Source of the DNA: Acidobacteriota bacterium
GTDB taxonomy: Bacteria > Acidobacteriota > UBA890 > WLXD01
Assembly: GCA_963666215.2 (NCBI GenBank)
Contig: CAXWPL010000002.1
Span: forward strand, 352,001 to 416,000
Reading direction: 5' to 3'
Length of the DNA: 64,000 nt
Shown: positions 1 through 64,000 of the stretch, one piece after another
How positions within the stretch are numbered: the first letter of the stretch is position 1
Layout: each line of letters starts with the position of its first letter
Notes under the pieces: model-generated
Told to the model about the DNA's origin: nothing
What the model saw: only the letters and a program-made list of their open reading frames with translations
Databases searched by the model: none
Program-made: the position numbers and the translations under genes

Positions 1-84
1 ATCGATGACCAACCGAGCTGCGCCCGCGTGGCCTCGGCCAAAGAGAGACTGCAGGAGGGAGGCGCCGCCGACTCGGGCAACTAG
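1..84 (+). CDS. 3' end of an upstream gene (partial, unidentified)
   Basis: Frame 1 is open from base 1 to TAG at 82-84 (IDDQPSCARVASAKERLQEGGAADSGN*), same strand as the next gene. Confidence 0.4.
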   Translation: MDDQPSCARVASAKERLQEGGAADSGN

Positions 85-140
85 TCCCGACATCGGTGTT
101 AGGTAACCCGTAGAAGTAACCCTGGCAATAGGGGGGAACC

Positions 141-1073
141 GTGCGCCACGCCACAAGTCCCGTTGAGTCCTCTGTCCCCGCGAGTCCGGTAGCTCTGATG
201 GCTTCCACGGCCCTCGCGAGTGGGTCGTTGTCCGTTCTACGTATCCTCGGCCTCTGCGCGCTGCTGCTGTTCGCCGCGTCCGCCACTTTCGTTGAGGCAC
301 AGACTCTGCCCAATACCCGGATGTACGAGGGCCCCGCCTGTTTCAGCATTGTGGTCGAAGAGGTCTCGCCCACCGGCGCCGTTGTTGCCAGCGGGCGACA
401 GCCGGAGCAGCAGGCGATGTCCGCCGGCGACGATCTCTACATCGATACCGCCGGCCAGCAGATGCGAGCGGGTGACCGGTTTCAGATCCATCGCGTCGAT
501 GCGGTTGTCAAACACCCGCTCACCGGCAGCCGGGTAGGGCATGCGTTGAACATGATCGGCACCGTTCGGCTGCTCGAGGTTGTTGGCGAGCAGGCGCTGG
601 CCGCGATCGAGAGCGCATGCCTCGAGATCGAGATCGGTGACCCACTCCGCGCGATGCCGACCGGCCAGGTTGCCGTGACGCTCGAGTTGCCGACGTTCGA
701 GCCGGACCGCATCGTGGTGCCATCGCCCGACGATGCACGGGTCGTCTACGGTTCCGGTGAGTCCTTGCTGCGGGTGGGCGCACGTACGGGCCGGGTGGAT
801 TCCTCCAGGCGAGACGGCTACGGCGCCGGCGACGTGGTGATCATCGACCAGGGAAGCACCGACGGCTGGAGGCTGTCGGATAGGGTTCTGTTCTACCGTG
901 ATCGCCGCGATAGTCACGACCCGCGATCGATCGACCAGGCGCAGCCTATCCTGCTCGGACAGGGCGCCGTCTTCTGGATTCAGGGGCAGACCGCCGCTGT
1001 GTTGGTTACGGCCGGCGATCGGCGTATCGCGCTCGGTGCTGGCGTCCGTCGCGATGTGCAATCGGTGCAATAG
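141..1073 (+). CDS. Exported protein with two similar beta-rich domains (resembles the C-terminal part of LysM/TsaP-like or FlgT_C-like proteins)
   Basis: Signal peptide ending VEA-Q; internally repeated pattern GDDLYID..G..AGDRFQIHR and GDVVIIDQG..G..LSDRVLFYR; start uncertain. Confidence 0.55.
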   Translation: MRHATSPVESSVPASPVALMASTALASGSLSVLRILGLCALLLFAASATFVEAQTLPNTRMYEGPACFSIVVEEVSPTGAVVASGRQPEQQAMSAGDDLYIDTAGQQMRAGDRFQIHRVDAVVKHPLTGSRVGHALNMIGTVRLLEVVGEQALAAIESACLEIEIGDPLRAMPTGQVAVTLELPTFEPDRIVVPSPDDARVVYGSGESLLRVGARTGRVDSSRRDGYGAGDVVIIDQGSTDGWRLSDRVLFYRDRRDSHDPRSIDQAQPILLGQGAVFWIQGQTAAVLVTAGDRRIALGAGVRRDVQSVQ

Positions 1074-1109
1074 GCGGCGAGTCGACCCCTGAGCCCGTCA
1101 GAAAATCTG

Positions 1110-2183
1110 CTAGTTGGCGAATCCGCCGGTGGCCTCGGCGGGCTCGTTGATCCACTCAACGATGACGTATGGCCGCTTGTTCTGAGACTCATGGTAGGTG
1201 CGAGTCAGCATCTCCGCGATGATTCCCATGAGCACGAACTGCACTCCGAGAATCGAGCCAAGCATCGACAGGTACAGCAGCGGGTTGCCAGTCATGTCGA
1301 CGCTGGGCTCGAGCCCGAACTTCATGTACACAACGCCAATCGCCGCCAGGGCGCCGAGCCCGACGGAGCCCATCCCGAACATCCCGAACACGCGAATCGG
1401 ATGCGCGCCGTAGCTCATCAAGAACTTCACCGTGAGTAGATCGAGCACTACGGTCAAGGTGCGTCCGATGCCGTACTTCGTGGTGCCGCGCTCGCGTGCC
1501 CGGTGGTTGACCTCGAGCTCGGTCACTCGGCCACCGGCCCAGGCTCCCAAGGCGGGAAGGAAGCGATGTAGTTGTCCGTAGAGCTCGAAGCGGGCCAGCA
1601 CCTCTCTCCGGTAAGCCTTGAGTGTGCAGCCGTAGTCGTGCAGGTGGACCCCGGTGATGCGCGAGATCAGCCAGTTGGCGATGCGCGAGGGCAGGGTTCG
1701 ATTGATGAACCGATCTCGTCGTTTGCTGCGCCAGCCGCTGACGATGTCGTAGCCCTCGTCGAGGCGCGCCAGCAGCGCCGGGATATCGAGCGGGTCGTTC
1801 TGCAGGTCGCCGTCGAGCGTCACGATGATGTCGGCGCGCGCCATGTGAAAGCCGGCCGAAAGCGCCGCGGTCTGCCCGTAGTTCTTACCAAAGCGGGCCA
1901 CCCGGAGTTTCGGGAGTGTCGCGGCCTGCTCGGCGAGCAGGCCAAAAGTGCCGTCGGTGCTGCCGTCATCGACACAGATGAGCTCGTAGGTGATACCGCT
2001 TGCATCAAGGGCCGAGCCGATCTCGTCGAGCAGCGGCAGCACGTTGTCGCGCTCGTTGAACATCGGCACGACCACGCTGATCCGTGGGACGGCGGTCCGT
2101 GCGAGCTCGCTCTCGAGGTCGAGCTCGGCTTCAGGGGCTGGCGTGCTCGGACGATCGATCATCGTTTCGGCAGCGGTCGGCAT
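1110..2183 (-). CDS. Family 2 glycosyltransferase, polyprenol-phosphate type (ArnC/DPM1-like)
   Basis: ISVVVPMFNE, VDDGSTDGT, NYGQTAAL, TLDGDLQNDP, DYGCTLKAYR, two C-terminal TM helices; start set at MPTAAE. Confidence 0.92.
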   Translation of the reverse strand: MPTAAETMIDRPSTPAPEAELDLESELARTAVPRISVVVPMFNERDNVLPLLDEIGSALDASGITYELICVDDGSTDGTFGLLAEQAATLPKLRVARFGKNYGQTAALSAGFHMARADIIVTLDGDLQNDPLDIPALLARLDEGYDIVSGWRSKRRDRFINRTLPSRIANWLISRITGVHLHDYGCTLKAYRREVLARFELYGQLHRFLPALGAWAGGRVTELEVNHRARERGTTKYGIGRTLTVVLDLLTVKFLMSYGAHPIRVFGMFGMGSVGLGALAAIGVVYMKFGLEPSVDMTGNPLLYLSMLGSILGVQFVLMGIIAEMLTRTYHESQNKRPYVIVEWINEPAEATGGFAN

Positions 2184-2331
2184 CGATTCACGTCGGCGAG
2201 TGGGCACCGTGAGGGTGGGACGGCCCACCGGATTGAGAGGGCCAGCGTATCGCGATGTGGCCGGCGCGAGGGTCGCGAAACGAGGGCTATGGATTCATCC
2301 AAACCACTCGCGTCCATGGTAGCCTAATCGT

Positions 2332-2967
2332 ATGGACTCGGGACCGCTACACGGCATTCGTATCGCTGCCTGTCTTCTGCTGTTTCTCGGCGTGGCGTCG
2401 GCAACCCTGGCCGACACCATCCACATGAAGAACGGGCGCATTATCCGCACCGCCGAAACGCGCATCGTCGATGATCGCGTTGTCTTCACGCAGTTCGGCA
2501 AAGAGGTTTCGATTCCTCTCTCGCTGGTCGACCGCGTGGTCGAGGACGATGAGGAAGGACCGCCAAACAATCCTGTGGCACCCATACCTCCGCGCACTCC
2601 TCGTGCAGGCGAAGGCGAGGGGGAGGGCTCCGAAGGGGGAACGGGCACGGAAGGCGAAGAGGGTGGCGAGCCCACCGATGCTGAGGGCCAGGAGGTGGAG
2701 GCGGGGACCACCCGTGAGTACTGGCAGGGCCGACTGCGGGAGATCGAGTTGCAGCGTACCGAGCTGCAGGCCAGCTTGGTAGATCTACGGCGCGAGGAGC
2801 GCGCGTTTCTCTTCTCACATCGCTCCACGGGAACGTCCCGCGAGCGCATCGAAGATGTGCAACAGCAACTGGCGGATCTCGATCAAGAGGTTGGCGATCT
2901 TCGCGAAGACGCGCGTCGTCGTAGCGTGCCCCCTGGCTGGCTGCGATTGAGCCCCATCCAGCAGTAG
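2332..2967 (+). CDS. Secreted hypothetical protein with acidic linker and C-terminal coiled coil
   Basis: Signal peptide ..TLA-DTIHMKNG, G/E-rich linker, EYWQGRL coiled coil ending PPGWLR. Confidence 0.75.
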   Translation: MDSGPLHGIRIAACLLLFLGVASATLADTIHMKNGRIIRTAETRIVDDRVVFTQFGKEVSIPLSLVDRVVEDDEEGPPNNPVAPIPPRTPRAGEGEGEGSEGGTGTEGEEGGEPTDAEGQEVEAGTTREYWQGRLREIELQRTELQASLVDLRREERAFLFSHRSTGTSRERIEDVQQQLADLDQEVGDLREDARRRSVPPGWLRLSPIQQ

Positions 2968-3034
2968 CGCCTTCTGTCAGAAGGCTCGTCTAGTCTGTCG
3001 GGGGCCGCGGTATCTGGCCGTCGCCGCGGTGGTC

Positions 3035-3343
3035 TCAGCGCGACATCAAATGGATCGTGCGCAACTGGCCCAAGTGCGGCGGCAGCGACATCCCCGAGAG
3101 CTCGTCCGGATCGAATCGACTGAAGAAGTCGTTGATCGCCGCCAGACGACCTCCCAACGTCGGCGACGTGAGCCCGTCCACGAGCTCTTCGAAGCGCGGA
3201 TCGCGTGTTGCCAGCTCGGTGGCCTCGGCGAGGTCCTTCTGAAAGAACGTGCCGCCGTCGCGATCCGAGAGCGACTCCGAAAGGCGCTCCATGCCCGCAA
3301 GCCGGGCGAGGTGGTCGAGCTCAGTGGGCGAGTTCGCAGACAT
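3035..3343 (-). CDS. Hypothetical protein (~102 aa)
   Basis: MSANSPTELDHLARLAG.. has protein-like composition and follows the pilin gene on the same strand. Confidence 0.5.
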   Translation of the reverse strand: MSANSPTELDHLARLAGMERLSESLSDRDGGTFFQKDLAEATELATRDPRFEELVDGLTSPTLGGRLAAINDFFSRFDPDELSGMSLPPHLGQLRTIHLMSR

Positions 3344-3471
3344 GAGTGCAATCGTAACGCGCCGCCTATCGTGGATCGAGCCCCTCAGGCCCCACTTGGG
3401 GCACGGAGGGGCTCGACTGGATCCGGGGCAAGGCCACGCGACGCCGACCCAGCGGGCGCGCGGGTGTGCGC

Positions 3472-3897
3472 CTACTGACCTGTCGGAGCCTGCGTGAACT
3501 GCCCGTTGGTCAGGATGAGATCGGAGGTGTACGGATCGTTGATCCACGGCGACGGCGGCGCGGGGCCCGTGGCACCGTCGGAACCGTTCGACGTCAGCGT
3601 GTACGTGACTCCACCGGCGTACGTCCAGGCGGTACCCCAGCCGTCGGCGGCCGGCGTGACCTGCATGTAGGTCGGCTGCAAGTTCGCCAGGGCCGTCGGA
3701 TACGTGCCGAGATCGACTCGGTAAGTCCCGTTGGCCGTGGCGATGTTGCGCATGTCGGCCATGGTGCGCCGCTGGCGAGCACGATCGATTGCGTCCAGCA
3801 GCTGCGGCACTGCGATGGTCGCGATGATGCCGATGATCGCAACGACGATCAGCAGCTCGATGAGAGAGAAACCGCCTTCTTGGCGCTTGAAGTTCAT
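3472..3897 (-). CDS. Type IV pilin / GspG-like pseudopilin
   Basis: Prepilin cleavage motif G-FSLIELLIVVAIIGIIA with E+5; DGWGT..Y and SNGSDG GspG-like motifs; AAGGA RBS. Confidence 0.92.
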   Translation of the reverse strand: MNFKRQEGGFSLIELLIVVAIIGIIATIAVPQLLDAIDRARQRRTMADMRNIATANGTYRVDLGTYPTALANLQPTYMQVTPAADGWGTAWTYAGGVTYTLTSNGSDGATGPAPPSPWINDPYTSDLILTNGQFTQAPTGQ

Positions 3898-3920
3898 CCG
3901 GATCCTTTCGTGGGGAGAAC

Positions 3921-3937
3921 TGCCCCGTAACGTGCCA
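3921..3937 (-). promoter_or_regulatory. Possible sigma-54 promoter of the pilin gene
   Basis: TGGCACGttacGGGGCA: perfect -24 box but the GC is one base too far; AT-rich upstream tract 3960-4110. Confidence 0.3.
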
Positions 3938-4344
3938 TGGCCGAGGTCGGCGGGAGCACGTTGTAAATCATCTTGGATCTAGGAAACACCATTCATCACC
4001 TCAAACCTATCTTAAACGTGTTGATAGACTGAATAGAATAGAAGTACGCGTTATTGACCACTCTGTTTGTCCATTGTAAGTCTATTTGTTCCAACGGCTT
4101 AGGGGTGATTTTTCTCCTGGCCGGGTCTGACCATCATATGTTCGGAGTGATCGGTGGAGGGACTTGAGGCCTCACGACATGTGTCGGCTGGCCCGGCAAT
4201 TTCGAACGGAAACCGCTAGTCGTTGCGTTAGGGAAGGGGTGGGTTGCGATGGGATTGAGCGGGGCGGTTTCGCCGCCGCACAGGCTCCACAGCCCCTACG
4301 ACTACGATCTGGACCACTCCCAATCCACTAGGAGATAATCTATC

Positions 4345-4433
4345 CGTCGCTTCGCTCCGATGGCGTGATCACGATCAACCGTAATCAGTGATCACGTTCC
4401 CGTAATGACCGATCACGATCACCGAAATACTCA
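4345..4433. mobile_element. Orphan IS21-family terminal repeat region
   Basis: Three GATCACG-containing repeats about 23 bp apart, ending CCGAAATACTCA (reverse complement TGAGTATTTCGGTGATCGTGATC), preceded by CGTCGCTTCGCTCCGAT; no istA/istB in the window. Confidence 0.65.
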
Positions 4434-4516
4434 GCCGTCCCCTCTCTGCCAACGTGGGGTGAGACGATGGAGGTTGGATAATTACTGAGCAAGAGGGCGA
4501 GGTCGGAGACACAAGA

Positions 4517-5008
4517 ATGTCGGAGTTGAGCAACAACGGTGCAGGAGACCACGAGGCCACCGGACGTCCGGTGCAGGGAGCCGGAGGCGACCGAAAGCGG
4601 ACGTCGCGCGAGCCCGCGGTCCCGGCCCCCGACCCCCAGTTGGTCGAGCGATCACGGCGCCGCAAGTTCACCGCCGAGTACAAGGTCCGGGTGGTGCGCG
4701 AGGCGGACGGGTGCTCGAAGCCCGGCGAGGTCGGCGCGCTGCTGCGGCGCGAGGGGCTGTACTCGTCGCATCTGTCGGTGTGGCGCAAGCAGCGTGACGC
4801 CGGGGCATTGGTGGCGCTGGCTAAGCTACGCGGCCGGCCGGCGCCCGATCCCCGAGACGCGCAGCTTGCCAACCTGCGTCGCCGAGCCGAGCGGGCCGAG
4901 GCGGAGCTCGAGAAGGCACGGCGAGTAATCGAGGTGCAGGGAAACGTCTCCGCGCTTCTGGGAGAGCTGCTCGAGCCCAGGGGCGCCAACGCGACTACCA
5001 AGCGATGA
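4517..5008 (+). CDS. IS3-family transposase OrfA
   Basis: RRRKFTAEYKVRVV..GALLRREGLYSSHLSVWRK helix-turn-helix plus coiled coil. Confidence 0.92.
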   Translation: MSELSNNGAGDHEATGRPVQGAGGDRKRTSREPAVPAPDPQLVERSRRRKFTAEYKVRVVREADGCSKPGEVGALLRREGLYSSHLSVWRKQRDAGALVALAKLRGRPAPDPRDAQLANLRRRAERAEAELEKARRVIEVQGNVSALLGELLEPRGANATTKR

Positions 5009-6009
5009 TCGAGCAGACCGTCGAACAACTCACTCCCATCATCGGGACTCGCCCGGCGTGCCGGACGCTGGGCGCCTCGCACGCGACGATCTACCGCCGC
5101 CGTCGGCCGCCTGCGCGCCGACCGAGCCGTCCGCGGCCCAAGCCGGCGAGGGCGCTGTCGGAGCCTGAACGTCACGAGGTGCTCGCCGAGTTGCATAGTG
5201 AGCGCTTCGTCGACTGCGCTCCTGCCCAGGTATGGGCGACGCTGCTGGACGAAGGCCGCTACCTGGCATCGGAGCGCACGATGTACCGGATCCTCGCCGC
5301 CCAGGGCGAGGGCGGCGAGCGGCGCAACCAGCTCGTGCACCCGCCCTACAACAAGCCCGAGCTGCTCGCCGAGCGAGTCAATGAGGTGTGGTCGTGGGAC
5401 ATATCCAAACTGCGAGGCCCTGCCAAGTGGACCTACTTCTACCTGTACGTCATCCTCGACGTGTTCAGCCGCTACGTGGTGGGCTGGACTCTCCAGCACC
5501 GCGAGAGCGGTCCCTTGGCCGAGCAGCTCATCGACCAGGCGCTGCTCCAGCAACGCATCGGACCTGATCAGCTCACCATCCACGCCGACCGCGGCAGCTC
5601 GATGACCTCCAAGCCGGTCGCCTTCCTGCTCGCCGATCTCGGGGTCACCAAGACACACTCGCGGCCCTACACCTCGTCGGACAATCCCTACTCGGAGGCC
5701 CACTTCAGGACGCTCAAGTACCGACCCGAGTTCCCTGCTCGCTTCGAGTCGATCGAACACGCCCGTCTCTTTTGCCGCATGTTCTTCCACTGGTACAACC
5801 ACCAGCATCGCCACTCGGGCATCGGCCTGATGACTCCGGCGACGGTGCAGTATGGGCTCGCCCAGCAGACCCGCGACCGGCGTGCCGAAGTCCTGCTGGC
5901 CGCCTACCGGGCGCGACCTGAGCGCTTCGTCAACCACCCGCCCCGACCGCCGGCGATCCCCACCGCCGTCTGGATCAACAAGCCTGCCACCCTCGAGAAT
6001 GCTCACTAA
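5005..6009 (+). CDS. IS3-family transposase OrfB (DDE integrase core)
   Basis: WSWDISKL, LDVFSRYVVGW, HADRGSSM, DNPYSEAHFRTLK, YNHQHRHSGI; ATGA overlap with orfA. Confidence 0.95.
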   Translation: MIEQTVEQLTPIIGTRPACRTLGASHATIYRRRRPPARRPSRPRPKPARALSEPERHEVLAELHSERFVDCAPAQVWATLLDEGRYLASERTMYRILAAQGEGGERRNQLVHPPYNKPELLAERVNEVWSWDISKLRGPAKWTYFYLYVILDVFSRYVVGWTLQHRESGPLAEQLIDQALLQQRIGPDQLTIHADRGSSMTSKPVAFLLADLGVTKTHSRPYTSSDNPYSEAHFRTLKYRPEFPARFESIEHARLFCRMFFHWYNHQHRHSGIGLMTPATVQYGLAQQTRDRRAEVLLAAYRARPERFVNHPPRPPAIPTAVWINKPATLENAH

Positions 6010-6042
6010 TTACTCGTGACCACCGTCTCATCCGCGTTGACA

Positions 6043-6989
6043 GGCACCGCGGTCTCCAGCTCCTTGACCACGGCGTCGAGCTGCTTGGTCGCTGCCGTGG
6101 CCGTCTCCGCCTTCCACGCCTTGCGGATCTTGGCTGCGAACCAGGGCCGGATATGCCCTGGCAGATGCTCCAATACATTCTTGATCTTGTGGACACGGCA
6201 GCGCTGGATCAGGGCCCACTCGCCGAACGTGTCGCGCACTGCTTTACGGAGGCCCTTGGAGCCATCGATTACCACCAACCGCGCCCGTTCGACGGGCATG
6301 CCGCGCTCGATCAACTGCCGCAGCAGCGACCGGCACACGTGGGAGCTCTCCGTGGTGCCCTCTACGACACCCAGCACATGCTTGACGCCGTCCGCGTCGA
6401 TGCCCATGGCGATCACCAACAAGTGCTTGCCCATGTGCGTGCCGTCGATCACCAGCACCGGCAGGTCCACTTCATTGAGCGGTTGGGCCAGGTACTGCTG
6501 CACCTGCTTGGCTGTACGCGCTACGAACCGCCGCGACACACTCGAGCGACTCGTTCCCGACGAAGCTCGCCCGTCGTCGAGCTGCTCTAACGAGCGCTCG
6601 TACTTGCGCGTCGTGACGCCGCACAGGATCTGCTCTACGGCGCGCTCTTCGAGCGGATCTGTTGCCTTGAACCTCTCCCAGTGCGGCAGCGGCAGCTCTT
6701 GGCCATCGACGCTCCGAGCCCGCGGCTTGCGTACCTTGACCCGCCGGCCGCCCATCACCAGCGAGCCCTCGTCGTAGCCGTGTCGGTACGCCCGCCGCTG
6801 CTGTGACCGCGCGTAGCGCTCTCCGCAGAGCTCCGCCCGGTCTTCTTCCAGCAGCGAACCCAACACCCCGAAGCCCGCGTCCATGACCAGCGCTCGTAGA
6901 TCCGATCGCGCCGCTACCACTGCCTCCAGGAGCGGGTTCTCTTGGCGCTCCGCTTTCCTACTTGTCTCTGTTCTGCGACTCTTGCTCAT
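6043..6989 (-). pseudogene. IS256/Mutator transposase, C-terminally truncated
   Basis: YRHGY..GSL, GVTTRKY, SRSSVSR, VIDGT, VIDGSKGL, IQRCRVHK; the segment expected to carry the third catalytic residue is absent and the last codons come from the IS3 end. Confidence 0.88.
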
Positions 6990-7080
6990 GACGGTGATCC
7001 TCCATGCCAGTGGATTGACCCCGACACACTATCGAGGTCGGATCACCGTCACCCTTTTTCAACGGAGCCTGTGACATCCC
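6043..7080 (-). mobile_element. IS256-family element, truncated by the IS3 copy
   Basis: Left end GGGATGTCACAGGCTCCGTTGAAAAA at 7080; transposase runs into the IS3 right repeat. Confidence 0.85.
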
Positions 7081-7365
7081 CGCTCGGCCGCCGTGATGAG
7101 CTCCGCGACCGGCTGCATGAGGTAGCGCGGCACCTTCGAGTTGAACAACACGGACTGGCTACAAAACGAGCAGTCTTCTGAGCACGTACCGCTGCGCGCG
7201 TTTTGCAACACATGAACGCGAACGCGTCGGCCGTAGGACCGTGAAGGCAGCCTGAAGCACCGCCAGGAGCTCATTGTCCGATGATCGCGCCACCGCCAGC
7301 CCTTGTGCGCGGGTCATTGGCTGGTGCGCTAAGACTTGATCGGCGAGGTCCGTCCAAGTCGCCAT
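7081..7365 (-). pseudogene. bioB: Biotin synthase 5' fragment, frameshifted and cut by IS256
   Basis: MATWTDLADQVL..ELLAVLQAAFTV in one frame, YGRRVRVHVLQNARSGTCSEDCSFCSQS (radical SAM CxxxCxxC) in another. Confidence 0.85.
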
Positions 7366-7566
7366 CGTGTTGGGCGGTACCGGAGATTCGCACACGGTTA
7401 GCACGGTGCCGGGGGACACGTCATCTTCGAGAACAATCGACGCCTATTCTACTGGGGTTACCTATCTCTTGTAGTGCCCTGTCGCTGATGCCTTGGAGTC
7501 GGACCATGCTCGGTTTGGTGATCACGCGCGCCACGTACTCTGATCCATGAGCCTTCGCGACGCCGG

Positions 7567-8430
7567 CTATGTCTGAGACTCGATCTCGAGATTGTCGATG
7601 AGTCGAGCCCGGCCGAGCCAGACGGCAGCCATCAAACGCGCCGCCGCGCCAACGCGCTCGAGCGGCTGCAGGCTTTCCGGGTCAACGAGCTCCACGTAGT
7701 CGACTCGATCGAATCCCTGTTCGAGCAGGGTGTCTGCGCAATCCTGACAAACCTCCTTCGCATCTCGGCCACACGCGAGCGCTCGAGATGCCGACAGCAG
7801 GACCCTGTGCAGGCCAGGAGCCACCTGCCGTTCCGCGTCAGTCAGATACACATTCCTCGAAGACAGGGCCAATCCATCGGGCTCCCGAACTGTCGGCACG
7901 CCTATGACAGATACGGGCACGTCGAGATCTCGAACCGATCGGCGTACAACGAGGAGTTGTTGGTAGTCTTTCTCGCCGAAGAACACCTTGTCGGGCGCTG
8001 TGATCATCAGCAGCTTCAGCACTTGAGTCCCAACCGCGTCGAAATGACCGGGGCGCACGCTGCCACACAGGCGACCTCGGAGAGACCGCACGGTAATCCG
8101 TGTTGAGAACCGCTCATCGCTGTGACCGTGCGGAAACAGTTCCTCGACGGTGGGAGTGAACAGGCAATCACAGCCGCGACCCTTCAGAAGTCGGGCGTCG
8201 CGACTTTCCCGGCGCGGATACGCAGCGAAGTCGTCGCCTGGTGCAAACTGAATGGGATTTACGAACACCGTGACAAGCGTACGGTCGCACGTCGTCACGG
8301 ATCGCTTGACGAGAGCGAGGTGGCCCTCGTGGAGCCCCCCCATGGTCGGGACTAGACCGATCGAATGGTCACACCGTTTCCACTCCCGGACCTGACGACG
8401 AACTTCGACAATGGAGCGCAAAGTATTCAT
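7567..8430 (-). CDS. panC: Pantoate-beta-alanine ligase
   Basis: LVPTMGGLHEGH, FVNPIQF, RPGHFDAV, FGEKDYQQ, REPDGLALSSRN, RLIDN. Confidence 0.97.
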   Translation of the reverse strand: MNTLRSIVEVRRQVREWKRCDHSIGLVPTMGGLHEGHLALVKRSVTTCDRTLVTVFVNPIQFAPGDDFAAYPRRESRDARLLKGRGCDCLFTPTVEELFPHGHSDERFSTRITVRSLRGRLCGSVRPGHFDAVGTQVLKLLMITAPDKVFFGEKDYQQLLVVRRSVRDLDVPVSVIGVPTVREPDGLALSSRNVYLTDAERQVAPGLHRVLLSASRALACGRDAKEVCQDCADTLLEQGFDRVDYVELVDPESLQPLERVGAAARLMAAVWLGRARLIDNLEIESQT

Positions 8431-8533
8431 GGCCTTTCGGCCTCCGCTCCGACCTGGCAAAACACCCAGCGGGAGGGCTCCAATTCGTTGCTGAGCTCCG
8501 AGACGGTCGTCTCCGCTGCTCCAGCGGCGCGAG

Positions 8534-9403
8534 TCATCGGAGCTCAGGAGCCGCGGCCCTCAACCGGCGCTCGATCCCTCGAGCTTCCGTTTCCGGAAGT
8601 CCGCGACGACGGCCCAGCTCGAGCAGCCCCATGCTCACCCCAATATAGAGGTTGGACACAGTTGGGTTGAAGCCGTGTAGTTGCTCGAGGTGCAACTCAA
8701 CCGTCTCGCCATCACCACGCACGACGGGTCCAGTGGCGGCCTTTCCTGGCCCATGCTCGAGCGCGTTCGACAGGCTTGTTCGGCACAGCGGCGCGATGGC
8801 GCGTCGTCCTTCGTCGCGAGGAACGCCGGCGCGTTCCATGAGTACTAGCGCGGCATCGATCGTTGCGAACACCGCGTTGCCAGCCATAACGGCACCGGCG
8901 TGGTAGACGGCCAGCGCTTCTTCCTCGAGCTCCAATGCGCGACCACCGAGCTTGTCGGCCAGACCGCGAGCCCACTCGAGCGCCGCGACATCGCCAGTGA
9001 CTCCAAAGGTCACGCCGGCTAGCGCATCGACACCCGGCGTCGGATCCGCGATGGATTGGAGAGGATGCAGGACTCCGGCACTCACTCCGACCGCTCTCAG
9101 CGGCTGCAGCGCGGATGGCCCCAGCGCGCCGCATGTATGCAGTACCTGCCCAGCTGTCATCCCTGAGATCCTCAGCAACTCGGCCGCCGCCGGTATCGCC
9201 GTGTCGGTCACGGCAACGAGTATGCGCTCGGTCTCTCTTACAAGATCCCGAACCGCCACGGCCGTCGCGGCCCCGCCGACGAACGTCGCCGCCTGCTGCG
9301 CTGCCTCGTCGCGTCGCCCCGACAGCAAGACGGTTTCTCCGCGCTGGCTCAGCGCATGGCCAAGTGTCTGCGCCACACGGCCCGTGCCCAGAATGCCGAT
9401 CAC
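8534..9403 (-). CDS. Rossmann-like + DUF2520 protein (PanG-type ketopantoate reductase candidate)
   Basis: IGILGTGRVA, HTCGA, LHPLQS, YHAGAVMAGN, TGPVVRGD; lies between panB and panC. Confidence 0.85.
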   Translation of the reverse strand: MIGILGTGRVAQTLGHALSQRGETVLLSGRRDEAAQQAATFVGGAATAVAVRDLVRETERILVAVTDTAIPAAAELLRISGMTAGQVLHTCGALGPSALQPLRAVGVSAGVLHPLQSIADPTPGVDALAGVTFGVTGDVAALEWARGLADKLGGRALELEEEALAVYHAGAVMAGNAVFATIDAALVLMERAGVPRDEGRRAIAPLCRTSLSNALEHGPGKAATGPVVRGDGETVELHLEQLHGFNPTVSNLYIGVSMGLLELGRRRGLPETEARGIERRLRAAAPELR

Positions 9404-9648
9404 CGTACGCCCTTCTTGCTGGCTGGCGAAGTCGTCACTTCTTGACGGAGCGACTTTACGCCCTCGCTCGCGGGGCCAACACGGCAGACGGCCCCAAGTC
9501 GACGCGACCCTCCGGGCAGCAGGGGTTGCGGGCGTACGTTTTGCCGTTCGTTGTCAACGAATGCGTTCAACATCGCCTCCTCCTCTCTCCTTGCCTCGGC
9601 CTCGTAAGACTCTGTTGCCAGGCCCACCGCACTTCCACCACGGACTGC

Positions 9649-10542
9649 TTAGGAACTTTCTTCACTAGCACCGAGTGACCCCACGAATGCGTCCCACTCG
9701 TCGGACGCCATGCCGTATGTATGGTCAGGCCCCGGGAACTCTCGGCGTTCTACCTCTTCTTTGTAGGAGGTTATTGCCGTCTCAATTGTCGTTCCGAGAT
9801 CTGCGAATCGTTTGACAAACTTCGGCTGAAAATCTCCGTACATGCCCAACAGGTCGTTGGTGACCAGGACTTGGCCCGATGTCGACGACCCCGCTCCGAT
9901 TCCGATCGTCGGAATTCCGATCGCCTCTGTGATGTACGCTGCCACGCGGCCCGGAACGCTCTCCACGACGACCGAAAAACAACCGGCCTCCTCCACCGCT
10001 TGAGCGTCGCGGAGCAGGCTTGCAGCCGCCTCCCCCGTCCGCGCTTGCACCTTCCATCCGCCCCAAGCCCTGACGCGCTGCGGTGTGAGCCCGATATGAC
10101 CTTGAACGGGGATTCCCGCCCTTGTAATGGCACGTATGGTGTCGCTTACTTCGCCGCCTCCCTCTAATTTCACAGCGTCGACACCCCCTTCCTGCACAAG
10201 GCGTCCAGCCGCCCTTACTGCTGCCTCCACGCTCACGTGATAACTCATGAAAGGCATGTCGCCTACCAACAGTGCTCGCGTTACGCCTCGGCGCACGGCG
10301 CGGATGTGATGCAGCATGTCCTCGAGCGTTACGGACAACGTGTCCTTGTGCCCAAGCACGACCATACCCAGGGAATCGCCAACCAGAACTCCGTCTACCC
10401 CGGTCGCATCAATTATTCGCGCAATAGGGTAATCGTACGCAGTCAGCATGGTAATCGGGCGTCCGGTTGCGTACTTGTGTGCGAACGTCGCGACGGTCAC
10501 GTCGCGTGGATCATGTGCGCCGCCTACATCGTTATGAAGCAT
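9649..10542 (-). CDS. panB: 3-methyl-2-oxobutanoate hydroxymethyltransferase
   Basis: MLTAYDY, LVGDSLGM, DMPFMSY, AVKLEGG, GHIGLTPQ, IGIGAG..GQVLV; start chosen after GAGAGG RBS. Confidence 0.97.
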   Translation of the reverse strand: MLHNDVGGAHDPRDVTVATFAHKYATGRPITMLTAYDYPIARIIDATGVDGVLVGDSLGMVVLGHKDTLSVTLEDMLHHIRAVRRGVTRALLVGDMPFMSYHVSVEAAVRAAGRLVQEGGVDAVKLEGGGEVSDTIRAITRAGIPVQGHIGLTPQRVRAWGGWKVQARTGEAAASLLRDAQAVEEAGCFSVVVESVPGRVAAYITEAIGIPTIGIGAGSSTSGQVLVTNDLLGMYGDFQPKFVKRFADLGTTIETAITSYKEEVERREFPGPDHTYGMASDEWDAFVGSLGASEESS

Positions 10543-10775
10543 GGCCTCTCGAATCGTTACGCGCCGCTCCTGCGTCCACGCCCCGTTGCGGGCGAAGTCC
10601 TTCACAACGGCAGGGGCAAGACGCTCTCCCGGCAGAAGAAAGTGGTTAGCGACGTATTTTGTGCGATAGAGAGGATCGGGAGATCTTCCTCTCGCGAACG
10701 TTCTGCGGCTTGCGGGTGACCGCTGGCGATTCCGCCGTTTGCGGCTCTCCACACTCCACTGCGGGATGTTAGTGA

Positions 10776-11807
10776 TTATAGAACGCAGCGCTGAGCGGGC
10801 TCGACGGTGCCAGCTCGTGCTGCCGTGACGAACGCAGCTTGCGGAAGCTTAATACTTCCGCAAGGTGATGGAGTGAGAGACTGATGCATGTCCGGCTTGT
10901 CGGAGCTCCACGCCCAGCAGGCGTTCTCATCGAGATGAATATCCTCATCGGGACAGAACGCGAACTTGCTGAATTCCACGTGACGCTCCTGGTATCTCCG
11001 ATCCCCGAGTTTTCCGTGCCACAAGTGATAAATCGCTCCGGAGACGAATCCGATCCGTCCACGCACCTCTTTGAAGAACGGCCAAGCCCACGACAGGTAG
11101 TGCCGAGCTCGCGTCTCGTTCATATGAAGACTTCTGATCGACAACTCCGGAACCCCAAACGCTGCCGTCAACATCGCTCGGTCGCCGCTTCCGACAACAC
11201 ACGCGTCGTACAAGGAATGCCGACCAAGGAGAGACCTACGCGCCACCCAGGCGAAGCCGCCGGCGTGAGGGGTGGGTCTCAAGCGGGGTCCACCGCTTTG
11301 AAGCAACTCCTGTGGCGCGCATCCGCTGTGGACCATGGCGGCAAAGGAGCGGCCAGAGAAGGCATCCACACCACGACGAAATTGGTCGGGGTCGCTTTGC
11401 AGGGCAAGATCACAGAAATCCGCGAAAGGCTGGACGAGCGGTACGTTCTCCAACAGCGCGCGAGATCGTTCAGCCCAGTCGTCGCGCTCGAACACGACGT
11501 CGGCGTCGAGACAAGCGACGGCGTCACAATGCGCCGGCAGGGCAGCGACCGCGAGATTCAGGAGGCGCTCCTTCTGCCAGAGCACATCCGCGCCCTTGAT
11601 CTGGATCAGGATCGACGCATCCCCCGGGCCCAGCTCGAAGGTCGCGCCGAAGCTGAGCTCGACGGTGACCAAAGGCGACAGACTCTCTGCGGACGTGCGG
11701 TAGTTCGCAGAGCGATTGTGATAGCCAGAGGGATTGAAGTAGCAACAAACAGCCCACAGTCGATCCGACCGAGGGCGGCTGCCGTTGCCTCGAGCCACAG
11801 CTGTCAT
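10776..11807 (-). CDS. Uncharacterised GT-A-fold (glycosyltransferase-like) protein, C-terminus possibly disrupted
   Basis: YFNP, LWQKERLLNLAV, LDADVVF (DxD), GFAWVARR, VGSGD, HLWHG motifs. Confidence 0.65.
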   Translation of the reverse strand: MTAVARGNGSRPRSDRLWAVCCYFNPSGYHNRSANYRTSAESLSPLVTVELSFGATFELGPGDASILIQIKGADVLWQKERLLNLAVAALPAHCDAVACLDADVVFERDDWAERSRALLENVPLVQPFADFCDLALQSDPDQFRRGVDAFSGRSFAAMVHSGCAPQELLQSGGPRLRPTPHAGGFAWVARRSLLGRHSLYDACVVGSGDRAMLTAAFGVPELSIRSLHMNETRARHYLSWAWPFFKEVRGRIGFVSGAIYHLWHGKLGDRRYQERHVEFSKFAFCPDEDIHLDENACWAWSSDKPDMHQSLTPSPCGSIKLPQAAFVTAARAGTVEPAQRCVL

Positions 11808-11822
11808 GCGGGTACGACCGAG

Positions 11823-13967
11823 CTAGAGGTCCGTGCCGGCCGTGCGCTCGCGCTCGCGGATGACGAGGCGGTTGCCGGGGTAGAGGACCGTTCGCGGGCC
11901 GATGCCGTTCCAGGCGCACAGATCGTTGATCGTCGCGCCGAAGCGCGCCGCGATCGAAGTGAGGGTGTCGCCGCGGCGGATGGTGTAGGTGGTGGTCACG
12001 GCGGCTCCACCGGCGGAGGAGTGGATCGTCAGCTTGTCGCCCGGATGAATGATGTCGGAGCGTAGCGAGTTCCACTCGCGGATCGACGCGATCCGAACCC
12101 GATGGACTTGCGCGATCGAGCCCAGAGTGTCACCGCTCTGGACGGTGTAGCTAACGGGCTCGGCCTGTGGGGCCGCTGCGGCCGAAGGCTGATCGGGCGC
12201 GGTGGCCACGCTCGCAGAGGCCGACGCGGGCGTGGTACCACGCCCGCCGTACTCGATCTGGAGGCGGTTGCCCGGGTAGATGATGTGGGAGCTCAGGTTG
12301 TTCCAGCGTTTCACATCGGAGACGCGGGTCGAGTAGGACGAAGCGATCTGCCCGAGCGTCTCGCCACGACGGACGACGTGGACGATCGAGTCGCCGGCGG
12401 CGTGGTTGCTCCCTTGCGCAACGCTCCGAGATGCCACCGTGGCCCTCGCGCCAGGTTGACCCACCGGAATCAAGAGACGCTGGCCGATCGCGATGCGATG
12501 GCGGTTGCGGATGTTATTCATCTCGGCGATCGCGGTCAGGGAGGTGTCGTACTTGTCGGCGATGCCCGAAAGTGTCTCGCCTCGTCCGACGCTGTGTTCG
12601 ACGAAGAGCACCCGCTCGTTCCGAGGAATCGCGGCGAACGCGGCCTCGAAGCGGCCGGCCGTGCCGCGCGGCACGCGAACTGTGTACGCCTTGACGTTGG
12701 GCGTGGTGCGGCGCAGCAGCTGCAAGTTGAGATCCGCGATCGTGCCAACGTCCGAACCGGCGGCGTCGGCGATGACCTGCAGGTCGGCCATCGAATCGAT
12801 CACGACCTGGTCGAATTCCAGTGTTGGCTGCTGCTGCTCCACCGTAAATCCGTAACGCTCGGGGTCGGAGCCAATGATGATGGCAGCCAGCACCTTGGGG
12901 ACGAACTCGCGCGTCTCGCGTGGCAAGTAGGTGGTTTGGGCGAGCGACCAGAAGTCGTCGACACCGGCACGTTGCATCGCTCTCGCGACGCGTCCCTTGC
13001 CACCGTTGTAGGCGGCGATCATGAGGTGCCAATCCTGGAACTCGTCGTAGTAGTCGAGGATGAACTTGGCGATGGCCGTGGTTGCCTTGACCGGATCGCG
13101 GCGCTCGTCGACGTACCAGTCCACCCGCAGGCCGTAGAGGCGGGCGGTGGGGGCCATCAGCTGCCACATGCCCACGGCCGCGGCGCGTGAGCGTACGGTG
13201 GGCTTGAAGAGGCTCTCGATGAGCGGAATCCAGGCGAGCTCCAGCGGAACGCCAGCTTCCTCGAAGGTGTCGCGGATGTGGGGCAGATAGCGCTGCGCGC
13301 GGTTGATGCCTTCCTGGATCACCTCGTGCCTCTGGGTGGTCAGGAACTCGATGGCCTCGAGCACGGAGTCGTTGTCGAGCGGAACCGGAATCGAGAAGCG
13401 TGGTAGGTCGGGCATCGAGTCTTCGAGGCGGCTGCGCAGCAGCTTGATCTCGTCTTCGGTGAGCGTTGGAACGGCTTCGTTCTCGAGCTCGGTCGCCGGC
13501 GCCTCGGGCAAATCGGGAAGGCGCTCCGGCTGCTGTCTCTCGATACGGCGGATCATGCGCTCGAGCGACGCCTCGAAGGCTTGCTCGCCTTCTGGGGGCA
13601 GATCTGCCTCGGTGTAGGCCTCGATTGCGGCGTCGAAATGCAGCTCGGCGTCGTAGTCGCGTCCCTCGCCAATCGCCGCTCGGCCGCGCGCGAAGCGCAG
13701 CTCGGCTTCGGTCTCGATTTCCGTCAACGAGGGTGGGGGAGCGATCTTGACGACCAGCGGGTCTTCTTTGGCGATCGGCACGGGAGGCTCGGGGGCCACT
13801 CGCGGCGGCTCAGAGCCCGAGCAGGCTGCCAGAACGAACAGCGCGACGAGGCAGGCCGAACCAGCGGCCGAGTGAGCTGTTCTCGCGCGGGCCGGCTGGG
13901 AAAGAAGAGCGGCGTCGCGCGCGGCGGCAGCATCGCGGTGGTCGCTAGAGCCGAACGAAGATCCCAT
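11823..13967 (-). CDS. MltD-like lytic murein transglycosylase lipoprotein with four LysM domains
   Basis: Lipobox LAAC; SLT motifs IESLF, AAVGMWQLM, AAYNGG, ETREFVPK; four V/IxxG(E/D)TL LysM repeats; start uncertain. Confidence 0.92.
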   Translation of the reverse strand: MGSSFGSSDHRDAAAARDAALLSQPARARTAHSAAGSACLVALFVLAACSGSEPPRVAPEPPVPIAKEDPLVVKIAPPPSLTEIETEAELRFARGRAAIGEGRDYDAELHFDAAIEAYTEADLPPEGEQAFEASLERMIRRIERQQPERLPDLPEAPATELENEAVPTLTEDEIKLLRSRLEDSMPDLPRFSIPVPLDNDSVLEAIEFLTTQRHEVIQEGINRAQRYLPHIRDTFEEAGVPLELAWIPLIESLFKPTVRSRAAAVGMWQLMAPTARLYGLRVDWYVDERRDPVKATTAIAKFILDYYDEFQDWHLMIAAYNGGKGRVARAMQRAGVDDFWSLAQTTYLPRETREFVPKVLAAIIIGSDPERYGFTVEQQQPTLEFDQVVIDSMADLQVIADAAGSDVGTIADLNLQLLRRTTPNVKAYTVRVPRGTAGRFEAAFAAIPRNERVLFVEHSVGRGETLSGIADKYDTSLTAIAEMNNIRNRHRIAIGQRLLIPVGQPGARATVASRSVAQGSNHAAGDSIVHVVRRGETLGQIASSYSTRVSDVKRWNNLSSHIIYPGNRLQIEYGGRGTTPASASASVATAPDQPSAAAAPQAEPVSYTVQSGDTLGSIAQVHRVRIASIREWNSLRSDIIHPGDKLTIHSSAGGAAVTTTYTIRRGDTLTSIAARFGATINDLCAWNGIGPRTVLYPGNRLVIRERERTAGTDL

Positions 13968-15825
13968 GCTGTTTGCCAAGGTCATTCGCCAGGGGAGTGA
14001 GAATCGTATGGGGGCCGATGCAGATCCGGCGGCCGTCGTCGACGGCGCTGCGAACGTCTGCCTCGCAGACGAAGGGCTCGGGGTTCTGATCGAGTGGCCG
14101 GGGCGAGCGGCGCGACGAGGCTGTCGTGTCCGCTTGCCCCGATTTGGAAACCATCGAGATTGCCGGCACCTCTTGTTGGCTCGGTTGGCTTGCGAGGGCG
14201 CCACTTCCGAGGGGCGCTTGCGGCCGTTCCTGTTGGCGGCGAACAGGGGCCGCCCCCTCGGTCGTCGAACGATCCCGCACCGTAGGCGACGGTGGCGCTG
14301 CGTTCGACGAGATGAGGTCAACATCAGCTCCCGGCTCGGCGGCGATTATACCCCGGGCCGCGAGGAACACGGCGACCCGGGATTCCAGGCCCGCGTTCGG
14401 GGCCGAGTCGGGCTCGACAGCCTCGGCGAACGGCAACTGTCCGGGATCCGGAGATGGCCGAGAGAGGTCGCGAACGCCCACCGCGAGTCGTTTGATGTTG
14501 ATCAGATGCTGTGGGCCGACGTTGTCGGAGGTGACGTTGTTGCCCCAAGAGCCGCATCCGAGCGTCATCGATGGGAACAGGTTGGTGGTTGCCCCCACCG
14601 AGCCGAGAGCGGTCATCGTGTTGACCAGAATCCTGTGTGCTGGCTTGTGCAGACCGAACTCGAGGACCACGGCGTCGTCGCGCGAGTGGATGGCCATGGT
14701 GTGGCCGAGTCCGCCGAATCGCAGTAGCTCGGTGCAACGCTCGCAGCCCTCACGCCAGTCGTCGACCTCGTAGTAGGCGAGAACAGGCGAGAGCTTTTCG
14801 TGTGAGAGCGGATACGCCCGGCCCACGCCGTCCTGCGGGCAAACGAGCACGAGCGTGTCGTCGGGGACGGTGAGTCCCGCCGCCTGCGCGATTGCGGTTG
14901 CTGGCTTGCCGACGAGCTTCGGGTTCACCAGCTGCTGCTCGGTGATGAGCACCCGCGCTAGCTGCGCACACTCACTCGCGCTCAGGAAGTGGCCGCGGTT
15001 GGCGCGCACGGCCTCCCTTACCTGATCGGCAATCGCCCGGTCACAGACGATTGCTTGCTCCGAAGAGCACAGGGTGCCATTGTCGAACGTAGTACCAGAG
15101 ATGATGTGACGCACGGCGTCCGCCACGTCGGCGGTGCGCTCGATGTACGCGGGTGCGTTGCCGGGCCCCACCCCGAAGGCCGGCTTTCCAGCGGAGTAGG
15201 CGGCGCGCACCAGCCCCATGCCGCCGGTGGCGAGAATGACGTCGGAGTCCTTGCCCTCCATCAGCTCCCGGGTGCCCTCCATGCTCACGACGGTCATGCA
15301 GCCGATGGCGTCGCGCGGCGCCCCGGCGGCGACCGCCGCCTCCTGCATCACATCGGCGGCCGCCTTGATGCAGGCCTTGGCGGCGGGATGCGGCGACAGG
15401 ACGATGGAGCATCGCGCCTTGAGCGAGATGAGGCACTTGAATAGTGCGGTCGACGTCGGGTTCGTGCACGGAACGATGCCCGCGACGACGCCAACCGGCT
15501 CGGCGATTTCGCGAACCTGCTTCTCGATGTCCTCGCTGATGACACCCACGGTGCGCATGCCTCGCATGGCGTCGACCACCTGCTCGAGCACGAAGTTGTT
15601 CTTGCGAACCTTGTCCGCCGTCGACCCGAAGCCGGTTTCCTCGTGCGCCATACGCGCCAGGCGCTCGTTTTCGCGCAAGCCCGCCGCGGCCATCGATTCC
15701 ACGATCGCGTCGACCTGCTCCTGCGAAAACCCTTCGAGCTGGCGTTGCGCGACCTTGGCTGCGCGCAACAGCGTGCGGACCTCATGAATCGAGCGGAGGT
15801 CGCGGTCCAGGTCGGTTCCTGACAT
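13945..15825 (-). CDS. CoA-acylating aldehyde dehydrogenase, microcompartment type, with C-terminal extension
   Basis: PCTNPTST, LATGGMGLVRAAYSAGKPAFGVGPGN, FDNGTLCSSEQ (catalytic Cys), EKLSP, SMTLGCG; adjacent to a BMC shell gene. Confidence 0.92.
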   Translation of the reverse strand: MSGTDLDRDLRSIHEVRTLLRAAKVAQRQLEGFSQEQVDAIVESMAAAGLRENERLARMAHEETGFGSTADKVRKNNFVLEQVVDAMRGMRTVGVISEDIEKQVREIAEPVGVVAGIVPCTNPTSTALFKCLISLKARCSIVLSPHPAAKACIKAAADVMQEAAVAAGAPRDAIGCMTVVSMEGTRELMEGKDSDVILATGGMGLVRAAYSAGKPAFGVGPGNAPAYIERTADVADAVRHIISGTTFDNGTLCSSEQAIVCDRAIADQVREAVRANRGHFLSASECAQLARVLITEQQLVNPKLVGKPATAIAQAAGLTVPDDTLVLVCPQDGVGRAYPLSHEKLSPVLAYYEVDDWREGCERCTELLRFGGLGHTMAIHSRDDAVVLEFGLHKPAHRILVNTMTALGSVGATTNLFPSMTLGCGSWGNNVTSDNVGPQHLINIKRLAVGVRDLSRPSPDPGQLPFAEAVEPDSAPNAGLESRVAVFLAARGIIAAEPGADVDLISSNAAPPSPTVRDRSTTEGAAPVRRQQERPQAPLGSGALASQPSQQEVPAISMVSKSGQADTTASSRRSPRPLDQNPEPFVCEADVRSAVDDGRRICIGPHTILTPLANDLGKQHGIFVRL

Positions 15826-15854
15826 CTAGCTGGCCGTGGTGGAAGTGTGGCGGG

Positions 15855-16166
15855 CTACTTCTTGACGCTTCTACCGGCAGCGGCGCTGGAGGGCGAATCG
15901 GGGAGGATCTTCTCGACCTCCTCGTGCGGCCGTGGAATGACGTGAACCGCAATCAGCTCGCCTACGCGTCGCGCGGCTGCCGCGCCGGCATCGGTGGCCG
16001 CTTTTACGGCACCCACATCCCCACGGACGATCACCGTGACGTAGGCCGCTCCGATCTGTTCGCGACCCACAAGCACCACGTTGGCGGTCTTGACCATGGC
16101 GTCGGCGGCCTCGATGGCGCCCACCAAGCCTTTGGTCTCGATCATGCCGAGCGCTTCAAGCGTCAT
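15855..16166 (-). CDS. BMC-H microcompartment shell protein (EutM/PduA-like)
   Basis: [48 protein letters not shown]. Confidence 0.97.
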
Positions 16167-16615
16167 ACCGTCCCCCCGGATTCAGTCGCCGTTTTCACAC
16201 CGAAGCCGGTCAGCCTCCGCGTGCGTCCACCCGCCACCCACAGCGCGCGAGCGCCGCTGGAGCCGGCGCTCACGTGAGTTGGACGGTGCGAAACCTAGCA
16301 TGGGCCAGAAGCGAGGGTCAACGAGAGCCCGACAGCTCGCCGTCCGCGGAGGGGGCTCTTCCTTGCCGGCGTCCGACCCCTAAAGTAGACTCGCTTCGCC
16401 CGGGTGCGGGCTATCGATCAAACCTGACGTGCTGCTCGAGCTGCAGCCGCCGATTTGCCGTCGCCCGCCCGGTGCAGTGTGATTCGGGAGCTCGCGATTT
16501 GCGTGGGCTCCGCGCGAGTTCACGACAAATCAAGAATCGCCGACCGCTTTGCTTCCTAGCCGGGACAACCGGGCATTTCGTCGATGCTCGAGTTGCCCGA
16601 TGCGTGAGTTGAACA

Positions 16616-17536
16616 ATGCCGAAACGTTCTCGATTCCAAACGCGACCCGACATCACAGAAGCGCAGCCGCGGTCCCGCGCCTCGCTCGCCGTGCTCGCCA
16701 CGGCGGCGGCGTTCTTCGCCGCCGGCTGCGCCGGTGAGTCGGGCACGGCCCGAATCGCCGCGACCCCGGCGATTGACCTCCCCAACAGCGTGGCAGTTGG
16801 CGAGCCGCTCGACATCGGCTACTCCTGGGAGCTCGCCGACGACTTTGCGGCGCCGGGCGACGACTATCAGGTGTTTGTCCACATGCGGGCCCCCGACGGG
16901 ACGGTCCTGTTTCAGGACGACCACTATCCCAGCGAGCCGACCACGGTGTGGAGCGCGGGAACCACCCAGAGCTACCGACGCTGGTACTACCCGCCGGAGG
17001 ATCTGGAAGTCGAGTACATCGACTTCGTCGTCGGGCTGTACAACGAGGCCGGCCGCGCCGAGGTCATGCACGACGGCGCTTGGCAGAACGAGGCGAATGT
17101 TCGTCGTGTGCAGATCCGCGTGGAGGACCTGAGCGGCATTCCGGTGTGGATGAACGGCTGGCACCCGCTCGAGCAGATCAGCGAGCCCGAGGAGCAGCAG
17201 TGGCGCTGGAGTGCCGGCGAGGCGCACGCGCTGTTCGCCAACCCACGCACCGACGCCATTCTGCACCTGCATGCTCACGGGCCCTTCGATGAGATCGGGG
17301 CGCAGCGGGTCGTTTTTCTGATTGGCGAGGTGGAGGTCGCGAGCATCGACATTTCTGACGCCGCGGCTTTCGTCGAGCGGCTCGAGATTTCGGCGGCGGC
17401 GCTCGGCGAAGAGGATTGGACCGAGCTGGTCATGCGGGTGGAGCCGTCGATGCTGCCACGCGAGCTCGATCCGGAGTCCACCGATGATCGTGAGCTCGGG
17501 TTGCAGGTGTACTCGCTGTTCCTGTCGTCCTCGTAG
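16616..17536 (+). CDS. Hypothetical lipoprotein
   Basis: Lipobox AAGC; YQVFVH..QDDH and GWHPLE..WRWS..DDRELG beta-sandwich-like segments. Confidence 0.8.
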   Translation: MPKRSRFQTRPDITEAQPRSRASLAVLATAAAFFAAGCAGESGTARIAATPAIDLPNSVAVGEPLDIGYSWELADDFAAPGDDYQVFVHMRAPDGTVLFQDDHYPSEPTTVWSAGTTQSYRRWYYPPEDLEVEYIDFVVGLYNEAGRAEVMHDGAWQNEANVRRVQIRVEDLSGIPVWMNGWHPLEQISEPEEQQWRWSAGEAHALFANPRTDAILHLHAHGPFDEIGAQRVVFLIGEVEVASIDISDAAAFVERLEISAAALGEEDWTELVMRVEPSMLPRELDPESTDDRELGLQVYSLFLSSS

Positions 17537-17694
17537 CGCAGAATGCGGAACGCGGCGGTGACCGATCTCGACAGAAGAAACGATTTCTCAGGGTGATAAG
17601 TAGAGGCTGGTAACGGAAAGGGGGACTGCGGCGACCGTCTAACACTCTCAAAGGCGTGGATCGCAGCGGCTGCAGCGCAGCAGGGGGCGAAACG

Positions 17695-18762
17695 ATGGGC
17701 AAGGCAAAGACGAACGAAGCGAACGGCAAGTTGAAGGCGGCGGAGCTCGCCATCAGTCAGATCGAGCGCCAGCACGGCAAGGGCTCGATCATGCGGCTCG
17801 GCGACCGGAGCGCCATCGATGTGCCGAGCATTTCGACGGGCTCGATTGGACTCGATTTGGCGATCGGCGTCGGCGGCGTGCCGCGCGGGCGTGTGATCGA
17901 GATCTATGGGCCCGAATCGTCGGGCAAGACGACGCTCGCCTCACACATCGTCGCCAACGCCCAGCAGGCGGGCGGCCTTGCCGCGTTCATCGACGCTGAG
18001 CACGCCATCGATCCGGAGTACTCAAGAGCACTGGGCGTGATCGTTGATGACCTGCTGGTGTCGCAGCCAGATTCCGGTGAGCAGGCGCTGGAGATCTGCG
18101 AAACGCTGGTACGCTCGGCCGCACTCGACATCGTCGTCATCGACTCAGTGGCGGCGCTGGTGCCACGCGCCGAGATCGAGGGCGAGATGGGCGACATGCA
18201 GCCCGGTCTGCAGGCGCGGCTCATGTCGAAGGCCATGCGCAAGCTCACTCATGTCGTTTCCAAGTCGATGACGACGCTGCTCTTCATCAATCAAGTGCGC
18301 GAGAAGATCGGTGTGATGTTCGGTAGCCCCGAAACCACGCCCGGAGGTCGCGCGCTCAAGTTCTATAGCTCGGTGCGGCTCGACATCCGCCGTATCGGCT
18401 CGATCAAGGATGGCGACCAGTTCGTCGGCAACCGCACGCGCGTGAAGGTGGTCAAGAACAAGGTCGCGTCGCCGTTCCGCATGGCCGAGTTCGATGTCAT
18501 CTACGGCCGCGGGATCTCGCGCGAGGGCGAGCTCATCGACATCGGTGTGCACGAGGGAATCGTCGACAAGTCGGGCGCCTGGTTCTCATACGGCGATACC
18601 CGCCTGGGTCAGGGGCGCGAGAACTCCAAGCGCTTCCTCGAGGAGAACATCGAGGTCGCCGCCGACATCGACCGCCGCCTGCGCGAAAAGCTGGGCATCT
18701 CCCCGATGCCGCAAGAAGCACCGGCGGCCGCCGAACCCGTCCCGGAAGCCGCCACGGCGTAG
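17695..18762 (+). CDS. recA: Recombinase RecA
   Basis: [38 protein letters not shown]. Confidence 0.99.
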
Positions 18763-18873
18763 CCGGTTCGGAGTCGAGCCCTCAGGCCCAGAGTCGAGTC
18801 CTCAGTCAGCAAGGGGATGTGCGGTCTCGGCCGCCAGCGCGGCCCTTGTCCCTTCGGCCTTGCTGGGGAGAGG

Positions 18874-18999
18874 CTACGAGTCGTCGTACTTGGCGCCCGT
18901 CTCGACGATCTTCTTGGCGCAGAACGCCAGTAGGCCAATCACGAAAGTCCATGCAAGGGCCATGAACACCAAGCCGCCGATGGTGAGTGTCGTCGTCAT
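18874..18999 (-). CDS. 41-aa single-TM protein, probable MetS-like small subunit of the NSS transporter
   Basis: Translated by hand: MTTTLTIGGLVFMALAWTFVIGLLAFCAKKIVETGAKYDDS*; starts 3 nt after the transporter stop. Confidence 0.8.
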   Translation of the reverse strand: MTTTLTIGGLVFMALAWTFVIGLLAFCAKKIVETGAKYDDS

Positions 19000-19002
19000 C
19001 TT

Positions 19003-20586
19003 CTAGGCCTCCTGACTCTGCTCGGGGCGTCCACGCCACGCGTACCAGACCGCCAGACACATGCCGGCGAAGATGGCGATCATCGTCCAGCGCGCCATCG
19101 ACACGTACGGCACGTAGTCGGGGTTGAAGCCCTCGTAGCGCAGCACGGGCGGCAGGTTGAAGATCACCCAGTTGCCGAGAATCACGAGCAGCAGTGCCGG
19201 CGTGATGAAGGTCATGCAGTAGCGGAAGAAAATCGGAACCTTGATGTCGGCGCCGCGGTTGAGTGCCTCCCAGCCCCGCTGAATACCGAACACCCAGGCG
19301 AAGAGGACAGTCTCGATGGTCGCGAAGACAACGAGGCCGAAGGTGCCTGCCCAGAAGTCGAGCTCGTTGAGAAAGCCCTGTTGGTTCCAGAAGATCACCG
19401 GCTGGCAGAACAGGAAGACGCCCAGGCCGAGCACAGCGGCGGCGCGCTGCCGTGTCATGCCGAAGCTTTCCTGCAGGAACGCCATGATCGGTTGGCCCAT
19501 CGCCAGCGACGAGGTGATACCGGCGAAGAACAACAGGGCGAACCAGAGCGTTCCGAACACCTGCCCCATTGGAATCTGTTGGAAGAGCGCCGGCATGACG
19601 GCGAACGCCAGGTCGTACGCGCTGGTGGCCAGCTCCTGGGTGCGGTCGAGGCCGTAGAACGCCACCGCGGCGGGGATTGCCAGCGTGCCGCCCAGGACGA
19701 CCTCAGCGAACTCGTTGGTGGCGCCCGTGGCCAGGCCGGTGAGGGCCACGTCGTCGTTCTCGCGCAGGTAGGCCGCGTAGCAGTGGATCGTGCCCATGCC
19801 GAGGCTCAGCGTGAAGAACACCTGACCGGCGGCGGCGAGCCAAACGCCCGGATCGGTGAGCATCTCCGCCACCGGGTTCCAGATGAAGCCCAACCCGGTG
19901 GCGACGCTGTTCTCCGGAATTGACGGATCGGGCGTTCCTAGAAAGAGCACCCGTACCACCAAAATGATGGCGAACAAGAAGAGCGTCGGCATCGCGAACT
20001 TGGCGATGGTCTCGATGCCCTTGGAAACGCCACGCGACAGCACATAGATGTTGACGAGCAGGGTGATGACAAACAGTACGTACGCCCAGGCGATACCCGA
20101 GAAGTAGGTGATGCCGGCGTTCGCGACAGCAGGATCGGCGGAGTTGATCGGAATGCCCTGATAGCTGTGCAGGAAGGCCTGCATGGGCTCGAACGCCGAC
20201 GCGCCCCAGTAGCTGCCGGCGCCGGTAAATAGGGCGAAGCCGAGCGACCACGATTCAACGTAGGTGTAGTAGACCATGATGACGAACGGCATGAAGAGGC
20301 CGGCCACACCCACGTACTTGGCCAGCGGGTTCTTCCAGAGCAGCTCCATCATCCCGGGCGTTGTCGAGTGCCCGTAGCGCCCGCCCATCCGCCCGATCGT
20401 CCACTCGATCCACATCAGCGGAATACCGAGCAGGATGAAGCACACGAAGTAGGGGATCATGAACGCGCCGCCGCCGTTCTGAGCCGCCTGCACCGGGAAG
20501 CGCAGGAAGTTACCCAGTCCGACAGCGTTCCCGGCCATGGCCAGGATCAGCCCGAATCGTGTTCCCCAACGTTCTCGTTCAGCCAT
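19003..20586 (-). CDS. Sodium-dependent NSS/SNF-family transporter (LeuT-like)
   Basis: RERWGTRFGLILAMAGNAVGLGNFLRFP, GGGAFMIPY, GQVFFTLSLG, NEFAEVVLGG. Confidence 0.96.
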   Translation of the reverse strand: MAERERWGTRFGLILAMAGNAVGLGNFLRFPVQAAQNGGGAFMIPYFVCFILLGIPLMWIEWTIGRMGGRYGHSTTPGMMELLWKNPLAKYVGVAGLFMPFVIMVYYTYVESWSLGFALFTGAGSYWGASAFEPMQAFLHSYQGIPINSADPAVANAGITYFSGIAWAYVLFVITLLVNIYVLSRGVSKGIETIAKFAMPTLFLFAIILVVRVLFLGTPDPSIPENSVATGLGFIWNPVAEMLTDPGVWLAAAGQVFFTLSLGMGTIHCYAAYLRENDDVALTGLATGATNEFAEVVLGGTLAIPAAVAFYGLDRTQELATSAYDLAFAVMPALFQQIPMGQVFGTLWFALLFFAGITSSLAMGQPIMAFLQESFGMTRQRAAAVLGLGVFLFCQPVIFWNQQGFLNELDFWAGTFGLVVFATIETVLFAWVFGIQRGWEALNRGADIKVPIFFRYCMTFITPALLLVILGNWVIFNLPPVLRYEGFNPDYVPYVSMARWTMIAIFAGMCLAVWYAWRGRPEQSQEA

Positions 20587-20780
20587 TCCACTCCCTGGGA
20601 GTGTCTCGGAATCTCGTTGATCTGCCGTCGTCCGGCGCCTGAGCGCCGGCAACTATAGCACCCAAATCACGCTCGCCCGGCGGGGAACGATGGGCTATGC
20701 TCTGGCCGCGTTTCTGCCGCCCCGCACTCTGCGCCGCGCGCACCCGACATCTCGGGTTAAAACTCGAAATCCTCACAGGT

Positions 20781-20853
20781 GGGCTCGTAGCTCAGTCGGT
20801 AGAGCGAGGGCCTGAAAAGCCCTGCGTCGGTGGTTCAATTCCGCCCGAGCCCA
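20781..20853 (+). tRNA. tRNA-Phe (GAA)
   Basis: Acceptor stem GGGCTCG/CGAGCCC, D arm AGCTCAGTCGGTAGAGC, anticodon arm AGGGC-CTGAAAA-GCCCT, T loop GGTTCAATTCC; full CCA not encoded. Confidence 0.97.
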
Positions 20854-21854
20854 CCTTCCCAAACCCTCTACTCAGGGGGTTTACGGCCGTCTGCCCCCTC
20901 AGGGCCTCGCGACAGGTTCTGGTCCTGAGTGGTCTGCTTTGGTGCCGAGAACCAACTTTGTAGACACCATGGTGGACACCAAGACTGTCTAGGTGTGAGT
21001 TCTAGGTAGGTTGTTCACGAACTCACCCCTGAGAGCCGAGCGATCGGCGGTGTCATGCCGATGCCGGCGTGGGGACGGTGACGATTGTAGTGGTTGAGCC
21101 AGGGCCGTAGAGCTCGAGTACGTCGAGCTGAGGTCTGGTAGCAGGTGCCGTAGGCCCACTGCTCCTTGAGTGTGCGGATGAAGCGTTCGGCTTTGCCGTT
21201 GGTTCTGGGGGTGTAGGGCCGGGTGTAAATGTGCCGGATCTCGAGTTGATGGCATAGGCGATTGAAGCGCTTCGAGACGTAGCCAGGCCCGTTGTCTGTC
21301 ATCACTCGGCGCACCGCTACTCCCATCGAAGCGAAGTGCTCGACGGCTCGCTGCAGGAACGCTGTGCAGGTGTGTTGGTCTTCGGCGGGCAGCACTTCGA
21401 CGTACGCCACCCGAGAGTGATCGTCGATAGCGACGTGGGCGTTCTCCCAGCCGACGCCGTAGGCCCGCTTGGAGCGGTCGCCGTGGATGCGGTGTCCAGG
21501 TCGCCGGATACGGGCCAGTTTCTTCGTATCCAGGTGCAGTAGGTCACCGGGGTGCTCGTACTCGTAGCGAACGATCTCGGGCTTGGGCTCGAGCGCATCA
21601 AGCTTGGCGAGTCCGAGCCGCTTCAGCCACGCCGAGACGGTCGAGCGCGGCACAGCCAACCTTCGGCTGATCTGCCAGGCCGTCAGTCGCCGCCGACGTA
21701 GCTTGTCGATCTGCCTCACAACTCCAGCGCTTGTTGCGTGCGGACAGCACGTCGGCCGGCTTGATCGATCGAGCAGCCCGGCCTCACCTTCTCGCTCGTA
21801 TCTATCCAGCCACTTGTAAACCGTTCGAGCCGACACGCGGGAAGGTGGGCTCGG
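20845..21854. repeat. 16-bp perfect inverted repeat CCGAGCCCACCTTCCC (20845-20860 and 21839-21854)
   Basis: Direct comparison; the first copy covers the tRNA 3' end, the second lies at a gene-fusion breakpoint. Confidence 0.85.
20994..21838 (-). mobile_element. IS481-family element remnant (5' end missing, frameshift near 3' end)
   Basis: VSARTVYKWLDRY..LLDRSSRP, HLDTKKL, DDHSR, TDNG, PRTNGKAERF; right end GTGAACAACCTACCTAGAACTCACA next to NCTAGN target TCTAGG; the usual VNNL..HT* tail is in another frame. Confidence 0.9.
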
Positions 21855-22020
21855 AGAGGCCGCCGGTGGCGTAGAGAACGCGGCCCGTATCGGAGAAGGT
21901 GTACTGGGCGCCGCCGCTGGTGGAGGATCCGGCGACATCCTGGATGACCGGTACGGGCGAGCCCGAAGTCTGCAGGCGCGAGAGGTCGAAATCGACCGCG
22001 AATAAGCGATTGAGGGAACG
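21839..22020 (-). pseudogene. Fragment of a TolB/PD40-like beta-propeller, as found in Ser/Thr kinase-propeller proteins
   Basis: Hand translation RLFAVDFDLSRLQTSGSPVPVIQDVAGSSTSGGAQYTFSDTGRVLYATGG; no start codon, fused to IS481 DNA. Confidence 0.6.
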
Positions 22021-22241
22021 GGATGCTGTCGCGAACGGGCGAGCGAGACACTATACGAAATCGGCGCGGGGAATCGGTAACGAGGAGCGACCCGTGAGGG
22101 CCATGAGAACGGCGTCGATCTTGAGACGCCGCCTGGCCGGCGTCTCAGCGGCACCGTTCCGGCCGCTGGCCGTGGCGACGCGCAAGACAGCGCGTACCCA
22201 CCAGCGCTGCACCAGGGCTCGATCGTCGAGCCGTCGGGTCG

Positions 22242-23165
22242 TTAGCGGCGCCAGCTGGACAGGTCGCGGCCGATTTGGCTCTCGAGCCTGAGGTTTTGGT
22301 CGCGGTAGTGGTCGAGCAGGCGGGCGCGGCTGGTGGGTGGAATTGGCGGGCGGCGCCCACGGGCCGAAAGGGCAGCCTTGGCGCGATCACGCAGATTGCG
22401 GGGGACGAGAGACGCGAGCCGGGCGATCGTCGGGGAACGCATGGCGCGCCGGGCACGGCCGAGGTAGGTGGTTGAGGCCTGTTGGAAGGAACCGAGGCGC
22501 GGAGGTTGCTCGGGTGGTTCGAGGCCGAGGAAGTCATGCAGCTTCACGAGCACTCCGGCCGGGTTGTCGACGATGTCGTCGAAGAACACGACCTCCACAC
22601 CGTCGCCACCGAACGTAGCCCTGTAGCGTGAGACGTGATCGGCGTAGTAGCCGATCTCGAGGTACTGGCGCGACCTGATGCTGCCTGAGCCGACCGAGTC
22701 GAGGTGGTCGCGCCAGCACTCCTCGGGGTCCTCGGAAGGGCGGTCGGAGCCGACCTCGCAGATACGCATCGCCTCGTCGAACGTGGCGTGATCGTCGCCG
22801 CGCGCGTGGTGCATCCACCAGTCGGAGTAAGCACGCTCGACCGGGTGGCGCAGCGTCATGACGATCTTGGCTAGCGGCGCACTCTCTCGAATCCGTTCAG
22901 GCACATAGGGAAGGTGCAGGTAGCCCGGCGTGGCCTCGCCGGTCACGCGCTCGCCGTCGTAGTGGCGAAAGTGACGCTCCCAGAAAGGTCCAGCCGGCTC
23001 ATGGTAGTGAATCGAGAAATAGTTGGGTTCCTTGGGCACCGACATGCAAACGTCGCGATGTTCGGCGAGCCAGTGCCACAAGGACGTGGTGCCGGCCTTG
23101 CCGGCGCCCACGACGACGAGCGAGAGATCCCGAGGGGAGATCAGAGGCCGAATTGATGGGTCCAC
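22242..23165 (-). CDS. PAPS-dependent sulfotransferase (heparan-sulfate sulfotransferase-like fold)
   Basis: 5'-PSB loop VGAGKAGTTSL, KEPNYF, GEATPGY, 3'-PB motif LRHPVERAYS; start uncertain. Confidence 0.92.
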   Translation of the reverse strand: MDPSIRPLISPRDLSLVVVGAGKAGTTSLWHWLAEHRDVCMSVPKEPNYFSIHYHEPAGPFWERHFRHYDGERVTGEATPGYLHLPYVPERIRESAPLAKIVMTLRHPVERAYSDWWMHHARGDDHATFDEAMRICEVGSDRPSEDPEECWRDHLDSVGSGSIRSRQYLEIGYYADHVSRYRATFGGDGVEVVFFDDIVDNPAGVLVKLHDFLGLEPPEQPPRLGSFQQASTTYLGRARRAMRSPTIARLASLVPRNLRDRAKAALSARGRRPPIPPTSRARLLDHYRDQNLRLESQIGRDLSSWRR

Positions 23166-23497
23166 AATTGGACGCGAATCTCGCTGTAGAGGCCACTTCC
23201 GCAACCCGGTACGTAAACCATCTTGCCGGCGCGCGCATGGAAATAGAAGGCGGAGCTATCCATCTGCATGATGATGCCGGTGGGTTCGCGCGAGAGTATT
23301 TTCCAGGTCATGCGTTCGGGCTGGCGGGCGAAACCATGGTTGATCTTGCCGTTGGATTTCTTGCGGTCGATCCAGTCGCTGTCGAAGGCAGGGCGCAGCA
23401 GGCTTTCCTGTTGCGACTGCGCGGGAACCGTATTGGTGAGGACGGTCATCCCGAGGGCGACAAGCAGCACGATCAACACTAGGTTATGTGACTTCAT
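23141..23497 (-). CDS. Small secreted hypothetical protein, possibly truncated
   Basis: GGAGA RBS, signal peptide MKSHNLVLIVLLVALGMTVL..VPA-Q; visibly lower GC than flanks. Confidence 0.55.
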   Translation of the reverse strand: MKSHNLVLIVLLVALGMTVLTNTVPAQSQQESLLRPAFDSDWIDRKKSNGKINHGFARQPERMTWKILSREPTGIIMQMDSSAFYFHARAGKMVYVPGCGSGLYSEIRVQLWTHQFGL

Positions 23498-23704
23498 GGG
23501 GTTCTCCCGGCTCCCTGATTGATCATCGACCAGCTGCCCTTGCGGTCAGCATCGTATACGAATTATAGCAGCGGATTGTCTGCTGTCTAGTTAGCAGGAG
23601 TGATCTTTTCTATCGTTTGGCTAGTAATAGGACGCCCCCGGACAGTGAAGTGAACTGAGCTGGTGCCGCCAGGGCTCAGCGAAGCTGAGAAGGGCCGGGG
23701 TTGG

Positions 23705-25573
23705 CTAGACAGAGCGCCCGGAAAGCAGCTCTTCGGAGGGGTCGAGCCGGTTCCACAACCTCCCGCCGGCGCGGATGAGCGCCGCACAGACCGCCAGGAT
23801 GGAAGCAGCGCCAAGGAATCCGAGCACGGGCAGCTCCCAGGCGATCAGCGGCAGCTGCCAGAACAGCACCTGAACCGCGAGAATCGAGCCCACCAGCAGC
23901 ACCGCCGGCGCGAGTCCAGCGAGCATCGCCAGCGAGTGCATGAAGAAGGTCAGGATGTGCTGACCGAAGTTCGCCGCGGCGCTCTTCTTGGCGAGACCGA
24001 GCGCAGTCCAGCTCGGGAGAACCAGGGCTTGGAGGTTCTCCAGGCAGCTCGACAGCAGAGCCACGGCGGCCAATGGTGGCAGGAGAGCGATGATCCCCAC
24101 CGGGACAAGCAGAGCGGGCGCGATCGCCAGCACCTCGGCGGCCGCTTGCCGCGGGCCAGCCGCGCCGGCGAAGCCCAGGTCTGTCGCCAGGCTCCAGGCA
24201 AGAAGGATCGCCACACCGAGGGAGCTATTCAGCATCGCGCTCGCCACGGGCGCACCAACCTCGGCGGCAAACAGACGCCAGCCCACAACTGGCCAGGGCC
24301 GCAGCAGCTCGACTTTCAGCAGGTCACAACGCAGGTCGTTGCGCTGTGCGCGTCCAGCGGTGAGAGTCGGAAAGACCAGGGTCGCGAGCCCGGCCCCTCC
24401 CATGAGCCCGCCAATCCACTCGGGCATGCCCGGTGCGTTGGAGACAGCCACGAGCGTGATCCCGGCGAGCGCTGCGAAGGCAAGTTGCAGGCGCCAATCA
24501 AAACGTCGAGTCAACGCCAGGTTCTTCCACAGGATCGCGATCTCGGGGGCGCCCGTGGCCGCCAACGGGAATGGCACGCGCTCGCGACCGCGACGCGACC
24601 TGCGCCAGAACCGGGCCGCCAGCTGGGCGCTGCGGTTTTCTCGCTTGGCGCGATCGAGCGCGGCCTCCTCGAAACGGGCACGCGAGCGCACGACCCACTC
24701 GTTGTGCGCCGCGAGCAGCAGAAAGGCCGCAAACATCGCCACGGCCGCCGCCATTGGGCCGGCTTCGGGCGCGACGAACAGAGGACCCGTGAGGATGAGC
24801 AACGGGGTCAGGGCCCAACCGAGTACTCCTGAGCGCGCGTCGGCGGCCAGCCCAGCCACGCGCTCGGCCACATTACCTGCCCGCAGCGCCGCTGTGGTCG
24901 TGTCGAACGACGTCATGCCGTCGGGGAGGGCGGCAAGCAGGCCTGATGCGAGGGTTGCCAAGACGACGCCGGCGAGCAACCAGAACAGTGTCAGCAATCC
25001 GGCGAGCACTAGGCGCCGCCGCCACGCGTCGGCGCGTGGCAGCTCCCGTTGACGCGCTAACCACAAGCTCCGCGCGGTGCTGTGGAGCTCCCAGGTGCTG
25101 AACGCCATCCACAGCGACACTGCGGTGGCAACGACTTGCAGCGGGCCACCACGAGCCCAGAAGAAGGTCATGATCGAGGTTCCGATCAGAACGCCCGGCT
25201 GCGAACGCAATACGCCGTACTGCACAATGCTGCGCCGGCTGACCGGCGCTGGCAGAAGCATGTGCAGCTCGGTCTCGCTGAACTGCAACGCCGGGCGGCC
25301 GAAGGGCACCAGCCACCAAATCGTCAGGACCGCGGCGATCGCCACGCTCATGCCGAGCTGAGCAGCCGCGAGCATCGGCGCATCAACTTGGAAGAAATCG
25401 GCGCCGCCGAAGTGCACGTTTCCACGCATCAGTGGACGGGCCACCCAGAAAAGGATCCAGAAGCTTCCCACCGCCGCGCCCAGCAGGTACTTGGGTTGGC
25501 GCAGCCGGCGAAGCCGCTGCACCAGGCGACCACGCAGCGAGCGTGTGAGCAGAAACCACAGGGCGGTATTCAC
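23705..25573 (-). CDS. Putative ABC exporter permease
   Basis: About 12 hydrophobic segments, FSETELHMLLPAPVSRR, AILWKNL, RNDLRCDL; follows an ABC ATPase. Confidence 0.85.
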   Translation of the reverse strand: MNTALWFLLTRSLRGRLVQRLRRLRQPKYLLGAAVGSFWILFWVARPLMRGNVHFGGADFFQVDAPMLAAAQLGMSVAIAAVLTIWWLVPFGRPALQFSETELHMLLPAPVSRRSIVQYGVLRSQPGVLIGTSIMTFFWARGGPLQVVATAVSLWMAFSTWELHSTARSLWLARQRELPRADAWRRRLVLAGLLTLFWLLAGVVLATLASGLLAALPDGMTSFDTTTAALRAGNVAERVAGLAADARSGVLGWALTPLLILTGPLFVAPEAGPMAAAVAMFAAFLLLAAHNEWVVRSRARFEEAALDRAKRENRSAQLAARFWRRSRRGRERVPFPLAATGAPEIAILWKNLALTRRFDWRLQLAFAALAGITLVAVSNAPGMPEWIGGLMGGAGLATLVFPTLTAGRAQRNDLRCDLLKVELLRPWPVVGWRLFAAEVGAPVASAMLNSSLGVAILLAWSLATDLGFAGAAGPRQAAAEVLAIAPALLVPVGIIALLPPLAAVALLSSCLENLQALVLPSWTALGLAKKSAAANFGQHILTFFMHSLAMLAGLAPAVLLVGSILAVQVLFWQLPLIAWELPVLGFLGAASILAVCAALIRAGGRLWNRLDPSEELLSGRSV

Positions 25574-25591
25574 CGCGCGCGTACTCGGCGC

Positions 25592-26395
25592 TTATGCGTC
25601 GCCGTCATCATCTTGGCCAGTGGCGCGCAGGAAGATCTCCTCGAGCCCGGCGTCGCCGCCCAGTTCGGGAACTGCGGCGCGAATCTCGTCGAGCGTGCCT
25701 TCGAGGGCCAGTCTGCCGTTCTGGATGATGAATATGCGACCGCAGATCTCCTCGACCAGATGCAGCATGTGCGACGACACGATGATAGCCGCGCCGGCCG
25801 CGGCGGTTCGCACGACAGTTCGTTTCATGCGGCGCATCGCGCCCGGATCGAGGCCCGTGAGAGGCTCATCGAGAATCAGCACCTTCGGGGAGTGCAGCAG
25901 CGCGCAGGCGATAACGAGCTTCTGTTTCATGCCGCGCGACAGCTCGCCCGGGAAGGCGGTGCGGCGTTCTTGCAGATCGTTGATCAACAACAGCTCCTCG
26001 GCCCGTTCGCGCACGTCGGAAACGCCGTAGATCCGACCGAAGAGCATCAGGTGGTCCCACACCGTGAGGTACTCGAACAGGTGCGGCTCGTCGGCCACGA
26101 AGGCGAGATGACGACGTGCCTCGACGGGCGCTTCGTTGATGTCGTGCCCGCAAATACGAACGCTTCCGGAGGTCGGCGGAATGATCCCGGCGATGCAGCG
26201 CAGCGTTGTCGTCTTGCCGGCGCCGTTGGGGCCCACGAGGCCGAGAATGTCGCCGCTCGCGAGGTCGAGACTGAGCTGGTTGACCGCCAGCTTGCCGTCG
26301 TAACTCTTCGTCAGGCCTTCGATGTGGATCACGGCTTCTCGGGGGTATTCGATCGTGGCAGATGGACGCTGCGTCTCGCCGGATTGAAGGCTCAT
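25592..26395 (-). CDS. ABC transporter ATP-binding protein
   Basis: GPNGAGKTT, LSRGMKQK, ILDEP, SSH; start uncertain. Confidence 0.95.
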   Translation of the reverse strand: MSLQSGETQRPSATIEYPREAVIHIEGLTKSYDGKLAVNQLSLDLASGDILGLVGPNGAGKTTTLRCIAGIIPPTSGSVRICGHDINEAPVEARRHLAFVADEPHLFEYLTVWDHLMLFGRIYGVSDVRERAEELLLINDLQERRTAFPGELSRGMKQKLVIACALLHSPKVLILDEPLTGLDPGAMRRMKRTVVRTAAAGAAIIVSSHMLHLVEEICGRIFIIQNGRLALEGTLDEIRAAVPELGGDAGLEEIFLRATGQDDDGDA

Positions 26396-26439
26396 CGGCC
26401 GTCCAGGCGCAGCGTCCGAGGCTGGCATATCATGCCCCG

Positions 26440-27456
26440 ATGAGCGGGAGCGTGCCGCGCCCGGTCGGCCTTGGCGCTGTGACACTCGCCGGAGTCGGTC
26501 GGCTGCGCGAAAAAAACGGACTTCGACTCCGTGGGGTGTGGGCGACTGGGGTGTGCATTGTCGCGTGCCTGCTACCCGCCGCTGCTGCTCCCGTGGCACT
26601 GGCTACCGAGCCGGCGCCGACGCTCGCGGGGCTGTCGCCATCGCGCCGAGTTGCGCAGGGGCCGGTGAGCCGATTCATGCTGCCCGACGGGCGGCCGTTG
26701 CCGTTCGCCAACGTCGAAGAGCTCCGTGAGTTCCTGCGCACGGCTCCCATCATTGAGCGTGAGGACATCCCCACCGGTTCCACCAACCCAGAACGTTTGA
26801 CGCTGGAGCGCGACGGCGTGCGGTTGCGGGCAATCTTCCGCGACGTCGATGTGGAGCGCGAGCGGTACCGACTACGCGACGGCACGTTCTACATGAATTT
26901 CCGCGACAACGCGCTCTTCGAGGTCGCGGCCTACGAGCTCGCGCGTTTGCTTGGCATCGACAATCTCCCGCCGGCCGGTGGGCGGGTTATTGACAGCCAG
27001 CGCGGCTCGGTGCAGCTGTGGATCGAGGGCGAGGTGATGACCGAGACCGACCGCATCGAGCGTCGACTGGTCTCGCCCAGTGCCTTGCGTTGGCGTAACC
27101 AGATGCAGGTGCTGCGAAACTTCGACTACCTGATTGGCAATCACGACCGCAACACCGGCAATCTTTTGATCGACGGAAGCTGGAATATCTGGCTCGTCGA
27201 TCACACCCGCACGTTCCAGCTCGCCCGCGAGGATGTCGAGCCCGATCGTGTGCAGGTGTGCCCGATCGGACTTTTTGACCGGATGCGCGCGCTCACCGAC
27301 GAGGAGGTGCGGCCGTTGCTCGACGATTACCTACGCCCCGCAGAGATCGACGGTATCTTCCGCCGGCGCGACAATCTCGTTGCACATATCGAGAGGCTGA
27401 TCCAAGAGCGTGGTCGCGGGGCAGTGCTGATTGAGTCCGGCGACCGCGACCTTTGA
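26440..27456 (+). CDS. Exported atypical kinase-fold protein (PI3/4K-, Fam20- or HipA-like motifs)
   Basis: EVAAYELARLLGIDNLPP, GSVQLWIE, FDYLIGNHDRNTGNLL, IWLVDH; hydrophobic N-terminal signal-like segment. Confidence 0.7.
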   Translation: MSGSVPRPVGLGAVTLAGVGRLREKNGLRLRGVWATGVCIVACLLPAAAAPVALATEPAPTLAGLSPSRRVAQGPVSRFMLPDGRPLPFANVEELREFLRTAPIIEREDIPTGSTNPERLTLERDGVRLRAIFRDVDVERERYRLRDGTFYMNFRDNALFEVAAYELARLLGIDNLPPAGGRVIDSQRGSVQLWIEGEVMTETDRIERRLVSPSALRWRNQMQVLRNFDYLIGNHDRNTGNLLIDGSWNIWLVDHTRTFQLAREDVEPDRVQVCPIGLFDRMRALTDEEVRPLLDDYLRPAEIDGIFRRRDNLVAHIERLIQERGRGAVLIESGDRDL

Positions 27457-27483
27457 TCGAGCTTCACGAGGCGGACACGAGCG

Positions 27484-28224
27484 ATGACCGGTGATCTGAG
27501 CAAACGGCTGCTGGCCGAGGCCGTGGGAACCTTCGCGTTGACCTTCGTGGGTGCTGCGGCAATCTGCACCGACGCCTACAGCGGCGGACAGGTGGGGCTG
27601 CTCGGTATCGCGGTCGCCCACGGACTGATTCTTTCGATCATGGTCACCGCGACAGCACATATCTCGGGCGCCCACGTCAATCCTGCCGTGACCCTCGCTG
27701 CGTTCCTCAGTCGAGCGATTGGCCTGCGTCACGCCATGTGCTACGTCGTCGTACAGCTGATCGGCGCTGTGCTCGCTGGTTTGATGCTCACGGCGACGTT
27801 CGCGGCTGATGTCTGGCAACCCGTCGTCCTCGGCACGCCGGTCCTCGGGCCGGGGGTCGCGCCCGGTACCGGGATCTTCATCGAGGCCATTCTAACGTTC
27901 TTTCTCGTGTTCACCGTGCTGCAGGTTGCGATGGATCCTCGCGCACCGCGGCACGTTTACGGCTTCGCGATTGGCCTGGTACTCACCGCAAACATCCTTG
28001 TGGGTGGCCCCCTGACCGGCGCCGCCGTCAACCCGGCGCGTGCCTTCGGTCCCGCACTGGCGTCGTGGACCTGGAACGCGCACCATGTCTACTGGATCGG
28101 GCCGTTCCTCGGCGCGCTGATCGCGTCGGTGGTTTATGGGGCCCTGCAGCCGGCCGTCGGCAACGGGCCTGACTCTCCGGACGGGCCGGACGGTCCGGAG
28201 GCTTCGGGCGGGATGGCCGCATAG
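27484..28224 (+). CDS. MIP-family channel (aquaporin)
   Basis: ISGAHVNPAVT and VNPARAFGP, six TM helices. Confidence 0.96.
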   Translation: MTGDLSKRLLAEAVGTFALTFVGAAAICTDAYSGGQVGLLGIAVAHGLILSIMVTATAHISGAHVNPAVTLAAFLSRAIGLRHAMCYVVVQLIGAVLAGLMLTATFAADVWQPVVLGTPVLGPGVAPGTGIFIEAILTFFLVFTVLQVAMDPRAPRHVYGFAIGLVLTANILVGGPLTGAAVNPARAFGPALASWTWNAHHVYWIGPFLGALIASVVYGALQPAVGNGPDSPDGPDGPEASGGMAA

Positions 28225-28277
28225 GCCGCGAAGCCGCACCTCACACCGCGAACTACAAACCGGAACGGAATCGACGA

Positions 28278-29948
28278 ATGAAGCGAACCCTGTGGTTCTC
28301 AGTGATCCTGGCCGGTGTTGTTGTGCTCGCCGGCGTGTGGAGAGGCGCAGAGTCCGTGGACGCCGCAGGATCCCTGAGCGCGCAGGAGGCCTGGCAGGAA
28401 CCCCTCGAGGAGACGCAGGTGGAGCTGTGCTGCGACAGCGATCCGACCGTGCATGTGTCTCCCGGCCGCGGGCGGAGCCCGGAGGAGTTCCGCAAGCGCA
28501 CGCCGTTCAGCAGCGACGAGCTGGCGCGACTTAAGGCTGCTGCGCTTTCCTCCGACGCTGTGCCTCGAGCCGAAGACCTGCTCGACATGGCGAGCGCGCC
28601 CGCGTCGATGGCGGCGTTGTCGCCACGACTTCTGCGTAATTTCGACGGCCTCAATCAGCAGAGCGGTGGCGGTTTCTTCCCGCCCGACACGGTCGTCTCG
28701 GTGGGCCCCCAGCACGTGCTCGAAGCCACGAATGTGGCGCTGCGGCTGTCGACTCGGTCGAACCTGAATCCGATCGTCCAGACGATCCAGGCCCACTTCG
28801 CGATCAGCGGCGCCAACAAGGTCGTCACCGACCCCAAGGTCTTCTACGACGCCCGCTCCGAGCGCTTCTTCATGATGGTGCTGGTGATCGACCACACCAC
28901 GAACCAGTCGTTCGCTTACTTCGCGATCTCACGCAGTCCGACTCCGGACACGCTCGATGCGCCGACCGACTGGTGCAACTACCGAGTCACGACACACCGC
29001 AACCAGTCGTGGGGCGACTTCCCGGGCTTCGGAATGAACGACTCGTGGATTGCCATCACCACCAACAACTTCACCTTCGAGGACAGTGACTTCGTTCGCG
29101 CATTCCTGGTGGCTATCGAGAAGCCGCGACTGGTCGACAACGCGGCGCGTTGCCCACAAGCGGTCAAGGCGTTCCGCTATGCGTTCGCCGACGATGAGGA
29201 CGGTCTCACGCCGTTCACCGTGCAACCAGCGCGCCACTACGACTCGACGGGATTCGACGGCGATCCGCTATACCTGGTGAGCTCGCAGCTTTTTTTCAGC
29301 TCCGACCGCTACGCGTTCTGGCAGCTTCGGAGTGGCAAATCTCGCAAGCCGCAGCTGCGACGCACGACCGTTACGGGGGAGCTGTATTCGGTGCCACCCG
29401 ACGCGGCCCAAGCCGAGGGGGGACTGTTGTCGACCAGCGTTCAAGATGTGCTGTCCGTGGCATCCCGCAACGGCCAGCTTTGGGCCACCCACACGACGGG
29501 GTGCGAGATCGGTGGCGGCAGCAACGAAGCCTGCGTGCGGGTGGTGCAGTTCACCCCGGTGGCCGGCATCACGCCGGCGGCTTCGATCGACTACACCGCG
29601 ACGTTGCGCAATGGGCCCGACAGTTTCCTGTTTCACCCCTCTGTGGCCATCAGCAAGCGCGGCGACGTGGTTGTGGTGTTCCAGCGCAGCAAAGCGAGCA
29701 CCTTCCTTGGTAGCGCGTTCACTGGCAGACGTTTCGATCTCCGGCAGTTCGGCCCGGTGCGCTCGCTTCGCGAGGGCACCTGCCGTCTGGTGAACAACGC
29801 TGGGGGTGGCGTGGGCTCGTCGCAGCGGACCGGTGATTACACCGGCGCCCAGGCCGATCCGAACGACTCGCGCGGATTCTGGCTGGCCGGAGAGCACAGC
29901 GTTGCGTCCTGTGCGTGGGGGACGCGTGTTGCCCGAGTGCGGTACTGA
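28278..29948 (+). CDS. Secreted beta-rich hypothetical protein (possible propeller)
   Basis: Signal peptide; PPDT..VGPQH, DPKVFYD..SERF, WGDFPGFG, HPSVAI, RTGDY. Confidence 0.75.
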   Translation: MKRTLWFSVILAGVVVLAGVWRGAESVDAAGSLSAQEAWQEPLEETQVELCCDSDPTVHVSPGRGRSPEEFRKRTPFSSDELARLKAAALSSDAVPRAEDLLDMASAPASMAALSPRLLRNFDGLNQQSGGGFFPPDTVVSVGPQHVLEATNVALRLSTRSNLNPIVQTIQAHFAISGANKVVTDPKVFYDARSERFFMMVLVIDHTTNQSFAYFAISRSPTPDTLDAPTDWCNYRVTTHRNQSWGDFPGFGMNDSWIAITTNNFTFEDSDFVRAFLVAIEKPRLVDNAARCPQAVKAFRYAFADDEDGLTPFTVQPARHYDSTGFDGDPLYLVSSQLFFSSDRYAFWQLRSGKSRKPQLRRTTVTGELYSVPPDAAQAEGGLLSTSVQDVLSVASRNGQLWATHTTGCEIGGGSNEACVRVVQFTPVAGITPAASIDYTATLRNGPDSFLFHPSVAISKRGDVVVVFQRSKASTFLGSAFTGRRFDLRQFGPVRSLREGTCRLVNNAGGGVGSSQRTGDYTGAQADPNDSRGFWLAGEHSVASCAWGTRVARVRY

Positions 29949-30088
29949 TAAGGGCGATCGTAGGACCCGGATCGCCCAGCCGCGAGTGCCAACACGGATT
30001 GTCAGGCATCCTGCCGGATCCCGCCATTCCACAACCTCAGGCAAGTCTGAACACACGGAATGATCTTCCCCGCTTCGTCAAGACTCCC

Positions 30089-31567
30089 ATGAGCGCGCAT
30101 GTGAACCGCAGCGGTATCAGGCTCGTTCTCGGCCTCGCTCTCGTCTGCGCCGGGCTGTTTCTGTGTTCGGCGTGCGCTGGCTCAGAGGAGGGGAGCGCGC
30201 CTGCGTCGTCGGCCGCTCTCGGGGAGATCGATCGCCTCGTGCTCGTGACCTTCGACACGCTCCGGGCAGACCATGTGTCGGCGTACGGTTATCCGCTCGC
30301 CACCACGCCGTTTCTCGATTCGATGGCTGAAAGCGGCGTGCAGTTCAGGCGTGCCTTCGCACATTCCGCAGCCACCAAGCCGTCGCACTCCTCGATCTTC
30401 ACCTCGCTGTATCCGCTGCAGCATCGCGTGCGCAGCAACGCGCTGGTGCTCGACGAAGAGTTCGTCACGCTGGCCGAGATTCTGCGCGACGGTGGCTACA
30501 AGACAGCGGCGTTTCTGAGCATCGACGCACCCGTGGGTGGGCAGCTCGGGCAAGGATTCGAGACCTATGACGTGGAGGAGCGCGACCTCACAGTCGACGG
30601 CGCGCGGAAGGAATATCGGCACGCCGGCGAGACCATCGACGCTGCGCTGGCGTGGCTCGAAACGGTCGATCCCGATGAGCTTTTGTTCCTCTGGATTCAC
30701 GTCTACGATCCGCACAAGCCGCTGCGGCCGCCAGCCGGCCACTTCGCGACGATCAGCGTCGAGATCGAGCGCTTCGGGCCGCAAAATTTCCGCGAGCTGT
30801 TGCAGTCGCAGGGCATCGGTCCATTGAGCGACCGTGCCGTTGCCGACGTCGTCGACTACGACGCCGAGGTGCACTACGCAGACGCCGAGGTTGGGCGCCT
30901 GTATCGCGAGATGGAGGCGATGGGGCTGCAGGAAGAAACCCTCTGGGTGCTGACCTCGGACCACGGCCAGGGGCTCGGCTCGCACGGATGGTTTGGCCAC
31001 GGCAAGCAGATCTACAACTCCCAGCTGCAGGTGCCGCTGATCTTCCACACGCCCGACGGCACATTGGCTCCACGTCTGATCGAGACGCAGGTTGCTGAGC
31101 ACGTCGATCTGTTGCCGACAATCGTCGAGCTGCTCGGTGTGCCCGAAGCGGGCACCGCAGCCGTCGCCCAGCCGCTGCCGATGCAGGGCTCGTCGCTCGT
31201 GCCGTTCTTGCTCGGGCGGCGTCACGACGCCCCCAAGTGGTTCTCGTTCGGCGAGCGCAGCCGCTACATCGACGACAAGCCTCGCCAGCAGGATCGGCCC
31301 AACTACGAGGGCGGCTTCCGTTATTCGTTACAGGACCGCGAGTACAAGTACCTGCTGTTCACCGAGGGCCCCGACGAGTTCTACGACCTGCTCGCCGATC
31401 CGTACGAGGAGCACAACCTGATCGACTCTTTCGAGCACGCTGACAAGCGCGACCAGATGAGCTCGGTGCTCGCCGACATGGTCGCCAGTCTTACCAGCGA
31501 GGGGCAGGCGACATCCGTGTCGGCCGAAGACGTTGAGCGGCTCAGGAGCCTGGGCTACATCCAGTAG
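30089..31567 (+). CDS. Sulfatase-like lipoprotein with Thr at the nucleophile position and C-terminal LGY tail
   Basis: DTLRADH, ATKPSHSSIFTSLYP, HVYDPH, TSDHGQ, VPLI, YDLLADPYE, ERLRSLGYIQ*. Confidence 0.9.
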   Translation: MSAHVNRSGIRLVLGLALVCAGLFLCSACAGSEEGSAPASSAALGEIDRLVLVTFDTLRADHVSAYGYPLATTPFLDSMAESGVQFRRAFAHSAATKPSHSSIFTSLYPLQHRVRSNALVLDEEFVTLAEILRDGGYKTAAFLSIDAPVGGQLGQGFETYDVEERDLTVDGARKEYRHAGETIDAALAWLETVDPDELLFLWIHVYDPHKPLRPPAGHFATISVEIERFGPQNFRELLQSQGIGPLSDRAVADVVDYDAEVHYADAEVGRLYREMEAMGLQEETLWVLTSDHGQGLGSHGWFGHGKQIYNSQLQVPLIFHTPDGTLAPRLIETQVAEHVDLLPTIVELLGVPEAGTAAVAQPLPMQGSSLVPFLLGRRHDAPKWFSFGERSRYIDDKPRQQDRPNYEGGFRYSLQDREYKYLLFTEGPDEFYDLLADPYEEHNLIDSFEHADKRDQMSSVLADMVASLTSEGQATSVSAEDVERLRSLGYIQ

Positions 31568-31670
31568 CCCGTCCGCCGGCGTCGCGGACCAAGGGTGCAG
31601 GCGAGTTCGCCGCAGCCACGTGGCATAATCGCTCCCGCCGGGTCGTCCGAACGCTTGTCTTGGGGGTGCT

Positions 31671-33026
31671 ATGCATCGAAGGGGAATACCATCCGTTGCC
31701 AGTGCGACGCGCGCGCTGGTCGTGGTCGCGATTACCGTCTTGCTGACCGGCAGCCTGCCAGCCGGCGCCACCACGTACATCATGATGTCCGATGAGGACC
31801 TCGCCGACAGCTCGCCGGTTGTTGTGCGCGCACGCGTGCTCGACGCGCAGCCGTCGCCGACTGGACGTCCCTACACCGACTATCGACTCCAGGTCGAGCG
31901 CGTGGCGAAGGGTCGCGTCGCTGCCGATGCGCGGATCGTTATCAGCGTGCTCGGCGGCGGAACGCCAAGTCTACCGCAGCTGGCGGTTTGGGGCGAGCCG
32001 AGGTTCGAGGTGGGCGAGGACACGCTTCTGTTCCTGGCACCCGGCACGGCCGGGACTCCGGGCGCCTGGCAGGTGAATCACTTCGCGCTCGGCGCCTTCC
32101 GTGTGCATGAGCTCGGTGGTGTCTCGATGGCGCTGCGTTCCCTCGGCGAGATCGACGAGGTCGATAAGCCGGGCGGCGGTGAGCGCGTTGTCAGCGTGCA
32201 GCGCGCCCACCACCCTCGTGATCTGGACCGTTTCATGACCTGGGTCAAGGCGCGGAACGCCGGTGTGGACCTGCCGCAGGACTACTTCCTGGATCCGGCC
32301 GACGGAACGATGCGCAACGCCCACGACGGGTACGCTTTGCTTCTTGCCCCGTCGGGCACCCGTATCCGGTGGCCGAACTTCGACTTTGCCGCGGGAGCAC
32401 GGGTGGTGCGCTGGTTCATCGCGCGCACCCAAGCTGGCTTCCCTGGCGGTGGCCGCATCGACTTCAACCAGTCGATCAAGAAATGGGACAAGCTGAAGAA
32501 GGGCGCCATCATCGAGTATCGCGCTCCAGCGAAGCGGCGTAACGCCTTCACCTCGGGCTTCACTGCCTTCGATGGCAACAATACGATTCTGATGAACGAC
32601 CCGAACGGCGAGATTGCCAATCTGGTTGGCTGCACGGGCACGCTGGCGATTGGCGGGCCGTGGTTCATCGACGCTATCGAGCCGGAGGCCGCGAGCGGTG
32701 AGTTCCAAGCCGCGTCTGTCGGCAACTCACATCGCAAGCGGGGCAAGATCTTCCGCAACACCGTTAGTGCCGACATCATCAGCAACAATGGCCTCAAATG
32801 TTTCTACAACGCCAGTCCCAACAAGCGTAAGCATGCTCGGCAGCTCTACATGCACGAGCTCGGCCACACGTTGGGCCTGGGGCATTCGCTGGTCACGGTC
32901 GCCCTGATGTTCCCCAGCATCAGCCCGATCCCGAAAGACGTCATCAAGCCAGACGACTCGAAGGGCATCCGAATCAACGGCGGGATGCGCTACACGGAGG
33001 CCGGCGTGGCCTACAAAGCCCTGTAG
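31671..33026 (+). CDS. Secreted matrixin-type (metzincin) metalloprotease, paralog 1
   Basis: Signal peptide, HELGHTLGLGH, Met-turn ALMFP. Confidence 0.88.
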   Translation: MHRRGIPSVASATRALVVVAITVLLTGSLPAGATTYIMMSDEDLADSSPVVVRARVLDAQPSPTGRPYTDYRLQVERVAKGRVAADARIVISVLGGGTPSLPQLAVWGEPRFEVGEDTLLFLAPGTAGTPGAWQVNHFALGAFRVHELGGVSMALRSLGEIDEVDKPGGGERVVSVQRAHHPRDLDRFMTWVKARNAGVDLPQDYFLDPADGTMRNAHDGYALLLAPSGTRIRWPNFDFAAGARVVRWFIARTQAGFPGGGRIDFNQSIKKWDKLKKGAIIEYRAPAKRRNAFTSGFTAFDGNNTILMNDPNGEIANLVGCTGTLAIGGPWFIDAIEPEAASGEFQAASVGNSHRKRGKIFRNTVSADIISNNGLKCFYNASPNKRKHARQLYMHELGHTLGLGHSLVTVALMFPSISPIPKDVIKPDDSKGIRINGGMRYTEAGVAYKAL

Positions 33027-33050
33027 CCGCTAGCCTGCATCCGAGACGTA

Positions 33051-33092
33051 GCACCACGGCCCCGGGCTGCACGCGGCTCGGGGCCGTGGTGC
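33051..33092 (+). terminator. GC-rich hairpin after protease 1 (no U tract)
   Basis: GCACCACGGCCCCGGGC..GCTCGGGGCCGTGGTGC. Confidence 0.45.
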
Positions 33093-33418
33093 GTCAAGGC
33101 CGGCCTCGCGCGCCGCGCGCATCTCAACCCGGGTCGTGACGCGGGCAAGTTGAACCGCTCTGCAGGCGGGCGCTGCGCTCGCGGTGCGCACTGCCCCGCG
33201 GTGCGCACTGCGCCACAGGCGCCGCTCGGTGCGGCTCGGGGCCTCTCGAGGCCCCCGAAGCCTCTTCTCGTTGGCGATTGTCGTGGGCGGTCCACCGATG
33301 TCCGTGCGTGGCTTAGCAAATCCATCCACAGCAGATCAGAAGTGACTTTAAACAAGCAATACTGTTCCATAGTGGCCCACGAACGCCGTCAATACCTGTT
33401 GCGGATCTGGGGGGCATC

Positions 33419-34771
33419 ATGGATCGAAGACGAACATCACGCGCCGCCACTTCTCTGCGAGCGCTGGCGACAATCGCCGGCCTGTCTCTGATCGTGGGAA
33501 ACCTGGCAGTGGGCGCGACGACGTACGTGATGGTGTCGGACGAGGATCTGGTCGACAGCTCTTCGGTTGTTGTGCGCGCCCGCGTGCTCGACAAACAACC
33601 GGCGCCCGACGGGAGTCCCTACACCGACTATCGGATGCAGGTGGATCGCGTGGCGAAGGGCAGGATCGCTTCCAGCGCACGTATCGTGATCAGCGTTCTC
33701 GGTGGCGGGACTGCTGGACGACCGCAGTTGGCCCTGTGGGGTGTGCCGGAGTTCGACGTTGGCGAGGAGACGTTGCTGTTCCTCTCGGGGAGGTCGGGCA
33801 GCTCTTCGGGGTCTCGAGGCGCATGGCAGGTGAATCACCTGGCCCTGGGCGCGTTCCAGGTGCACGACATCGGTGGCTCGAAGGTCGCGCTCCGCGCTCT
33901 CGCCGAGATCGACGAGATCGAGAACTCCGATGCGCGAGAGCGGCCGATGAGTGTGCAGCGGGCTCACCACCCACGGGACGCCGATCTCTTCATGGGCTGG
34001 ATCAGGGCTCGCGAGGCTGGCGTGGACTTGCCGCAGACGTATTTTCTCGAGCCTTCGGACGGTCTGCTGCGGAACATCCACGACGGGTTCACGACTTCGC
34101 GTAGCGCGTCTAACTATCGCCTCCGCTGGCCAGACTTCGATCTTCAGCGAACCGTGCCGTGGAACGTTGCGGGCTATCAGGCCGGGTTGCCTGCCGGCGG
34201 GCGGTCCGACTTCAACCAGGCGCTTCGCAAGTGGGATCAGCTCGCCAAGGCGATCATCGACTACCGCGGCCCTGCCGTACGAAACAACGCGTTGGCGAGC
34301 GGATTCACCCGCTCGGACGGCAGGAACACGCTCCTGTTCAACGATCCGAACGGCAGGATCCCTGACCTGGTGAACTGCACAGGAGCTGTGGCCGTCGGCG
34401 GTCCGTGGTACGCGGATACGTCCGCGTCGGGGTGGTCCCATACCAAGCGCCGGATGATGTTCCGCAGTATCGTCGAGGCCGACATCATCAGCAACAACGG
34501 GCTGGGTTGCTGGCTCAAGAACAGCCCGAACACGCGGAAGCACGCCCGCCAGGTCTACATGCACGAGCTTGGCCACACCCTGGGCTTGGGTCATTCGTGT
34601 GGCGATTCCAAAAGTGGCTCGTGCAACACGAAGGCAAAGGACAACGCGTTGATGCGCGCCTACCTCTCCAAAGTGCCTGCCGACGTGATCCGACCCGACG
34701 ATTCGAGAGGTGCGCGACTCAACGGTGGGCTGCGCTACAACCGGCGCGGTGTGGGCTTCGTGAGCTTGTAG
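33419..34771 (+). CDS. Secreted matrixin-type metalloprotease, paralog 2
   Basis: Same architecture; HELGHTLGLGHSCGD, NALMRA. Confidence 0.88.
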   Translation: MDRRRTSRAATSLRALATIAGLSLIVGNLAVGATTYVMVSDEDLVDSSSVVVRARVLDKQPAPDGSPYTDYRMQVDRVAKGRIASSARIVISVLGGGTAGRPQLALWGVPEFDVGEETLLFLSGRSGSSSGSRGAWQVNHLALGAFQVHDIGGSKVALRALAEIDEIENSDARERPMSVQRAHHPRDADLFMGWIRAREAGVDLPQTYFLEPSDGLLRNIHDGFTTSRSASNYRLRWPDFDLQRTVPWNVAGYQAGLPAGGRSDFNQALRKWDQLAKAIIDYRGPAVRNNALASGFTRSDGRNTLLFNDPNGRIPDLVNCTGAVAVGGPWYADTSASGWSHTKRRMMFRSIVEADIISNNGLGCWLKNSPNTRKHARQVYMHELGHTLGLGHSCGDSKSGSCNTKAKDNALMRAYLSKVPADVIRPDDSRGARLNGGLRYNRRGVGFVSL

Positions 34772-34962
34772 GTGGCGACGTAGGTCCGCGGGTGTCCGTC
34801 GTTGTCAAGCAGCTTCGCCAGGGGTACGTCGCTTGGCTTCGAGCCGGTGCCACGATCGCCGCTCGTGCGAGACGTTGCCTGGTTGCCGTCGGGCTCCCCG
34901 AGGACCTGAGCGGGTGACGGACTCGATCCATCTCCGGGTGCCGAAGGTGGCCGTGGTCTGCA

Positions 34963-36298
34963 ATGAGTCAGCGATCCTCTCTTGTTGTCCTGGGCGTTTT
35001 GACCGCTTGTATCGTGCTCGCCGTCCTGACGGGGGGAATGCCGGCGGCGGCCACGACGTACGTCATGATGTCGGACGAAGACCTGGCGGACAGCTCGCCG
35101 GTTGTGGTCCGTGCGCGCGTCCTGGACAAGCAGCCGGCGCCAGATGGGCGTCCGTACACCGACTACCGCCTGCAGGTTGAGCGCGTTGCCAAGGGTCGGA
35201 TCGCCGTCGACACGCAGATCGTAGTCAGCGTCCTCGGCGCGGGGGTGCCGGGTCGGCCGCAGCTCTCGTTGTGGGGCGTGCCGGAGTTCGAGCCAGGCGA
35301 GGAGACGTTGCTGTTTCTCGACGGCTCCTCGGCTGGTACGCCAGGCTCATGGCAGGTGAACCACCTGGCCCTCGGGGCGTTCCGTGTTCTCGACATCGGT
35401 GGAGTGCAACTCGCCCTACGCGCCCTGGGAGAGATCAACGAGGTGGAACATCCCGATGCGGGCGACAGGCCCATGAGCGTTCGGCGCGCCCACCATCCGC
35501 GCGATCTCGATCGGGTCATGGGTTGGATCAAGGCGCGAGATGCAGGCGTTGATCTGCCACAGGACTACTTTCTCGAACCGGCGGAAGGTCTCGCGCGAAA
35601 CGCCCACGACGGGTACACCACCTTGAGCACGGCCTCCAGCTATCGCGTCCGGTGGCCGGACTTCGATCGCGGCAGCATTCTCGTTTGGTTTATCGCTCGC
35701 AACCAACCTGGCCTGCCGGACGGCGGACACAGAGCCTTCAACCAGGCACTGAACAGGTGGGACGATCTTGCCAATGCGATCATCGACGTGTGGACGCCGG
35801 CCCCAAGGAACGACTCGCTGGTGTCGGGTTTCTCGGCCAGCGACGGAAACAACACGCTCCTGATGAACGATCCCAACCACAGGATCCCCGATCTGGTGAA
35901 CTGTACTGGAGCGCTGGCCGTCGGCGGCCCCCTGGCACGTTGACTCGGAGGCGGCAGGGTGGTCGCACATCAAGCGCGGCATGATGTTCCGCAATATCGT
36001 AGAGGCCGACATCGTCAGCAACAACGGAATCGCCTGCTGGTTCAGGCAGAGTTCGAAGAAGTGGATGCATGCGCGGCAGCTCTACATGCACGAGCTCGGC
36101 CACACGTTGGGGCTCGGGCACTCGTGTGGTGATTCGGCTAGCGGGCCGTGTGACACGAGGTCGGAGAGCAACGCGCTGATGCGGGCGTCGACCTCGAAGA
36201 CTCCCTCCGACGTGATCCGAGCGGACGACTCGAGAGGGGTGCGATTCAACGACGGGCTGCGCTATACCCGTCGCGGCGTCGGATTCATCGATCGCTAG
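34963..36298 (+). pseudogene. Matrixin-type metalloprotease paralog 3, split by a +1 frameshift
   Basis: Removing one C from the C5 run at 35928-35932 gives GGPWHVDSEAAGWSHIKRGMMFRN, collinear with paralog 2; may be a sequencing error. Confidence 0.8.
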
Positions 36299-37119
36299 AT
36301 CGTGACGCCGAACCGGCCCTTGAGCGCGAAGGCGATGACGATCGTCAGAATGAAGAAGACGATCAGCCAGTGCGTCTCGAAGCCGAACAGGCCGACCTCT
36401 CGGTCGGGGTAGTCGACGCTGATCGAGGTCACCGACGAGTCGGCGGGTAGTGACGGCTCGGCCGGATAGAGCAGCTGATCGACGAACCGCGGTGCCAGCC
36501 GATCGGGCGAACGTCGAACGACGTTGTTGCCGACATCGATGGTCTTGGTCACCGTCTCACCGCCGATGCGTATCGGGAGCTCGTAGCTGCCCGGCTGGCT
36601 GGCCACGATACGGAAGGCGAGCTCACGTACGGCGGGAAACCAGGAGATGCTGCTGTCGGCGCCGAGCCCCTCCGGGAAGTCGACCTCCACGTCGGGACGC
36701 GTGCTGCCGGCCGACTCCGCCACGGTGATCTTCATCAGCACCGGCTCGCCAACCTTCAATCCCTCGTAGCCGTAGTGGAACTGCAGCTGCGCAATCACCA
36801 GCACAAACGGCAGCATCATCCAGAACATCGGGATGAGGTTGAGACGCATGTAGTTGAGGTTGTGCCTCAGGATGTCCCACTGGGCCCGGAAGATGGCGCG
36901 GATGTCATCGTTGAACAGGCGGATCTCGAACAACCCCGCGGCGATCTTGGCCTTTACGGCGGTGACCGCGTCCTGATTCGACGTTGCCTTGTAGCCCAGC
37001 AGCATGCCGATCGAGGCGATCACCGACACCACGCCGAGGCCGACCATTGGATGCAGCCCCCGGAAAGGCAGCAGTAGCAGGTCAAAGAGCGTGCGTAGGA
37101 GGCTGTTCAAGAGAGACAT
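36295..37119 (-). CDS. Three-TM membrane protein resembling DUF106/EMC3/TMCO1 (Oxa1 superfamily)
   Basis: N-terminal amphipathic helix, TM1, helical hairpin (SNQDAV..KAKI..RAQWDILRHN), Met/Pro-rich TM2 (LIPMFWMMLPF), beta-rich loop, TM3 starting HWLIVFF; family call from topology only. Confidence 0.6.
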   Translation of the reverse strand: MSLLNSLLRTLFDLLLLPFRGLHPMVGLGVVSVIASIGMLLGYKATSNQDAVTAVKAKIAAGLFEIRLFNDDIRAIFRAQWDILRHNLNYMRLNLIPMFWMMLPFVLVIAQLQFHYGYEGLKVGEPVLMKITVAESAGSTRPDVEVDFPEGLGADSSISWFPAVRELAFRIVASQPGSYELPIRIGGETVTKTIDVGNNVVRRSPDRLAPRFVDQLLYPAEPSLPADSSVTSISVDYPDREVGLFGFETHWLIVFFILTIVIAFALKGRFGVTI

Positions 37120-37155
37120 TCGTTCAGATACCGTGGATACCGTTCGGATGGGTGA

Positions 37156-37419
37156 GATCTCCCTTATTACTTGAGATCGAAGCGACGGGCGGCTCTGAGG
37201 AGCTAGGAAATGTAGCCCAGGCCCTGAAGCTTCTTGCGGATGTCGTCCTCTGAGTCGGCCTCCTCGAGAACCGCGAGCTCCTTTTCGAGCGCGTGCGTGA
37301 TGAACTCTTCGACCGACGAGTAGCCGGCGATGTTGGCGTACTTCTTCACCTTCGCGATGAGGTCCTTGTCGAGCTTGACCCTGCCGCCTCCGAACATGAT
37401 GTGATCTCCCTTATTACTT
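37156..37419 (-). repeat. Identical 17-bp direct repeat AAGTAATAAGGGAGATC (37156-37172, 37403-37419)
   Basis: Direct reading; the copies flank the 64-aa gene. Confidence 0.9.
37203..37397 (-). CDS. 64-aa RHH/CopG-like protein with LGY tail
   Basis: RVKLDKDLIAKVKKYA..GYSSVEEFITHALEKEL, then SEDDIRKKLQGLGYIS*; strong RBS. Confidence 0.85.
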   Translation of the reverse strand: MFGGGRVKLDKDLIAKVKKYANIAGYSSVEEFITHALEKELAVLEEADSEDDIRKKLQGLGYIS

Positions 37420-37432
37420 TCGCGCTAGTCAA

Positions 37433-39512
37433 CTATTCTGCGGGTTCGGGCTCGAGCGTGACCGGCGTGCTGCCGTCGGGGAACCCCTCGATACCAAACT
37501 CGGCGAGGAGGGTCGCGGCCAGATTCTGCAACGACGTCGCCTGACGGCCGAGCCGCTTGTTGGTGAACAGAACGCCCGGCACCGTCTCGTTCCTGATCCA
37601 TGATGTGGTCGCCTGACCAGTCGTCGAGGTTGTCGCCGATCCACTCCACAGGCATGCCGCCGAGCGCCGACGACCCCGAGCATGCCGCCGAGCGCCGACG
37701 ACCCCCGCGTGTGCCTTTCGCGAAGCCGACGATAATGTCGGGTCCGATCTCGAGGTGGCCACGGTCCTTGAAGTCGCGCTCCCGCACGTAGACGCGGGTG
37801 ACGGCCGGTTGGCCGGTCACGGGGTCGATTGCCGCAAGCAGGTCTCGCTCGAGCTGCTCGATCAACTCCTGGCGGTCGCCGGGCGCTACCACGCCTCGCG
37901 GCTCGCGGCCTCGTAGGTTCAGGTACAGCCCGCTGATGCCGAGCCCATAGGCCTGCGTGCGCCGCCAGTTGACGCCGGTCCAGAAGTCGGCCACCGGCAG
38001 CTTCGTACGGCGCTCGAGCTCCATGTATCCGCTGTCGACGAGCCAGGTGTTCAGATGGAACGAGCGTCGCCAGCTCGTGAAGCCGTGATCCGACATGACG
38101 ACGAGAGTGATGTCGTCGCCGGTTTCGTCGATGTAGTCGAGTGTACGGCCGACCATCTCGTCGAGGCGCTCGTACGCCTGGGGAATGGTGTCGGCGTAGG
38201 GCTCGTGCAGCTCGGGAACGTGCGCCGGATGGCCGGGGTCGAGCGTGACGCCCCAGAGGACGTGCGAGAGCTGGTCGAGGTTGCCGACGTAGTAGAAGAG
38301 GAACTCGCCCGTCCAGTTGTCGAGCATCCAGTCGTACTGCAGCCGATTCTCGCGGCCGATGATGCTCGCCTGGTGGACGAACTCGCCCGTGTCGAACAAA
38401 TCCCACTGGATCGCCTTGGTGTCCTCGGGCATCTCCTGGGTGTAGAAGCGCCCCGTGGCCTCGGCCATCTCCGCCGCGAAGCCCTCGGGGCTCGAGATCG
38501 GCATCGCGGGCGCCATCGGATCCATCTGGATCGGGCTCACGTAGAGCTCGAACTCGGGCTCCACCGACTTGAGGTAGAAGCGCACGATGCCGCTGATTGA
38601 TTGCAGGTAGGGGATGAGCTCGAACTCGACCTCGACCCAGTCGCTCCACTCGCCGGCCTCGAGCAGCAGCTCCTCATCGCCAACCACGAGCTTGGTGCCG
38701 CCGACGTCCGCGTCGATGTAGGCCGTGAATTCGCTCACGAGCTCTTCGGGCTCGATCAGCAGCGGGTGCGGTGGGCCGTACAGGGCACCCTCGAAGACAC
38801 CGTCGACGACGTCGGCCGGGTAGATCTTGCCGCCCGAGATGTTGCGGTTGAACTGGGTACGATCGGTGGTGAAGAAGTGGAACTCACCAGAGGTGCCGCG
38901 GAGGTCGGGCGTGCCCATACCGGAAAGCTCGTAGGTGCCGACTCCGACCGGCGGGAAGTTGGCCGGCATACGAATCATCGTGCTCTCGAAGCCGTTTTCT
39001 TCGAGCTGCTGCCAGAACGTGTCGCCGTATCGGGCGAGCTCGATGCCGCCGCCCGACAGGGGCAGCCGCCACTTGCCGATGTCGATCGTGCGGCCGACCG
39101 GGATCTCCTTGCTCGTGGCTTGATACGGCGTTCCGAACGGGAAGGGTGAGTCTTCGACCTCTCGGTGCAAGAAATCGAATATGCCGTGGCCGCCGCTATC
39201 GAGGCCGGTGATGAAGTTCGACCAGGCAACTGGACTCTGCGGCGAGTACGCGGTTTCGAGCGGCGAGAAGCCGCCTTGCTGGGCGACACGCGCCAGGTTC
39301 GGGAGGCGGCCCTGCTCGATGAGCTCGGTTGTGAACTCGTGGTCCATGCCGTCGAAGCCGAGGACGATCATGCGCTGACGTGGCGATTGGGCGCCCGCCG
39401 ACGCTGCTACCAGCGAGCTGGCGACAACCGCGACCGCAGGTGCCGTAAGTGCCGTAAGTGCCAGCAGGCCGATGGAACCGAGCAGAGTCCGAGTACGCGT
39501 TCGGAGGGTCAT
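37433..39512 (-). CDS. Exported alkaline-phosphatase-superfamily (NPP/type I phosphodiesterase-like) protein; apparent frameshift near 37590
   Basis: Signal peptide ..AGA-Q, VLGFDGMD, PQSPVAWSNFITG, DQLSH, MSDHGF, WSGDH; natural tail ETVPGVLFTNK..LAATLL lies in the frame ending 37433. Confidence 0.88.
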
Positions 39513-41746
39513 GGCGCGTTGTCTCCGGCATTCGAAAGCGTCAAGGCCTTCCCGTCCATATGAGGTGGCGGCTGCAGGCCGAACTGCTCGAGCGCGGTGG
39601 GGGCGATGTCGATGAGCGACGGCTCGTCTTCTTGCATATCACGGTTGCAGAAGATCACGCCCGGCACCAGCCGTGGATCGACGCAATGGTCACCGCTCCA
39701 CGCCTTGACGTTGTCCTCGAACAGCGGTGCCGAAACAACGCCGGTGGCGCAGTCCCACGAGGTTCGGTAGCCGCGGTTGTAACCGATGATGAACTCGGGG
39801 GCGTTCTCGAGATAGGGGCCCTGGTACAGCTTGGCGGTATCGAACGCTTCGATGATCGCCACCTCGCCGGTTTCAAGGTCGATGAGGCCCTCGAGCTTGG
39901 CGGCGATCTCTTCCTTGAGCGCCGCGACCTCGGTCTTGTGGACGATACCCTGACCCTCGCGGTCCTTGATGTTGAAGAACATGCCCGACAGGCCGAGGCA
40001 ATAGGCCTTGGTCTGTGACCAGTCAACATCGAGCAACCACTCGGCTTTTCCTGCCTCGGCGCCCGACTCGGTCGCGGTCGGCTTCAGCGTGAGGTAGCCG
40101 TTGTCGAGTAGCCATCGATTGAGGTTCACACCGCGGCGGAAGGAGGCGAAGCCGTGGTCCGAGAGCACCATCAGTAGGTCGCCGTCGCGCAGCTTGTCGA
40201 TGACCTCGCCGACCAGCTCGTCGTTGCGGATGTAGAGCTCTTCGATCGTGTCGTGGCAATCGCTTCTGTCGCCATTGCCGTTGGTTGCAGCGCCATTCCG
40301 GCTGTTCCCACCGGCCGCCAGCGCAGCCGGATGATCGTTCTCCAGATACCGCCAGAACATGTGCTGGATGCGGTCGGTGGCGTCGAACACGCACACCAGG
40401 CAGCCCTTGTGCAGGCGGTCCCAGGCCGCCCAGAACATCTCCTTGCGCTCGTCGTCGATGTCGAACGTCAGCTGCTTGAAGTGGCGGTCCTCAATGACCT
40501 TCTCGTTGAGCGCCCAGGTGTCTTCGGCGAGGCCGAGCGTCGAGTACTTACCCTGTAGCTTCGACAGATAGATCGCGTAGTAGTCGGGATGCGAGATGGG
40601 CATCGCCGGCTTTTCCGGATCCAGAGCGATGGGTGTCATGTAGAGCGAGAAATGAGGTTCGAGCTCGGTGATCATGATCCGGACAATACCCCTGACCTTG
40701 ACGCCCGGGACGGCGGGGAATGCCAGCTCGGTCCAGTCAGACAGCTCGTTGACCTTCAGCGATAGGTCCTTGTCGCCGACCTTGAGCTCGACGGTCCCAG
40801 TGGTCACATCGAAGGAGCCCGAGAGCGGCAGCTCGAGGGGCGGCGTTCCCACCCGCATGGAGTTCTCGGGGCCGGTGAGCGTGCCCTCGAACGCGTTGCC
40901 GTTGACTGTCACCGGCATGCGCATGCCGCCCTCCTTGAACTTGCCCTCTTCGGGCTTGTTCGTGAAGAGCAAGAACGTGCCCTGTGTCCCGAGTAGGTCC
41001 GGCACACACATCGCTGAAAGCTGGGCTCCATAGAACCGGTCGGGAGGGAAGGTAATCGGCACCCGCAGCACAGTGCTCCAGATGTTGTGCTCGCCGAGTA
41101 TCGTCCAGAAGGGCTTCGATTTGCGCAGTAGCCGCAGCTCAGGCTTGTCTCGCGGAATCTGGAACGGCCCGAGCTTGAGGTACCTGTCGACCGAGCCGAT
41201 CTTGGTGGACGACAGCACGGGCAGGTAGGTCCGTCGGTCGCGGTCGAGAAAGTCGTAGATGTTGTGGCGCGCCGGGTGGCTGCCGGTGGAGAACGACGAC
41301 CAGGCCACCGGAGAGATCGACGGGAACGTGGTCTTGAGCGGCTTGTAGGAGCCCATCTCGCCGAGCCGCTTGAAGTTGGGCAGCTTGCCCTCGGCCATGA
41401 AACGGTCGGTGAGCTGCGGGTCTTGCCCGTCGAAGCCCACGACGATCATCCGCTTGATCTTCGGGGTCGCCCTCGTTCGCCTCGTGAGCGCCCGCCACAG
41501 CATGCGGAACGGCCAGATCAACAGCGACAGGAACGCCACCAGCATCGTTGTGAACAGCACCATGAAGCTGGTCACGAAGGCGAAACCCGCTCCCGGGCCA
41601 ACGTAGGCCTCGGCTACCGTTGGCGTTAGCGTAGCGGCCGCCATTAGCGCGAGCGTTACGGCGATCGCAACGCGGCGAGCGCTTGCGCTGCCGTCTTCGA
41701 TTCGGATTCGACTAGATCGCCCTGTCACAGCGTTCGCACCGGCCAT
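39509..41746 (-). CDS. Membrane-anchored alkaline-phosphatase-superfamily (NPP-like) protein with N-terminal YVGPG motif
   Basis: Signal-like segment ending AEA-YVGPGAG, TM helix, basic stretch, VGFDGQD, PSISPVAWSSFSTG, DRIQH, LSDHGF, WSGDH, DIAPT. Confidence 0.92.
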   Translation of the reverse strand: MAGANAVTGRSSRIRIEDGSASARRVAIAVTLALMAAATLTPTVAEAYVGPGAGFAFVTSFMVLFTTMLVAFLSLLIWPFRMLWRALTRRTRATPKIKRMIVVGFDGQDPQLTDRFMAEGKLPNFKRLGEMGSYKPLKTTFPSISPVAWSSFSTGSHPARHNIYDFLDRDRRTYLPVLSSTKIGSVDRYLKLGPFQIPRDKPELRLLRKSKPFWTILGEHNIWSTVLRVPITFPPDRFYGAQLSAMCVPDLLGTQGTFLLFTNKPEEGKFKEGGMRMPVTVNGNAFEGTLTGPENSMRVGTPPLELPLSGSFDVTTGTVELKVGDKDLSLKVNELSDWTELAFPAVPGVKVRGIVRIMITELEPHFSLYMTPIALDPEKPAMPISHPDYYAIYLSKLQGKYSTLGLAEDTWALNEKVIEDRHFKQLTFDIDDERKEMFWAAWDRLHKGCLVCVFDATDRIQHMFWRYLENDHPAALAAGGNSRNGAATNGNGDRSDCHDTIEELYIRNDELVGEVIDKLRDGDLLMVLSDHGFASFRRGVNLNRWLLDNGYLTLKPTATESGAEAGKAEWLLDVDWSQTKAYCLGLSGMFFNIKDREGQGIVHKTEVAALKEEIAAKLEGLIDLETGEVAIIEAFDTAKLYQGPYLENAPEFIIGYNRGYRTSWDCATGVVSAPLFEDNVKAWSGDHCVDPRLVPGVIFCNRDMQEDEPSLIDIAPTALEQFGLQPPPHMDGKALTLSNAGDNAP

Positions 41747-41750
41747 CCGT

Positions 41751-43085
41751 TCAGCTCGCTTTTGGTTCGTTCTGGTCGTCGCTCTCGTTTCTCTCGTGGT
41801 CTCTCTCACATTCTCTCTCCAGCAGACCGGCCAGCTCGCCGATCCATAAGTCGCCGTCGATGGGCTGCGGCGAGAGCAAGAACGCGTCGTCGTAGGTATG
41901 CATTCCGACGAGGTCGGTACGATCGAAGGTGCGCGTCGCCCTGGGCGACGCCTTGAGATCGAATCCCGGCTCGGCCAGAACGACCAGATCCGGACCTTTC
42001 GGAACCCGCGGGCCCGCGTAGATCGCGCTAGCGTCGTAGACTTCGCGAATCGCAGCCGCGCCATCATACCGCAGCTCGCGCAGCCGGTTTTGTAGCTCGA
42101 ACATCAGTGATTTCGCCTCTCCCGGCGCCACGCTGCCGCGCGCGAAGCGGCCGCGACGGTGGATGTAGATGCGGCCGGGATCGAGGGCGAAGGCGCGCGA
42201 ACGCCCGGAGATGGTCTCGAGTCCCAACTGCGGCTCCGAGTCGAACTCCAGGTAGCCGTTCTCCTGCAGCCAGTGGTTGAGCTGGACCTCCTGGCGGATG
42301 GCGCAGAACCCATGGTCGGACAGCAGCCAGGTGCGCTCGCGACAATTCAGCCGATCGAGGATCTCGCCGATCAGCGCGTCGACGGCGCGATGGTAGTCAA
42401 GCGCTTGTTCATGCCGTGGGTGCGAAGGGTCGACGAGGGAGTCCCAAAGGTAGTGATACAGGCGGTCGGTTCCGGTCACGACGATCTGCAGAAAGTCCCA
42501 GTCGACCGACTCCGAGAGGTGGATGAGGGCTTCGCGCCGCGTACGCAGCGACTCGTCCAGCTGTTCGAACAACAGGTCGTGGTCGGTTCGGCAGCGCCCG
42601 GTGTCGATGTCGATGCGGTAGCCCATGCGCCGTAATGGCGCCAGGTGCGTGAGGGGCTTGATTGACTTGGCGAGATCGATCGCCACGAACCCCGAAACGA
42701 TCGCGCCGGGGATGGAGCGTGCCGGGTAGGTTGCCGGTTGGTTGAGCACGACGGATGTGAGACCGCGAGCGCCGAGTCGGTCCCACAAGGTGTCAACCTG
42801 AAGGTCACGGAAGCTCGGAAACCGTAGCTCGTAGGTGTCGACATCGATGTCGGTAAAGCCGAAGATGCCGTGCGTGCCGGGGTCGACGCCGGTCATGAAG
42901 CTCGACCAGCTCACCGACGAGATCTCGGGCAACGACGCGCGGATCTTGCGTAACGAGCCTGATGGGCGAGACTCGATCAGCTCCGCGAGCCGGGGCATGA
43001 CCCCGGAGCCGGTGAGTTGCAGAATCAACCCGTGCGGCACTCCGTCGAGCCCGATGACGCAGGTCCGTCGTCTACCTCCGTTCAT
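41751..43085 (-). CDS. Cytoplasmic alkaline-phosphatase-superfamily (NPP-like) protein
   Basis: No signal peptide; IGLDGVP, PEISSVSWSSFMTG..HGIFGF, DRLYH, LSDHGF, GMHTYDDA. Confidence 0.92.
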   Translation of the reverse strand: MNGGRRRTCVIGLDGVPHGLILQLTGSGVMPRLAELIESRPSGSLRKIRASLPEISSVSWSSFMTGVDPGTHGIFGFTDIDVDTYELRFPSFRDLQVDTLWDRLGARGLTSVVLNQPATYPARSIPGAIVSGFVAIDLAKSIKPLTHLAPLRRMGYRIDIDTGRCRTDHDLLFEQLDESLRTRREALIHLSESVDWDFLQIVVTGTDRLYHYLWDSLVDPSHPRHEQALDYHRAVDALIGEILDRLNCRERTWLLSDHGFCAIRQEVQLNHWLQENGYLEFDSEPQLGLETISGRSRAFALDPGRIYIHRRGRFARGSVAPGEAKSLMFELQNRLRELRYDGAAAIREVYDASAIYAGPRVPKGPDLVVLAEPGFDLKASPRATRTFDRTDLVGMHTYDDAFLLSPQPIDGDLWIGELAGLLERECERDHERNESDDQNEPKAS

Positions 43086-43095
43086 GGGCCCGACT

Positions 43096-43695
43096 CTACA
43101 GGTAGCCCAGCGCTTGCAGTCGCTGCTTGATCGCCTCTTCCTCTTCGGGCGTTGTGTCGTCGTCCTCGCCGGGCGGGACGTAGCCGAGCAACTCGAGCGA
43201 GGTGAGGATCTTGTCGAGGCTCTGTTGCAGCGTCTCGGCCTCGGTATCGCACACAATCTCGGGCTTCAGCGGTTCTTCGTACGGGTCCGAGATCCCTGTG
43301 AAGTTCTTGATCTCGCCGGCAAGCGCCTTCTTGTACAGGCCCTTGGGGTCGCGCTCCGACAGGTGCTCGATTGAGCAAGTCGCGTAGACCTCGACGAAGT
43401 TGTCCATGCTCTCGCGCACCTCGTCACGCACCGATCGGTACGGCGAGATGGCCGCCGAGATCGCCACCACACCGTTGCGCGACAGCAAGTTGCAGACGTA
43501 GCCGATGCGTCGAATGTTGATGTCGCGGTCTTCCTTCGAGAACGTGAGGCCCTTGCTGAGGTTGGTGCGGACCTCGTCGCCGTCGAGGATCTCAACCCGG
43601 TGGCCGCGCTCGCGGAGTAGGGGAGCGAGCGCGTTCGAGATCGTCGACTTTCCGGCTCCTGAGAGACCGGTGAACCAGAGGGTGAAGCCTTGCAT
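43096..43695 (-). CDS. cysC: Adenylyl-sulfate (APS) kinase with extra LGY tail
   Basis: WFTGLSGAGKST, LDGDEVR, ISPYR, RDPKGLY, FTGISDPYE; tail EEEEAIKQRLQALGYL*. Confidence 0.97.
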   Translation of the reverse strand: MQGFTLWFTGLSGAGKSTISNALAPLLRERGHRVEILDGDEVRTNLSKGLTFSKEDRDINIRRIGYVCNLLSRNGVVAISAAISPYRSVRDEVRESMDNFVEVYATCSIEHLSERDPKGLYKKALAGEIKNFTGISDPYEEPLKPEIVCDTEAETLQQSLDKILTSLELLGYVPPGEDDDTTPEEEEAIKQRLQALGYL

Positions 43696-43771
43696 GACGT
43701 ACTCCGAAAAGGGTGCGGGGTTGAGCCTGTGGCGGGAATCTTGCGGCTTGCGAAGCCGAACCGGCAGCTGG

Positions 43772-44947
43772 CTAGGCCTTGACGGCGGCCGGCTGCTCGA
43801 TGCCCTGAAAATGCTGCTTGAGGATCGCGGCTATTTCCGGCCGGGTGAACTCGGCCGGTAGGTCCTCGCCGTTTCCGAGCATCTCGCGGATGTTGGTGCC
43901 GCTCAGGAACACGTGGTCTTCCTTGCCGTGCGGGCAGGTTTTTGTCGATCCCATGTTGCCGCAGGCGTTGCAGAAGAACGCATGGTCGAAGAAGAGCGGC
44001 GTGATGCCGATCTCCAACCGATCAAACTCCTGGAAAATCACGTGAGCATCGTAGGTGCCGTAGTAGCCGCCAACCCCAGCGTGATCGCGACCCACGATGA
44101 AGTGTGTGCACCCATAGTTCTTGCGCACGATGGCGTGGAATACGGCCTCACGCGGGCCGGCGTAGCGCATCGCCGCCGGCAGAATCGACATCGCCACGCG
44201 ATCTGGCGGGTAGTAATTGTCGAGCAGAGCGAGGTAGCACTTGAGGCGCACGTCGGCTGGAATGTCGTCCGACTTGGTCTCGCCCATGATCGGGTGGATC
44301 AGCAGCGCATCGACCATCTCGAGGGCGCACTTCTGTAGGTACTCATGTGCCCGGTGGATCGGGTTACGCGTCTGGAATGCGGCCACGCTGTTCCAGCCCT
44401 TGGCCTTGAACAGCACACGCGTCTCGCGCGGGTCAAGCCGGTAGCGTTCCAGCTCGTCGTCTTGCGGCCGCTCGATCACCGTGACCTGGCCGCCGAGGTA
44501 AACATCGCGGGAACGGCGCAGGTAGCCAACTCCGGGGTGCGCGTCGTCGGTTGTACGGAGAACCTTGAGCGCTTCGCGCTCTTTGTCGGGGGTGTAGATG
44601 TTGGAGATCTCGATCATGCCGAACACGGTGCCAGCCTCGTCGACGAGCGCGGCCTCGGTATCGGGCGCCAACCTCTGCGCTTCCTCGGGGCTGCAGCTGA
44701 GCGTGATCGGGATCGTCCAGGGCAGGCCGTTGGCCAGCCGGCCGTTCTCACAGACGCTGTCGTAGTCCGACCGACCCAGGAAGCCGGTGAGTGGGCTCAG
44801 CGCTCCGGTCGCGATCATCTCGAGGTCGCTTGCCTCGCGGCGGTTCATTACGATCTCGGGTAATCCGCCGAGTCGAGCGCGGAGCGCCGTAGTTTCGTCG
44901 TCGGTTGCGAAGCGGCTTACCAGGCGGCCGCCGTGGGCTTTGATCAT
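43772..44947 (-). CDS. sat: Sulfate adenylyltransferase (ATP sulfurylase)
   Basis: [36 protein letters not shown]. Confidence 0.98.
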
Positions 44948-45162
44948 CAGAGGTACCCCAGGTTTTCGAGTTTCTTACGAATCGCACTGAGCTCGTCGGG
45001 TGGCAGATCGTTGTTCCCCGGCTCTGGGCTCAGGGTGCCGACGAGGTCGCGCAGGACGAACACGATGAAGTCTGTCGGCGAGCTGAAACCGGATCCGTCG
45101 ATGACCTCGACGAGCCGGTTGTACAGCGGCCGCGGAATCTTGATGCTGACGCGATCGCTCAT
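44947..45162 (-). CDS. 71-aa RHH/CopG-like protein with LGY tail
   Basis: [30 protein letters not shown], then [15 protein letters not shown]; stop overlaps the sat start. Confidence 0.88.
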
Positions 45163-45206
45163 GTTTGGACAGCGGATTTGCCCGCGTCGGGCGGGCTTGG
45201 CGGACC

Positions 45207-45235
45207 GATTGGGTCCTGATTGGGTCCTGATTGTA
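45207..45235 (-). promoter_or_regulatory. -10 box TACAAT overlapped by 11-bp tandem repeats (candidate operator)
   Basis: Minus strand TACAATCAGGACCCAATCAGGACCCAATC, about 45 nt upstream of the RHH gene. Confidence 0.5.
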
Positions 45236-45378
45236 CCCCAATTAGAGCCGGGCGCTAGTCAGCTAGTCACCCCTCGCAAGAAATTTAATCGCCGGCGCGC
45301 TGTCCAGAAGCCACGCGAGCGTCGCCCCAGTTGCGACCCTACGGATCGGATCGCCCTATTGCGCCAGCTGCAGCCCAG

Positions 45379-46236
45379 CTAGAAGTACTTCGACGCGTGT
45401 CGCAGCAGGTCGTCGTGGACCACGCTGTTCGTCGCCAGCAAACCGCGCATGTTCTCCAGCGCGTTGGCGTCGGTCGCGTCGTAGCGGATCGGCGAGCCGT
45501 CGAAGTCGGTCATGCGGCCGCCGGCCGCGGCGAGGATCGCTTCGGGGGCGCAAGCGTCCCATAGCTTGGTTCCGCGGCTCGGGTGAAGGTACAAGTCGCA
45601 GTCTCGAGTCGAGATCCGTCCGATCTTGAGGCCGACGCTGCCCGACTTGACCATCTGGGTGATCCCCACCTCGTCGGCCATGCGCCGGACGGTCTCGGGG
45701 GTATGGGAGCGGCTGACGATCAGCTTGAGGGCGCTGAGCTCCGACGTGCCGCTCACTGCGAGCGGCGAGACCTCGGTGGCACCGTCGGCTGCCGAAATTG
45801 ATCCGCGGCGAACCACCTCGGCTCCCTCGCCAACGACGCCGCGATAGAGGGTGTCGGTGGCAGGCTGGTAGACAACGCCCATCGTGGGCCGACCGTCGAC
45901 GCACAGACCGATCATGGCGGCGAACTCGTCGGTGTGGTTGATGAACTCCTTGGTGCCGTCCATGGGATCGACCATCCAAACGCGGTGCTTGCCGACGAGC
46001 GCGTCCGTGTCGATCGATTCCTCTGAGAGGACGCCGTCTGAGGGGAACGCGGCGTTCAGGCGCGAGACGATGAGGCGGCTGGATGCGTGATCGGCCTCGG
46101 TAACCGGATCGGCCTCGCCCTTGAGCTCGACGGTGTAGTCGCCGCGGTAGTAGCTCATCAGGACGGCGCCTGCGTCGCGCACGATCTCCTCGATCGTGGT
46201 GAGCTGCTGGCGCTGTAGGCTGGCAAGCGTGGACAT
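45379..46236 (-). CDS. cysQ: 3'(2'),5'-bisphosphate nucleotidase (CysQ/inositol monophosphatase family)
   Basis: PVTEAD, LSEE, VDPMDGTKEFI, VSRSH, GSVGLK, WDACAPEAIL; next to sat-cysC. Confidence 0.88.
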   Translation of the reverse strand: MSTLASLQRQQLTTIEEIVRDAGAVLMSYYRGDYTVELKGEADPVTEADHASSRLIVSRLNAAFPSDGVLSEESIDTDALVGKHRVWMVDPMDGTKEFINHTDEFAAMIGLCVDGRPTMGVVYQPATDTLYRGVVGEGAEVVRRGSISAADGATEVSPLAVSGTSELSALKLIVSRSHTPETVRRMADEVGITQMVKSGSVGLKIGRISTRDCDLYLHPSRGTKLWDACAPEAILAAAGGRMTDFDGSPIRYDATDANALENMRGLLATNSVVHDDLLRHASKYF

Positions 46237-46481
46237 GCGCGCGGTCGGATGTTCGGGCGGCGGGACAGGAGTGAGTACGCGGGCGTTGGCCCTGCTGCGG
46301 CCAGCGGCGGCAGCTTACCAACGCGATCGCAGGCGAGTGTGCGCGGGCCGCGATAAAGCGCTGGCCGAAGCGAATCGGTGTCGTTCGCTTGACGCGCGTC
46401 GACGGCGCTCGCAGCATCTAGCAGTTCTCCGCCATCGACTGCGGCTGCTTCCGCCACCACCGCCAACTCGAGGAGTCGAAG

Positions 46482-46886
46482 ATGTCCGTCGAAAGACAAT
46501 TGACCGTGGCCTGGCAGAACCAACCGGGCGAGCTAGCCAATTGCTGCGAACAGCTCTCCGCGGCCGGCCTCAACATCGTCGCTCTGGCCACGGCTGAGGC
46601 CGGTGAGTACGGCGCCATGCGGATCCTGGTGGACGACGTGTCGCGCGCTCGCGAGGTGTTCCGCAACGCCGGAGTTGCTCACACGACCATCGAGGTCCTG
46701 GTTGTCCACATGAACAACCACTCCGGCAGCCTCGCGACTCTCGCGCGCCTGCTGTCGGACAACAAGATCAACATCGAGTACTTCTACGCTTCGGCGTCAC
46801 CAAGCTCGGAATCGGCAGTGGGTGTGTTCAAGGTCTCGGATGCCTACCGCGCCGACGAGATCCTGGCAGAGGCAGAAACCGCCTGA
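46482..46886 (+). CDS. Tandem ACT-domain protein
   Basis: QLTVAWQNQPGELA..GLNIVAL and NHSGSLA..INIEYFY. Confidence 0.9.
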   Translation: MSVERQLTVAWQNQPGELANCCEQLSAAGLNIVALATAEAGEYGAMRILVDDVSRAREVFRNAGVAHTTIEVLVVHMNNHSGSLATLARLLSDNKINIEYFYASASPSSESAVGVFKVSDAYRADEILAEAETA

Positions 46887-47004
46887 GTGGCGCGGGCCGA
46901 GCATGGTTTTGCTCGGCTCCCATTCCCACTCAAAGTCCCGGTCCCCTCCGATTACACCGTTCACCGCGGCTCGCGCGAGAACGCCGCTCTTTCCGGACAA
47001 CGAT

Positions 47005-47952
47005 ATGGACGTACTGCTCGAAACCGACCTGCCCGGCGTGGACCTTCTGCATCGCGGCAAGGTCCGCGACGTTTACGGACTCGATGATCACCTGTTGATT
47101 GTCACCACCGACCGAGTCTCGGCTTTCGACTGCGTGTTGCCGAACGGGATCCCGCACAAGGGACATGTGTTGACGGCGCTGTCGACGTTCTGGTTCGATC
47201 GGCTCGCCGAGCACGTGCGCAACCACTTGGCCGCGCGGTCCGTCGACGAGTACCCGGCACACCTTCGGCGCTTCGCCGACCAGTTAGTGGGTCGCAGCAT
47301 GTTCGTTCGGCGGGCCGAGCGGTTCGACGTCGAGTGCGTTGTGCGCGGATACCTCATCGGTTCGGGCTGGAAGGACTATCAGGCCAGCGGAGCTGTTTGC
47401 GACATTCCCTTGCCGCGGGGATTGCAGCTCGCCGAGCAGTTGCCCGAGCCGATCTTTACGCCTGCCACCAAGGCCGACAGCGGACACGACGAGAACATCG
47501 GCTTCGAGCGCATGGCGACGATCGTAGGCAGCGACTGGGCTGAGCGCCTACGCGAAGTGTCGCTGTCGCTGTACGCGCAGGCGTCGGCCTACGCTCGTGA
47601 GCGAGGCATCATCATCGCCGACACGAAGTTCGAATTCGGCCTGATCGACGGCGAGTTGACGCTGATCGACGAGGCCCTGACGCCCGACTCGTCGCGCTTT
47701 TGGCCGGCCGAAAGCTACCGCGTAGGGGAGAGTCCACCTTCGTTCGACAAGCAGTTCGTGCGCGACTACCTGAGCACTCTCGACTGGGATCGTACGCCGC
47801 CGGCGCCGGGGCTGCCCGAAGAGGTCGTGTGGGGCACCAGCGACAGGTACCTCGAGGCGCACGAGTTGCTCACCGGGAAGGCGCTGGCGATCGCGCCGAA
47901 GGCAGTGGACACCACGGTCCCGACGGACACCCCGGGAGAACCAACGGCGTGA
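47005..47952 (+). CDS. purC: SAICAR synthetase
   Basis: GKVRDVY, TDRVSAFD, ECVVRGY, FTPATKA, ADTKFEFG, TPDSSRFW, DKQFVRD. Confidence 0.98.
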   Translation: MDVLLETDLPGVDLLHRGKVRDVYGLDDHLLIVTTDRVSAFDCVLPNGIPHKGHVLTALSTFWFDRLAEHVRNHLAARSVDEYPAHLRRFADQLVGRSMFVRRAERFDVECVVRGYLIGSGWKDYQASGAVCDIPLPRGLQLAEQLPEPIFTPATKADSGHDENIGFERMATIVGSDWAERLREVSLSLYAQASAYARERGIIIADTKFEFGLIDGELTLIDEALTPDSSRFWPAESYRVGESPPSFDKQFVRDYLSTLDWDRTPPAPGLPEEVVWGTSDRYLEAHELLTGKALAIAPKAVDTTVPTDTPGEPTA

Positions 47953-48167
47953 GCTCCTCCGGGGACCTGGGCCAGCAGATGCGGTCGCTCGTCGAGAGCC
48001 TGATCGAGCGCGGCATACGGTTGGACGAGGCGCACGAGCAACTCGAGCGACACTTCCTTTCGAGCGTCATGTCGATCTGTTCTGGCAATCAGTCTCGCGC
48101 CGCCGCGCAGCTGCAGTTGCACCGCAACACGCTCCGACGGAAGCTCGAGCGTCACGGCCTTCTGTAG
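47949..48167 (+). CDS. Small Fis-type helix-turn-helix protein
   Basis: GNQSRAAAQLQLHRNTLRRKL; GTGA overlap with purC stop. Confidence 0.85.
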   Translation: MSSSGDLGQQMRSLVESLIERGIRLDEAHEQLERHFLSSVMSICSGNQSRAAAQLQLHRNTLRRKLERHGLL

Positions 48168-48208
48168 CGGACCATCTGGGCTGGAGCGAACGATCCACGG
48201 AGGGTTGT

Positions 48209-48237
48209 TTGACGTCTTCGAGGGTCGCTGCTAGTGT
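48209..48237 (+). promoter_or_regulatory. Sigma-70-type promoter of groESL
   Basis: TTGACG-17 bp-TAGTGT with extended TG. Confidence 0.7.
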
Positions 48238-48263
48238 TGGCACTCGAACCATGAGAGTGCTAG
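48237..48263 (+). promoter_or_regulatory. CIRCE element (HrcA operator)
   Basis: TTGGCACTC-N9-GAGTGCTAG versus consensus TTAGCACTC-N9-GAGTGCTAA. Confidence 0.93.
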
Positions 48264-48375
48264 CGAACCCGCTCTGAGAGCGCCAAATTCCGCGCGCCAC
48301 GCGGGCTTCGCCGCGCCACCATTTTTCACCCCAAACGCACCTACTGTGCGTCTCGCGTAACGAAAGGAGTCATTC

Positions 48376-48687
48376 ATGGCCAAGGCTGCGAGTGCGGTTC
48401 GCGTTCGGCCGCTCTACGACAGGGTCGTGGTTCGTCGCATCGAGAGCGACGACGAAGAGGTTAGTGGAGGGATCATCATTCCCGACACCGCCAAAGAGAA
48501 GCCGCTCGAGGCAATGGTTGTTGCCGTTGGCGAAGGCAAGCGCCTCGATGATGGCTCGCACGCTGCGATGGCCGTCAAGCCTGGTGACACCGTGCTGATC
48601 GGCAAGTACAGCGGCACCGATCTGAAGCTCGACGGTGTGGAATACGTCATCGTCCGTGAGGACGACATTCTCGGAATCGTCAACTAG
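48376..48687 (+). CDS. groES: Co-chaperonin GroES
   Basis: [34 protein letters not shown]. Confidence 0.99.
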
Positions 48688-48758
48688 GCACCGTACCGCG
48701 GCACTGCGTGCCCCGGCACTCCCGACACTCATCACGACAACTGAAACAAGAGAGGTGA

Positions 48759-50396
<1,638 letters not shown>

Positions 50397-50424
50397 CCCG
50401 TTCTCGCCGGCTCGAAAGCCAATG

Positions 50425-50466
50425 GAGAGGGCCTGGGGCGGTATTGCCTCGGGCCCTTTCTATTTT
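50425..50466 (+). terminator. Rho-independent terminator after groEL
   Basis: GAGAGGGCCTGGGGC-loop-GCCTCGGGCCCTTTC followed by TATTTT. Confidence 0.8.
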
Positions 50467-50598
50467 GTGCAAGCCTCTGCCGTCGCAGCCACGACGTCCT
50501 TTGCCCGGCCCTAACCAGCTTGCTACGATAGGCGCTACGCTACGCGGCCTTCTGCCGGTCCCGTTCCCGAAGCGATCTCGGACCTAGGAGTGCGTGAG

Positions 50599-51144
50599 AT
50601 GAGAACTGGAACTTCTTTACTGTTGGGCGCGGCCCTTGTGGGCTCGACCTGGATGGCCACAACGCCTGCATCGCAGACCGGCGGAATTGGCCTGGTCAAT
50701 GGGGCGCGGATCCTCGAGGGATCGAACATCGGCCGTCAGGCCCGTGAGCAGCTCGAGACCGCGGCCGGAAGCTGGGAGCAGCGCATCGCCACCGCGGGTA
50801 GCGAGCTCGAGACGCTGACACGTCAGCGGCAGGAGCAGTCGCTCACGCTGAACGTCCAGGCGCTGGCTCGCCTCAACCAGGACATCGAAGAGAAGCAGGT
50901 AATGGTTACGCGAATGCAGGACGATGCGCGGCGCGAGCTGCAGCGCTTCGAGCTGGAGGTGACCGGCCAGGTCAACAGCCAGCTCGGCCCGCTGGTGGAG
51001 CAGTTTGCCCAGCAGCAGGGGCTCGACATGATTTTCGACACGTCGCAGACGCAGGGCCTGCTCTACTTTGGCGCAGCTCGCGATATGACCGATAGCTTCC
51101 TGGCTCTCGTCAACAGCACGCCGGCTCCGACGTCGGCGCAGTAG
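50599..51144 (+). CDS. skp: OmpH/Skp periplasmic chaperone
   Basis: Signal peptide, IGLVNGARILEGSNIG, long coiled coil, GLDMIFD..LLY..DMTD. Confidence 0.85.
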   Translation: MRTGTSLLLGAALVGSTWMATTPASQTGGIGLVNGARILEGSNIGRQAREQLETAAGSWEQRIATAGSELETLTRQRQEQSLTLNVQALARLNQDIEEKQVMVTRMQDDARRELQRFELEVTGQVNSQLGPLVEQFAQQQGLDMIFDTSQTQGLLYFGAARDMTDSFLALVNSTPAPTSAQ

Positions 51145-51152
51145 CAAGACCT

Positions 51153-51539
51153 CTTCCGCGAGGCAGGGGAACCGCTGTCGTGCTCGCGAGAGCCCGGCAG
51201 AGGAAAGTCCGGACTCCATAGGGCCGTGTGCTGGGTAACGCCCAGCGGGGGCAACCCCGGGAAAGTGCCACAGAGAACAGACCGCCTCCGGGCGCGCCGC
51301 GAGGCCGCACGGCGGTAAGGGTGAAACGGTGGGGTAAGAGCCCACCAGTGCTCGCGGTGACGTGGGTAGCTAGGTAAACCCCACACGGAGCAAGGCCAAA
51401 TAGAGGGGCGACGGGTTGGGCCCGGCTCATGCCCCCGGGTAGGCTGCATCAGGCGGCGGGGAACCGTCGTCGCAGATTCATGGTTCCCAGCTCGGCGTCA
51501 GCCGGGTGAACAGAATCCGGCTTACTCGCCTCGCGGAAG
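51153..51539 (+). ncRNA. rnpB: RNase P RNA (class A)
   Basis: GAGGAAAGTCCGGACTCC, GGAAAGTGCCACAGA, GGGTGAAACGGTGGGGTAAGAGCCCACC, GGTAAACCCC, AACAGAATCCGGCTTA; P1 stem CTTCCGCGAGGC/GCCTCGCGGAAG. Confidence 0.97.
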
Positions 51540-51703
51540 TTCTTTTCTCGCTGCCGCCCGCTGCCCTGATTGACGGGGCAGCGGGCAAGCGCGCGCGACA
51601 GTCCTGGGGCCTACCTATCTGATTACGGTTCGATTTCTCGGACTCTCCCAGCGCCGCCAAATTGCGGCCCTTCGATTCGCCATTTGGCCCCAACCCCCAC
51701 CGG

Positions 51704-51738
51704 TCTGAGAGAAGTCCGATTCTCGGACTTCTCTCAGA
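51704..51738. terminator. Perfect 16-bp inverted repeat overlapping the ssb stop
   Basis: TCTGAGAGAAGTCCGA-TTC-TCGGACTTCTCTCAGA. Confidence 0.55.
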
Positions 51739-52198
51739 AGGGGATGTCGTCGTCGGTGACGGGTGGGGTTGCAGATCCGCCGCCGCCACCCGGGTCGCCG
51801 CCGCCGCCACCCGGGTCGCCGCCGCCGCCACCCGGGCCGCCGTAGCTCTGGCCACCGCCGCCGCCACCATCGCTTGCTCGGCCGAGCATCTGGATGTTGT
51901 CGGCCACGACCTCGGTGGTGTACCGGGTGTTGCCGTCGCGGTCTTCCCACTGTCGGGTTTCCAAGCGTCCCTCGATGTAGACCTGTTTTCCCTTGCCCAT
52001 GTACTGGCCGACGATCTCGGCGAGGCGCCTCCAGGCGACGATACGGTGCCACTCAGTTTTTTCCTGGCGCTGCCCGTCCTTGTCGTTCCAGCGGCGGGTC
52101 GTGGCGAGGCTGAAGTTGGCGACCGCCGTGCCACTCTGCGTGTACTTCACCTCGGGGTCGCGTCCGAGGTTGCCAACCAGAATGACTTTGTTGACCAT
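51734..52198 (-). CDS. ssb: Single-stranded DNA-binding protein
   Basis: [35 protein letters not shown]; Gly-rich linker encoded by 18-bp tandem repeats. Confidence 0.99.
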
Positions 52199-52496
52199 CG
52201 ATTTTCCTCTCGTCCAGTGTGTTGCGGTCGGGCTCGGGTCCGGGAGTCGTTCGCGTTCAGGTGGATGTAGATATCAGACGATCACGCGGCCGGAAGTTCC
52301 CGCCATCCGTCAGCGTCCCAGGCACTGCGGCCCGGCGCACTGTCGAGCCGAGGCCGAAACAGATGGCAGCGGCGGCGTGCGTGAAGGTGCCGTAGCCTAC
52401 GCTCTCAGCTCCCCGAGCGAAACCAGGGACGCTCCTGAGAGCATGGCCGTCATCCCTGAAAAGCTGAGCCGCGGCCGCCGCGTGGTCGGTCGCGCC

Positions 52497-53372
52497 CTAG
52501 CTGTCGTCGCACGCCGCCGGCTGGGCGACGTTGAGGCGGCCGAGCTCACGGCAGGCCAACCAGGCGGCGTCGCTCGAGGCGTCGACTCTGACGACGCGCA
52601 GGAGCCCCTCGATGCCGCCGGGGCGATCGCCGAGGTTGATCCGGATGACGGCATCTTTGAAGAGCGCGTCGGGCACCTTCTCGCTATCGGGGTAATCGAC
52701 TAGAAGTGAGCTGAAGGCCTGCAGCGCGGCCTGTGAGTTGCCCTGCGCGTCTTCGCACTCGCCAATCCAATACTGCGCGTCGTCGGCGCGATCGGAGCTG
52801 GAGTAGCGGTTGATGTACTCGCGGAAGCTGTTCACGCAGAGCTGGTAGTCCTCGCGCAAGTAGTCGTTGAAGGCGCTCATGTAGAGCGTCGAGGCGGCGT
52901 TCTCGTCCTGCGGCACCGACGGCCCGGGACTTGGGGCGGCGCTGCCACCCTGGCGCCTCGATGGCGGTAACGCCGTTCCGAGGTCCGGTCGACGTTGGCC
53001 TCCGCCGCCGCTGCTGGCGAGGCGTTCGCTGAGGTCGGCGATACGGTTTTCCAGCATCGCGATCTGTTCCTGCTGTACGGTGATGCGGCTTTGCAGCCCG
53101 CGGAAGTCCTCGCCGCGGTCGGCCTGCTGCGTTCGCAGAGGTTGCAGCGAATTGTCGAGCTCCTGCCGCGCGGCGACGAGCTGCGAGTTCATGCGCGCGA
53201 GCTCGGTCTGCGCATCGGCGTTCTGTGCTTCAAGCGTTGCCGTTCGCGCTTCGAGCGCCTGTACACGCTCGTCGAACGACGAGCAGCCAGCCATGCCCAG
53301 TACGAGCACAGGTACGAGAATCGAAAGAGTCGGGGCATTCGACGTTGCCGCCCCGTGTTGCCGCTTGATCAT
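52497..53372 (-). CDS. cpoB: Tol-Pal-associated CpoB/YbgF (coiled coil + TPR lipoprotein)
   Basis: Lipobox MAGC, coiled coil, DDAQYWIGE, YPDSEKVPDALFK; follows pal. Confidence 0.88.
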   Translation of the reverse strand: MIKRQHGAATSNAPTLSILVPVLVLGMAGCSSFDERVQALEARTATLEAQNADAQTELARMNSQLVAARQELDNSLQPLRTQQADRGEDFRGLQSRITVQQEQIAMLENRIADLSERLASSGGGGQRRPDLGTALPPSRRQGGSAAPSPGPSVPQDENAASTLYMSAFNDYLREDYQLCVNSFREYINRYSSSDRADDAQYWIGECEDAQGNSQAALQAFSSLLVDYPDSEKVPDALFKDAVIRINLGDRPGGIEGLLRVVRVDASSDAAWLACRELGRLNVAQPAACDDS

Positions 53373-53515
53373 GTGCCACCCCCACCTGTTGGCTGTCTGG
53401 TCGCCCGATGTCCCCGCCCAGGGGCCCCGACTACGTGCCCTGATACGCAAAGGGCGGCGACCGGTGTCGGCCGCCGCCCTTCAAACGTGAACTCGTCTCT
53501 TGCGCCGTGGGCGCG

Positions 53516-54097
53516 CTAGTTGTTCGACGTCACCGCTGTCGCCACGAACTCTCCGCGACGGTTCTGCGACCACACGCGCTCGTTGGCGCCCGGCGAGGCC
53601 GGACGTTCTTCGCCGTACGAAATGGTCGCGACGCGGGCGGCGGGGATGCCGAGCGAGACCAGGTAGTCGCGTACGGCATTTGCACGCCGGTCGCCGAGCG
53701 CGAGGTTGTACTCGCGCGTGCCACGCTCGTCACAATGACCGGCGATCTGGACGCGGACTCCCGCGTTGTCACGTAGCCAGGCCGCGTTGGCTTGCAGCGT
53801 TGGCCGCTGATCGGCGCGGATCTCGTCCTGGTCGTAGTCGAAGAACACCGACTTGAGGAACCCACCGGTGTTGATGATGTCGATCGTCAGCTCCGACTCG
53901 CCGGAGTCGATCGGTGTTTCCCACGCCGTGAGCTCAGGCGCCTCGGCCGGTGGTTGCTCGGGGGTCGCCGGCGCCATCACTGGTGCCGCCCCGGGCGTGG
54001 GCGCCGGCGGCTGCTGCTTCCTGCAGGCGGGGAGCACAACAACCAGGGCAGCCAGTGCCAACAGATTGCCTCGGGACAGTGGAGTGTTGAATCTCAT
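53516..54097 (-). CDS. pal: Peptidoglycan-associated lipoprotein
   Basis: LPAC lipobox, FFDYD, GHCDERGTREYNLALGDRRA, SYGEERP, NRR. Confidence 0.98.
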   Translation of the reverse strand: MRFNTPLSRGNLLALAALVVVLPACRKQQPPAPTPGAAPVMAPATPEQPPAEAPELTAWETPIDSGESELTIDIINTGGFLKSVFFDYDQDEIRADQRPTLQANAAWLRDNAGVRVQIAGHCDERGTREYNLALGDRRANAVRDYLVSLGIPAARVATISYGEERPASPGANERVWSQNRRGEFVATAVTSNN

Positions 54098-54130
54098 AGA
54101 GCATCTCCTCGGTGGGTTCCGATAGCCGGG

Positions 54131-55495
54131 TCAGGGGCGGATGCCCCAGCTCGGAGTTTCGTTGTTGCCTATACTCGTTAGCACACGTTGCCGGGTGCCA
54201 TCAAGGCCCATGGCCCAGATTTGGGTTCTCTCGCCGCGTTTCCACTCGAACACGAGCTGACGACCGTCGGGTGACCAGGCGGGTCCTTCTTTCTTCCCAG
54301 AGCCGCGGGTGATCTGAGATGTGCTGTTGGTCCGGAGATCGTACAGGAAAATATCGAAATTCCCACCGCCTGTCGAGGCGGTGTACGAAATGTAGTTTCC
54401 CTCCACTGGTTGCCACACCGGATCGGCCTTCTGTCCGCCGGGCACGCTGAGGCGTCGGACGTTGAGTCCGGTGGCATCCATGACGTAGAGCTGCTGCGAC
54501 CCTGCTCGATCGCTCATGAACACAATTTGGCGGCTGTTGGGCGACCAATCCGGCGACATGTCACCGGCAGAATTGTTGGTGATGCGCGTCTGTTCTGACC
54601 CGTCGGGACGCACCAGGTAGACGTCGGCGTTGCCGGCGCAACTCGATGCGTAGGCGATCTGCGTGCCATCGGGCGAGAACGCGGGGCCGGTCGTCGTGCC
54701 GTTGCAGCCCACAACCTGGCGCGGTTGTCCACCGCTCTGGAACACCAGGAAGAGCTCGGTCCGAGGGAAACCGTCGCGGCGGCGGTAGGTCTGATACACA
54801 AGGCGGTCGCCCTGCGGCGAGAAGCTCGGCGATAGCGCCAGCGACCTGTCTCCTGTAATGCGGCCCTGGTGCTCGCCGTCGGACTCCATGATAAAGAGCT
54901 CCTTCTCGGGGAAGGCCGACTCGCGGTCCGACACGAAGGCGATGAGCGTGTCGGCTGCCCCGCGCGTACCGGTGTAGTGAAGCACCGCTTCGTCGTTGAA
55001 CTTATGGGCGATCCGTCGCGCGCTTTCCAGCGGTTGGCGGTAACGCCTACCCGTGACCTGCCGGCCGTTCTCCACAGCGAAGAGTCGGAAGTCAGCGATC
55101 AGCGCGTCGGCGTCGCGCCGCACGACGCCGCTGATCACGACGTCTGTCGGCGTTTGTTGCCAGGCCTCCCACGGGATCTCGCCGTTGGGGCGCAGCGGCG
55201 GATAGCTCGAGGAATCCGCGACGTCGAACACCATCGAGTTCCGCAGGTCCTCGAGGAGCACGTCATAGAGCATGCGCGCCTCGGCCGACGCGTCGCCTTC
55301 GACGTCGAGCGGCAGAACGGCGATTGGGATCAGACTGCGATCGGTGCGTGAGAGCTCGACGCCCACCTCCTGGTCCTGCTGGAGGGCGCCGCCGGTCGAT
55401 GCCGGCGCCCCGGCGGCAGCCATCAATGCCGCGCTCGCCACGATCGCGCTCGTTGTCAGCCGTGCCGATGTGCGCAGCCGCCGCGACGCTCTCAA
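54131..55495 (-). CDS. tolB: TolB beta-propeller protein
   Basis: IPIAV, RIAHKFND, IAFVSDR, PD40 repeats (PSFSPQG, PAFSPDG, PDWSPNS, PAWSPDG); start uncertain. Confidence 0.93.
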   Translation of the reverse strand: MRASRRLRTSARLTTSAIVASAALMAAAGAPASTGGALQQDQEVGVELSRTDRSLIPIAVLPLDVEGDASAEARMLYDVLLEDLRNSMVFDVADSSSYPPLRPNGEIPWEAWQQTPTDVVISGVVRRDADALIADFRLFAVENGRQVTGRRYRQPLESARRIAHKFNDEAVLHYTGTRGAADTLIAFVSDRESAFPEKELFIMESDGEHQGRITGDRSLALSPSFSPQGDRLVYQTYRRRDGFPRTELFLVFQSGGQPRQVVGCNGTTTGPAFSPDGTQIAYASSCAGNADVYLVRPDGSEQTRITNNSAGDMSPDWSPNSRQIVFMSDRAGSQQLYVMDATGLNVRRLSVPGGQKADPVWQPVEGNYISYTASTGGGNFDIFLYDLRTNSTSQITRGSGKKEGPAWSPDGRQLVFEWKRGERTQIWAMGLDGTRQRVLTSIGNNETPSWGIRP

Positions 55496-55544
55496 GGCCT
55501 TCGCTTGTCTAGCTACTGTCGACGACCCCGAGGGGGGCGCGGGC

Positions 55545-56459
55545 TCACTCCTGACGGAACGCAAAGCGGACTCCCAGCGATTGGCCGCGGTACTCCGCGG
55601 GTAGGGGTGGAAATGGAGCTGCCGCCAACACGGCGCGCAACGCCGCCTGATCGAAGACGTTGTCGCGCGATCCCTGGACCACCTGCGGCCGCACCGCGAG
55701 TTGTCCGGAGCGGCCGATGCGGAAGAACACCGCTGCTTCGCGCTTGCCGATGGTTGCTTCCCAGCGCAGCCCGACCATGTCGCGAATCCGATGGACGTAG
55801 TCGCTGAAGGGGAAGTCCTCAACGGTGAAGCCCGACTGGTTGGCCTCGGTACCCGTGAAATCGATGCCGCTGCGACGGGCTGTTTGCCTCTCCGGAGTCG
55901 GGTCCGGCGTCTTGCGGCGGCTGGCGACCTGAGGTGCTTGGCGCTCCTCTTCCTCGCGCCGCTGACGTTCTTCTTCTTCTCGGCGCTGGCGGGCTTCCTC
56001 CTCGCGTCGCCTGCGCTCAGCTTCGTCGCGGCGGCGTTTTTCGGCTTCCTCCGCGCGGACGCGCTCCGCTTCCAACTCGCGCTCGCGCTCGCGTTGCTGT
56101 TCGAGGCGAACCTCCTCGATACTGCGCGAGATCGGCTCGGGTTCAGTCTCGACGCTCTGCGCCGGCTCTGGTTCTGGGAGAGGGTCCTCCGCCGGCGGGT
56201 CGGCTTCGGGCTGGGGCACGGGCGGCTGTGGCCGCAGCGGCAAGGGCTCGGGTGCTCTCGACTCCGCCGACAGCAGCTGCACCTGCATGATCTGCGGGAC
56301 AACGATGTCGGTAGGTAGGAGCGCCGGGCCCAGCACCACAAGAACCAGCACACTCGCGTGGAATACACACGAGAGGATCAGCGACGATCGAAGGCGCTGA
56401 TCGTCGGCTTCGGCGACGGCGGCCTGGCGAGAGGCGACGGTGGGGCGCAAACGTGGCAT
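55545..56459 (-). CDS. tolA: TolA/TonB-family energy transducer
   Basis: TM with S..FH motif, Pro-rich then E/R-rich helix, FDQAALRAV..PFPPLP. Confidence 0.85.
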   Translation of the reverse strand: MPRLRPTVASRQAAVAEADDQRLRSSLILSCVFHASVLVLVVLGPALLPTDIVVPQIMQVQLLSAESRAPEPLPLRPQPPVPQPEADPPAEDPLPEPEPAQSVETEPEPISRSIEEVRLEQQRERERELEAERVRAEEAEKRRRDEAERRRREEEARQRREEEERQRREEEERQAPQVASRRKTPDPTPERQTARRSGIDFTGTEANQSGFTVEDFPFSDYVHRIRDMVGLRWEATIGKREAAVFFRIGRSGQLAVRPQVVQGSRDNVFDQAALRAVLAAAPFPPLPAEYRGQSLGVRFAFRQE

Positions 56460-56558
56460 CGAACTAACCTAGCAGCCCGCCGGTACCGATATACAGTTCG
56501 GCGGGCTCACATAGCCCATGCGCGCGGCGTCGCTCACCTCCAACGGACCGCGGGGTCA

Positions 56559-56975
56559 TCAGCGCCTCAGCTGCTCGAGACTCGGATCGATCACCAGCCC
56601 AACCGAGCCACCGAGGTTGCGAATGACCGCCATCACCTGCATCACGGTCTGATAGTCAACGGCACCGTCGCCGCGGAACTGCACGCTGCGCCCGGGCGTG
56701 ATGAGCGGCGAAAGTCGGGCTTCGAGCTCGGCATAGGTGACCGGCTCGTTGTTGATGCGGATCTCGCGGTCCGATTGCACAGATACGGTCAGCGATGACT
56801 CGGGCAGCATGTCCATCTGCTGCGTCTGAGGCAGCCGCACGTCGGCGCCTTGAACCATCATCGGCGCGGTGATCATGAAGATGATCAAGAGTACGAGCGC
56901 AACGTCGACGAGTGGTGTGATGTTGATATCCGAGAGGATGCGATCCTCCGATTCGAACCAGCCACTTCCGTTCAT
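56559..56975 (-). CDS. tolR: TolR/ExbD
   Basis: DINITPLVDVALVLLIIFMITAP, RGD..VDYQTVMQVM. Confidence 0.92.
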   Translation of the reverse strand: MNGSGWFESEDRILSDINITPLVDVALVLLIIFMITAPMMVQGADVRLPQTQQMDMLPESSLTVSVQSDREIRINNEPVTYAELEARLSPLITPGRSVQFRGDGAVDYQTVMQVMAVIRNLGGSVGLVIDPSLEQLRR

Positions 56976-57051
56976 TGTCGTGCTCTGCTCCGGTTCATCG
57001 TGATCCGCGGGCGCTCTTCGAGGGTTTCCCGGTTCCCTTCCGTGCTCGGCC

Positions 57052-57741
57052 TCAGGACTCGGTCGGCCATGTTTTTTGCACGACGTTGAGGAACTCGAGA
57101 CCGAAGTCTTCCATGTCGCCCGTGAGCCGCCGAATCCGGCCATTCAGATGGTTGTAGGCGACCACTGCGGGGATCGCCGCAATCAGCCCGGCGGCGGTGG
57201 TGATGAGCGCCGCGCTGATGCCCGGGGCGACGGTTGTCAGGTTGGCGTTGCCGAACGCCGCGATGCTCTGGAACGAGGTCATGATGCCCCACACCGTGCC
57301 GAACAGCCCAATGAACGGAGTGACTGCGCCGGTTGTCGCAAGAAACAGCATGAGGCGCTCGAGCCGGCGGCGTTCGCGGTGCGCGGTGCGTTGCAGCGAG
57401 CGCTCGAGCGTGGGCAGGTGGATCCGCGTGCGCATCGGCGCATCGCGTGTGGCCTTGCTGGCGTGCTCGAGCTGCCCTGAGATCTCGTTGAACCCGGACA
57501 GAAAGATCGGGCTGAGCGGCGTGTGTCGTAGCTGGTCGCAGGCGCCGCGCACCTGCGAGAACTTGCTACTGTTGCGGAACGACTCGAGGAACTTCACGCC
57601 CTCGCGATTGGCCTTGCGGAAGGCCAGAACGCGGTCGACGATCACAGCCCACGAAAAGACCGAGAAGAGGGCCAGCACAACGAGGACGCCAATGGCCAGC
57701 GGCCCGAGGGTGCCAACCAGGCTCAGCACGCTATCCGACAT
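57052..57741 (-). CDS. tolQ: TolQ/ExbB proton channel
   Basis: FLATTGAVTPFIGLFGTVWGIM, VAPGISAALITTAAGL..AIPAV. Confidence 0.93.
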   Translation of the reverse strand: MSDSVLSLVGTLGPLAIGVLVVLALFSVFSWAVIVDRVLAFRKANREGVKFLESFRNSSKFSQVRGACDQLRHTPLSPIFLSGFNEISGQLEHASKATRDAPMRTRIHLPTLERSLQRTAHRERRRLERLMLFLATTGAVTPFIGLFGTVWGIMTSFQSIAAFGNANLTTVAPGISAALITTAAGLIAAIPAVVAYNHLNGRIRRLTGDMEDFGLEFLNVVQKTWPTES

Positions 57742-58041
57742 GAGACCAGGCTGGTTGAGCACGCCGCACACCCCGAAAGCTGTCGGAACCGGAGGAGGGT
57801 TCCGTGCGCGTCCGAACGAGAATCCACCCGGGCTCAGCTCGAACGCGATAAAAGTACCACGGGCTCATATGGCTGTATATGTGCAGCTTGGTCCCCTGGC
57901 GTGCACAACCGGGTGGACGTGTGCAGCTGAGATCAGGCTGGAGCCTGCGACGGCGAAAGCCTTCGCCCGTGGCCATCTCACATGGACAACGGCGATCTCG
58001 ATCGACATGACCCGCGATCAGCTCTCGAGTTCTAGTCGAAC

Positions 58042-59895
58042 ATGCTGACCTACCTACGTATTCGCGATTTGGCGCTCATCGACGACCTGACACTCGAGTG
58101 GGGGCCCGGTCTGACAGTGCTCACCGGCGAGACCGGGGCCGGCAAGTCGATCCTGCTCGACGCCCTGGCGCTCGCAGCAGGTCAGCGGGCAGCTCTCGAG
58201 AAGGTCCGCGCTGGCGCCGACGAGGCCGTTGTCGAAGCGGCGTTCGAGCTCCCTCCCCACAGCGCCACGCTGGCCGCGCTGGCGGCTCCGGCAGACGATT
58301 CGGATTCGAGAGCCGCGTCGAGATCGGCTGGCGACCGGCCGCCGGCCGACGCGACGGGGGGAGACGAAGAAGAAGGCACGCTCGTCGTTCGCCGGGTTAT
58401 TGGCCTCGGTTCGAGAGGCGCGCGGGCCTTCGTTAACGATCGGCTGACAACGGTCTCGCGCCTTCGAGAGATCGGCCGACAGCTGGTCGACTTCGCCGGC
58501 CAGCACGAGAGTCAACGCCTGTTGCGGCCAGCGGCTCAGAGGACGCTGCTCGATCGATTCGCGTCGCTGCTCGAATTGGTCGACGACGTGGCCGATGCTT
58601 TCAACGCCGTCAGTGGGGCGCAGGCGAGGCTGGACCGGCTGCAGCTCGACGACAGGGAACGGGCCCAGCGTGCCGACTACTTGCGATTCAGGATCGGCGA
58701 GATCGTCGCGGCCGAATTGCGGCCCGGTGAGTACGAGGAGCTTGCCGCCGACCGGCGCCGGTTGCGGCACGCCGACGAACTTCGCGAGCTGTCCGGAGAG
58801 GCGTTGAGTGTGCTTTACGAGCAGGAGGGAGCCGCCGTCGAGTTACTAGGAAGGGCGCAGGCTTTGCTGGAGAGGCTCGAGACTTTGGATCCAGAGGCCG
58901 TGATCGGAGACGGTGGTCCCTCGGGGGCGCTCGCAGCTCTCGCCGAGAGTCGGATCGCCGTCGAAGAGTTGTCGCGCGGGTTGCAGGCATACGCCGCCAG
59001 GGTGAGCGCCGAACCGGCACGCCTCGAAGAGATCGAGCAGCGACTGATGGTGATCGAAGGGCTGCGCCGCAAGTACGCCGATGGGGTGGACGAGATCCTT
59101 GTGCTGCTGACCGAGTCAAAGGCGGAGCTGGCGGGGCTCGATAACCGCGACGAGGAAATCGAGCGGACTCGAACGGAGCTCGTCGTTGCGATCGAGCGCT
59201 ACGACCGGCTCGCGCGAGAGCTGAGCGCGGCGCGCCGCGCTGGTGCCGCGGAGCTGGCGCCGCGCATCACCGCCGAGCTGCAGGAGCTCGGCATGGCGGG
59301 CGCCGCGCTGCACGTGGAGGTGTCGGCGGGCGCGAAGCGCGAGGATCGGTCGACTGACGAAGCTGAATCAGCTGGCTCGAGCCAGTCGGGCGGCCTGGGA
59401 CAGACGGCTGCGGCTCCGGTCCCCGGAGCTCGGCGCAGCGGCTACGACACCGTTGAGCTCCTGCTCGCTGCCAATCCCGGCGAGCCGCCACGGCCGCTGA
59501 CACGCGTGGCTTCGGGCGGAGAGCTGTCGCGGGTGTTGCTGGCGCTGAAACTGGCGGTTGCGCACAACGACGCCGCTGCGGCTTCGACGCTCGTTTTCGA
59601 CGAGATCGATGCGGGCATTGGAGGTGGTGGGGTTGCAGAGTGCCTGGCGGCCCGGCTCGCCGAATTGGCAACCAGCCGTCAGGTGCTGTTGGTGACCCAT
59701 CTGCCGCAAATCGCCGCGGCAGGCGCACGTCACCTGCGCGTTACGAAGGGTGAGAAGGACGGTAGAACAGCCGTGCAGATCGAGTCGCTCGAAGGTGCGG
59801 CACGCGTCGAGGAGCTGGCGCGTATGCTCGGCGGCGTGCAGGGTACCGACAGCGTGCGGCAGCATGCTCGTGACCTGCTTGGCCGCCGAGAGTAG
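58042..59895 (+). CDS. recN: DNA repair protein RecN
   Basis: LTGETGAGKS, GQHE, ASGGELSR, FDEIDAG, VTHLPQIAA, ELARML. Confidence 0.97.
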   Translation: MLTYLRIRDLALIDDLTLEWGPGLTVLTGETGAGKSILLDALALAAGQRAALEKVRAGADEAVVEAAFELPPHSATLAALAAPADDSDSRAASRSAGDRPPADATGGDEEEGTLVVRRVIGLGSRGARAFVNDRLTTVSRLREIGRQLVDFAGQHESQRLLRPAAQRTLLDRFASLLELVDDVADAFNAVSGAQARLDRLQLDDRERAQRADYLRFRIGEIVAAELRPGEYEELAADRRRLRHADELRELSGEALSVLYEQEGAAVELLGRAQALLERLETLDPEAVIGDGGPSGALAALAESRIAVEELSRGLQAYAARVSAEPARLEEIEQRLMVIEGLRRKYADGVDEILVLLTESKAELAGLDNRDEEIERTRTELVVAIERYDRLARELSAARRAGAAELAPRITAELQELGMAGAALHVEVSAGAKREDRSTDEAESAGSSQSGGLGQTAAAPVPGARRSGYDTVELLLAANPGEPPRPLTRVASGGELSRVLLALKLAVAHNDAAAASTLVFDEIDAGIGGGGVAECLAARLAELATSRQVLLVTHLPQIAAAGARHLRVTKGEKDGRTAVQIESLEGAARVEELARMLGGVQGTDSVRQHARDLLGRRE

Positions 59896-60034
59896 TCGAT
59901 CCACTTTTCGAGCGGGCAGGGCGTGCGCGAGGTCAGAAATTCGACCACCCAAAGGTCATCCTGCAGTCAAGATCGAGATCGTCCGTCATGGAACAGTGGC
60001 GGTGTGATTCATTCAAGCTCGCAAGAGGAAAGCG

Positions 60035-60931
60035 ATGCAGCAGCTCAATCGAATCGGAGTGGTCGGAGGAAGCGGCCTTTACGAGATCGAGGGCCTCACC
60101 AGCATCGAGGAGGTCAGGGTAAGCACGCCGTTCGGCGAGCCTTCCGACGCCTACATCCTCGGCGAGCTCGACGGCAGGCCGGTAGCTTTTCTGTCGCGTC
60201 ACGGCCGCGGCCATCGCTTCAACCCGTCCGAAGTGCCGTACCGGGCCAACATCCACGGGTTCAGGAGTCTCGGTGTCTCGAATGTGCTCTCCGTGAGTGC
60301 CGTCGGCAGCCTACGTGAGGACATGCAGCCCGAGCATTTCGTGGTGCCCGATCAGTTCGTTGACCGCACACGAGGTCGCGACGCGACGTTCTTCGAGAAC
60401 GGCGTCGTAGCACACGTCACGTTCGCCGATCCTGTTTGTCCCGAGCTCTCGCGTGTGCTCGTGGCGGCCACCGAACAGGCAGGCTGCACCGTCCACTCTG
60501 GTGGCACCTATGTCTGTATCGAGGGCCCGCAGTTTTCGACCCGCGCCGAGAGCAACCTGTACCGCTCCTGGGGCATGGACATCGTTGGCATGACCAATCT
60601 CACCGAGGCCAAGCTGGCGCGTGAGGCCGAGATCGGGTACGCCACTCTGGCGATGGTGTGCGACTACGACTGCTGGCATGAGGGGCACGAAGACGTCACC
60701 GCCGAGATTGTGATCGACGTCCTGATTCGCAGCGTAGCCAACGCCAAGCGCATCGTGCGCGGGGCGGTCGCCATGATTCCACCTGCCGCGGTCTCCAGCT
60801 GCGTCGACGCGCTGCGCAACTCGGTGTTGACGAGTCCCGAATGCCGGCCAGCCGAGACCGAACAGCGGCTCTCGCTGCTGCTCGACAAGTACCGCGTGGC
60901 CGGCGGCCACGCCGATCGTGAGGCCGGTTGA
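60035..60931 (+). CDS. mtnP: S-methyl-5'-thioadenosine phosphorylase
   Basis: GGSGLY, RHGRGH, YRANI, AVGSL, EGPQFSTRAES, GMTNLTEAKLAREAE, DYDCW. Confidence 0.93.
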   Translation: MQQLNRIGVVGGSGLYEIEGLTSIEEVRVSTPFGEPSDAYILGELDGRPVAFLSRHGRGHRFNPSEVPYRANIHGFRSLGVSNVLSVSAVGSLREDMQPEHFVVPDQFVDRTRGRDATFFENGVVAHVTFADPVCPELSRVLVAATEQAGCTVHSGGTYVCIEGPQFSTRAESNLYRSWGMDIVGMTNLTEAKLAREAEIGYATLAMVCDYDCWHEGHEDVTAEIVIDVLIRSVANAKRIVRGAVAMIPPAAVSSCVDALRNSVLTSPECRPAETEQRLSLLLDKYRVAGGHADREAG

Positions 60932-61842
60932 TGAGCATTGTGGTTGTGGGTTCCGTGGCCTTTGACACCGTTGTGACGCCATTCGGGCGGGTCGATGACG
61001 CACTTGGTGGAGCGGCCACGTTCTTCTCGGTGGCGGCCTCGTACTTCAGCCCAGTCAAGGTGGTAGCCGTGGTGGGCGACGATTTCGGTGCCGAGGAAGA
61101 AGAGGTCTTCTCGCGCCACAGCATCGACACCGCTGGCATCGAGCGTGCCGAGGGTCGGACGTTTCGCTGGGGAGGGGAGTATTCGCGAAATCTCAACGAG
61201 CGGCAGACGTTGTTTACAGAGCTCAATGTCTTCGAAGGCTTCGCGCCACAACTTCCCGAGGCCTACCGCAGCGCCCCCTACGTTTTTCTGGCCAACATCG
61301 CTCCGGCGCTCCAGCTCTCGGTGCTCGAGCAGGTCGAGGCTCCGCGGCTGGTGGCACTCGACACGATGAACTACTGGATCGAGAGCGACCTCGACGGGTT
61401 GCGCCGAGTGCTCGGCCGCATCGGCGTGTTGATCATCAACGACGAGGAGGCACGTCAGCTTTCCGGTTGCTTCAATTTGGTCGAGGCCGGGATGACGATT
61501 CTCGAGCTTGGGCCCTCCGCCCTGGTCATCAAGCGCGGCGAGCACGGAGCGCTTGCCTTCCTACAAGGCGGCGAGCGCTTCGCGTTGCCCGCCTTGCCTC
61601 TGCGCGAGCTCGCCGACCCGACGGGCGCTGGCGACACCTTCGCCGGCGGGTTCATGGGTTACCTGGCGCAATCACAAGACCATGGCCCCGACGTCATGCG
61701 CCGGGCGATCGTAGCTGGCAGCGCTATGGCCTCGTTCGCGGTGGAACGCTTCAGCCTCGACGGAATCGTCGGACTCGACCAGGCCGCGATCGCGGAGCGC
61801 TACCGCATCTTCCAGCGACTGACCCGGTTCGGTGATGCCTAG
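60931..61842 (+). CDS. PfkB-family (ribokinase-like) kinase
   Basis: GSVAFD, GGAA, DTMNYWI, INDEE, KRGEHG, DPTGAGDTFAGG. Confidence 0.93.
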   Translation: MSIVVVGSVAFDTVVTPFGRVDDALGGAATFFSVAASYFSPVKVVAVVGDDFGAEEEEVFSRHSIDTAGIERAEGRTFRWGGEYSRNLNERQTLFTELNVFEGFAPQLPEAYRSAPYVFLANIAPALQLSVLEQVEAPRLVALDTMNYWIESDLDGLRRVLGRIGVLIINDEEARQLSGCFNLVEAGMTILELGPSALVIKRGEHGALAFLQGGERFALPALPLRELADPTGAGDTFAGGFMGYLAQSQDHGPDVMRRAIVAGSAMASFAVERFSLDGIVGLDQAAIAERYRIFQRLTRFGDA

Positions 61843-61928
61843 CACGACGTGGCCGAATCCGGCCCGCCTTCTGACCGGTCGGCTGCGCTACAACGTGCCG
61901 CTGCTCGACGGCACCGAGGAGCAGTTTG

Positions 61929-62792
61929 ATGGCTGATCCCGCGTCCTTGCAGCCCGCACTGCTTGCCATCGACGTGGGAAACACACAAACTCAGGTCGGG
62001 GTTTTCTCATCCGCCGGCGAGCTGCTGGCCGAGTGGCGGCTGTCGACCGCGCGGAACCGCACCGTCGACGAGCTCGGACTGCTGATCCGGTCGCTTTTCG
62101 ATGCTCGTTGCCTGTCCACCGAATCCTTGCGTGGGTTCGTCTGTGCCAGTGTCGTGCCGCCGCTGACTGGTGTGCTCGAGGGTGTTGCCTCCGAGTACTT
62201 CGGCCTTCGAGCCACCGTCGTGACCGCAGCCTTGGTCTCCGACCTTCCGGTGCTCTACGAGCCGCCCACGGACGTCGGCGCCGATCGGCTGGTGAATGCC
62301 GTAGCGGCGCGTGAGCTGTATGGGGTGCCGGCTGTTGTCGTCGACTTCGGCACCGCGACCACTTTCGACGTCATCGATGCGAAGGGCGCCTATCTGGGTG
62401 GCGTAATCGCCACAGGGATTGGCGTGTCGGCCGACGCTCTGTTCGCCCACGCCGCGCGCCTGCCGAGGGTTGACGTTGCGCGACCCGAGTCTGTGATCGG
62501 ACGCTCGACCGTTGCCAGCCTGCAGGCCGGCCTCTTCTTCGGCTACGTCGAGCTTGTCGACGGCCTGTTGCAGCGGATTCGCGCCGAGCTTGCCGAGGGT
62601 TTGGGCGACAGCGCCGGGAGCGAGCTGGAGCCGAAGGTGATCGCCACCGGCGGCTGGGCGCAGCGTATCGGCTCCGAGTGCCGCGGCATCGAGATTGTCG
62701 ACGCGCTGCTCACGTTGCAGGGCCTGCGGATTATCTACGAACGTCACGGAGACCGAGCGGGTGGCGCCGATCCCGCGTCAGAGTCGACATGA
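61929..62792 (+). CDS. coaX: Type III pantothenate kinase
   Basis: AIDVGNT, SVVP, VGADRLVN, VDFGTATTFD, IATGG. Confidence 0.96.
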   Translation: MADPASLQPALLAIDVGNTQTQVGVFSSAGELLAEWRLSTARNRTVDELGLLIRSLFDARCLSTESLRGFVCASVVPPLTGVLEGVASEYFGLRATVVTAALVSDLPVLYEPPTDVGADRLVNAVAARELYGVPAVVVDFGTATTFDVIDAKGAYLGGVIATGIGVSADALFAHAARLPRVDVARPESVIGRSTVASLQAGLFFGYVELVDGLLQRIRAELAEGLGDSAGSELEPKVIATGGWAQRIGSECRGIEIVDALLTLQGLRIIYERHGDRAGGADPASEST

Positions 62793-64000
62793 GCAAGCGC
62801 AGCAAGCAGAAGCGGGGCCATCGGCGGGGAGACTCGGAACAGGCGGGAAAAGCCGGACAACGTCCGGCGCCCGATCCGCGTCACGTCGCATTGCGAGCCG
62901 TCGATCGTATTCGGCGCTTTGGAATCGACGGACCGCGACCGGTTGATGACCTGGGGCTGCTTTTCGACGCCGGCGACGCGGCCGTGGACGCGGTCCGCGA
63001 GGCGTTGCGCAGCGTTGGCGGCAACCACGTGGTGGCGGCGGTTCATCTGGTGCGGTTGCTGCGTTTTCGTGATCTGTCCGCGGACGTAGTGGAGGTGGCA
63101 CTCGCGAGCGATGCGTCCCTCGAGGCCAAGCGTGAGGCGCTGGCGACGCTCGCCGTGCTGGCGGACGGCGGTCGCGGGTTTGAGGCCGATACGGGCACAG
63201 CCAGTGGCATCGACAGCGACGGGGTGCTCGCGGTGCACAACGAGCGGCTGCGGGTCGCCGACCGCTTCCTGAACGCTCCGGAGGTGGAATCACTGCGAGC
63301 GGTTCTGCAGCTACCGGACGGCTGGTGGGTGCCGACCGTCGGCGCCTGGCTGGCGGCTTCCAGAGGACTTTCTGGAGAGCTGCTCGAGCTCGTCCTCGGC
63401 AAGCGGTCGTCCATCGATGTGTTGGTGCTCGACCGTCTCGGCCGTAGCGACAGCCCGGACGCCGCCACCGTGGTTCGGCGCTCTATCGGCAGCGACGACC
63501 GCGACGTGCGCAAGGCGGCGAAGCGGGCGCTGCACCAGCTCCGAGCGCGCGGTCTCGACGCTGATAGCACAGACGACGGCGACGGCTTTTCTCTGAAGAT
63601 CCGTGCCGATGTCAGCCACGACGTGCAAACACACGCCACCAGCATCGATGGGGCCGGCGCCCGAGTCATCTGGGTGCTGACGCCGTCGGGGGCGGGCGGT
63701 CAGCGTTTGCTGGAGGCGGTGATCGACGACCACGTCGGCCTGCGCGGAGCGGAGGTCATGGCGGTGACTCGCAAGGGGTTCCGCGAGCACATGTCGCAGC
63801 TTGGCGACAACCCGGCGATCCTGGTTCATCGTCTGCCCGAAACAAAAGTGCTCGGATGGCTGGCTGCGGCGGAACGGGCCACCCAGGACGCCGGGGCGGA
63901 GTGGCCTTCGAACTACGGCGACTGGCGGGCCGAATACGGCGCCTCGTTGCTGGAGGGACTGCAGCCCACGGAATCGAATCACGTGAGTGCGAATCCGGCG
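62789..64000 (+). CDS. Helical/HEAT-like hypothetical protein, runs off the window
   Basis: ATGA overlap with coaX; hand reading MSKRSKQKRG..DRDVRKAAKRALHQLRARG..SIDGAGARVIW; absent from the ORF track, consistent with no stop in the window. Confidence 0.75.
   Translation, partial: MSKRSKQKRGHRRGDSEQAGKAGQRPAPDPRHVALRAVDRIRRFGIDGPRPVDDLGLLFDAGDAAVDAVREALRSVGGNHVVAAVHLVRLLRFRDLSADVVEVALASDASLEAKREALATLAVLADGGRGFEADTGTASGIDSDGVLAVHNERLRVADRFLNAPEVESLRAVLQLPDGWWVPTVGAWLAASRGLSGELLELVLGKRSSIDVLVLDRLGRSDSPDAATVVRRSIGSDDRDVRKAAKRALHQLRARGLDADSTDDGDGFSLKIRADVSHDVQTHATSIDGAGARVIWVLTPSGAGGQRLLEAVIDDHVGLRGAEVMAVTRKGFREHMSQLGDNPAILVHRLPETKVLGWLAAAERATQDAGAEWPSNYGDWRAEYGASLLEGLQPTESNHVSANPA

Follow-up and report, generated by a model that had tools for sequence, protein, structure and literature searches.

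Four proteins encoded in the window (the whole 64,000-nucleotide stretch analysed here) end in the same C-terminal motif, hxxLxxLGY(I/L)x, in their ORF translations, and all four C-termini match exactly those quoted in the original prediction. As was also claimed, the carriers belong to three unrelated folds: a sulfatase-like protein of the AP fold, two small RHH proteins and the P-loop kinase CysC. The ending, called here the LGY tail, has three parts: a mostly acidic linker that is disordered, a single amphipathic helix, and a Leu-Gly-Tyr that does not vary; a literature search found no description of it. With moderate confidence, we propose that the tail is a portable docking peptide for the catalytic clefts of AP-fold enzymes, and that RHH71, the product of the first gene of a conserved sulfate-activation operon, is an autoregulator linked to a pathway enzyme.

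The LGY tail and its carriers

The sulfatase-like protein (30089..31567, + strand; PF00884, E 2.4e-42) is a putative lipoprotein of the threonine-type AP fold that bears the tail in cis, as EDVERLRSLGYIQ (31526..31567, +); its ORF (29915-31567, +) opens at 29915, with 30089 as the likely start. Identification as a formylglycine sulfatase was rejected, T-K-P-S-H (AATKPSHSS) replacing C-x-P-x-R. In the AF2 model (mean pLDDT 83.9), the tail helix spans residues 479-488, most of it within a block (481-490) of mean pLDDT 80, and the preceding linker falls below 50. The LGY tail is the usual ending of some 16 threonine-type ‘sulfatase-like’ paralogs in this genome and is found in 0/5 of its true CxPxR sulfatases. 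Among solved structures, the folds nearest to this model belong to phosphonate monoester hydrolases, dimeric arylsulfatases and choline sulfatase, with SmCS 6fny, RlPMH 2vqr, 4upi and 4upl as top matches.

RHH71 (71 aa; 44947..45162, −; 414 homologs) has AF2 helices at residues 11-21, 29-44 and 55-68, its tail helix being encoded at 44947-45000 (−), and RHH64 (64 aa; 37203..37397, −), a small RHH-like paralog with 31% identity to it, ends in EDDIRKKLQGLGYIS (37203-37250, −). The RHH assignment is tentative: RHH71 matches the RHH of NikR at E 0.046, Foldseek matches have E above 0.1 (the best-ranked of these weak fold matches include ParD structures) and Pfam gave no hit. The ending itself is strictly conserved, which supports the portable module originally envisaged: LGY closes 80/80 RHH71 and 49/49 RHH64 orthologs (mostly as GLGYIS in the latter), and L65, L68, G69 and Y70 do not vary among RHH71 homologs or, together with K64, across 43 RHH sequences. 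Among 149 diverse RHH cluster representatives, 113 end in LGY, seven have LGY within the last 40 residues and three retain G-Y, and Phe replaces the Tyr in 0/123 of these tails.

CysC, an APS kinase (43096..43695, −; PF01583, E 6e-60; NF002059, 270 bits against a cut-off of 244), ends in EEEAIKQRLQALGYL. Its tail is an addition of residues 174-199, PPGEDDDTTPEEEEAIKQRLQALGYL (43096-43176, −), PDB alignments stopping at residue 173, where an internal LELLGYV (167-173) forms the native end of the APS-kinase fold. The RHH profile matches one CysC tail at E 1.4e-3 (model positions 42-73). Only 19/70 CysC orthologs have the tail, and about 6/70 have an L-N-F or L-S-F variant in the same place. An AlkP_C ortholog lies directly downstream of CysC in 16/18 tailed loci, compared with 0/41 tail-less and 0/5 L-N-F loci, an association that reflects few independent events because the split follows operon lineages; the five Thermotogota CysC proteins examined are tail-less, though AlkP_C-like genes are present there.

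The terminal motif occurs in four of the 752 ORFs of the window, where approximately 0.035 would be expected by chance. Across the entire genome (54,013 ORFs of 50 aa or more, read from stop to stop in all six frames), L..LGY occurs 111 times at any position, and 27 of these occurrences, two of them exact contig-end duplicates, end 1-2 residues before the stop, against about 2.5 expected for three terminal registers; most of the terminal cases are paralogs within a single enzyme family, which leaves three independent carriers in this genome: sulfatase-like, RHH and CysC. The Tyr stands one, two or more residues from the C-terminus, and is internal in TPR-fused forms: three proteins of this genome (L018-L020) have an internal LRALGY(I/L)GG followed by TPR repeats. 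In other phyla the operon has further LGY-tailed neighbours, 14 among 11,914 ORFs, including a small putative lipoprotein in eight Planctomycetota loci.

Operon context and upstream repeats

The operon is conserved in at least eight phyla and comprises RHH71, sat, cysC, three NPP-type AP-fold enzymes, RHH64 and a membrane protein. In the window, the start of Sat (ATP sulfurylase; 43772..44947, −; PF01747, E 4.7e-98; PF14306) overlaps the RHH71 stop by 1 nt. The three NPP-type enzymes are AlkP_C (41751..43085, −; 444 aa, soluble; PF01663, E 1.6e-35), AlkP_B (39509..41746, −; PF01663, E 1.1e-25), which has N-terminal hydrophobic segments and an ORF that opens at 42067 with an estimated start at 41746, and AlkP_A (37425..39512, −; PF01663, E 4e-28), whose reading frame shifts between 37582 and 37596 in a tblastn comparison with the L022 ortholog. 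Their C-termini bear out the earlier observation that all three lack the tail; only one of 56 AlkP_A orthologs has it in cis (L067, ...DEVRALGYVE). The last gene of the conserved operon encodes a 274-aa membrane protein (36295..37119, −) that follows RHH64 in 47/80 loci; searches of Pfam and NCBIfam found no family for it, and a weak lead (0.86) points to EMC3_TMCO1. Upstream of RHH71 lies a gene for a CysQ-like PAP phosphatase (45379..46236, −; PF00459, E 8.8e-54), which adjoins RHH71 in 8/80 loci.

A set of 80 loci covered Acidobacteriota, Planctomycetota, Eisenbacteria, Gemmatimonadota and others; in it, RHH71 is accompanied by CysC in 73 loci, Sat in 69, AlkP_B in 62, AlkP_A in 61, RHH64 in 49 and the membrane protein in 47. 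RHH-LGY genes are linked to an AlkP_C-like gene even in distant phyla. They are present in 21/151 Thermotogota genomes, and all six Thermotogota regions examined contain an AlkP_C-like gene, whose start the RHH gene overlaps in one (L117) and with which it forms a divergent pair in two (L120, L122). AlkP_C is absent from Planctomycetota operons, where any receptor would therefore need to be another AP-fold paralog.

Immediately upstream of RHH71 are operator-like 11-bp tandem repeats (45207..45242; GATTGGGTCCT on the + strand, ATCAGGACCCA on the gene strand), of which TRF reports 2.5 copies of period 11 with 100% matches at 45207-45233. The repeats are conserved in related loci, and loci of other phyla show this periodicity upstream of RHH71 as well: offset-11 self-matches average 2.62 per RHH71 upstream window against 0.08 per random window, at least two such matches occur in 32/77 upstream windows against 12/725 random windows, and of the offsets from 5 to 20, 11 alone is enriched upstream of RHH71. 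Pairs of repeat units spaced 11 or 22 bp apart occur in the 64-kb window only at 45208-45242, in a scan whose pattern was written after seeing the sequences, leaving the offset-11 self-similarity as the only unbiased comparison. Such conservation makes RHH71 probably an operator-binding regulator of its own operon, with DNA binding predicted from sequence, and speaks against the idea that the RHH part serves only as a dimerising scaffold.

Modelled docking and competing explanations

Complex modelling covered one pair, AlkP_C with the tail of RHH71 (residues 36-71), and gave scores of 0.92, 0.90 and 0.92, whereas the best of three controls reached 0.02. The score mark is reached by 58/80 solved complexes and 2/110 mismatched pairs, counts that hold only roughly because the analysis used its own alignments. 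Across the model runs, at least 79% of contacts agree and the partner pLDDT is at least 64. The modelled tail spans the catalytic cleft of AlkP_C, and its contact residues (60-65 and 67-71) are exactly the conserved residues of the tail. On the enzyme, the predicted contacts include I55, next to S56 (the aligned counterpart of the nucleophile Thr in Xanthomonas NPP 2gsn), together with the invariant F77, P121, F133, D159, D207, R208 and H211; a set of 21 sequences shows no variation at D14, D207, H211, D257, H258 and H396. In the closest pairs listed, Tyr70 meets F77, while L68 and G69 pair with D207, R208 and H211. The proposal that the tail works in trans, as a docking peptide for AlkP enzymes that have no tail of their own, gains partial support, for AlkP_C and at the level of modelling, from this complex and from the linkage of RHH-LGY to AlkP_C-like genes.

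Under the docking proposal, RHH71, RHH64 and CysC would supply the tail in trans, and the receptor would be a site on AP-fold enzymes, either the catalytic cleft or the way into the active site; the candidates in this locus are the tail-less AlkP_C, AlkP_B and AlkP_A, among which the natural receptor, like the regulatory coupling, is something we infer. RHH71 would bind the 11-bp repeats at its own promoter and so autoregulate the operon, and docking of its tail on a pathway enzyme would couple the abundance or occupancy of that enzyme to transcription, a logic akin to that of trigger enzymes and antitoxins; docking could also gate the enzyme. By its own tail, CysC, the kinase that makes PAPS, may be anchored at a site of this type, although a channelling role is awkward because a peptide in the active site would block catalysis. 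The membrane separates the cytoplasmic RHH proteins and CysC from the other tail carriers, which are putative lipoproteins and membrane-anchored sulfatase-like enzymes; this makes a single receptor protein impossible, and the claim must therefore concern a class of receptor.

An unlikely alternative is that the tail is a self-association helix that needs no heterologous receptor, joining RHH dimers into tetramers or cooperatively on neighbouring 11-bp repeats, much as the C-terminal helix does in the Mnt repressor, and enzyme protomers to each other. It would suit the narrow, heptad-like stripe formed by the hydrophobic residues (L, I, L, L) of the RHH71 tail, the spacing of the repeats at one helical turn, fit for cooperative binding of RHH dimers, the tandem RHH-LGY units of one cluster representative (P0228) and the oligomerisation mediated by C-terminal extensions of related AP enzymes (PMC5870055). 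It leaves unexplained, however, why an APS kinase should have the same linker and helix, as the RHH profile match to a CysC tail indicates, and why Gly-Tyr is so strict, and the hetero-complex model argues against it. Less probable is the absence of any shared function, with L-x-x-L-G-Y-hydrophobic a common C-terminal helix stop or cap that arose independently in three families. The solved APS kinase 7yq0 does end in ...LMELGYL as part of its own fold, as the equivalent LELLGYV does inside the CysC domain here, so part of the tail likeness could be a general helix ending, and a single paralogous family makes up most of the genome-wide excess. Yet three independent carriers lie within 15 kb against the chance expectation given above, the motif is invariant over phyla without exchange of Tyr for Phe, it follows a disordered linker rather than sitting on a domain, and further LGY-tailed genes adjoin the operon elsewhere.

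It is quite improbable that the Tyr is itself a substrate or carrier, onto whose hydroxyl an AP-fold enzyme moves an APS- or PAPS-derived sulfo, phospho or nucleotidyl group; a Tyr carrier for the sulfo group was the second option in the original prediction. The persistence of Tyr in RHH tails and orthologs, the modelled placement of L68-G69-Y70 at a catalytic centre whose conserved AP-type residue set is complete, and an operon that makes PAPS and among whose proteins in the window no Pfam sulfotransferase family is matched would all fit. Against such a general role stand the L-N-F and L-S-F variants of CysC, the variable and at times internal position of the Tyr and the inaccessibility of PAPS to exported carriers; moreover, the modelled Tyr70 touches F77, leaving D207, R208 and H211 to L68 and G69. 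The TPR fusions of L018-L020 could instead suggest a TPR-domain ligand that connects AP-fold enzymes with TPR scaffolds as an adaptor, but this is very doubtful, as no TPR protein was found among operon proteins scanned with Pfam or matched by tblastn, and the cytoplasmic carriers lack a TPR neighbour. Least credible is a sorting, secretion or degradation signal: C-terminal placement on proteins of different folds would be in keeping with one, but the carriers combine cytoplasmic enzymes and regulators with proteins that have signal-peptide-like N-termini, the tail lacks a hydrophobic anchor, and it also occurs internally.

Comparison with known systems

A close structural parallel is with the oligomerisation arms of the AP superfamily, as seen in SmCS 6fny, RlPMH 2vqr and the dimeric arylsulfatases 4upi and 4upl, where the C-terminal extension crosses to the opposing protomer and reaches the entrance of its active site (PMC5870055). 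Those arms are long, specific to a family and part of the same polypeptide family, whereas the LGY tail is a helix of some 15 residues on a flexible linker that is also found on non-AP RHH proteins and an APS kinase, and was modelled onto a tail-less NPP-type enzyme.

Microcompartment encapsulation peptides, encapsulin cargo-loading peptides and HbYX tails are likewise short terminal sequences, borne on flexible linkers by cargo proteins that are otherwise unrelated. The locus showed no shell or proteasome genes, LGY carriers, unlike encapsulation peptides and HbYX proteasome-activator tails, span two cell compartments, and the penultimate Tyr that HbYX needs is present in only two of the four LGY tails. 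The Mnt repressor of phage P22 also combines an RHH domain with a helix at its C-terminus, which in Mnt forms a tetramer, but the LGY helix sits on enzymes too.

For the proposed coupling, a precedent is the ‘trigger enzyme’ control of Bacillus subtilis, in which the C-terminal tail of the transcription factors TnrA/GlnR docks on glutamine synthetase, a pathway enzyme, and links enzyme state to gene expression; TnrA/GlnR are of the MerR-type fold rather than RHH, the enzyme and motif differ, and both DNA and enzyme binding are predicted here. RHH antitoxins of the ParD, CcdA and RelB types resemble RHH71 in their N-terminal operator-binding RHH (predicted for RHH71), in a disordered C-terminus that becomes a helix on a partner enzyme (modelled for RHH71) and in a gene that stands first in the operon and overlaps the next. 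They differ in that the proposed partners here are metabolic enzymes, not toxins, that the operon is long, and that a second RHH copy and a kinase bear the same tail.

LGY tails across one genome

Four proteins of the window end in the same manner, with an acidic linker, an amphipathic helix and the motif L..LGY set one or two residues before the stop codon (the LGY tail). Translation of the open reading frames (ORFs) bears out the C-termini as worded in the original prediction: a sulfatase-like protein (29915-31567, plus strand) ends in EDVERLRSLGYIQ, the 64-residue RHH64 (37203-37397, minus strand) in EDDIRKKLQGLGYIS and CysC, the APS kinase (43096-43695, minus strand), in EEEAIKQRLQALGYL, each directly before the stop, and the 71-residue RHH71 (44947-45162, minus strand) is likewise LGY-tailed. 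The register of the Tyr varies, with GYL closing two of the window tails and GYIQ and GYIS the other two, and many orthologs of the tailed proteins end GYLD or GYLE. As the distance from Tyr to the C-terminus is not fixed, a PDZ or HbYX ligand was dropped as an explanation; the penultimate Tyr of HbYX proteasome-activator tails is missing from the GYIQ and GYIS endings. A membrane-targeting helix was set aside for its narrow hydrophobic stripe and charged flanks, as was an encapsulation peptide, there being no shell genes and carriers in two compartments.

The tail is far more frequent at protein ends than chance would provide. Among six-frame ORFs of at least 50 aa (54,013 ORFs in the 4.65-Mb genome) L..LGY occurs 111 times, 27 of them one or two residues before a stop against about 2.5 expected; within the window, 4 of 752 ORFs carry the tail against about 0.035 expected. 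Sixteen of the 17 further tail-bearing ORFs scanned (L001-L017) contain PF00884 and/or the sulfatase C-terminal subdomain PF16347, and L005, the seventeenth, follows immediately downstream on a PF00884 match with a broken frame and is thus the end of a split gene; four short or doubtful tailed ORFs were left out of this Pfam scan (C1:583054-583566, C3:413971-414765, C5:699133-699795 and C5:456517-456744). Counted from the domain (35 of 36 PF00884 matches, one fragment being excluded), the tail stands at the end of 16, including two contig-end duplicates, one match ends AMGYIQ and in another the motif is internal. The assembly is redundant at or near contig ends (C1:7906-11294 is identical to C3:413971-417357, and C1:759699-760058 to C4:1062110-1062469), so that paralog counts are inflated by two.

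The window sulfatase-like protein has the PF00884 domain but lacks the formylglycine motif C/S-x-P-x-R, reading AATKPSHSS where its tailed paralogs read T-x-P-S-H; it is thus not a formylglycine (type I) sulfatase, and all five CxPxR genes of the genome are without the tail. The LGY tail is therefore the regular ending of one large threonine-type family of the alkaline phosphatase (AP) fold, not of formylglycine sulfatases, and its independent carriers in this genome are that family, two small paralogous proteins and CysC. The AF2 model of the window protein averages pLDDT 83.9; most of the tail helix (479-488) falls in a block averaging 80, and the preceding linker is below 50. The best fold matches of the model are phosphonate monoester hydrolases, dimeric arylsulfatases and choline sulfatase. 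The last of these has a substrate tunnel lined in part by three residues of its tail (PMC5870055). Among the closest relatives of solved structure, the docking of a terminal arm at the active-site entrance of another AP-fold chain is therefore established, and the LGY tail would amount to a small, portable form of such AP-superfamily C-terminal arms.

RHH71, RHH64 and operator-like repeats

Neither RHH71 nor RHH64, which aligns to RHH71 as a paralog (31% identical), matches a Pfam or NCBIfam family at E up to 0.01. RHH71 has 414 homologs counted as 90% clusters and 1,589 representatives at 50% identity (E up to 0.001), some labelled by their sources as CopG/Arc/MetJ regulators. Its profile finds a weak match in the PDB to the ribbon-helix-helix (RHH) domain of NikR (E 0.046, residues 6-54). 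The AF2 monomer has helices at residues 11-21 and 29-44, no assigned structure over residues 1-10, a linker at 45-52 that is disordered (pLDDT below 50) and, at 55-68, a terminal helix; most of the Foldseek matches listed, the best included, are RHH proteins (Reg576, ParD, NikR, Arc, CopG), all with E above 0.1.

The tail is present on 80 of 80 RHH71 and 49 of 49 RHH64 orthologs, and K64, L65, L68, G69 and Y70 are invariant in a 43-sequence RHH71 alignment. Among 149 of the best 150 representatives (P0125 left out), 113 end in LGY plus zero to four residues, seven have LGY within the last 40 residues, three keep the G-Y pair (VGY, PGY, AGY) and the other 26 mostly match the N-terminal part only. 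None of the 149 has Phe at the Tyr position; the original prediction had staked itself on the Tyr not being freely replaced in homologs, and within the RHH family this holds. A search for longer, fused forms of RHH71 returned five matches of 128-200 aa and no clear fusion. Longer relatives do occur among the representatives: P0228 has tandem RHH-LGY units with two LGY tails, and in P0254 and P0278 the RHH-LGY unit is preceded by an N-terminal RHH-like segment and a further domain.

The stretch separating cysQ from RHH71 contains a perfect 11-bp tandem repeat (45207-45233, 2.5 copies), which a further degenerate unit extends to about 45242. The repeat stretch is kept in seven related Acidobacteriota loci, downstream of a promoter-like pair (TTGCA, 16-17 nt, TACGAT); the -35 region of the window is poor, and a sigma-70 scan of 45100-45420 returned no promoter at threshold. 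Other phyla have tandem units of the type GATTGGAGTGC. With a unit pattern written after the sequences had been seen, at least two units occur within 200 nt upstream of RHH71 in 58 of 77 loci, at a dominant spacing of 11, and upstream windows hold 2.75 units against a background of 0.12. An unbiased test for 8-mers repeating with at most one mismatch at offsets of 5-20 gave, at offset 11, 2.62 matches per RHH71 upstream window versus 0.08 in 725 random windows, with no other offset in that range enriched; two or more offset-11 matches were found in 32 of 77 upstream windows versus 12 of 725 random ones. Repeated operator-like sites thus stand beside the RHH gene. An RHH protein that regulates its own operon would require tandem sites of this kind, a helical turn apart by the operon's first gene, from which we infer that RHH71 binds DNA. 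The RHH71 promoter region has a second perfect tandem repeat (45254-45269, GCTAGTCA, 2 copies), which sits farther upstream than the 11-bp repeats by about 20 nt and is not conserved in the related loci aligned.

A sulfate-activation operon and the added tail of CysC

On the minus strand, a CysQ-like gene (45379-46236, PF00459) and RHH71 are followed by Sat, the ATP sulfurylase (43772-44947, PF01747), CysC, three enzymes matching PF01663 "Phosphodiest" (AlkP_C, 41751-43256; AlkP_B, 39509-42067; AlkP_A, 37425-39512), RHH64 and a 274-aa membrane protein (36295-37119). As had been noted, all three PF01663 enzymes end without an LGY tail; their matches (E 4e-28 for AlkP_A, 1.1e-25 for AlkP_B and 1.6e-35 for AlkP_C) place them among AP-fold enzymes of the NPP, or type I phosphodiesterase, kind. 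The reading frame of AlkP_A changes at 37582-37596, with the last ~45 codons, which encode the conserved C-terminus, in ORF 37433-37762; the assembly is wrong at this point or the frameshift is genuine. The membrane protein matches no Pfam or NCBIfam family and falls in atlas clusters that are all hypothetical (Aminicenantota, Acidobacteriota, Planctomycetota), with a weak lead (0.86) to EMC3_TMCO1, a family related to YidC-type insertases.

The order RHH71, Sat, (X), CysC, (AlkP_C), AlkP_B, AlkP_A, RHH64, membrane protein is conserved. Of the best 80 of 392 relatives from a species-genome scan, many of them cut by contig ends, 73 loci have CysC, 69 Sat, 62 AlkP_B, 61 AlkP_A, 49 RHH64, 47 the membrane protein and 8 CysQ; in Planctomycetota, X is a small AP-fold protein of STM4013-like type, and in Eisenbacteria-type loci a PF01663 protein of ~460 aa. 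Further LGY-tailed genes occur beside the operon (14 of 11,914 ORFs). They include convergent sulfatase-like genes at L022-24, L045 and L075 and, in eight Planctomycetota loci (L049, L061, L064, L066, L069, L073, L084 and L100; about 9000-9800, minus strand), a small putative lipoprotein divergent from RHH71, of ~150-170 aa with a signal peptide, a lipobox-like Cys, an L..LGYL ending and no Pfam family. A single AlkP_A ortholog, that of L067 (16411-18456), carries an acidic linker and DEVRALGYVE in cis, among 56 complete AlkP_A C-termini.

In the Thermotogota-type phylum to which locus L074 belongs, 21 of 151 genomes also have RHH-LGY genes. All six Thermotogota regions fetched have an AlkP_C-like PF01663 gene, four have sulfate-activation genes (CysC with Sat or CysD/CysN) and one a Na/sulfate symporter. 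In L117 the second RHH gene and the AlkP_C-like gene overlap at the start of the latter, in L120 and L122 a single RHH gene is divergent from the AlkP_C-like gene, and L074 has an RHH gene, a PHP phosphoesterase and a second RHH gene, with sulfotransferase-family (Sulfotransfer_3-like) and TauE-type genes nearby. Sulfate activation and an NPP-type AP-fold enzyme are, on these loci, the constant companions of RHH-LGY. The gene content across the window and L021-L122 amounts to synthesis of PAPS (Sat or CysDN, CysC, and CysQ or a PHP phosphatase), and the window operon (36295-46236) contains no Pfam sulfotransferase, only AP-fold enzymes.

CysC itself is an APS kinase (PF01583, E 6e-60; NF002059, 270 bits against a cut-off of 244) and aligns over residues 2-173 to 5cb6 (E 3e-60), its PDB alignments ending at residue 173. 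The native end of the solved kinase 7yq0, LMELGYL, aligns with LELLGYV at residues 167-173 of the window protein. Two things follow: residues 174-199 (PPGEDDDTTPEEEEAIKQRLQALGYL) are an extra linker and helix repeating the motif, and L..LGY-hydrophobic can be an ordinary helix ending. The LGY tail is present in 19 of 70 CysC orthologs, and about six more have an acidic linker and a helix ending L-N-F or L-S-F. An AlkP_C ortholog lies directly downstream of CysC in 16 of 18 LGY-tailed loci, 0 of 41 tail-less ones and 0 of 5 L-N-F loci; the division runs along operon lineages, so that few independent events lie behind it. The CysC tail was rejected as a marker of AlkP_C (16/18 versus 0/46), being confounded by lineage and contradicted by the five Thermotogota CysC proteins examined, from which the LGY tail is absent. 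In a Planctomycetota subgroup (L064, L066, L073, L077 and L084) the CysC tail ends EEEEQIKGRLKSLNFID, with Gly to Asn and Tyr to Phe changed together, and an AlkP_C ortholog is absent from these five loci. In a word search, CysC residues 160-199 matched eight proteins, all APS kinases, which gives no census of other carriers.

A modelled receptor site and competing readings

The original prediction took the tail for a docking peptide or a Tyr sulfo-carrier and proposed co-folding with the AlkP enzymes, and the one pair modelled, AlkP_C (444 aa, 21-row alignment) with RHH71 residues 36-71, lends weight to docking. Three runs scored 0.92, 0.90 and 0.92 versus 0.02 for the best of three controls; among solved complexes 58 of 80 attain the mark applied, and among mismatched pairs 2 of 110, counts that hold roughly here as our own alignments were used. 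Contact agreement was at least 79% and partner pLDDT at least 64. The confident tail contacts (RHH71 residues 52-53, 57-58, 60-65 and 67-71) coincide with the conserved helix and LGYL, and those of AlkP_C include I55, F77, P121, F133, D159, D207, R208 and H211. S56 of AlkP_C aligns with the nucleophile Thr of Xanthomonas NPP (2gsn), and D14, D207, H211, D257, H258 and H396, which we take from the family to be metal ligands, are invariant in 21 sequences. The model thus places the tail across the catalytic cleft. We know of no solved complex of this kind, so that a score owed to an already solved structure seems unlikely. The model supports binding of AlkP_C by the RHH71 tail, without showing it.

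We would give an even chance to the reading that the tail helix docks on AP-fold enzymes, with the threonine-type sulfatase-like family carrying it in cis and RHH71, RHH64 and, in some lineages, CysC providing it in trans. RHH71 would then be an operator-binding regulator whose tail ties it to an enzyme of its own pathway, and docking could serve sensing, inhibition, scaffolding by a two-tailed RHH dimer or tethering of the kinase. One must consider that this reading is weakened by its single complex model, by tail carriers in two cell compartments, by Planctomycetota operons without AlkP_C and by the weak scores behind the RHH assignment. Self-association or cooperativity through the tail is a less likely rival. 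A general helix cap with no common partner has the native LMELGYL end of 7yq0 in its favour, as an ordinary helix ending, and appears improbable. A Tyr acting as carrier or substrate is quite unlikely, and hardly better can be said of a TPR ligand; LRALGY(I/L)GG is internal and followed by TPR repeats in three proteins of the genome. A sorting or degradation signal is very improbable.

A bolder form of the docking reading, which we regard as improbable, makes LGY an active-site-directed peptide for AP-fold enzymes, such that RHH regulators and APS kinase would insert Leu-Gly-Tyr into an NPP-type catalytic centre. The Tyr would be either a nucleotide mimic, with substrate and regulator in competition and the enzyme serving as the repressor's sensor, or a transiently sulfated or nucleotidylated carrier, and the operon would encode an undescribed PAPS-using pathway without a classical sulfotransferase. 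Known kinds akin to the LGY system are the terminal arms of the AP superfamily, antitoxin-like RHH tails and trigger-enzyme control. Full-text searches of the literature yielded no account of either motif or operon. What appears new is the predicted receptor site, the putative operators in conserved 11-bp repeats, the way in which the CysC tail and its L-N-F variant follow lineage, and the strict lack of a tail on true CxPxR sulfatases. A very large group of mis-named "sulfatases" is marked by the tail, as is a sulfate-activation operon that spans at least eight phyla and for whose AP-fold enzymes no role is known. With the modelled site, a motif that recurs without explanation gains a hypothesis that can be tested. 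Were a regulator's tail to read the occupancy of a catalytic cleft, it would be a new example of enzyme-sensed control of transcription and a way towards learning how these AP-fold enzymes use activated sulfate.

The interval from the sulfatase-like gene to the operon contains three tandem paralogs of ~450 aa (31671-36298, plus strand) with the metzincin motif HELGHTLGLGH and weak matches to Peptidase_M10 and Reprolysin_5, the third copy being split into 34963-35943 and 35981-36298.

Follow-up and report, generated by a model that had tools for sequence, protein, structure and literature searches.

A conserved bacterial gene array joining PAPS supply genes to AlkP-superfamily enzymes, LGY-tailed proteins and an EMC3-like membrane protein

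Gene content and layout

The array occupies positions 36295-46236 of the window (the whole stretch of 64,000 nucleotides analysed) and is composed of nine genes, all on the minus strand, which agrees with the nine co-oriented genes claimed by the sequence-only reading. It consists of two conserved modules joined together. Module A contains a CysQ-like protein, an RHH-LGY protein (sm1), Sat, a CysC with an LGY tail and the cytoplasmic NPP-like AlkP1; module B contains the membrane-anchored AlkP2, the exported AlkP3, a second RHH-LGY protein (sm2) and the DUF106/EMC3-like protein mem. The features, with the basis of each assignment, are:

45379..46236, minus strand, CysQ-like protein, 285 aa; PF00459 (Inositol_P), E 8.8e-54
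44947..45162, minus strand, sm1, 71 aa, ribbon-helix-helix-like, LGY-tailed; conserved homologs and tail
43772..44947, minus strand, Sat, ATP sulfurylase, 391 aa; PF01747 and PF14306
43096..43695, minus strand, CysC, APS kinase, 199 aa; PF01583
41751..43085, minus strand, AlkP1, cytoplasmic soluble NPP-like protein (COG3379 type), 444 aa; PF01663, E 1e-35
39509..41746, minus strand, AlkP2, NPP-like, membrane-anchored, 745 aa; PF01663, E 7e-26, in two pieces
37433..39512, minus strand, AlkP3, exported NPP-like protein, frame-broken in the window; PF01663, E 4e-28 (for 37425-39512)
37203..37397, minus strand, sm2, 64 aa, ribbon-helix-helix-like; conserved position and tail
36295..37119, minus strand, mem, 274 aa, DUF106/EMC3/Ylp1-like, three TM helices; Mj0480 match and AF2 model

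The stop of sm1 overlaps the start of sat by 1 nt, cysC is separated from AlkP1 by 10 nt and AlkP1 from AlkP2 by 4 nt, and AlkP2 and AlkP3 share the overlap ATGA. No Pfam or NCBIfam family matched sm1, sm2 or mem at threshold. The order AlkP1-AlkP2-AlkP3-sm2-mem recurs in 52 of the 80 loci fetched by AlkP1, the others being either too short to judge (20) or long enough but incomplete (8), and given this recurrent gene order the array is found together far more than chance would allow. Module B occurs without AlkP1 in four genomes and module A without module B in four others.

PAPS supply genes

The CysQ-like protein is likely a PAP phosphatase, i.e. a 3'(2'),5'-bisphosphate nucleotidase of the inositol monophosphatase family; its best NCBIfam match is CysQ (TIGR01331), with 181.5 bits under a cut-off of 228.8. 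In other lineages its place is taken by a protein of the PHP family; among NCBIfam families this protein best matches that of 3',5'-nucleoside bisphosphate phosphatases, with a score under the cut-off. The presence in these operons of a PAP phosphatase, either CysQ-like or PHP-type, would be anticipated of a system that uses up PAPS as a donor. Sat carries ATP-sulfurylase and PUA_2 domains and matches NF003166 with 535 bits (cut-off 387), and CysC matches NF002059 with 270 bits (cut-off 244), the match ending at residue 173. There is no PAPS/APS or sulfite reductase within 36295-46236, as had been observed before, and PF01507 has no match in the host genome (91.7% complete), so that PAPS is here not destined for CysH-type assimilation.

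PAPS genes of two non-homologous kinds adjoin module B, namely Sat in the present array and CysD plus CysNC, instead of Sat, near module B of another lineage (G193). A fourth enzyme of the AlkP type, AlkP4, is encoded between sat and cysC in six cases and directly upstream of cysC in two loci (L093 and L095). The single cysC of the host genome must also serve the other sulfotransferases of that genome.

AlkP enzymes

AlkP1, in whose sequence no signal peptide is apparent, has as nucleophile Ser56 within the motif EISSVSW. The earlier assignment of a Ser to the NPP nucleophile position was correct, S56 aligning with the nucleophile Thr of Xac NPP and Ser or Thr being kept in AlkP1-4. Residues D14, S56, D207, H211, D257, H258 and H396 are invariant in AlkP1, and the catalytic residues are conserved across all AlkP classes. 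The AF2 model of AlkP1 (pLDDT 90.2) has as nearest folds the phosphonoacetate hydrolase PhnA (1ei6), NPP1, NPP3, NPP6 and Xac NPP.

The three AlkP proteins resemble NPPs and phosphonoacetate hydrolase in that they pass the PF01663 threshold and, besides the nucleophile position, have kept the Asp/His metal ligands. They differ from NPPs in several respects: AlkP1 is only 14-18% identical to its nearest folds, with a TM of about 0.6, and no sequence in the PDB matched at E 0.01; Ser takes the place of Thr as nucleophile, and the Asn beside the NPP nucleophile is replaced by Ser or Ala; AlkP2 and AlkP3 both carry an insert of about 250 aa; and the tails, the RHH proteins, the Oxa1-like protein and the PAPS genes are not known as NPP partners.

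AlkP2 is composed of a signal peptide, the sequence A|YVGPGAGFAF, one TM helix, a basic stretch and the NPP-like domain with its large insert. About 70 homologs have the same N-terminal arrangement, the motif also occurring as YIGPGAG, and the YVGPGAG motif is unique to AlkP2 within the host genome. The positive-inside rule, the sole basis for this orientation, suggests that the catalytic domain of AlkP2 faces the cytoplasm. Homologs of AlkP3 carry Tat (RRDFLK), lipobox or Sec signals. By this signal logic AlkP1 and AlkP2 would be cytoplasmic and AlkP3 exported, which supports the proposed presence of catalytic domains at both membrane faces.

LGY tails and small proteins

The C-terminal extension of CysC measures 26 residues (43099-43176) and ends ..EEEEAIKQRLQALGYL, while the C-terminus of sm2 is ..SEDDIRKKLQGLGYIS. 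The tail motif is common to CysC, sm1 and sm2, is nearly invariant in sm2 (..EEEIKKKL[KQ]GLGYI[SG]), and is real and conserved across homologs, as first described. The first gene of the sat operon is sm1, of which homologs with the tail kept stand upstream of sat or cysC in thirteen loci; sm2 is flanked by AlkP3 and mem in all complete modules. RHH_1 matches sm2 at E 0.072 only, below threshold, and the N-terminal halves have a strand-helix-helix pattern. The extension of CysC is present in 17 loci with AlkP1 and absent from 7 loci without it, and the tailed CysC proteins show no variation at L193, L196, G197 and Y198. The same tail is C-terminal on two AlkP proteins in locus L095 and on four sulfatase-like proteins of the host genome, whose N-termini, read by eye, are signal- or lipobox-like, the fourth being a fragment without N-terminus.

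In the predicted complex with AlkP1 the CysC tail occupies the catalytic cleft, with ipSAE of 0.90, 0.91 and 0.91 against 0.13 for the best control, a docking mark which 58 of 80 solved complexes attained, as did 2 of 110 mismatched pairs. The partner pLDDT is 67-69, at least 74% of the contacts are common between runs, and the predicted contacts on AlkP1 include I55, D207, R208 and H211. Conservation and predicted docking together support the view that the tails are functional elements. In this model, docking in the cleft would be no less compatible with a substrate or carrier than with a tether.

The membrane protein

The AF2 model of mem (pLDDT 92.8) has three TM helices, the first of which is followed by a coiled coil, and in the TM2-TM3 loop an Ig-like beta sandwich resembling filamin and S-layer Ig folds. 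Residues 9-121 match Mj0480 (PDB 5c8j) with E 2.2e-5. Against PF01956 the protein of the window scores 12.5 bits (Pfam threshold 27.1), and 20 of 35 mem homologs match the same family below threshold, the best at 4.9e-5; many relatives are named "DUF106 family" by JGI. On these three grounds the label "EMC3-like" holds. At E<=0.001, 3403 representative clusters match mem.

The closest known relatives belong to the DUF106 branch of the Oxa1 superfamily: archaeal Ylp1 (Mj0480) and eukaryotic EMC3, TMCO1 and Get1, with which mem shares the three-TM core, the coiled coil after TM1, the Mj0480 match and the weak PF01956 similarity. Unlike Ylp1 and EMC3, mem is bacterial, carries the Ig-like domain in its TM2-TM3 loop and is locked in an operon with AlkP enzymes. 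Anghel et al. 2017 (PMC5868721) present DUF106 as a family of archaea and eukaryotes.

Co-occurrence with APS kinase and sulfotransferases

Co-occurrence was analysed in 401 genomes of the phylum, one of them unpublished, counting module B by mem, which is present in 119. APS kinase was found in 113 of these 119 genomes versus 129 of the 282 without mem, and a family of canonical sulfotransferases of about 200 aa in 77 of the 119 versus 16 of the 282, both comparisons being raw counts in which kinship is ignored. In 50 of the 77 genomes the small sulfotransferase gene is no more than 12 kb away from mem, and in 17 no more than 900 bp; with the query used it was not found in 42 of the 119 module-B genomes. 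AlkP1 is present in 73 of the 401 genomes, 71 of which have APS kinase. Among the module-B genomes 15 have both AlkP1 and the small sulfotransferase, 33 only AlkP1, 62 only the sulfotransferase and 9 neither, and the two proteins tend to replace each other; this partial replacement could mean that AlkP1 is itself a user of PAPS, as the sequence-only reading held.

Recurrent linkage in several phyla, together with the distribution of APS kinase, supports the tie that had been drawn between the AlkP enzymes and PAPS supply. Of the original interpretation, the PAPS tie, the two-sided domains, the tails and the EMC3-like protein stand. Its premise that a canonical sulfotransferase is missing is true within 36295-46236, but at the level of the system it fails, given the 77 genomes above and an ortholog of the small sulfotransferase on another contig of the host genome. 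This genome has at least four further sulfotransferase-like genes, one inside the window, where a canonical sulfotransferase gene is located at 22242-23204, and other sulfotransferases are present in all five complete Aminicenantes genomes checked. As canonical sulfotransferases are available, the AlkP enzymes need not be the sulfotransferases. The neighbours of the modules gave no consistent clue to the sulfated product.

Relation to known systems

In nodPQ-nodH and raxPQ-raxST, sulfate-activating genes are clustered with a user of PAPS. The present system is similar in that module B of most lineages is accompanied by a canonical sulfotransferase and a PAP phosphatase is included; it differs in that the AlkP2-AlkP3-sm2-mem core and the cytoplasmic AlkP1/AlkP4 have no known counterpart there, and in that the sulfotransferase is unlinked in the host genome. 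LtaS, EptA/MCR-1 and OpgB are AlkP-fold enzymes which, by a Ser or Thr nucleophile, transfer polar head groups outside the cytoplasm onto acceptors of the envelope; they are members of the PF00884 sulfatase branch, with membrane domains of several helices and phospholipids as donors. Such head-group transfer may serve as a working analogy for AlkP3, although the enzymes described here are of the PF01663 type, lie one on each side of the membrane and are linked to PAPS. With the Dlt and Pat shuttles the array has in common the idea alone of a group activated in the cytoplasm and crossing the membrane through a small carrier protein and membrane partners; Pfam and NCBIfam profiles detected no homolog of any Dlt or Pat component in the cluster.

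Interpretation

The explanation we favour, with middling confidence, is a PAPS-dependent envelope system built from two fused modules, in which the AlkP enzymes process the sulfated material and do not necessarily perform the sulfation; no description of this system was found in our literature searches. For its topology, its substrate, each chemical step and the role of mem we infer the following scheme. Module A would be a PAPS factory, with Sat and CysC as the producers of PAPS and the CysQ-like enzyme disposing of PAP, tied to AlkP1 through the LGY tails of CysC and of sm1, the latter translationally coupled to Sat; the catalytic cleft of AlkP-type domains is the predicted docking site of such tails. 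Module B would span the membrane, with the catalytic domain of AlkP2 at the inner face, AlkP3 outside, sm2 as third tailed protein and mem as a member of the Oxa1 superfamily (DUF106/EMC3-like) whose Ig domain is periplasmic; its genes lie, in most lineages, next to that of a small canonical sulfotransferase, which is here on another contig. PAPS from module A would be used at the inner membrane face by the canonical sulfotransferase, possibly also by AlkP1, sulfating a membrane-bound intermediate. AlkP2 inside and AlkP3 outside would then carry out phospho- or sulfo-ester transfer or cleavage before and after the intermediate crosses, and mem may insert the N-out anchor of AlkP2 or help the polar head group across. 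A widely conserved bacterial gene set would in this way link the production of activated sulfate with phosphatase-like enzymes at either face of the cell membrane, a hint of a so far unrecorded route to sulfated cell-surface molecules.

That the AlkP enzymes are themselves non-canonical sulfotransferases, taking the PAPS sulfuryl group onto their Ser nucleophile and passing it on, we judge unlikely. In a sharpened form the invariant Tyr of the LGY tail would be a protein-borne aryl-sulfate station on the way from AlkP1 through AlkP2 and AlkP3 to a periplasmic acceptor, as might fit the domains on both membrane sides, the tail predicted at the catalytic centre (I55, D207, H211) and its invariant L193, L196, G197 and Y198. 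The tight cysC-AlkP1 linkage, seen also in genomes without module B, and operons of the type sm1-sat-AlkP4-cysC-PHP-AlkP1, which have a PAP phosphatase and lack a canonical sulfotransferase, point in the same direction. Yet 77 of the 119 module-B genomes have the canonical family, as does the host, the five Aminicenantes genomes have other sulfotransferases, we found no precedent in print for sulfuryl transfer by PF01663 enzymes, and no route across the membrane is evident for a protein-bound sulfate; the partial complementarity with the small sulfotransferase (33 and 62 genomes with one, 15 with both), which would otherwise speak for this reading, may merely reflect two large clades. Distinctly improbable in our estimate is a sulfate-activation metabolon in which the tails keep AlkP1, or AlkP4 elsewhere, on Sat and CysC, where it would act as a pyrophosphatase or nucleotide phosphoesterase, pulling the unfavourable ATP sulfurylase step or trimming APS, PAPS or PAP, with module B a separate, co-regulated phosphoester system. 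The position of AlkP4 next to cysC in several loci, the tails on CysC and on the Sat-coupled protein and the AlkP1 fold, nearest to nucleotide pyrophosphatases, are in keeping with it, and fused APS kinase, ATP sulfurylase and pyrophosphatase exist in some eukaryotes. It leaves unexplained the association of module B with APS kinase (113/119) and sulfotransferase (77/119), a PAP phosphatase is already encoded, and a tail filling the cleft as predicted would block a hydrolase rather than feed it.

A regulatory function of the tails, with sm1 and sm2 as RHH operon repressors and the LGY tail as a pseudo-substrate plug which, until substrate arrives, keeps either the AlkP enzymes off or the repressor sequestered, and with the CysC tail likewise reporting PAPS supply, would agree with the RHH-like N-terminal halves, the place of sm1 at the head of the sat operon, the cis tails on many AlkP-family enzymes of different subfamilies and the predicted docking at the catalytic cleft. 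We consider it very unlikely as the explanation, the RHH assignment being below threshold; besides, it concerns control and not chemistry, and is compatible with any other reading. Simple adjacency of housekeeping PAPS genes and one AlkP set of an AlkP-rich genome is scarcely credible. The host genome does contain 45 PF01663 match segments, sat or cysC lies within the 10-kb flanks of only 13 of the 80 AlkP1 loci, and the one cysC has other sulfotransferases to supply; against this, the linkage recurs in distant lineages in different arrangements, CysC, sm1 and sm2 share the tail motif, and both the genome-wide co-occurrence and the predicted complex of CysC tail and AlkP1 favour a link.

Sequence variation in AlkP3

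The AlkP3 frame is broken near 37590 by a 4-nt insertion of this assembly. Near-identical contigs of three public runs (X8, X11 and X2) do not have these four letters, and without them AlkP3 is an open frame of 691 aa which ends in the conserved C-terminus. A tandem duplication of 24-30 nt is also found in the gene, at about 37655-37715, and 24 letters at 37681 are absent from the contigs of X8 and X11.

Composition of the gene array

On the minus strand, between positions 36295 and 46236, nine genes follow each other head to tail, and the safest statement about them is that they represent a conserved, undescribed, PAPS-dependent envelope system. Six of the products are named by Pfam and NCBIfam: a CysQ-like protein of the inositol monophosphatase family, Sat, CysC and three NPP-type alkaline phosphatase superfamily proteins (PF01663; AlkP1, AlkP2 and AlkP3). 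The small proteins sm1 (71 aa) and sm2 (64 aa) and the membrane protein mem (274 aa) match no Pfam or NCBIfam family at threshold. The order is CysQ-like, sm1, Sat, CysC and AlkP1, here termed module A, followed by AlkP2, AlkP3, sm2 and mem, termed module B. Packing is tight, with an overlap of sm1 and sat, gaps of 10 and 4 nt and one ATGA overlap. The sequence-only reading had described this array correctly.

Sat passes the NF003166 model (535 against a cut-off of 387) and CysC passes both NF002059 (270 against 244) and TIGR00455 (222.8 against 138.7). The phosphatase is named only CysQ-like because its score for the TIGR01331 equivalog, 181.5 bits, lies below the cut-off of 228.8; the family-level model PF00459 is passed. 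The model match of CysC stops at residue 173 of 199, and the remainder is an added tail ending in ..IKQRLQALGYL; sm2 ends in ..IRKKLQGLGYIS. The ribbon-helix-helix (RHH) model PF01402 matches sm2 below threshold (E 0.072, 13.5 bits against 20.5) and no RHH model matches sm1, the strand-helix-helix pattern of the two proteins having been read by eye.

The host genome (91.7% complete) has one cysC and one sat. No match to PF01507, the APS/PAPS reductase family, was found in the cluster or in the whole genome, while the same model matched in all 14 of 14 reference genomes used as control. PAPS is thus not feeding a CysH-type reductase, and the array does not qualify as a cluster for assimilatory sulfate reduction. 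Matches to PF01507 in other genomes were not accepted as CysH: this family includes CysD as well, and the match in genome G193 adjoins CysNC.

The alkaline phosphatase superfamily proteins

All three proteins score well above the PF01663 cut-off of 23 bits (AlkP1 124.4, AlkP2 92.1, AlkP3 99.4). S56 of AlkP1 aligns with the threonine nucleophile of the Xac NPP, and D14, S/T56, D207, H211, D257, H258 and H396 are kept across AlkP1, AlkP2, AlkP3 and AlkP4, a second cytoplasmic PF01663 enzyme which is 26% identical to AlkP1 and is met in related operons. D207 and H211 are probable metal ligands, assigned by their position (strand-TGTD-xxx-H) and not from a solved structure. A search of PDB sequences with AlkP1 returned nothing at E 0.01, and its profile search gave matches to NPP and PhnA, all weak. 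Foldseek, run with the AlkP1 model only (pLDDT 90.2), returned 1ei6 at E 9.7e-15 (TM 0.61/0.66) and NPP1, NPP3, NPP6 and the Xac NPP at E 1e-11 to 1e-14, placing the model nearest to phosphonoacetate hydrolase and the NPPs at a TM of about 0.6 and 14-18% identity. The AlkP1 family counts 4296 proteins at E<=0.001 among 8000 candidates scored; relatives are labelled "predicted AlkP superfamily phosphohydrolase/phosphomutase" by JGI. A role of AlkP1 or AlkP4 as PAP phosphatase was set aside, as a CysQ-like or PHP-type phosphatase is already encoded beside them.

AlkP1 has no signal sequence. In about 70 homologs of AlkP2 the N-terminus consists, in order, of an AxA-type signal peptide, a near-invariant YIGPGAGFAF, one hydrophobic helix and a basic stretch directly ahead of the catalytic domain's first strand; under the positive-inside rule, such a layout suggests a membrane-held catalytic domain facing the cytoplasm. 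The N-termini of AlkP3 homologs bear signals of the twin-arginine (RRDFLK), lipobox or Sec kind, and AlkP3 is therefore exported. With AlkP1 and, by this reasoning, AlkP2 inside and AlkP3 outside, the signals support the earlier proposal that catalytic domains would be found on both sides of the membrane. YIGPGAG was considered as a general anchor device and dropped, since AlkP2 is its sole carrier in the host genome.

The C-terminal LGY motif

The tail of sm2, ..EEEIKKKL[KQ]GLGYI[SG], is near-invariant over some 55 loci, and the tails of sm1 and CysC follow the same pattern. Four residues (L193, L196, G197 and Y198) do not vary among 14 tailed CysC proteins. Seventeen loci combine the CysC extension with AlkP1, which lies within 120 bp in 12 of them and behind a PHP gene in 3; in 7 loci without AlkP1 the extension is missing. 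A motif scan of the host genome gave nine matches: three in the cluster, two internal ones in unrelated frames, and four at the C-termini of sulfatase-like AlkP proteins. These four, all ending in ..L[ER][EQ]LRALGY[LI]Q, lie on the following host contigs:

C1, 7906-9780: sulfatase-like AlkP protein
C2, 724757-727480: sulfatase-like AlkP protein
C3, 388161-389624: sulfatase-like AlkP protein
C3, 413971-414771: sulfatase-like AlkP protein, a fragment lacking the N-terminus, with a tail identical to that of the first

The first three have signal- or lipobox-like N-termini, as judged by eye. In genome G178 (locus L095, 677-9472) module A is followed by a sulfatase-like and a COG3379 protein, both LGY-tailed, with a Wzx/MOP-type flippase gene between. 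Three loci (L020, L024, L067) encode an exported AlkP3 with ..EEDRAALASLGYIE directly after the lipobox, which puts the motif also on the periplasmic side, at an N-terminal linker. The common denominator of all LGY-motif cases is the AlkP fold.

The complex of AlkP1 with CysC residues 160-199, each given as an alignment, was predicted with an ipSAE of 0.90, 0.91 and 0.91, against 0.13 for the best control, a partner pLDDT of 67-69 and at least 74% of contacts common to the runs. The mark used for such predictions was attained for 58 of 80 solved complexes and for 2 of 110 mismatched pairs, a rough calibration since our own alignments were used. CysC residues 188-199 touch mostly invariant residues of AlkP1 in the predicted complex, among them three at the metal site (D207, R208 and H211) and I55, the neighbour of the nucleophile. 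These contacts place the modelled tail in the catalytic cleft, and the prediction supports binding of CysC to AlkP1. Acting as tethers, plugs or carriers, the tails may link PAPS enzymes and RHH-like proteins to the catalytic clefts of AlkP proteins.

The membrane protein mem

Residues 9-121 of mem align with residues 11-126 of the archaeal YidC-like protein Mj0480 (5c8j) at E 2.2e-5. The copy in the window scores 12.5 bits with PF01956 (EMC3_TMCO1), under the gathering score of 27.1, and 20 of 35 homologs match the same model sub-threshold (E<=1, best 4.9e-5). A few database relatives carry a precomputed PF01956 assignment, and many are named "DUF106 family" by JGI. The structural model (pLDDT 92.8; helices 24-46, 49-68 plus 73-116, and 251-266) has three transmembrane helices, a long coiled coil following the first and an Ig-like sandwich in the loop between the second and third. 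Foldseek with the whole model returned only this Ig-like loop domain and not Oxa1-type folds, so the link to Oxa1 rests on sequence. At E<=0.001 the family numbers 3403 representative clusters, and at E<=1e-30 it numbers 1253, with Atlas clusters from Aminicenantota, Acidobacteriota and Planctomycetota. In passages of Anghel et al. (2017; PMC5868721) DUF106 is described as an archaeal and eukaryotic family.

Conservation and the two modules

A scan of species-representative genomes yielded 572 AlkP1 relatives, and the 80 best loci were retained. In 52 of these 80, AlkP1 is followed by AlkP2, AlkP3, sm2 and mem on the same strand; 20 loci end too early and 8 are long enough yet lack the full same-strand set, one of them having the set inverted next door. 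The loci stem from Acidobacteriota, Aminicenantes, a deltaproteobacterial MAG, Eisenbacteria, Desulfaltia and others. Within the same best 80 of 572, the full nine-gene order occurs only in the seven closest relatives (L001-L007), and 13 loci have sat or cysC in their flanks.

Module B also exists without AlkP1, in genomes of at least five families, and PAPS genes adjoin it in three of four such loci fetched (L090-L092), with none in the fourth (L089). Arrangements of PAPS genes at module B include:

Genome G371: divergent fused sat-cysC beside module B
Genome G015: sm1-cysC directly upstream of module B
Genome G193 (locus L091, 12557-16059): TauE/SafE-family permease, CysN-CysC fusion and PF01507 protein flanking module B

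As the PF01507 protein of G193 is probably CysD, a second, non-homologous type of ATP sulfurylase has probably been recruited there to the same neighbours. Module A is found without module B in four genomes (G024, G133, G178, G119), in the form sm1, sat, AlkP4, tailed cysC, a PHP-family protein and AlkP1; the best NCBIfam match of the PHP-family protein is the 3',5'-nucleoside bisphosphate phosphatase family. Since each module exists alone, the array in the window is module A joined to module B.

Aminicenantes genomes with module B and AlkP1 have a separate operon, sm1-sat-AlkP4-cysC, elsewhere. In one of them (G001, locus L085, 3668-12094) this operon continues with genes for an NAD-dependent sugar epimerase/dehydratase and two UDP-glucose/GDP-mannose dehydrogenases, which may point to a sulfated uronic-acid glycan. 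The conserved neighbours of the module in Aminicenantes (HD protein, HEAT protein, ADP-forming acyl-CoA synthetase, rhamnosidase, thioredoxin, aminotransferases, nitroreductase, OmpH and RhaA) were rejected as a clue to function, being lineage-specific synteny. In another locus pair (L084/L088, genome G005) the C-terminal third of cysC is an Arg/Gly-rich out-of-frame stretch that looks like an assembly frameshift.

Co-occurrence with APS kinase and sulfotransferases

Co-occurrence was counted in 401 genomes of the phylum, one unpublished genome (G054) being included in every count. The mem gene is present in about three in ten (119/401), nearly always as a single profile match. APS kinase was found in 113 of the 119 genomes with mem versus 129 of the 282 without, and a small canonical sulfotransferase of about 200 aa in 77 of 119 versus 16 of 282, counts which come from kindred genomes and are uncorrected for kinship. 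Four of the six mem genomes without APS kinase are 55-81% complete. AlkP1 orthologs occur in 73 genomes; APS kinase accompanies them in 71, and mem is missing from 25. The small sulfotransferase (PF13469/PF00685) was first met beside module B in genomes G141, G371, G193 and G015; of the 77 genomes that have it, 50 place it no more than 12 kb from mem, and 17 no more than 900 bp.

The sequence-only reading had stated that the cluster has no canonical sulfotransferase. This holds inside 36295-46236, where none of the nine proteins matches PF00685 or PF13469; such enzymes are encoded elsewhere in the window and in the genome. An ortholog of the module-linked small sulfotransferase, 52% identical, is found on host contig C5 (locus L097, C5:884000-903000). 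The features concerned are:

Window, 22242-23204 (-): canonical sulfotransferase (PF13469/PF00685), adjoining an IS481-family transposase at 21015-22154 (-)
L097, 11784-12428: copy of the small sulfotransferase
L097, 5798-7186: second sulfotransferase, 462 aa
L097, 3654-5435: squalene-hopene cyclase
L097, 2643-3644: HpnH-like radical SAM/DUF3463 gene
L097, 1200-2204: transposase similar to that at 21015-22154

The cyclase, the HpnH-like gene and the second sulfotransferase are 6-8 kb from the small sulfotransferase copy, with unrelated genes between, and the product could be a lipid, such as a sulfated hopanoid.

Sulfuryl transfer: weighing the alternatives

The earlier proposal was that the AlkP enzymes themselves move the sulfuryl group from PAPS to a periplasmic acceptor, and its argument ran from a cluster with no sulfotransferase to AlkP proteins that must be sulfotransferases. 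That argument fails, given the canonical enzymes in the host genome and the ortholog on contig C5, and the relay is weakened by it. Compatible with it are operons with a PAP phosphatase yet no sulfotransferase, the predicted position of the tail at the active site, and the way in which AlkP1 and the small sulfotransferase partly complement each other: of 119 genomes with mem, 15 have both, 33 only AlkP1, 62 only the sulfotransferase and 9 neither. In a bolder form of the relay the tail tyrosine would be a covalent sulfo-carrier: locally made PAPS would sulfate the tyrosine of CysC, sm1 or sm2, the AlkP proteins with a serine nucleophile would pass the aryl sulfate on, and the mature N-terminal tyrosine of AlkP2 (YIGPGAG, periplasmic) together with mem would be the station to the exported AlkP3 and the acceptor. 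We regard this version as quite improbable; if true, it would be the first protein-borne sulfuryl relay, would bring sulfotransferases into the alkaline phosphatase superfamily for the first time and would give a bacterial protein of the DUF106/EMC3 type its first functional role. A relay in any form would be new enzymology.

We think that in most lineages a canonical sulfotransferase carries out the PAPS-dependent step. The AlkP enzymes would then act, on either side of the membrane, on a membrane-bound molecule that is sulfated or to be sulfated, and the Oxa1-like mem may serve the unusual N-out anchor of AlkP2 or the passage of head groups.

Relation to published work

A search of titles and abstracts in the accessible literature gave no description of the system, of the tail motif or of an AlkP-superfamily sulfotransferase. 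At the same level, searches on COG3379, on APS kinase, Sat or PAPS in Aminicenantes and on PAPS sulfation in Acidobacteria gave nothing relevant, and those on covalent sulfo-enzyme intermediates of the AlkP superfamily gave no PF01663 sulfotransferase. On the basis of this negative result in the literature, we regard the four-gene core with its coupling to PAPS as a new kind of system made from known folds; no part of the core was found with a name or a paper, despite 3403 mem clusters. The union of PAPS supply, NPP-like enzymes probably on both membrane faces and a bacterial protein from the EMC3/Ylp1 branch of the Oxa1 superfamily is unexpected. The analysis also reveals a short C-terminal motif, ..L..LGY[IL], common to AlkP-family enzymes and their partner proteins and with a predicted location in the cleft. 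Should the system turn out to make a sulfated lipid or glycan, it would be a new route of envelope sulfation in abundant, mostly uncultured bacteria of soil, sediment and sea.

The AlkP3 frame and neighbouring genes

In this assembly AlkP3 (37433-39512) changes frame after ..WSGDHIMDQE near 37590, where there are 4 extra letters; upstream of the break, at 37655-37715, the gene carries a 24-30-nt tandem duplication. Public sequencing runs were used solely to check this frame. Near-identical contigs from three runs of three studies (X8, X11, X2) lack the 4 letters at 37590, and those of X8 and X11 additionally lack 24 letters at 37681. Removal of the 4 letters gives an open frame of 691 aa with the conserved C-terminus at its end. 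This points to an error in assembly or polishing, or to strain variation, and not to a property of the system.

On the opposite strand, next to the array, the window carries:

29915-31567 (+): PF00884 sulfatase with SGSH_C domain, 5 kb from the cluster end
31671-33026 (+): secreted protein with C-terminal HELGHTLGLGHS, a matrixin-like (PF00413) zinc protease motif
33419-34771 (+): second tandem paralog of this protein
34963-36298 (+): third tandem paralog, split into two frames (34963-35943 and 35981-36298)

The sulfatase, the window sulfotransferase and the PAPS genes all lie within 25 kb. The third matrixin-like paralog overlaps the end of mem, on the opposite strand, by 4 nt.

Follow-up and report, generated by a model that had tools for sequence, protein, structure and literature searches.

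A bacterial DUF106-type protein of the Oxa1 superfamily encoded in a conserved module with two alkaline-phosphatase-superfamily enzymes

The window, a stretch of 64,000 nucleotides from an Acidobacteriota genome, contains a co-directional array that encodes an RHH-like protein of 71 aa, an ATP sulfurylase, an APS kinase, three PF01663 proteins (PD1, PD2 and PD3) and a 64-aa protein (sm64), and that ends with a gene for a DUF106-like membrane protein. The location of these genes and of one neighbour is as follows.

29915-31567, plus strand: PF00884 sulfatase-family protein ending in ...VERLRSLGYIQ (LGY tail), a frequent, facultative neighbour of the module
36295-37119, minus strand: DUF106/Ylp1-type Oxa1-superfamily protein (274 aa, ATG start), last gene of the module
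37203-37397, minus strand: sm64, an RHH-like protein of 64 aa whose linker is acidic and whose C-terminus is invariably GLGYIS
37425-39512, minus strand: PD3, exported PF01663 enzyme of the alkaline-phosphatase superfamily, with a signal peptide (lipobox Cys in most relatives)
39509-41746, minus strand: PD2, PF01663 enzyme behind a membrane hairpin (hairpin motif at 41586-41605)
41751-43085, minus strand: PD1, third PF01663 paralogue, without a TM segment at its likely start (M at 43085)
43096-43695, minus strand: APS kinase ending in ...IKQRLQALGYL (LGY tail)
43772-44947, minus strand: ATP sulfurylase
44947-45162, minus strand: a further small RHH-like protein, of 71 aa, that ends in ...[11 protein letters not shown]

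The conserved module is composed of PD2, PD3, sm64 and the DUF106-like gene, in that order and with the DUF106-like gene last. PF01663 genes occur upstream of the latter in all 77 loci having upstream sequence, and sm64 immediately precedes it in each of the 80 loci, with a median gap of ca. 19 nt before the DUF106-like start and four overlaps. The constant enzymes are two proteins of the alkaline-phosphatase superfamily, one predicted to be cytoplasmic (PD2) and the other exported (PD3). For distant members, whose genomic context was taken from phylum samples of whole genomes, the order is kept in 14 far more distant loci of the Myxococcota sample (26-36% identity), a PD2-like gene being present upstream in 14/14 and an sm gene in 13/14. 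Relatives remain in this operon type, and the possibility raised with the original prediction, that homologs would occur mostly outside it, does not correspond to what was found.

PD1 is confined to the closest relatives (L003-L008, by per-locus best-match assignment), and relatives of the 71-aa RHH-like protein with an identical tail occur in loci L004-L008; a Pfam search with this protein matched nothing. Within 10 kb of the DUF106-like gene, an ATP sulfurylase is encoded in 20 and an APS kinase in 25 of the 80 related loci, while sulfatase-family genes neighbour the module in 26. The sulfate-activation link is facultative: the gene had been described as the end of a sulfate-activation operon, which is accurate for the window, where it is the last of the array, but not for most of its relatives. 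That first reading overlooked the constant partners, namely sm64 (37203-37397) and, in the phosphodiesterase-like gene upstream, the membrane hairpin.

The structure of the DUF106-like protein was modelled with AlphaFold2 from an alignment of 79 homologues (mean pLDDT 96.0, pTM 0.87), and all structural statements refer to this model, the one obtained from the single sequence (pLDDT 45) being unusable. Its elements follow the order H0, TM1, cytoplasmic helical hairpin, TM2, periplasmic Ig-like insert and TM3, with these limits in the model:

Residues 2-19: amphipathic N-terminal helix
Residues 24-46: TM1
Residues 49-68 and 73 to ca. 94: helices of the hairpin, the second merging into TM2 up to residue 116
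Residues 127-250: strands of the beta-rich insert (ca. 130 aa)
Residues 251-266: TM3, with W251 as first residue

The model bears out the layout proposed earlier from the sequence, namely an amphipathic helix, TM1, a hairpin, TM2, a beta-rich insert of ca. 130 aa and a TM3 starting with Trp. The description of TM2 as Met-rich fits the window copy, which has three Met, but not the family (mean of 1.2 Met, with M98 in 30/79 and M101 in 33/79 members). Both hairpin helices (49-68 and 73-94) are modelled with pLDDT >95 and the segment is net basic, with means over the 79 members of 8.2 K+R vs 4.5 D+E; the corresponding values are 14.4 vs 16.3 for the insert and 1.8 vs 0.4 for the C-tail. A three-TM core with an N-out/C-in topology is predicted, in which the charges obey the positive-inside rule over the 79 members. 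Residues 118-200 of the insert form an Ig/filamin-like beta sandwich that is followed by a conserved extension of 50 residues. W251 is conserved in 77/79 members and Q49 in 72/79, and the conserved polar positions considered for a lipid-exposed hydrophilic groove are S32 (62/79), K/R44 (72/79), Q/H111 (77/79) and S/T259 (74/79).

When compared to the PDB, three independent profiles of the DUF106-like family (A1, A2 and A4) matched MJ0480 (Ylp1) of Methanocaldococcus jannaschii (5c8j) over ca. 113 profile positions, with E values of 1.1e-11, 4.6e-11 and 2.8e-11, respectively, and no other membrane protein, so that MJ0480 is the sole significant sequence relative among solved structures. The match takes in H0, TM1, the hairpin and TM2, that of TM3 being weaker. 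Besides this order of elements, which extends to TM3, both proteins share a Lys ending TM1, a Gln opening the hairpin and a Trp opening TM3, with K/R44, Q49 and W251 aligned to identical residues in MJ0480. On the basis of these matches the bacterial protein is genuinely related to the DUF106/Ylp1 branch within the Oxa1 superfamily, and the assignment made in the original prediction stands, with three profiles reaching MJ0480 at E ca. 1e-11. It differs from MJ0480 in being bacterial, not archaeal, in having a 130-residue periplasmic Ig-like insert in place of a short TM2-TM3 loop, in its gene being tied to a four-gene module, and in a TM3 that is less polar in the family, with hydrophobic residues at several S/T positions of MJ0480 and only S/T259 retained.

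For PF01956 (EMC3_TMCO1) the window protein scored 12.5 bits (E 0.12) against a gathering cut-off of 27.1 bits, which was reached by none of the five members tested (top score 18.3 bits), and none of the 120 relatives listed carries a precomputed Pfam domain. The three-TM Oxa1-type core combined with a cytosolic coiled coil is shared with EMC3, GET1 and TMCO1, yet none of these was matched in sequence at E<=10 by the three profiles. The top structural match among 48,161 chains was a 177-residue chain of the ER multipass-translocon entry 7tut (7tut_8; Z 8.8, rmsd 3.4, 136 residues), a Z that helical models can reach by chance. This chain, which we take to be TMCO1, was aligned with model residues 18-274, the insert being left out. 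The same caveat about helical models holds for the match to YidC 3wo7_A (Z 7.4, 148 residues, model residues 1-273). A Foldseek comparison of the model with the PDB, which had been suggested as a check, gave nothing at E<=0.001 and recovered no Oxa1 member; matches were limited to Ig/filamin-like structures on the insert (E ca. 3e-3), and a PDB re-alignment of the model likewise matched the insert only (best Z 6.3). Bacterial YidC (PF02096, 60KD_IMP) belongs to the same superfamily but differs in its periplasmic domain and in having a core of five TM helices, whereas the DUF106-like protein has three TM helices and gave no match to PF02096 even at E<=10.

The DUF106-like gene is not a chance ORF since its product has 2148 relatives at E<=1e-3, 359 of them at E<=1e-30 (50%-identity cluster representatives). 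A search restricted to short relatives (30-144 aa), and hence silent on forms of 170-210 aa, returned 29 fragments of the family. According to record titles, members occur in Acidobacteriota, Myxococcota, Gemmatimonadota, Gammaproteobacteria and Eiseniibacteriota, to which Atlas clusters add Aminicenantota and Planctomycetota. Their distribution is patchy, with 87/301 genomes in the sample of its own phylum and 16/151 and 4/121 in two other phylum samples. The window genome has one copy of the gene and encodes a canonical YidC on a different contig. Paralogous YidC pairs are known in bacteria and, together with the Oxa1-superfamily membership, would offer a precedent for a second general-purpose insertase sharing housekeeping with YidC; we hold such a role to be very improbable for a single-copy gene that is so patchily distributed and always embedded in one module.

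In the available parts of three papers (PMC5868721, 10.1101/2020.12.20.422553, PMC8887752), the three-TM proteins DUF106, EMC3, GET1 and TMCO1 are described from archaea and eukaryotes, and bacteria are credited with five-TM YidC only, although the 460-homologue lists of PMC8887752 may include bacterial DUF106-like rows. A 2025 review of YidC (PMC7618853) leaves undecided if the core of the ancestral insertase comprised three TM helices or five. With a bacterial three-TM family of this size, the question becomes testable by phylogeny: should the bacterial sequences branch as sister group of the archaeal clade, and not from within it, the three-TM form would be older than the split between bacteria and archaea.

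The N-terminus of PD2 consists of a signal-peptide-like segment, AxA, the motif Y[IV]GPGAGFA, a TM helix and an R/K-rich stretch, in that order. Because the signal-like segment, the TM helix and the R/K-rich stretch precede it, the catalytic domain is predicted to be cytoplasmic, the positive-inside rule being the one basis for this placement. In the window genome, the hairpin motif occurs in a single long open frame, that of PD2, and a second match lies in a frame of 98 codons. In the phylum sample, the motif was found in 83/87 genomes carrying the DUF106-like gene vs 9/214 non-carriers, counts that are inflated by related genomes and are not independent of synteny; three of the nine motif-bearing non-carriers are incomplete genomes (75-83% complete) from two families in which the module is usual. 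Two loci are reduced. Locus L095 retains just PD2 and the DUF106-like gene, which overlap; an open frame of 1072 aa that suggested a fusion of the two was discarded as such, as they are overlapping genes in different frames. In L097, a minimal DUF106-like protein that lacks the Ig insert (a single case with a modest E; hhalign probability 92.9%, E 3.6e-7) is encoded directly 3' of a free-standing hairpin protein that comprises AYVGPGPG, a TM helix and a basic stretch but no enzyme domain.

The best reading of these data, to which we assign a probability of ca. 0.5, is that the DUF106-like protein serves as a dedicated insertase or membrane partner for the PD2 hairpin and as the core of an enzyme module with two sides. 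Always accompanied by two phosphatase-like enzymes and a very small tailed protein, it is probably the membrane core of an envelope machine, and it would act as the dedicated membrane core of the module and not as a general insertase. Its putative groove and the face of TM3 would receive, and probably retain, the N-terminal hairpin of PD2, whose signal-like helix is connected through a short periplasmic loop with the conserved AxA-Y[IV]GPGAG to a TM helix and then a basic stretch. This topology would be that of M13 procoat, the classical YidC-only substrate, and the PD2 N-terminus thus resembles the procoat-type hairpins handled by YidC. Retention would be akin to the situation of EMC3, GET1 and archaeal YidC, which pair with a small TM partner, as described in the available part of 10.1101/2020.12.20.422553. 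EMC3, GET1 and TMCO1 use their last helix to pair with EMC6, GET2 and C20orf24, respectively, whereas the partner proposed here is the N-terminus of an enzyme. PD2 would thereby be anchored at the cytoplasmic face, with the exported PD3 within reach of the Ig-like domain, an arrangement in which two related phosphoesterase-type enzymes would act on opposite faces of one membrane site, with sm64 as a cytoplasmic adaptor produced in step with the membrane protein. We infer these contacts between the DUF106-like protein, PD2, PD3 and sm64. A point against this reading is the low polarity of TM3 relative to MJ0480, owing to which the groove may be a poor path for translocation.

More tentatively, and with the odds against so broad a statement, the family may represent an ancient and widespread bacterial three-TM DUF106-type lineage, specialised as a client-dedicated insertase or holdase that couples cytoplasmic and periplasmic phosphoesterase-type enzymes in one transmembrane machine. 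The family also offers a simple bacterial model, an Oxa1-type protein with one obvious candidate client, within an uncharacterised four-gene envelope module that often lies alongside sulfate-activation and sulfatase-family genes.

The predicted location of the paralogues PD2 and PD3 on opposite membrane faces is also what would be expected of a translocator or scramblase acting on an intermediate that is small or lipid-linked. In this scheme a membrane-bound phospho- or sulfo-ester, produced or modified by PD2 in the cytoplasm, would be flipped through the Oxa1-type groove and then processed by PD3 in the periplasm. ATP sulfurylase, APS kinase and sulfatase-family genes that often adjoin the module agree with such a pathway, as does a published paper that, by its title, presents lipid scrambling as 'a general feature of protein insertases' (PMC11047089). 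We nevertheless consider this pathway unlikely: no lipid-synthesis or glycosyltransferase gene is constant in the module, it leaves unexplained why the hairpin loop is conserved and why the partner in L097 is reduced to a hairpin, and TM3 of the family has few polar residues.

The assignment of sm64 to RHH proteins relies on weak matches to RHH_1 (E 0.072) and DUF6364. Its mean column identity is 78% over 32 sequences. A search of the PDB with its profile gave nothing significant, the top match (C-terminus of eukaryotic ribosomal uL13, E 0.051) being taken as chance, and co-folding with the DUF106-like protein scored 0.00 in two runs that had no controls and count neither way. The RHH-like pattern and the invariable position immediately upstream of the DUF106-like gene would suit an operon regulator, held or released by the cytoplasmic hairpin of a membrane sensor whose Ig-like domain monitors the periplasm. 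This is improbable in our opinion: identity of sm64 across phyla (64-89%) is far above what we would expect for an operon-specific repressor, its tail also terminates enzymes, APS kinase and sulfatase-family proteins among them, and inspection of upstream stretches from the other 80 loci did not reveal the 17-nt repeat found in the window in front of both genes.

In total, 125 frames with an LGY tail were counted in the 80 loci, 80 of which correspond to sm64 and the remainder mostly to sulfatase-family, ATP sulfurylase and APS kinase genes. The tail is carried alike by cytoplasmic proteins (APS kinase, RHH proteins) and by proteins with a signal peptide. At least two tails of the form R[AS]LGY[ILV]Q-stop were detected in 35 genomes, 16 of which have the DUF106-like gene, while 71 of the 87 carriers have fewer than two; this test is weak, as the pattern is narrow and does not cover tails with R, K, E or S as last residue. 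A module sorting all LGY-tailed proteins was discarded as a tight link on these counts, a looser link being possible. In the original prediction, an insertase-like groove was proposed to carry a short hydrophilic peptide across the membrane, such as a sulfated Tyr segment, here taken as the tyrosine of the LGY tail. Clustering of tailed proteins near the module and the PAPS genes adjoining it in the window had pointed in this direction, but the idea is hardly tenable: no tyrosine sulfotransferase-like gene was found, PAPS genes adjoin only a minority of the related loci, the tail is not confined to proteins of one compartment, and tail-rich and carrier genomes overlap only loosely in the above test.

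Finally, the window copy of PD3 has a frameshift directly after SGDHIMD, at ca. 37596, and its conserved C-terminus carries on in another frame up to a stop at 37433-37435.

The stretch of interest is occupied by a single open reading frame:

36295..37119, minus strand: ORF of the DUF106-like protein, 274 aa

Its product had no match in Pfam or NCBIfam at E<=0.01, and the only Pfam family matched at E<=10 was PF01956 (EMC3_TMCO1), with 12.5 bits for a cut-off of 27.1. The same family was weakly matched by two of four homologues tested (18.3 and 15.9 bits) and absent from the other two. Relatives amount to 1754 among clusters at 90% identity and, among representatives at 50% identity, to 2148 (E<=1e-3), 1407 (E<=1e-10) or 359 (E<=1e-30), nearly all of these representatives being 265-295 aa long and aligning end to end. 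Among 120 listed of the 1754 relatives, none has a precomputed Pfam domain and 13 bear the JGI name "uncharacterized membrane protein (DUF106 family)".

The relationship to DUF106/Oxa1 proposed in the original prediction was borne out when three profiles, built from close members (A1), 79 diverse members (A2) and the 21 most distant ones (A4), were run against all PDB chain sequences. All three matched MJ0480, the archaeal "YidC-like protein" Ylp1 (E of 1.1e-11, 4.6e-11 and 2.8e-11, respectively), and none matched any other membrane protein in that set. The alignment spans the N-terminal helix H0, TM1, the helical hairpin and TM2, with a weaker match to TM3; K/R44, Q49 and W251 of the family fall on identical MJ0480 residues. 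A preprint by Lewis and Hegde (10.1101/2020.12.20.422553) draws attention to two conserved residues of archaeal YidC, one polar and located in H1, the other an interface Trp. In a structural search against representatives, the top match was a chain of 7tut, an ER multipass translocon entry (Z 8.8, 136 residues aligned), covering residues 18-274 of the model with the insert skipped, and Bacillus YidC (3wo7_A) reached a Z of 7.4. Both values lie within helical noise, so that the structure is consistent with the relationship but not decisive. Judged by its sequence, the protein is thus a relative of the DUF106/Oxa1 group. In the titles, abstracts and passages searched on the DUF106/Ylp1/Oxa1 superfamily, no bacterial family of this type is treated, and "DUF106", "Ylp1" and "archaeal" are all absent from the text of a 2026 review.

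The AlphaFold2 model obtained from an alignment of the 79 diverse members (pLDDT 96.0, pTM 0.87) contains every structural element that had been anticipated; the single-sequence model was unusable.

Elements of the DUF106-like protein in the AlphaFold2 model
Residues 2-19: N-terminal helix
Residues 24-46: TM1
Residues 49-68 and 73-94: helical hairpin, continuing into TM2, which ends at residue 116
Residues 127-250: beta domain (insert)
Residues 251-266: TM3

The description of TM2 as Met-rich holds for the window copy but not as a trait of the family (79 members). The charges fit a predicted N-out/C-in topology, with a cytoplasmic hairpin and a periplasmic beta domain. In the model, the insert starts with 80 residues that form an Ig/filamin-type sandwich (Foldseek E of about 3e-3; re-alignment with VIA giving Z up to 6.3 and rmsd of 1.8-2.8 across 70-81 residues), and residues 200-250 carry the best-conserved periplasmic motifs of the family, RRSP.R and LYPAEP.LP. 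The gene occurs as one copy in the window's genome, which also encodes a canonical YidC; a role as a general second insertase seems very unlikely.

Comparison with 80 related loci taken from named genome records revealed a usual gene order in which PD2 and PD3, two enzymes of the alkaline-phosphatase superfamily (PF01663), are followed by sm64, a 64-aa protein, and by the DUF106-like gene. sm64 (37203-37397 in the window), which the original prediction had not listed, lies immediately 5' of the DUF106-like gene on the same strand in 80/80 loci, with a median spacing of about 19 nt and an overlap in 4. Its sequence is highly constant, with 64-89% identity and a mean column identity of 78%; the protein ends in GLGYIS in 79 loci, and its N-terminal 45 residues resemble a ribbon-helix-helix (RHH) domain, with weak Pfam matches. 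The alternative in which the membrane protein would serve an RHH regulator as sensor or anchor is considered quite unlikely. PF01663 genes are present 5' of the DUF106-like gene in all 77 loci with upstream sequence, the other three beginning within about 360 nt of it. Within 10 kb of it, ATP sulfurylase, APS kinase and sulfatase-family genes occur in only 20, 25 and 26 of the 80 loci, respectively, and the sulfate genes are therefore a facultative add-on to the module: a position at the end of a sulfate-activation operon is correct for this window but not general among the related loci. The sulfated-peptide translocator of the original prediction is highly improbable.

Several features of the window were also recorded around these genes. 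Metzincin-like genes with weak matches to Peptidase_M10 and Reprolysin form a run (31671-36298, plus strand) that converges on the DUF106-like gene with a 4-nt stop overlap; such neighbours were found in 0/80 related loci. The 17-nt string AAGTAATAAGGGAGATC, which includes a ribosome-binding site, precedes both sm64 (37405-37421) and the DUF106-like gene (37155-37171) on the minus strand and was not seen in the upstream stretches displayed for the 80 related loci. PD3 is frameshifted at 37433-37600 (minus strand), directly after the conserved SGDHIMD motif; its conserved C-terminus (…VPGVLF…ATSLQNLAA…EFGI…) lies in another frame, with a stop at 37433-37435, which points to a mistake in the assembly or else to a recent disruption of the gene.

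A DUF106-like match was found in 87/301 genomes of the window's own phylum (86/300 without the unpublished genome G049), representing 60/185 genera, in 16/151 sampled genomes from the phylum to which L065 belongs (Myxococcota by record title) and in 4/121 from that of L056 (Gemmatimonadota). Fourteen strong loci of the Myxococcota sample, with 26-36% identity to the window protein, were inspected: a PD2-like gene lies upstream on the same strand in all 14. In 13 of them it adjoins either the small gene or the DUF106-like gene, and in L092 a distance of 3.9 kb separates it from the small gene. sm64 was detected by tblastn in 11 of the 14; two others, L094 and L096, have a tandem-RHH form of it, and L095 has PD2 and the DUF106-like gene only. 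A quick tree of 95 proteins placed the Myxococcota-sample rows in two separate deep clades, and records titled Gammaproteobacteria, Gemmatimonadota and Eiseniibacteriota plus one titled Myxococcota (L044, L046, L055, L056, L078, L065 and L043) nest within the acidobacterial clade (SH-aLRT 98), indicating either that the module has moved between phyla to some extent or that contigs were mis-binned. In L094 (988-1330) and L096 (9800-10150, minus strand) the small partner carries two RHH repeats per chain and a GLGYIE end, which suggests that the RHH part is dimeric when it works and needs just one tail.

At its N-terminus PD2 has a membrane hairpin made up of a signal-peptide-like segment, AxA, a near-invariant Y[IV]GPGAGFA, a TM helix and an R/K-rich stretch, and the catalytic domain follows; the positive-inside rule predicts a cytoplasmic enzyme with just a short periplasmic loop. 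PD3, which starts with a signal peptide and in most relatives shows a lipobox Cys, is therefore regarded as exported. In the window's genome PD2 is the sole long open frame with the hairpin motif, a second match falling in a 98-codon frame. Across the 301-genome sample, the back-translated Y[IV]GPGAG pattern occurs in 83/87 genomes carrying the DUF106-like gene versus 9/214 non-carriers, a co-occurrence that depends on synteny and in which related genomes inflate any test. Three of the nine motif-positive non-carriers are incomplete genomes (75-83% complete) from the two families that usually have the module, and a reversed-pattern control matches a similar handful of genomes. In L097 (8474-9423) a minimal pair was found, in which a free-standing hairpin protein (AYVGPGPG, TM helix, basic stretch and acidic tail, no enzyme) is directly followed by a three-TM DUF106-like protein of 140-170 aa lacking the Ig insert (hhalign against A2: probability 92.9%, E 3.6e-7). 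In L095, PD2 overlaps the DUF106-like gene and no other module gene is present. Together these two loci point to the PD2-type hairpin as the substrate or binding partner of the DUF106-like protein. That the protein would instead flip or scramble a lipid-linked intermediate is unlikely. The reading that we favor, with a probability of about one half, is that the DUF106-like protein would be a client-dedicated Oxa1-type insertase which, after insertion, probably remains associated with its client as a TM partner. On the periplasmic side, its Ig-like domain would extend to PD3, the exported paralogue, giving a two-sided enzyme module in which sm64 may serve as the cytoplasmic adaptor. Of this picture, the homology and the gene module are shown; contacts, sidedness and activity are inferred.

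The C-terminal tail of sm64 (acidic...[IV]..[RK]L..LGY[IL]) also ends a sulfatase-family protein, the APS kinase and a second RHH-like protein of the window (71 aa; 44947-45162, minus strand). The latter lies directly upstream of ATP sulfurylase and has same-tail relatives in L004-L008. Around the 80 loci, LGY tails outside sm64 are chiefly on sulfatase-family, ATP sulfurylase and APS kinase genes. The whole genome (G000) has 28 open frames of >=60 aa ending in LGY plus 0-3 residues; most end in …L..LR[AS]LGY[ILV]Q and belong to large proteins that have a signal peptide and a sulfatase-like N-terminus.

Examples of LGY frames in G000
C1:7906-9780
C1:454275-456878
C2:724757-727480

Carriers of the DUF106-like gene show only a loose overlap with the genomes in which one tail type is abundant; the module therefore uses a motif of wider occurrence, beyond what the module alone explains. 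Finally, two pairs of frames on different contigs of G000 share identical last 30 residues (C1:7906-11294 with C3:413971-417357, and C1:759699-760169 with C4:1061999-1062469) and are duplicated regions or assembly redundancy.
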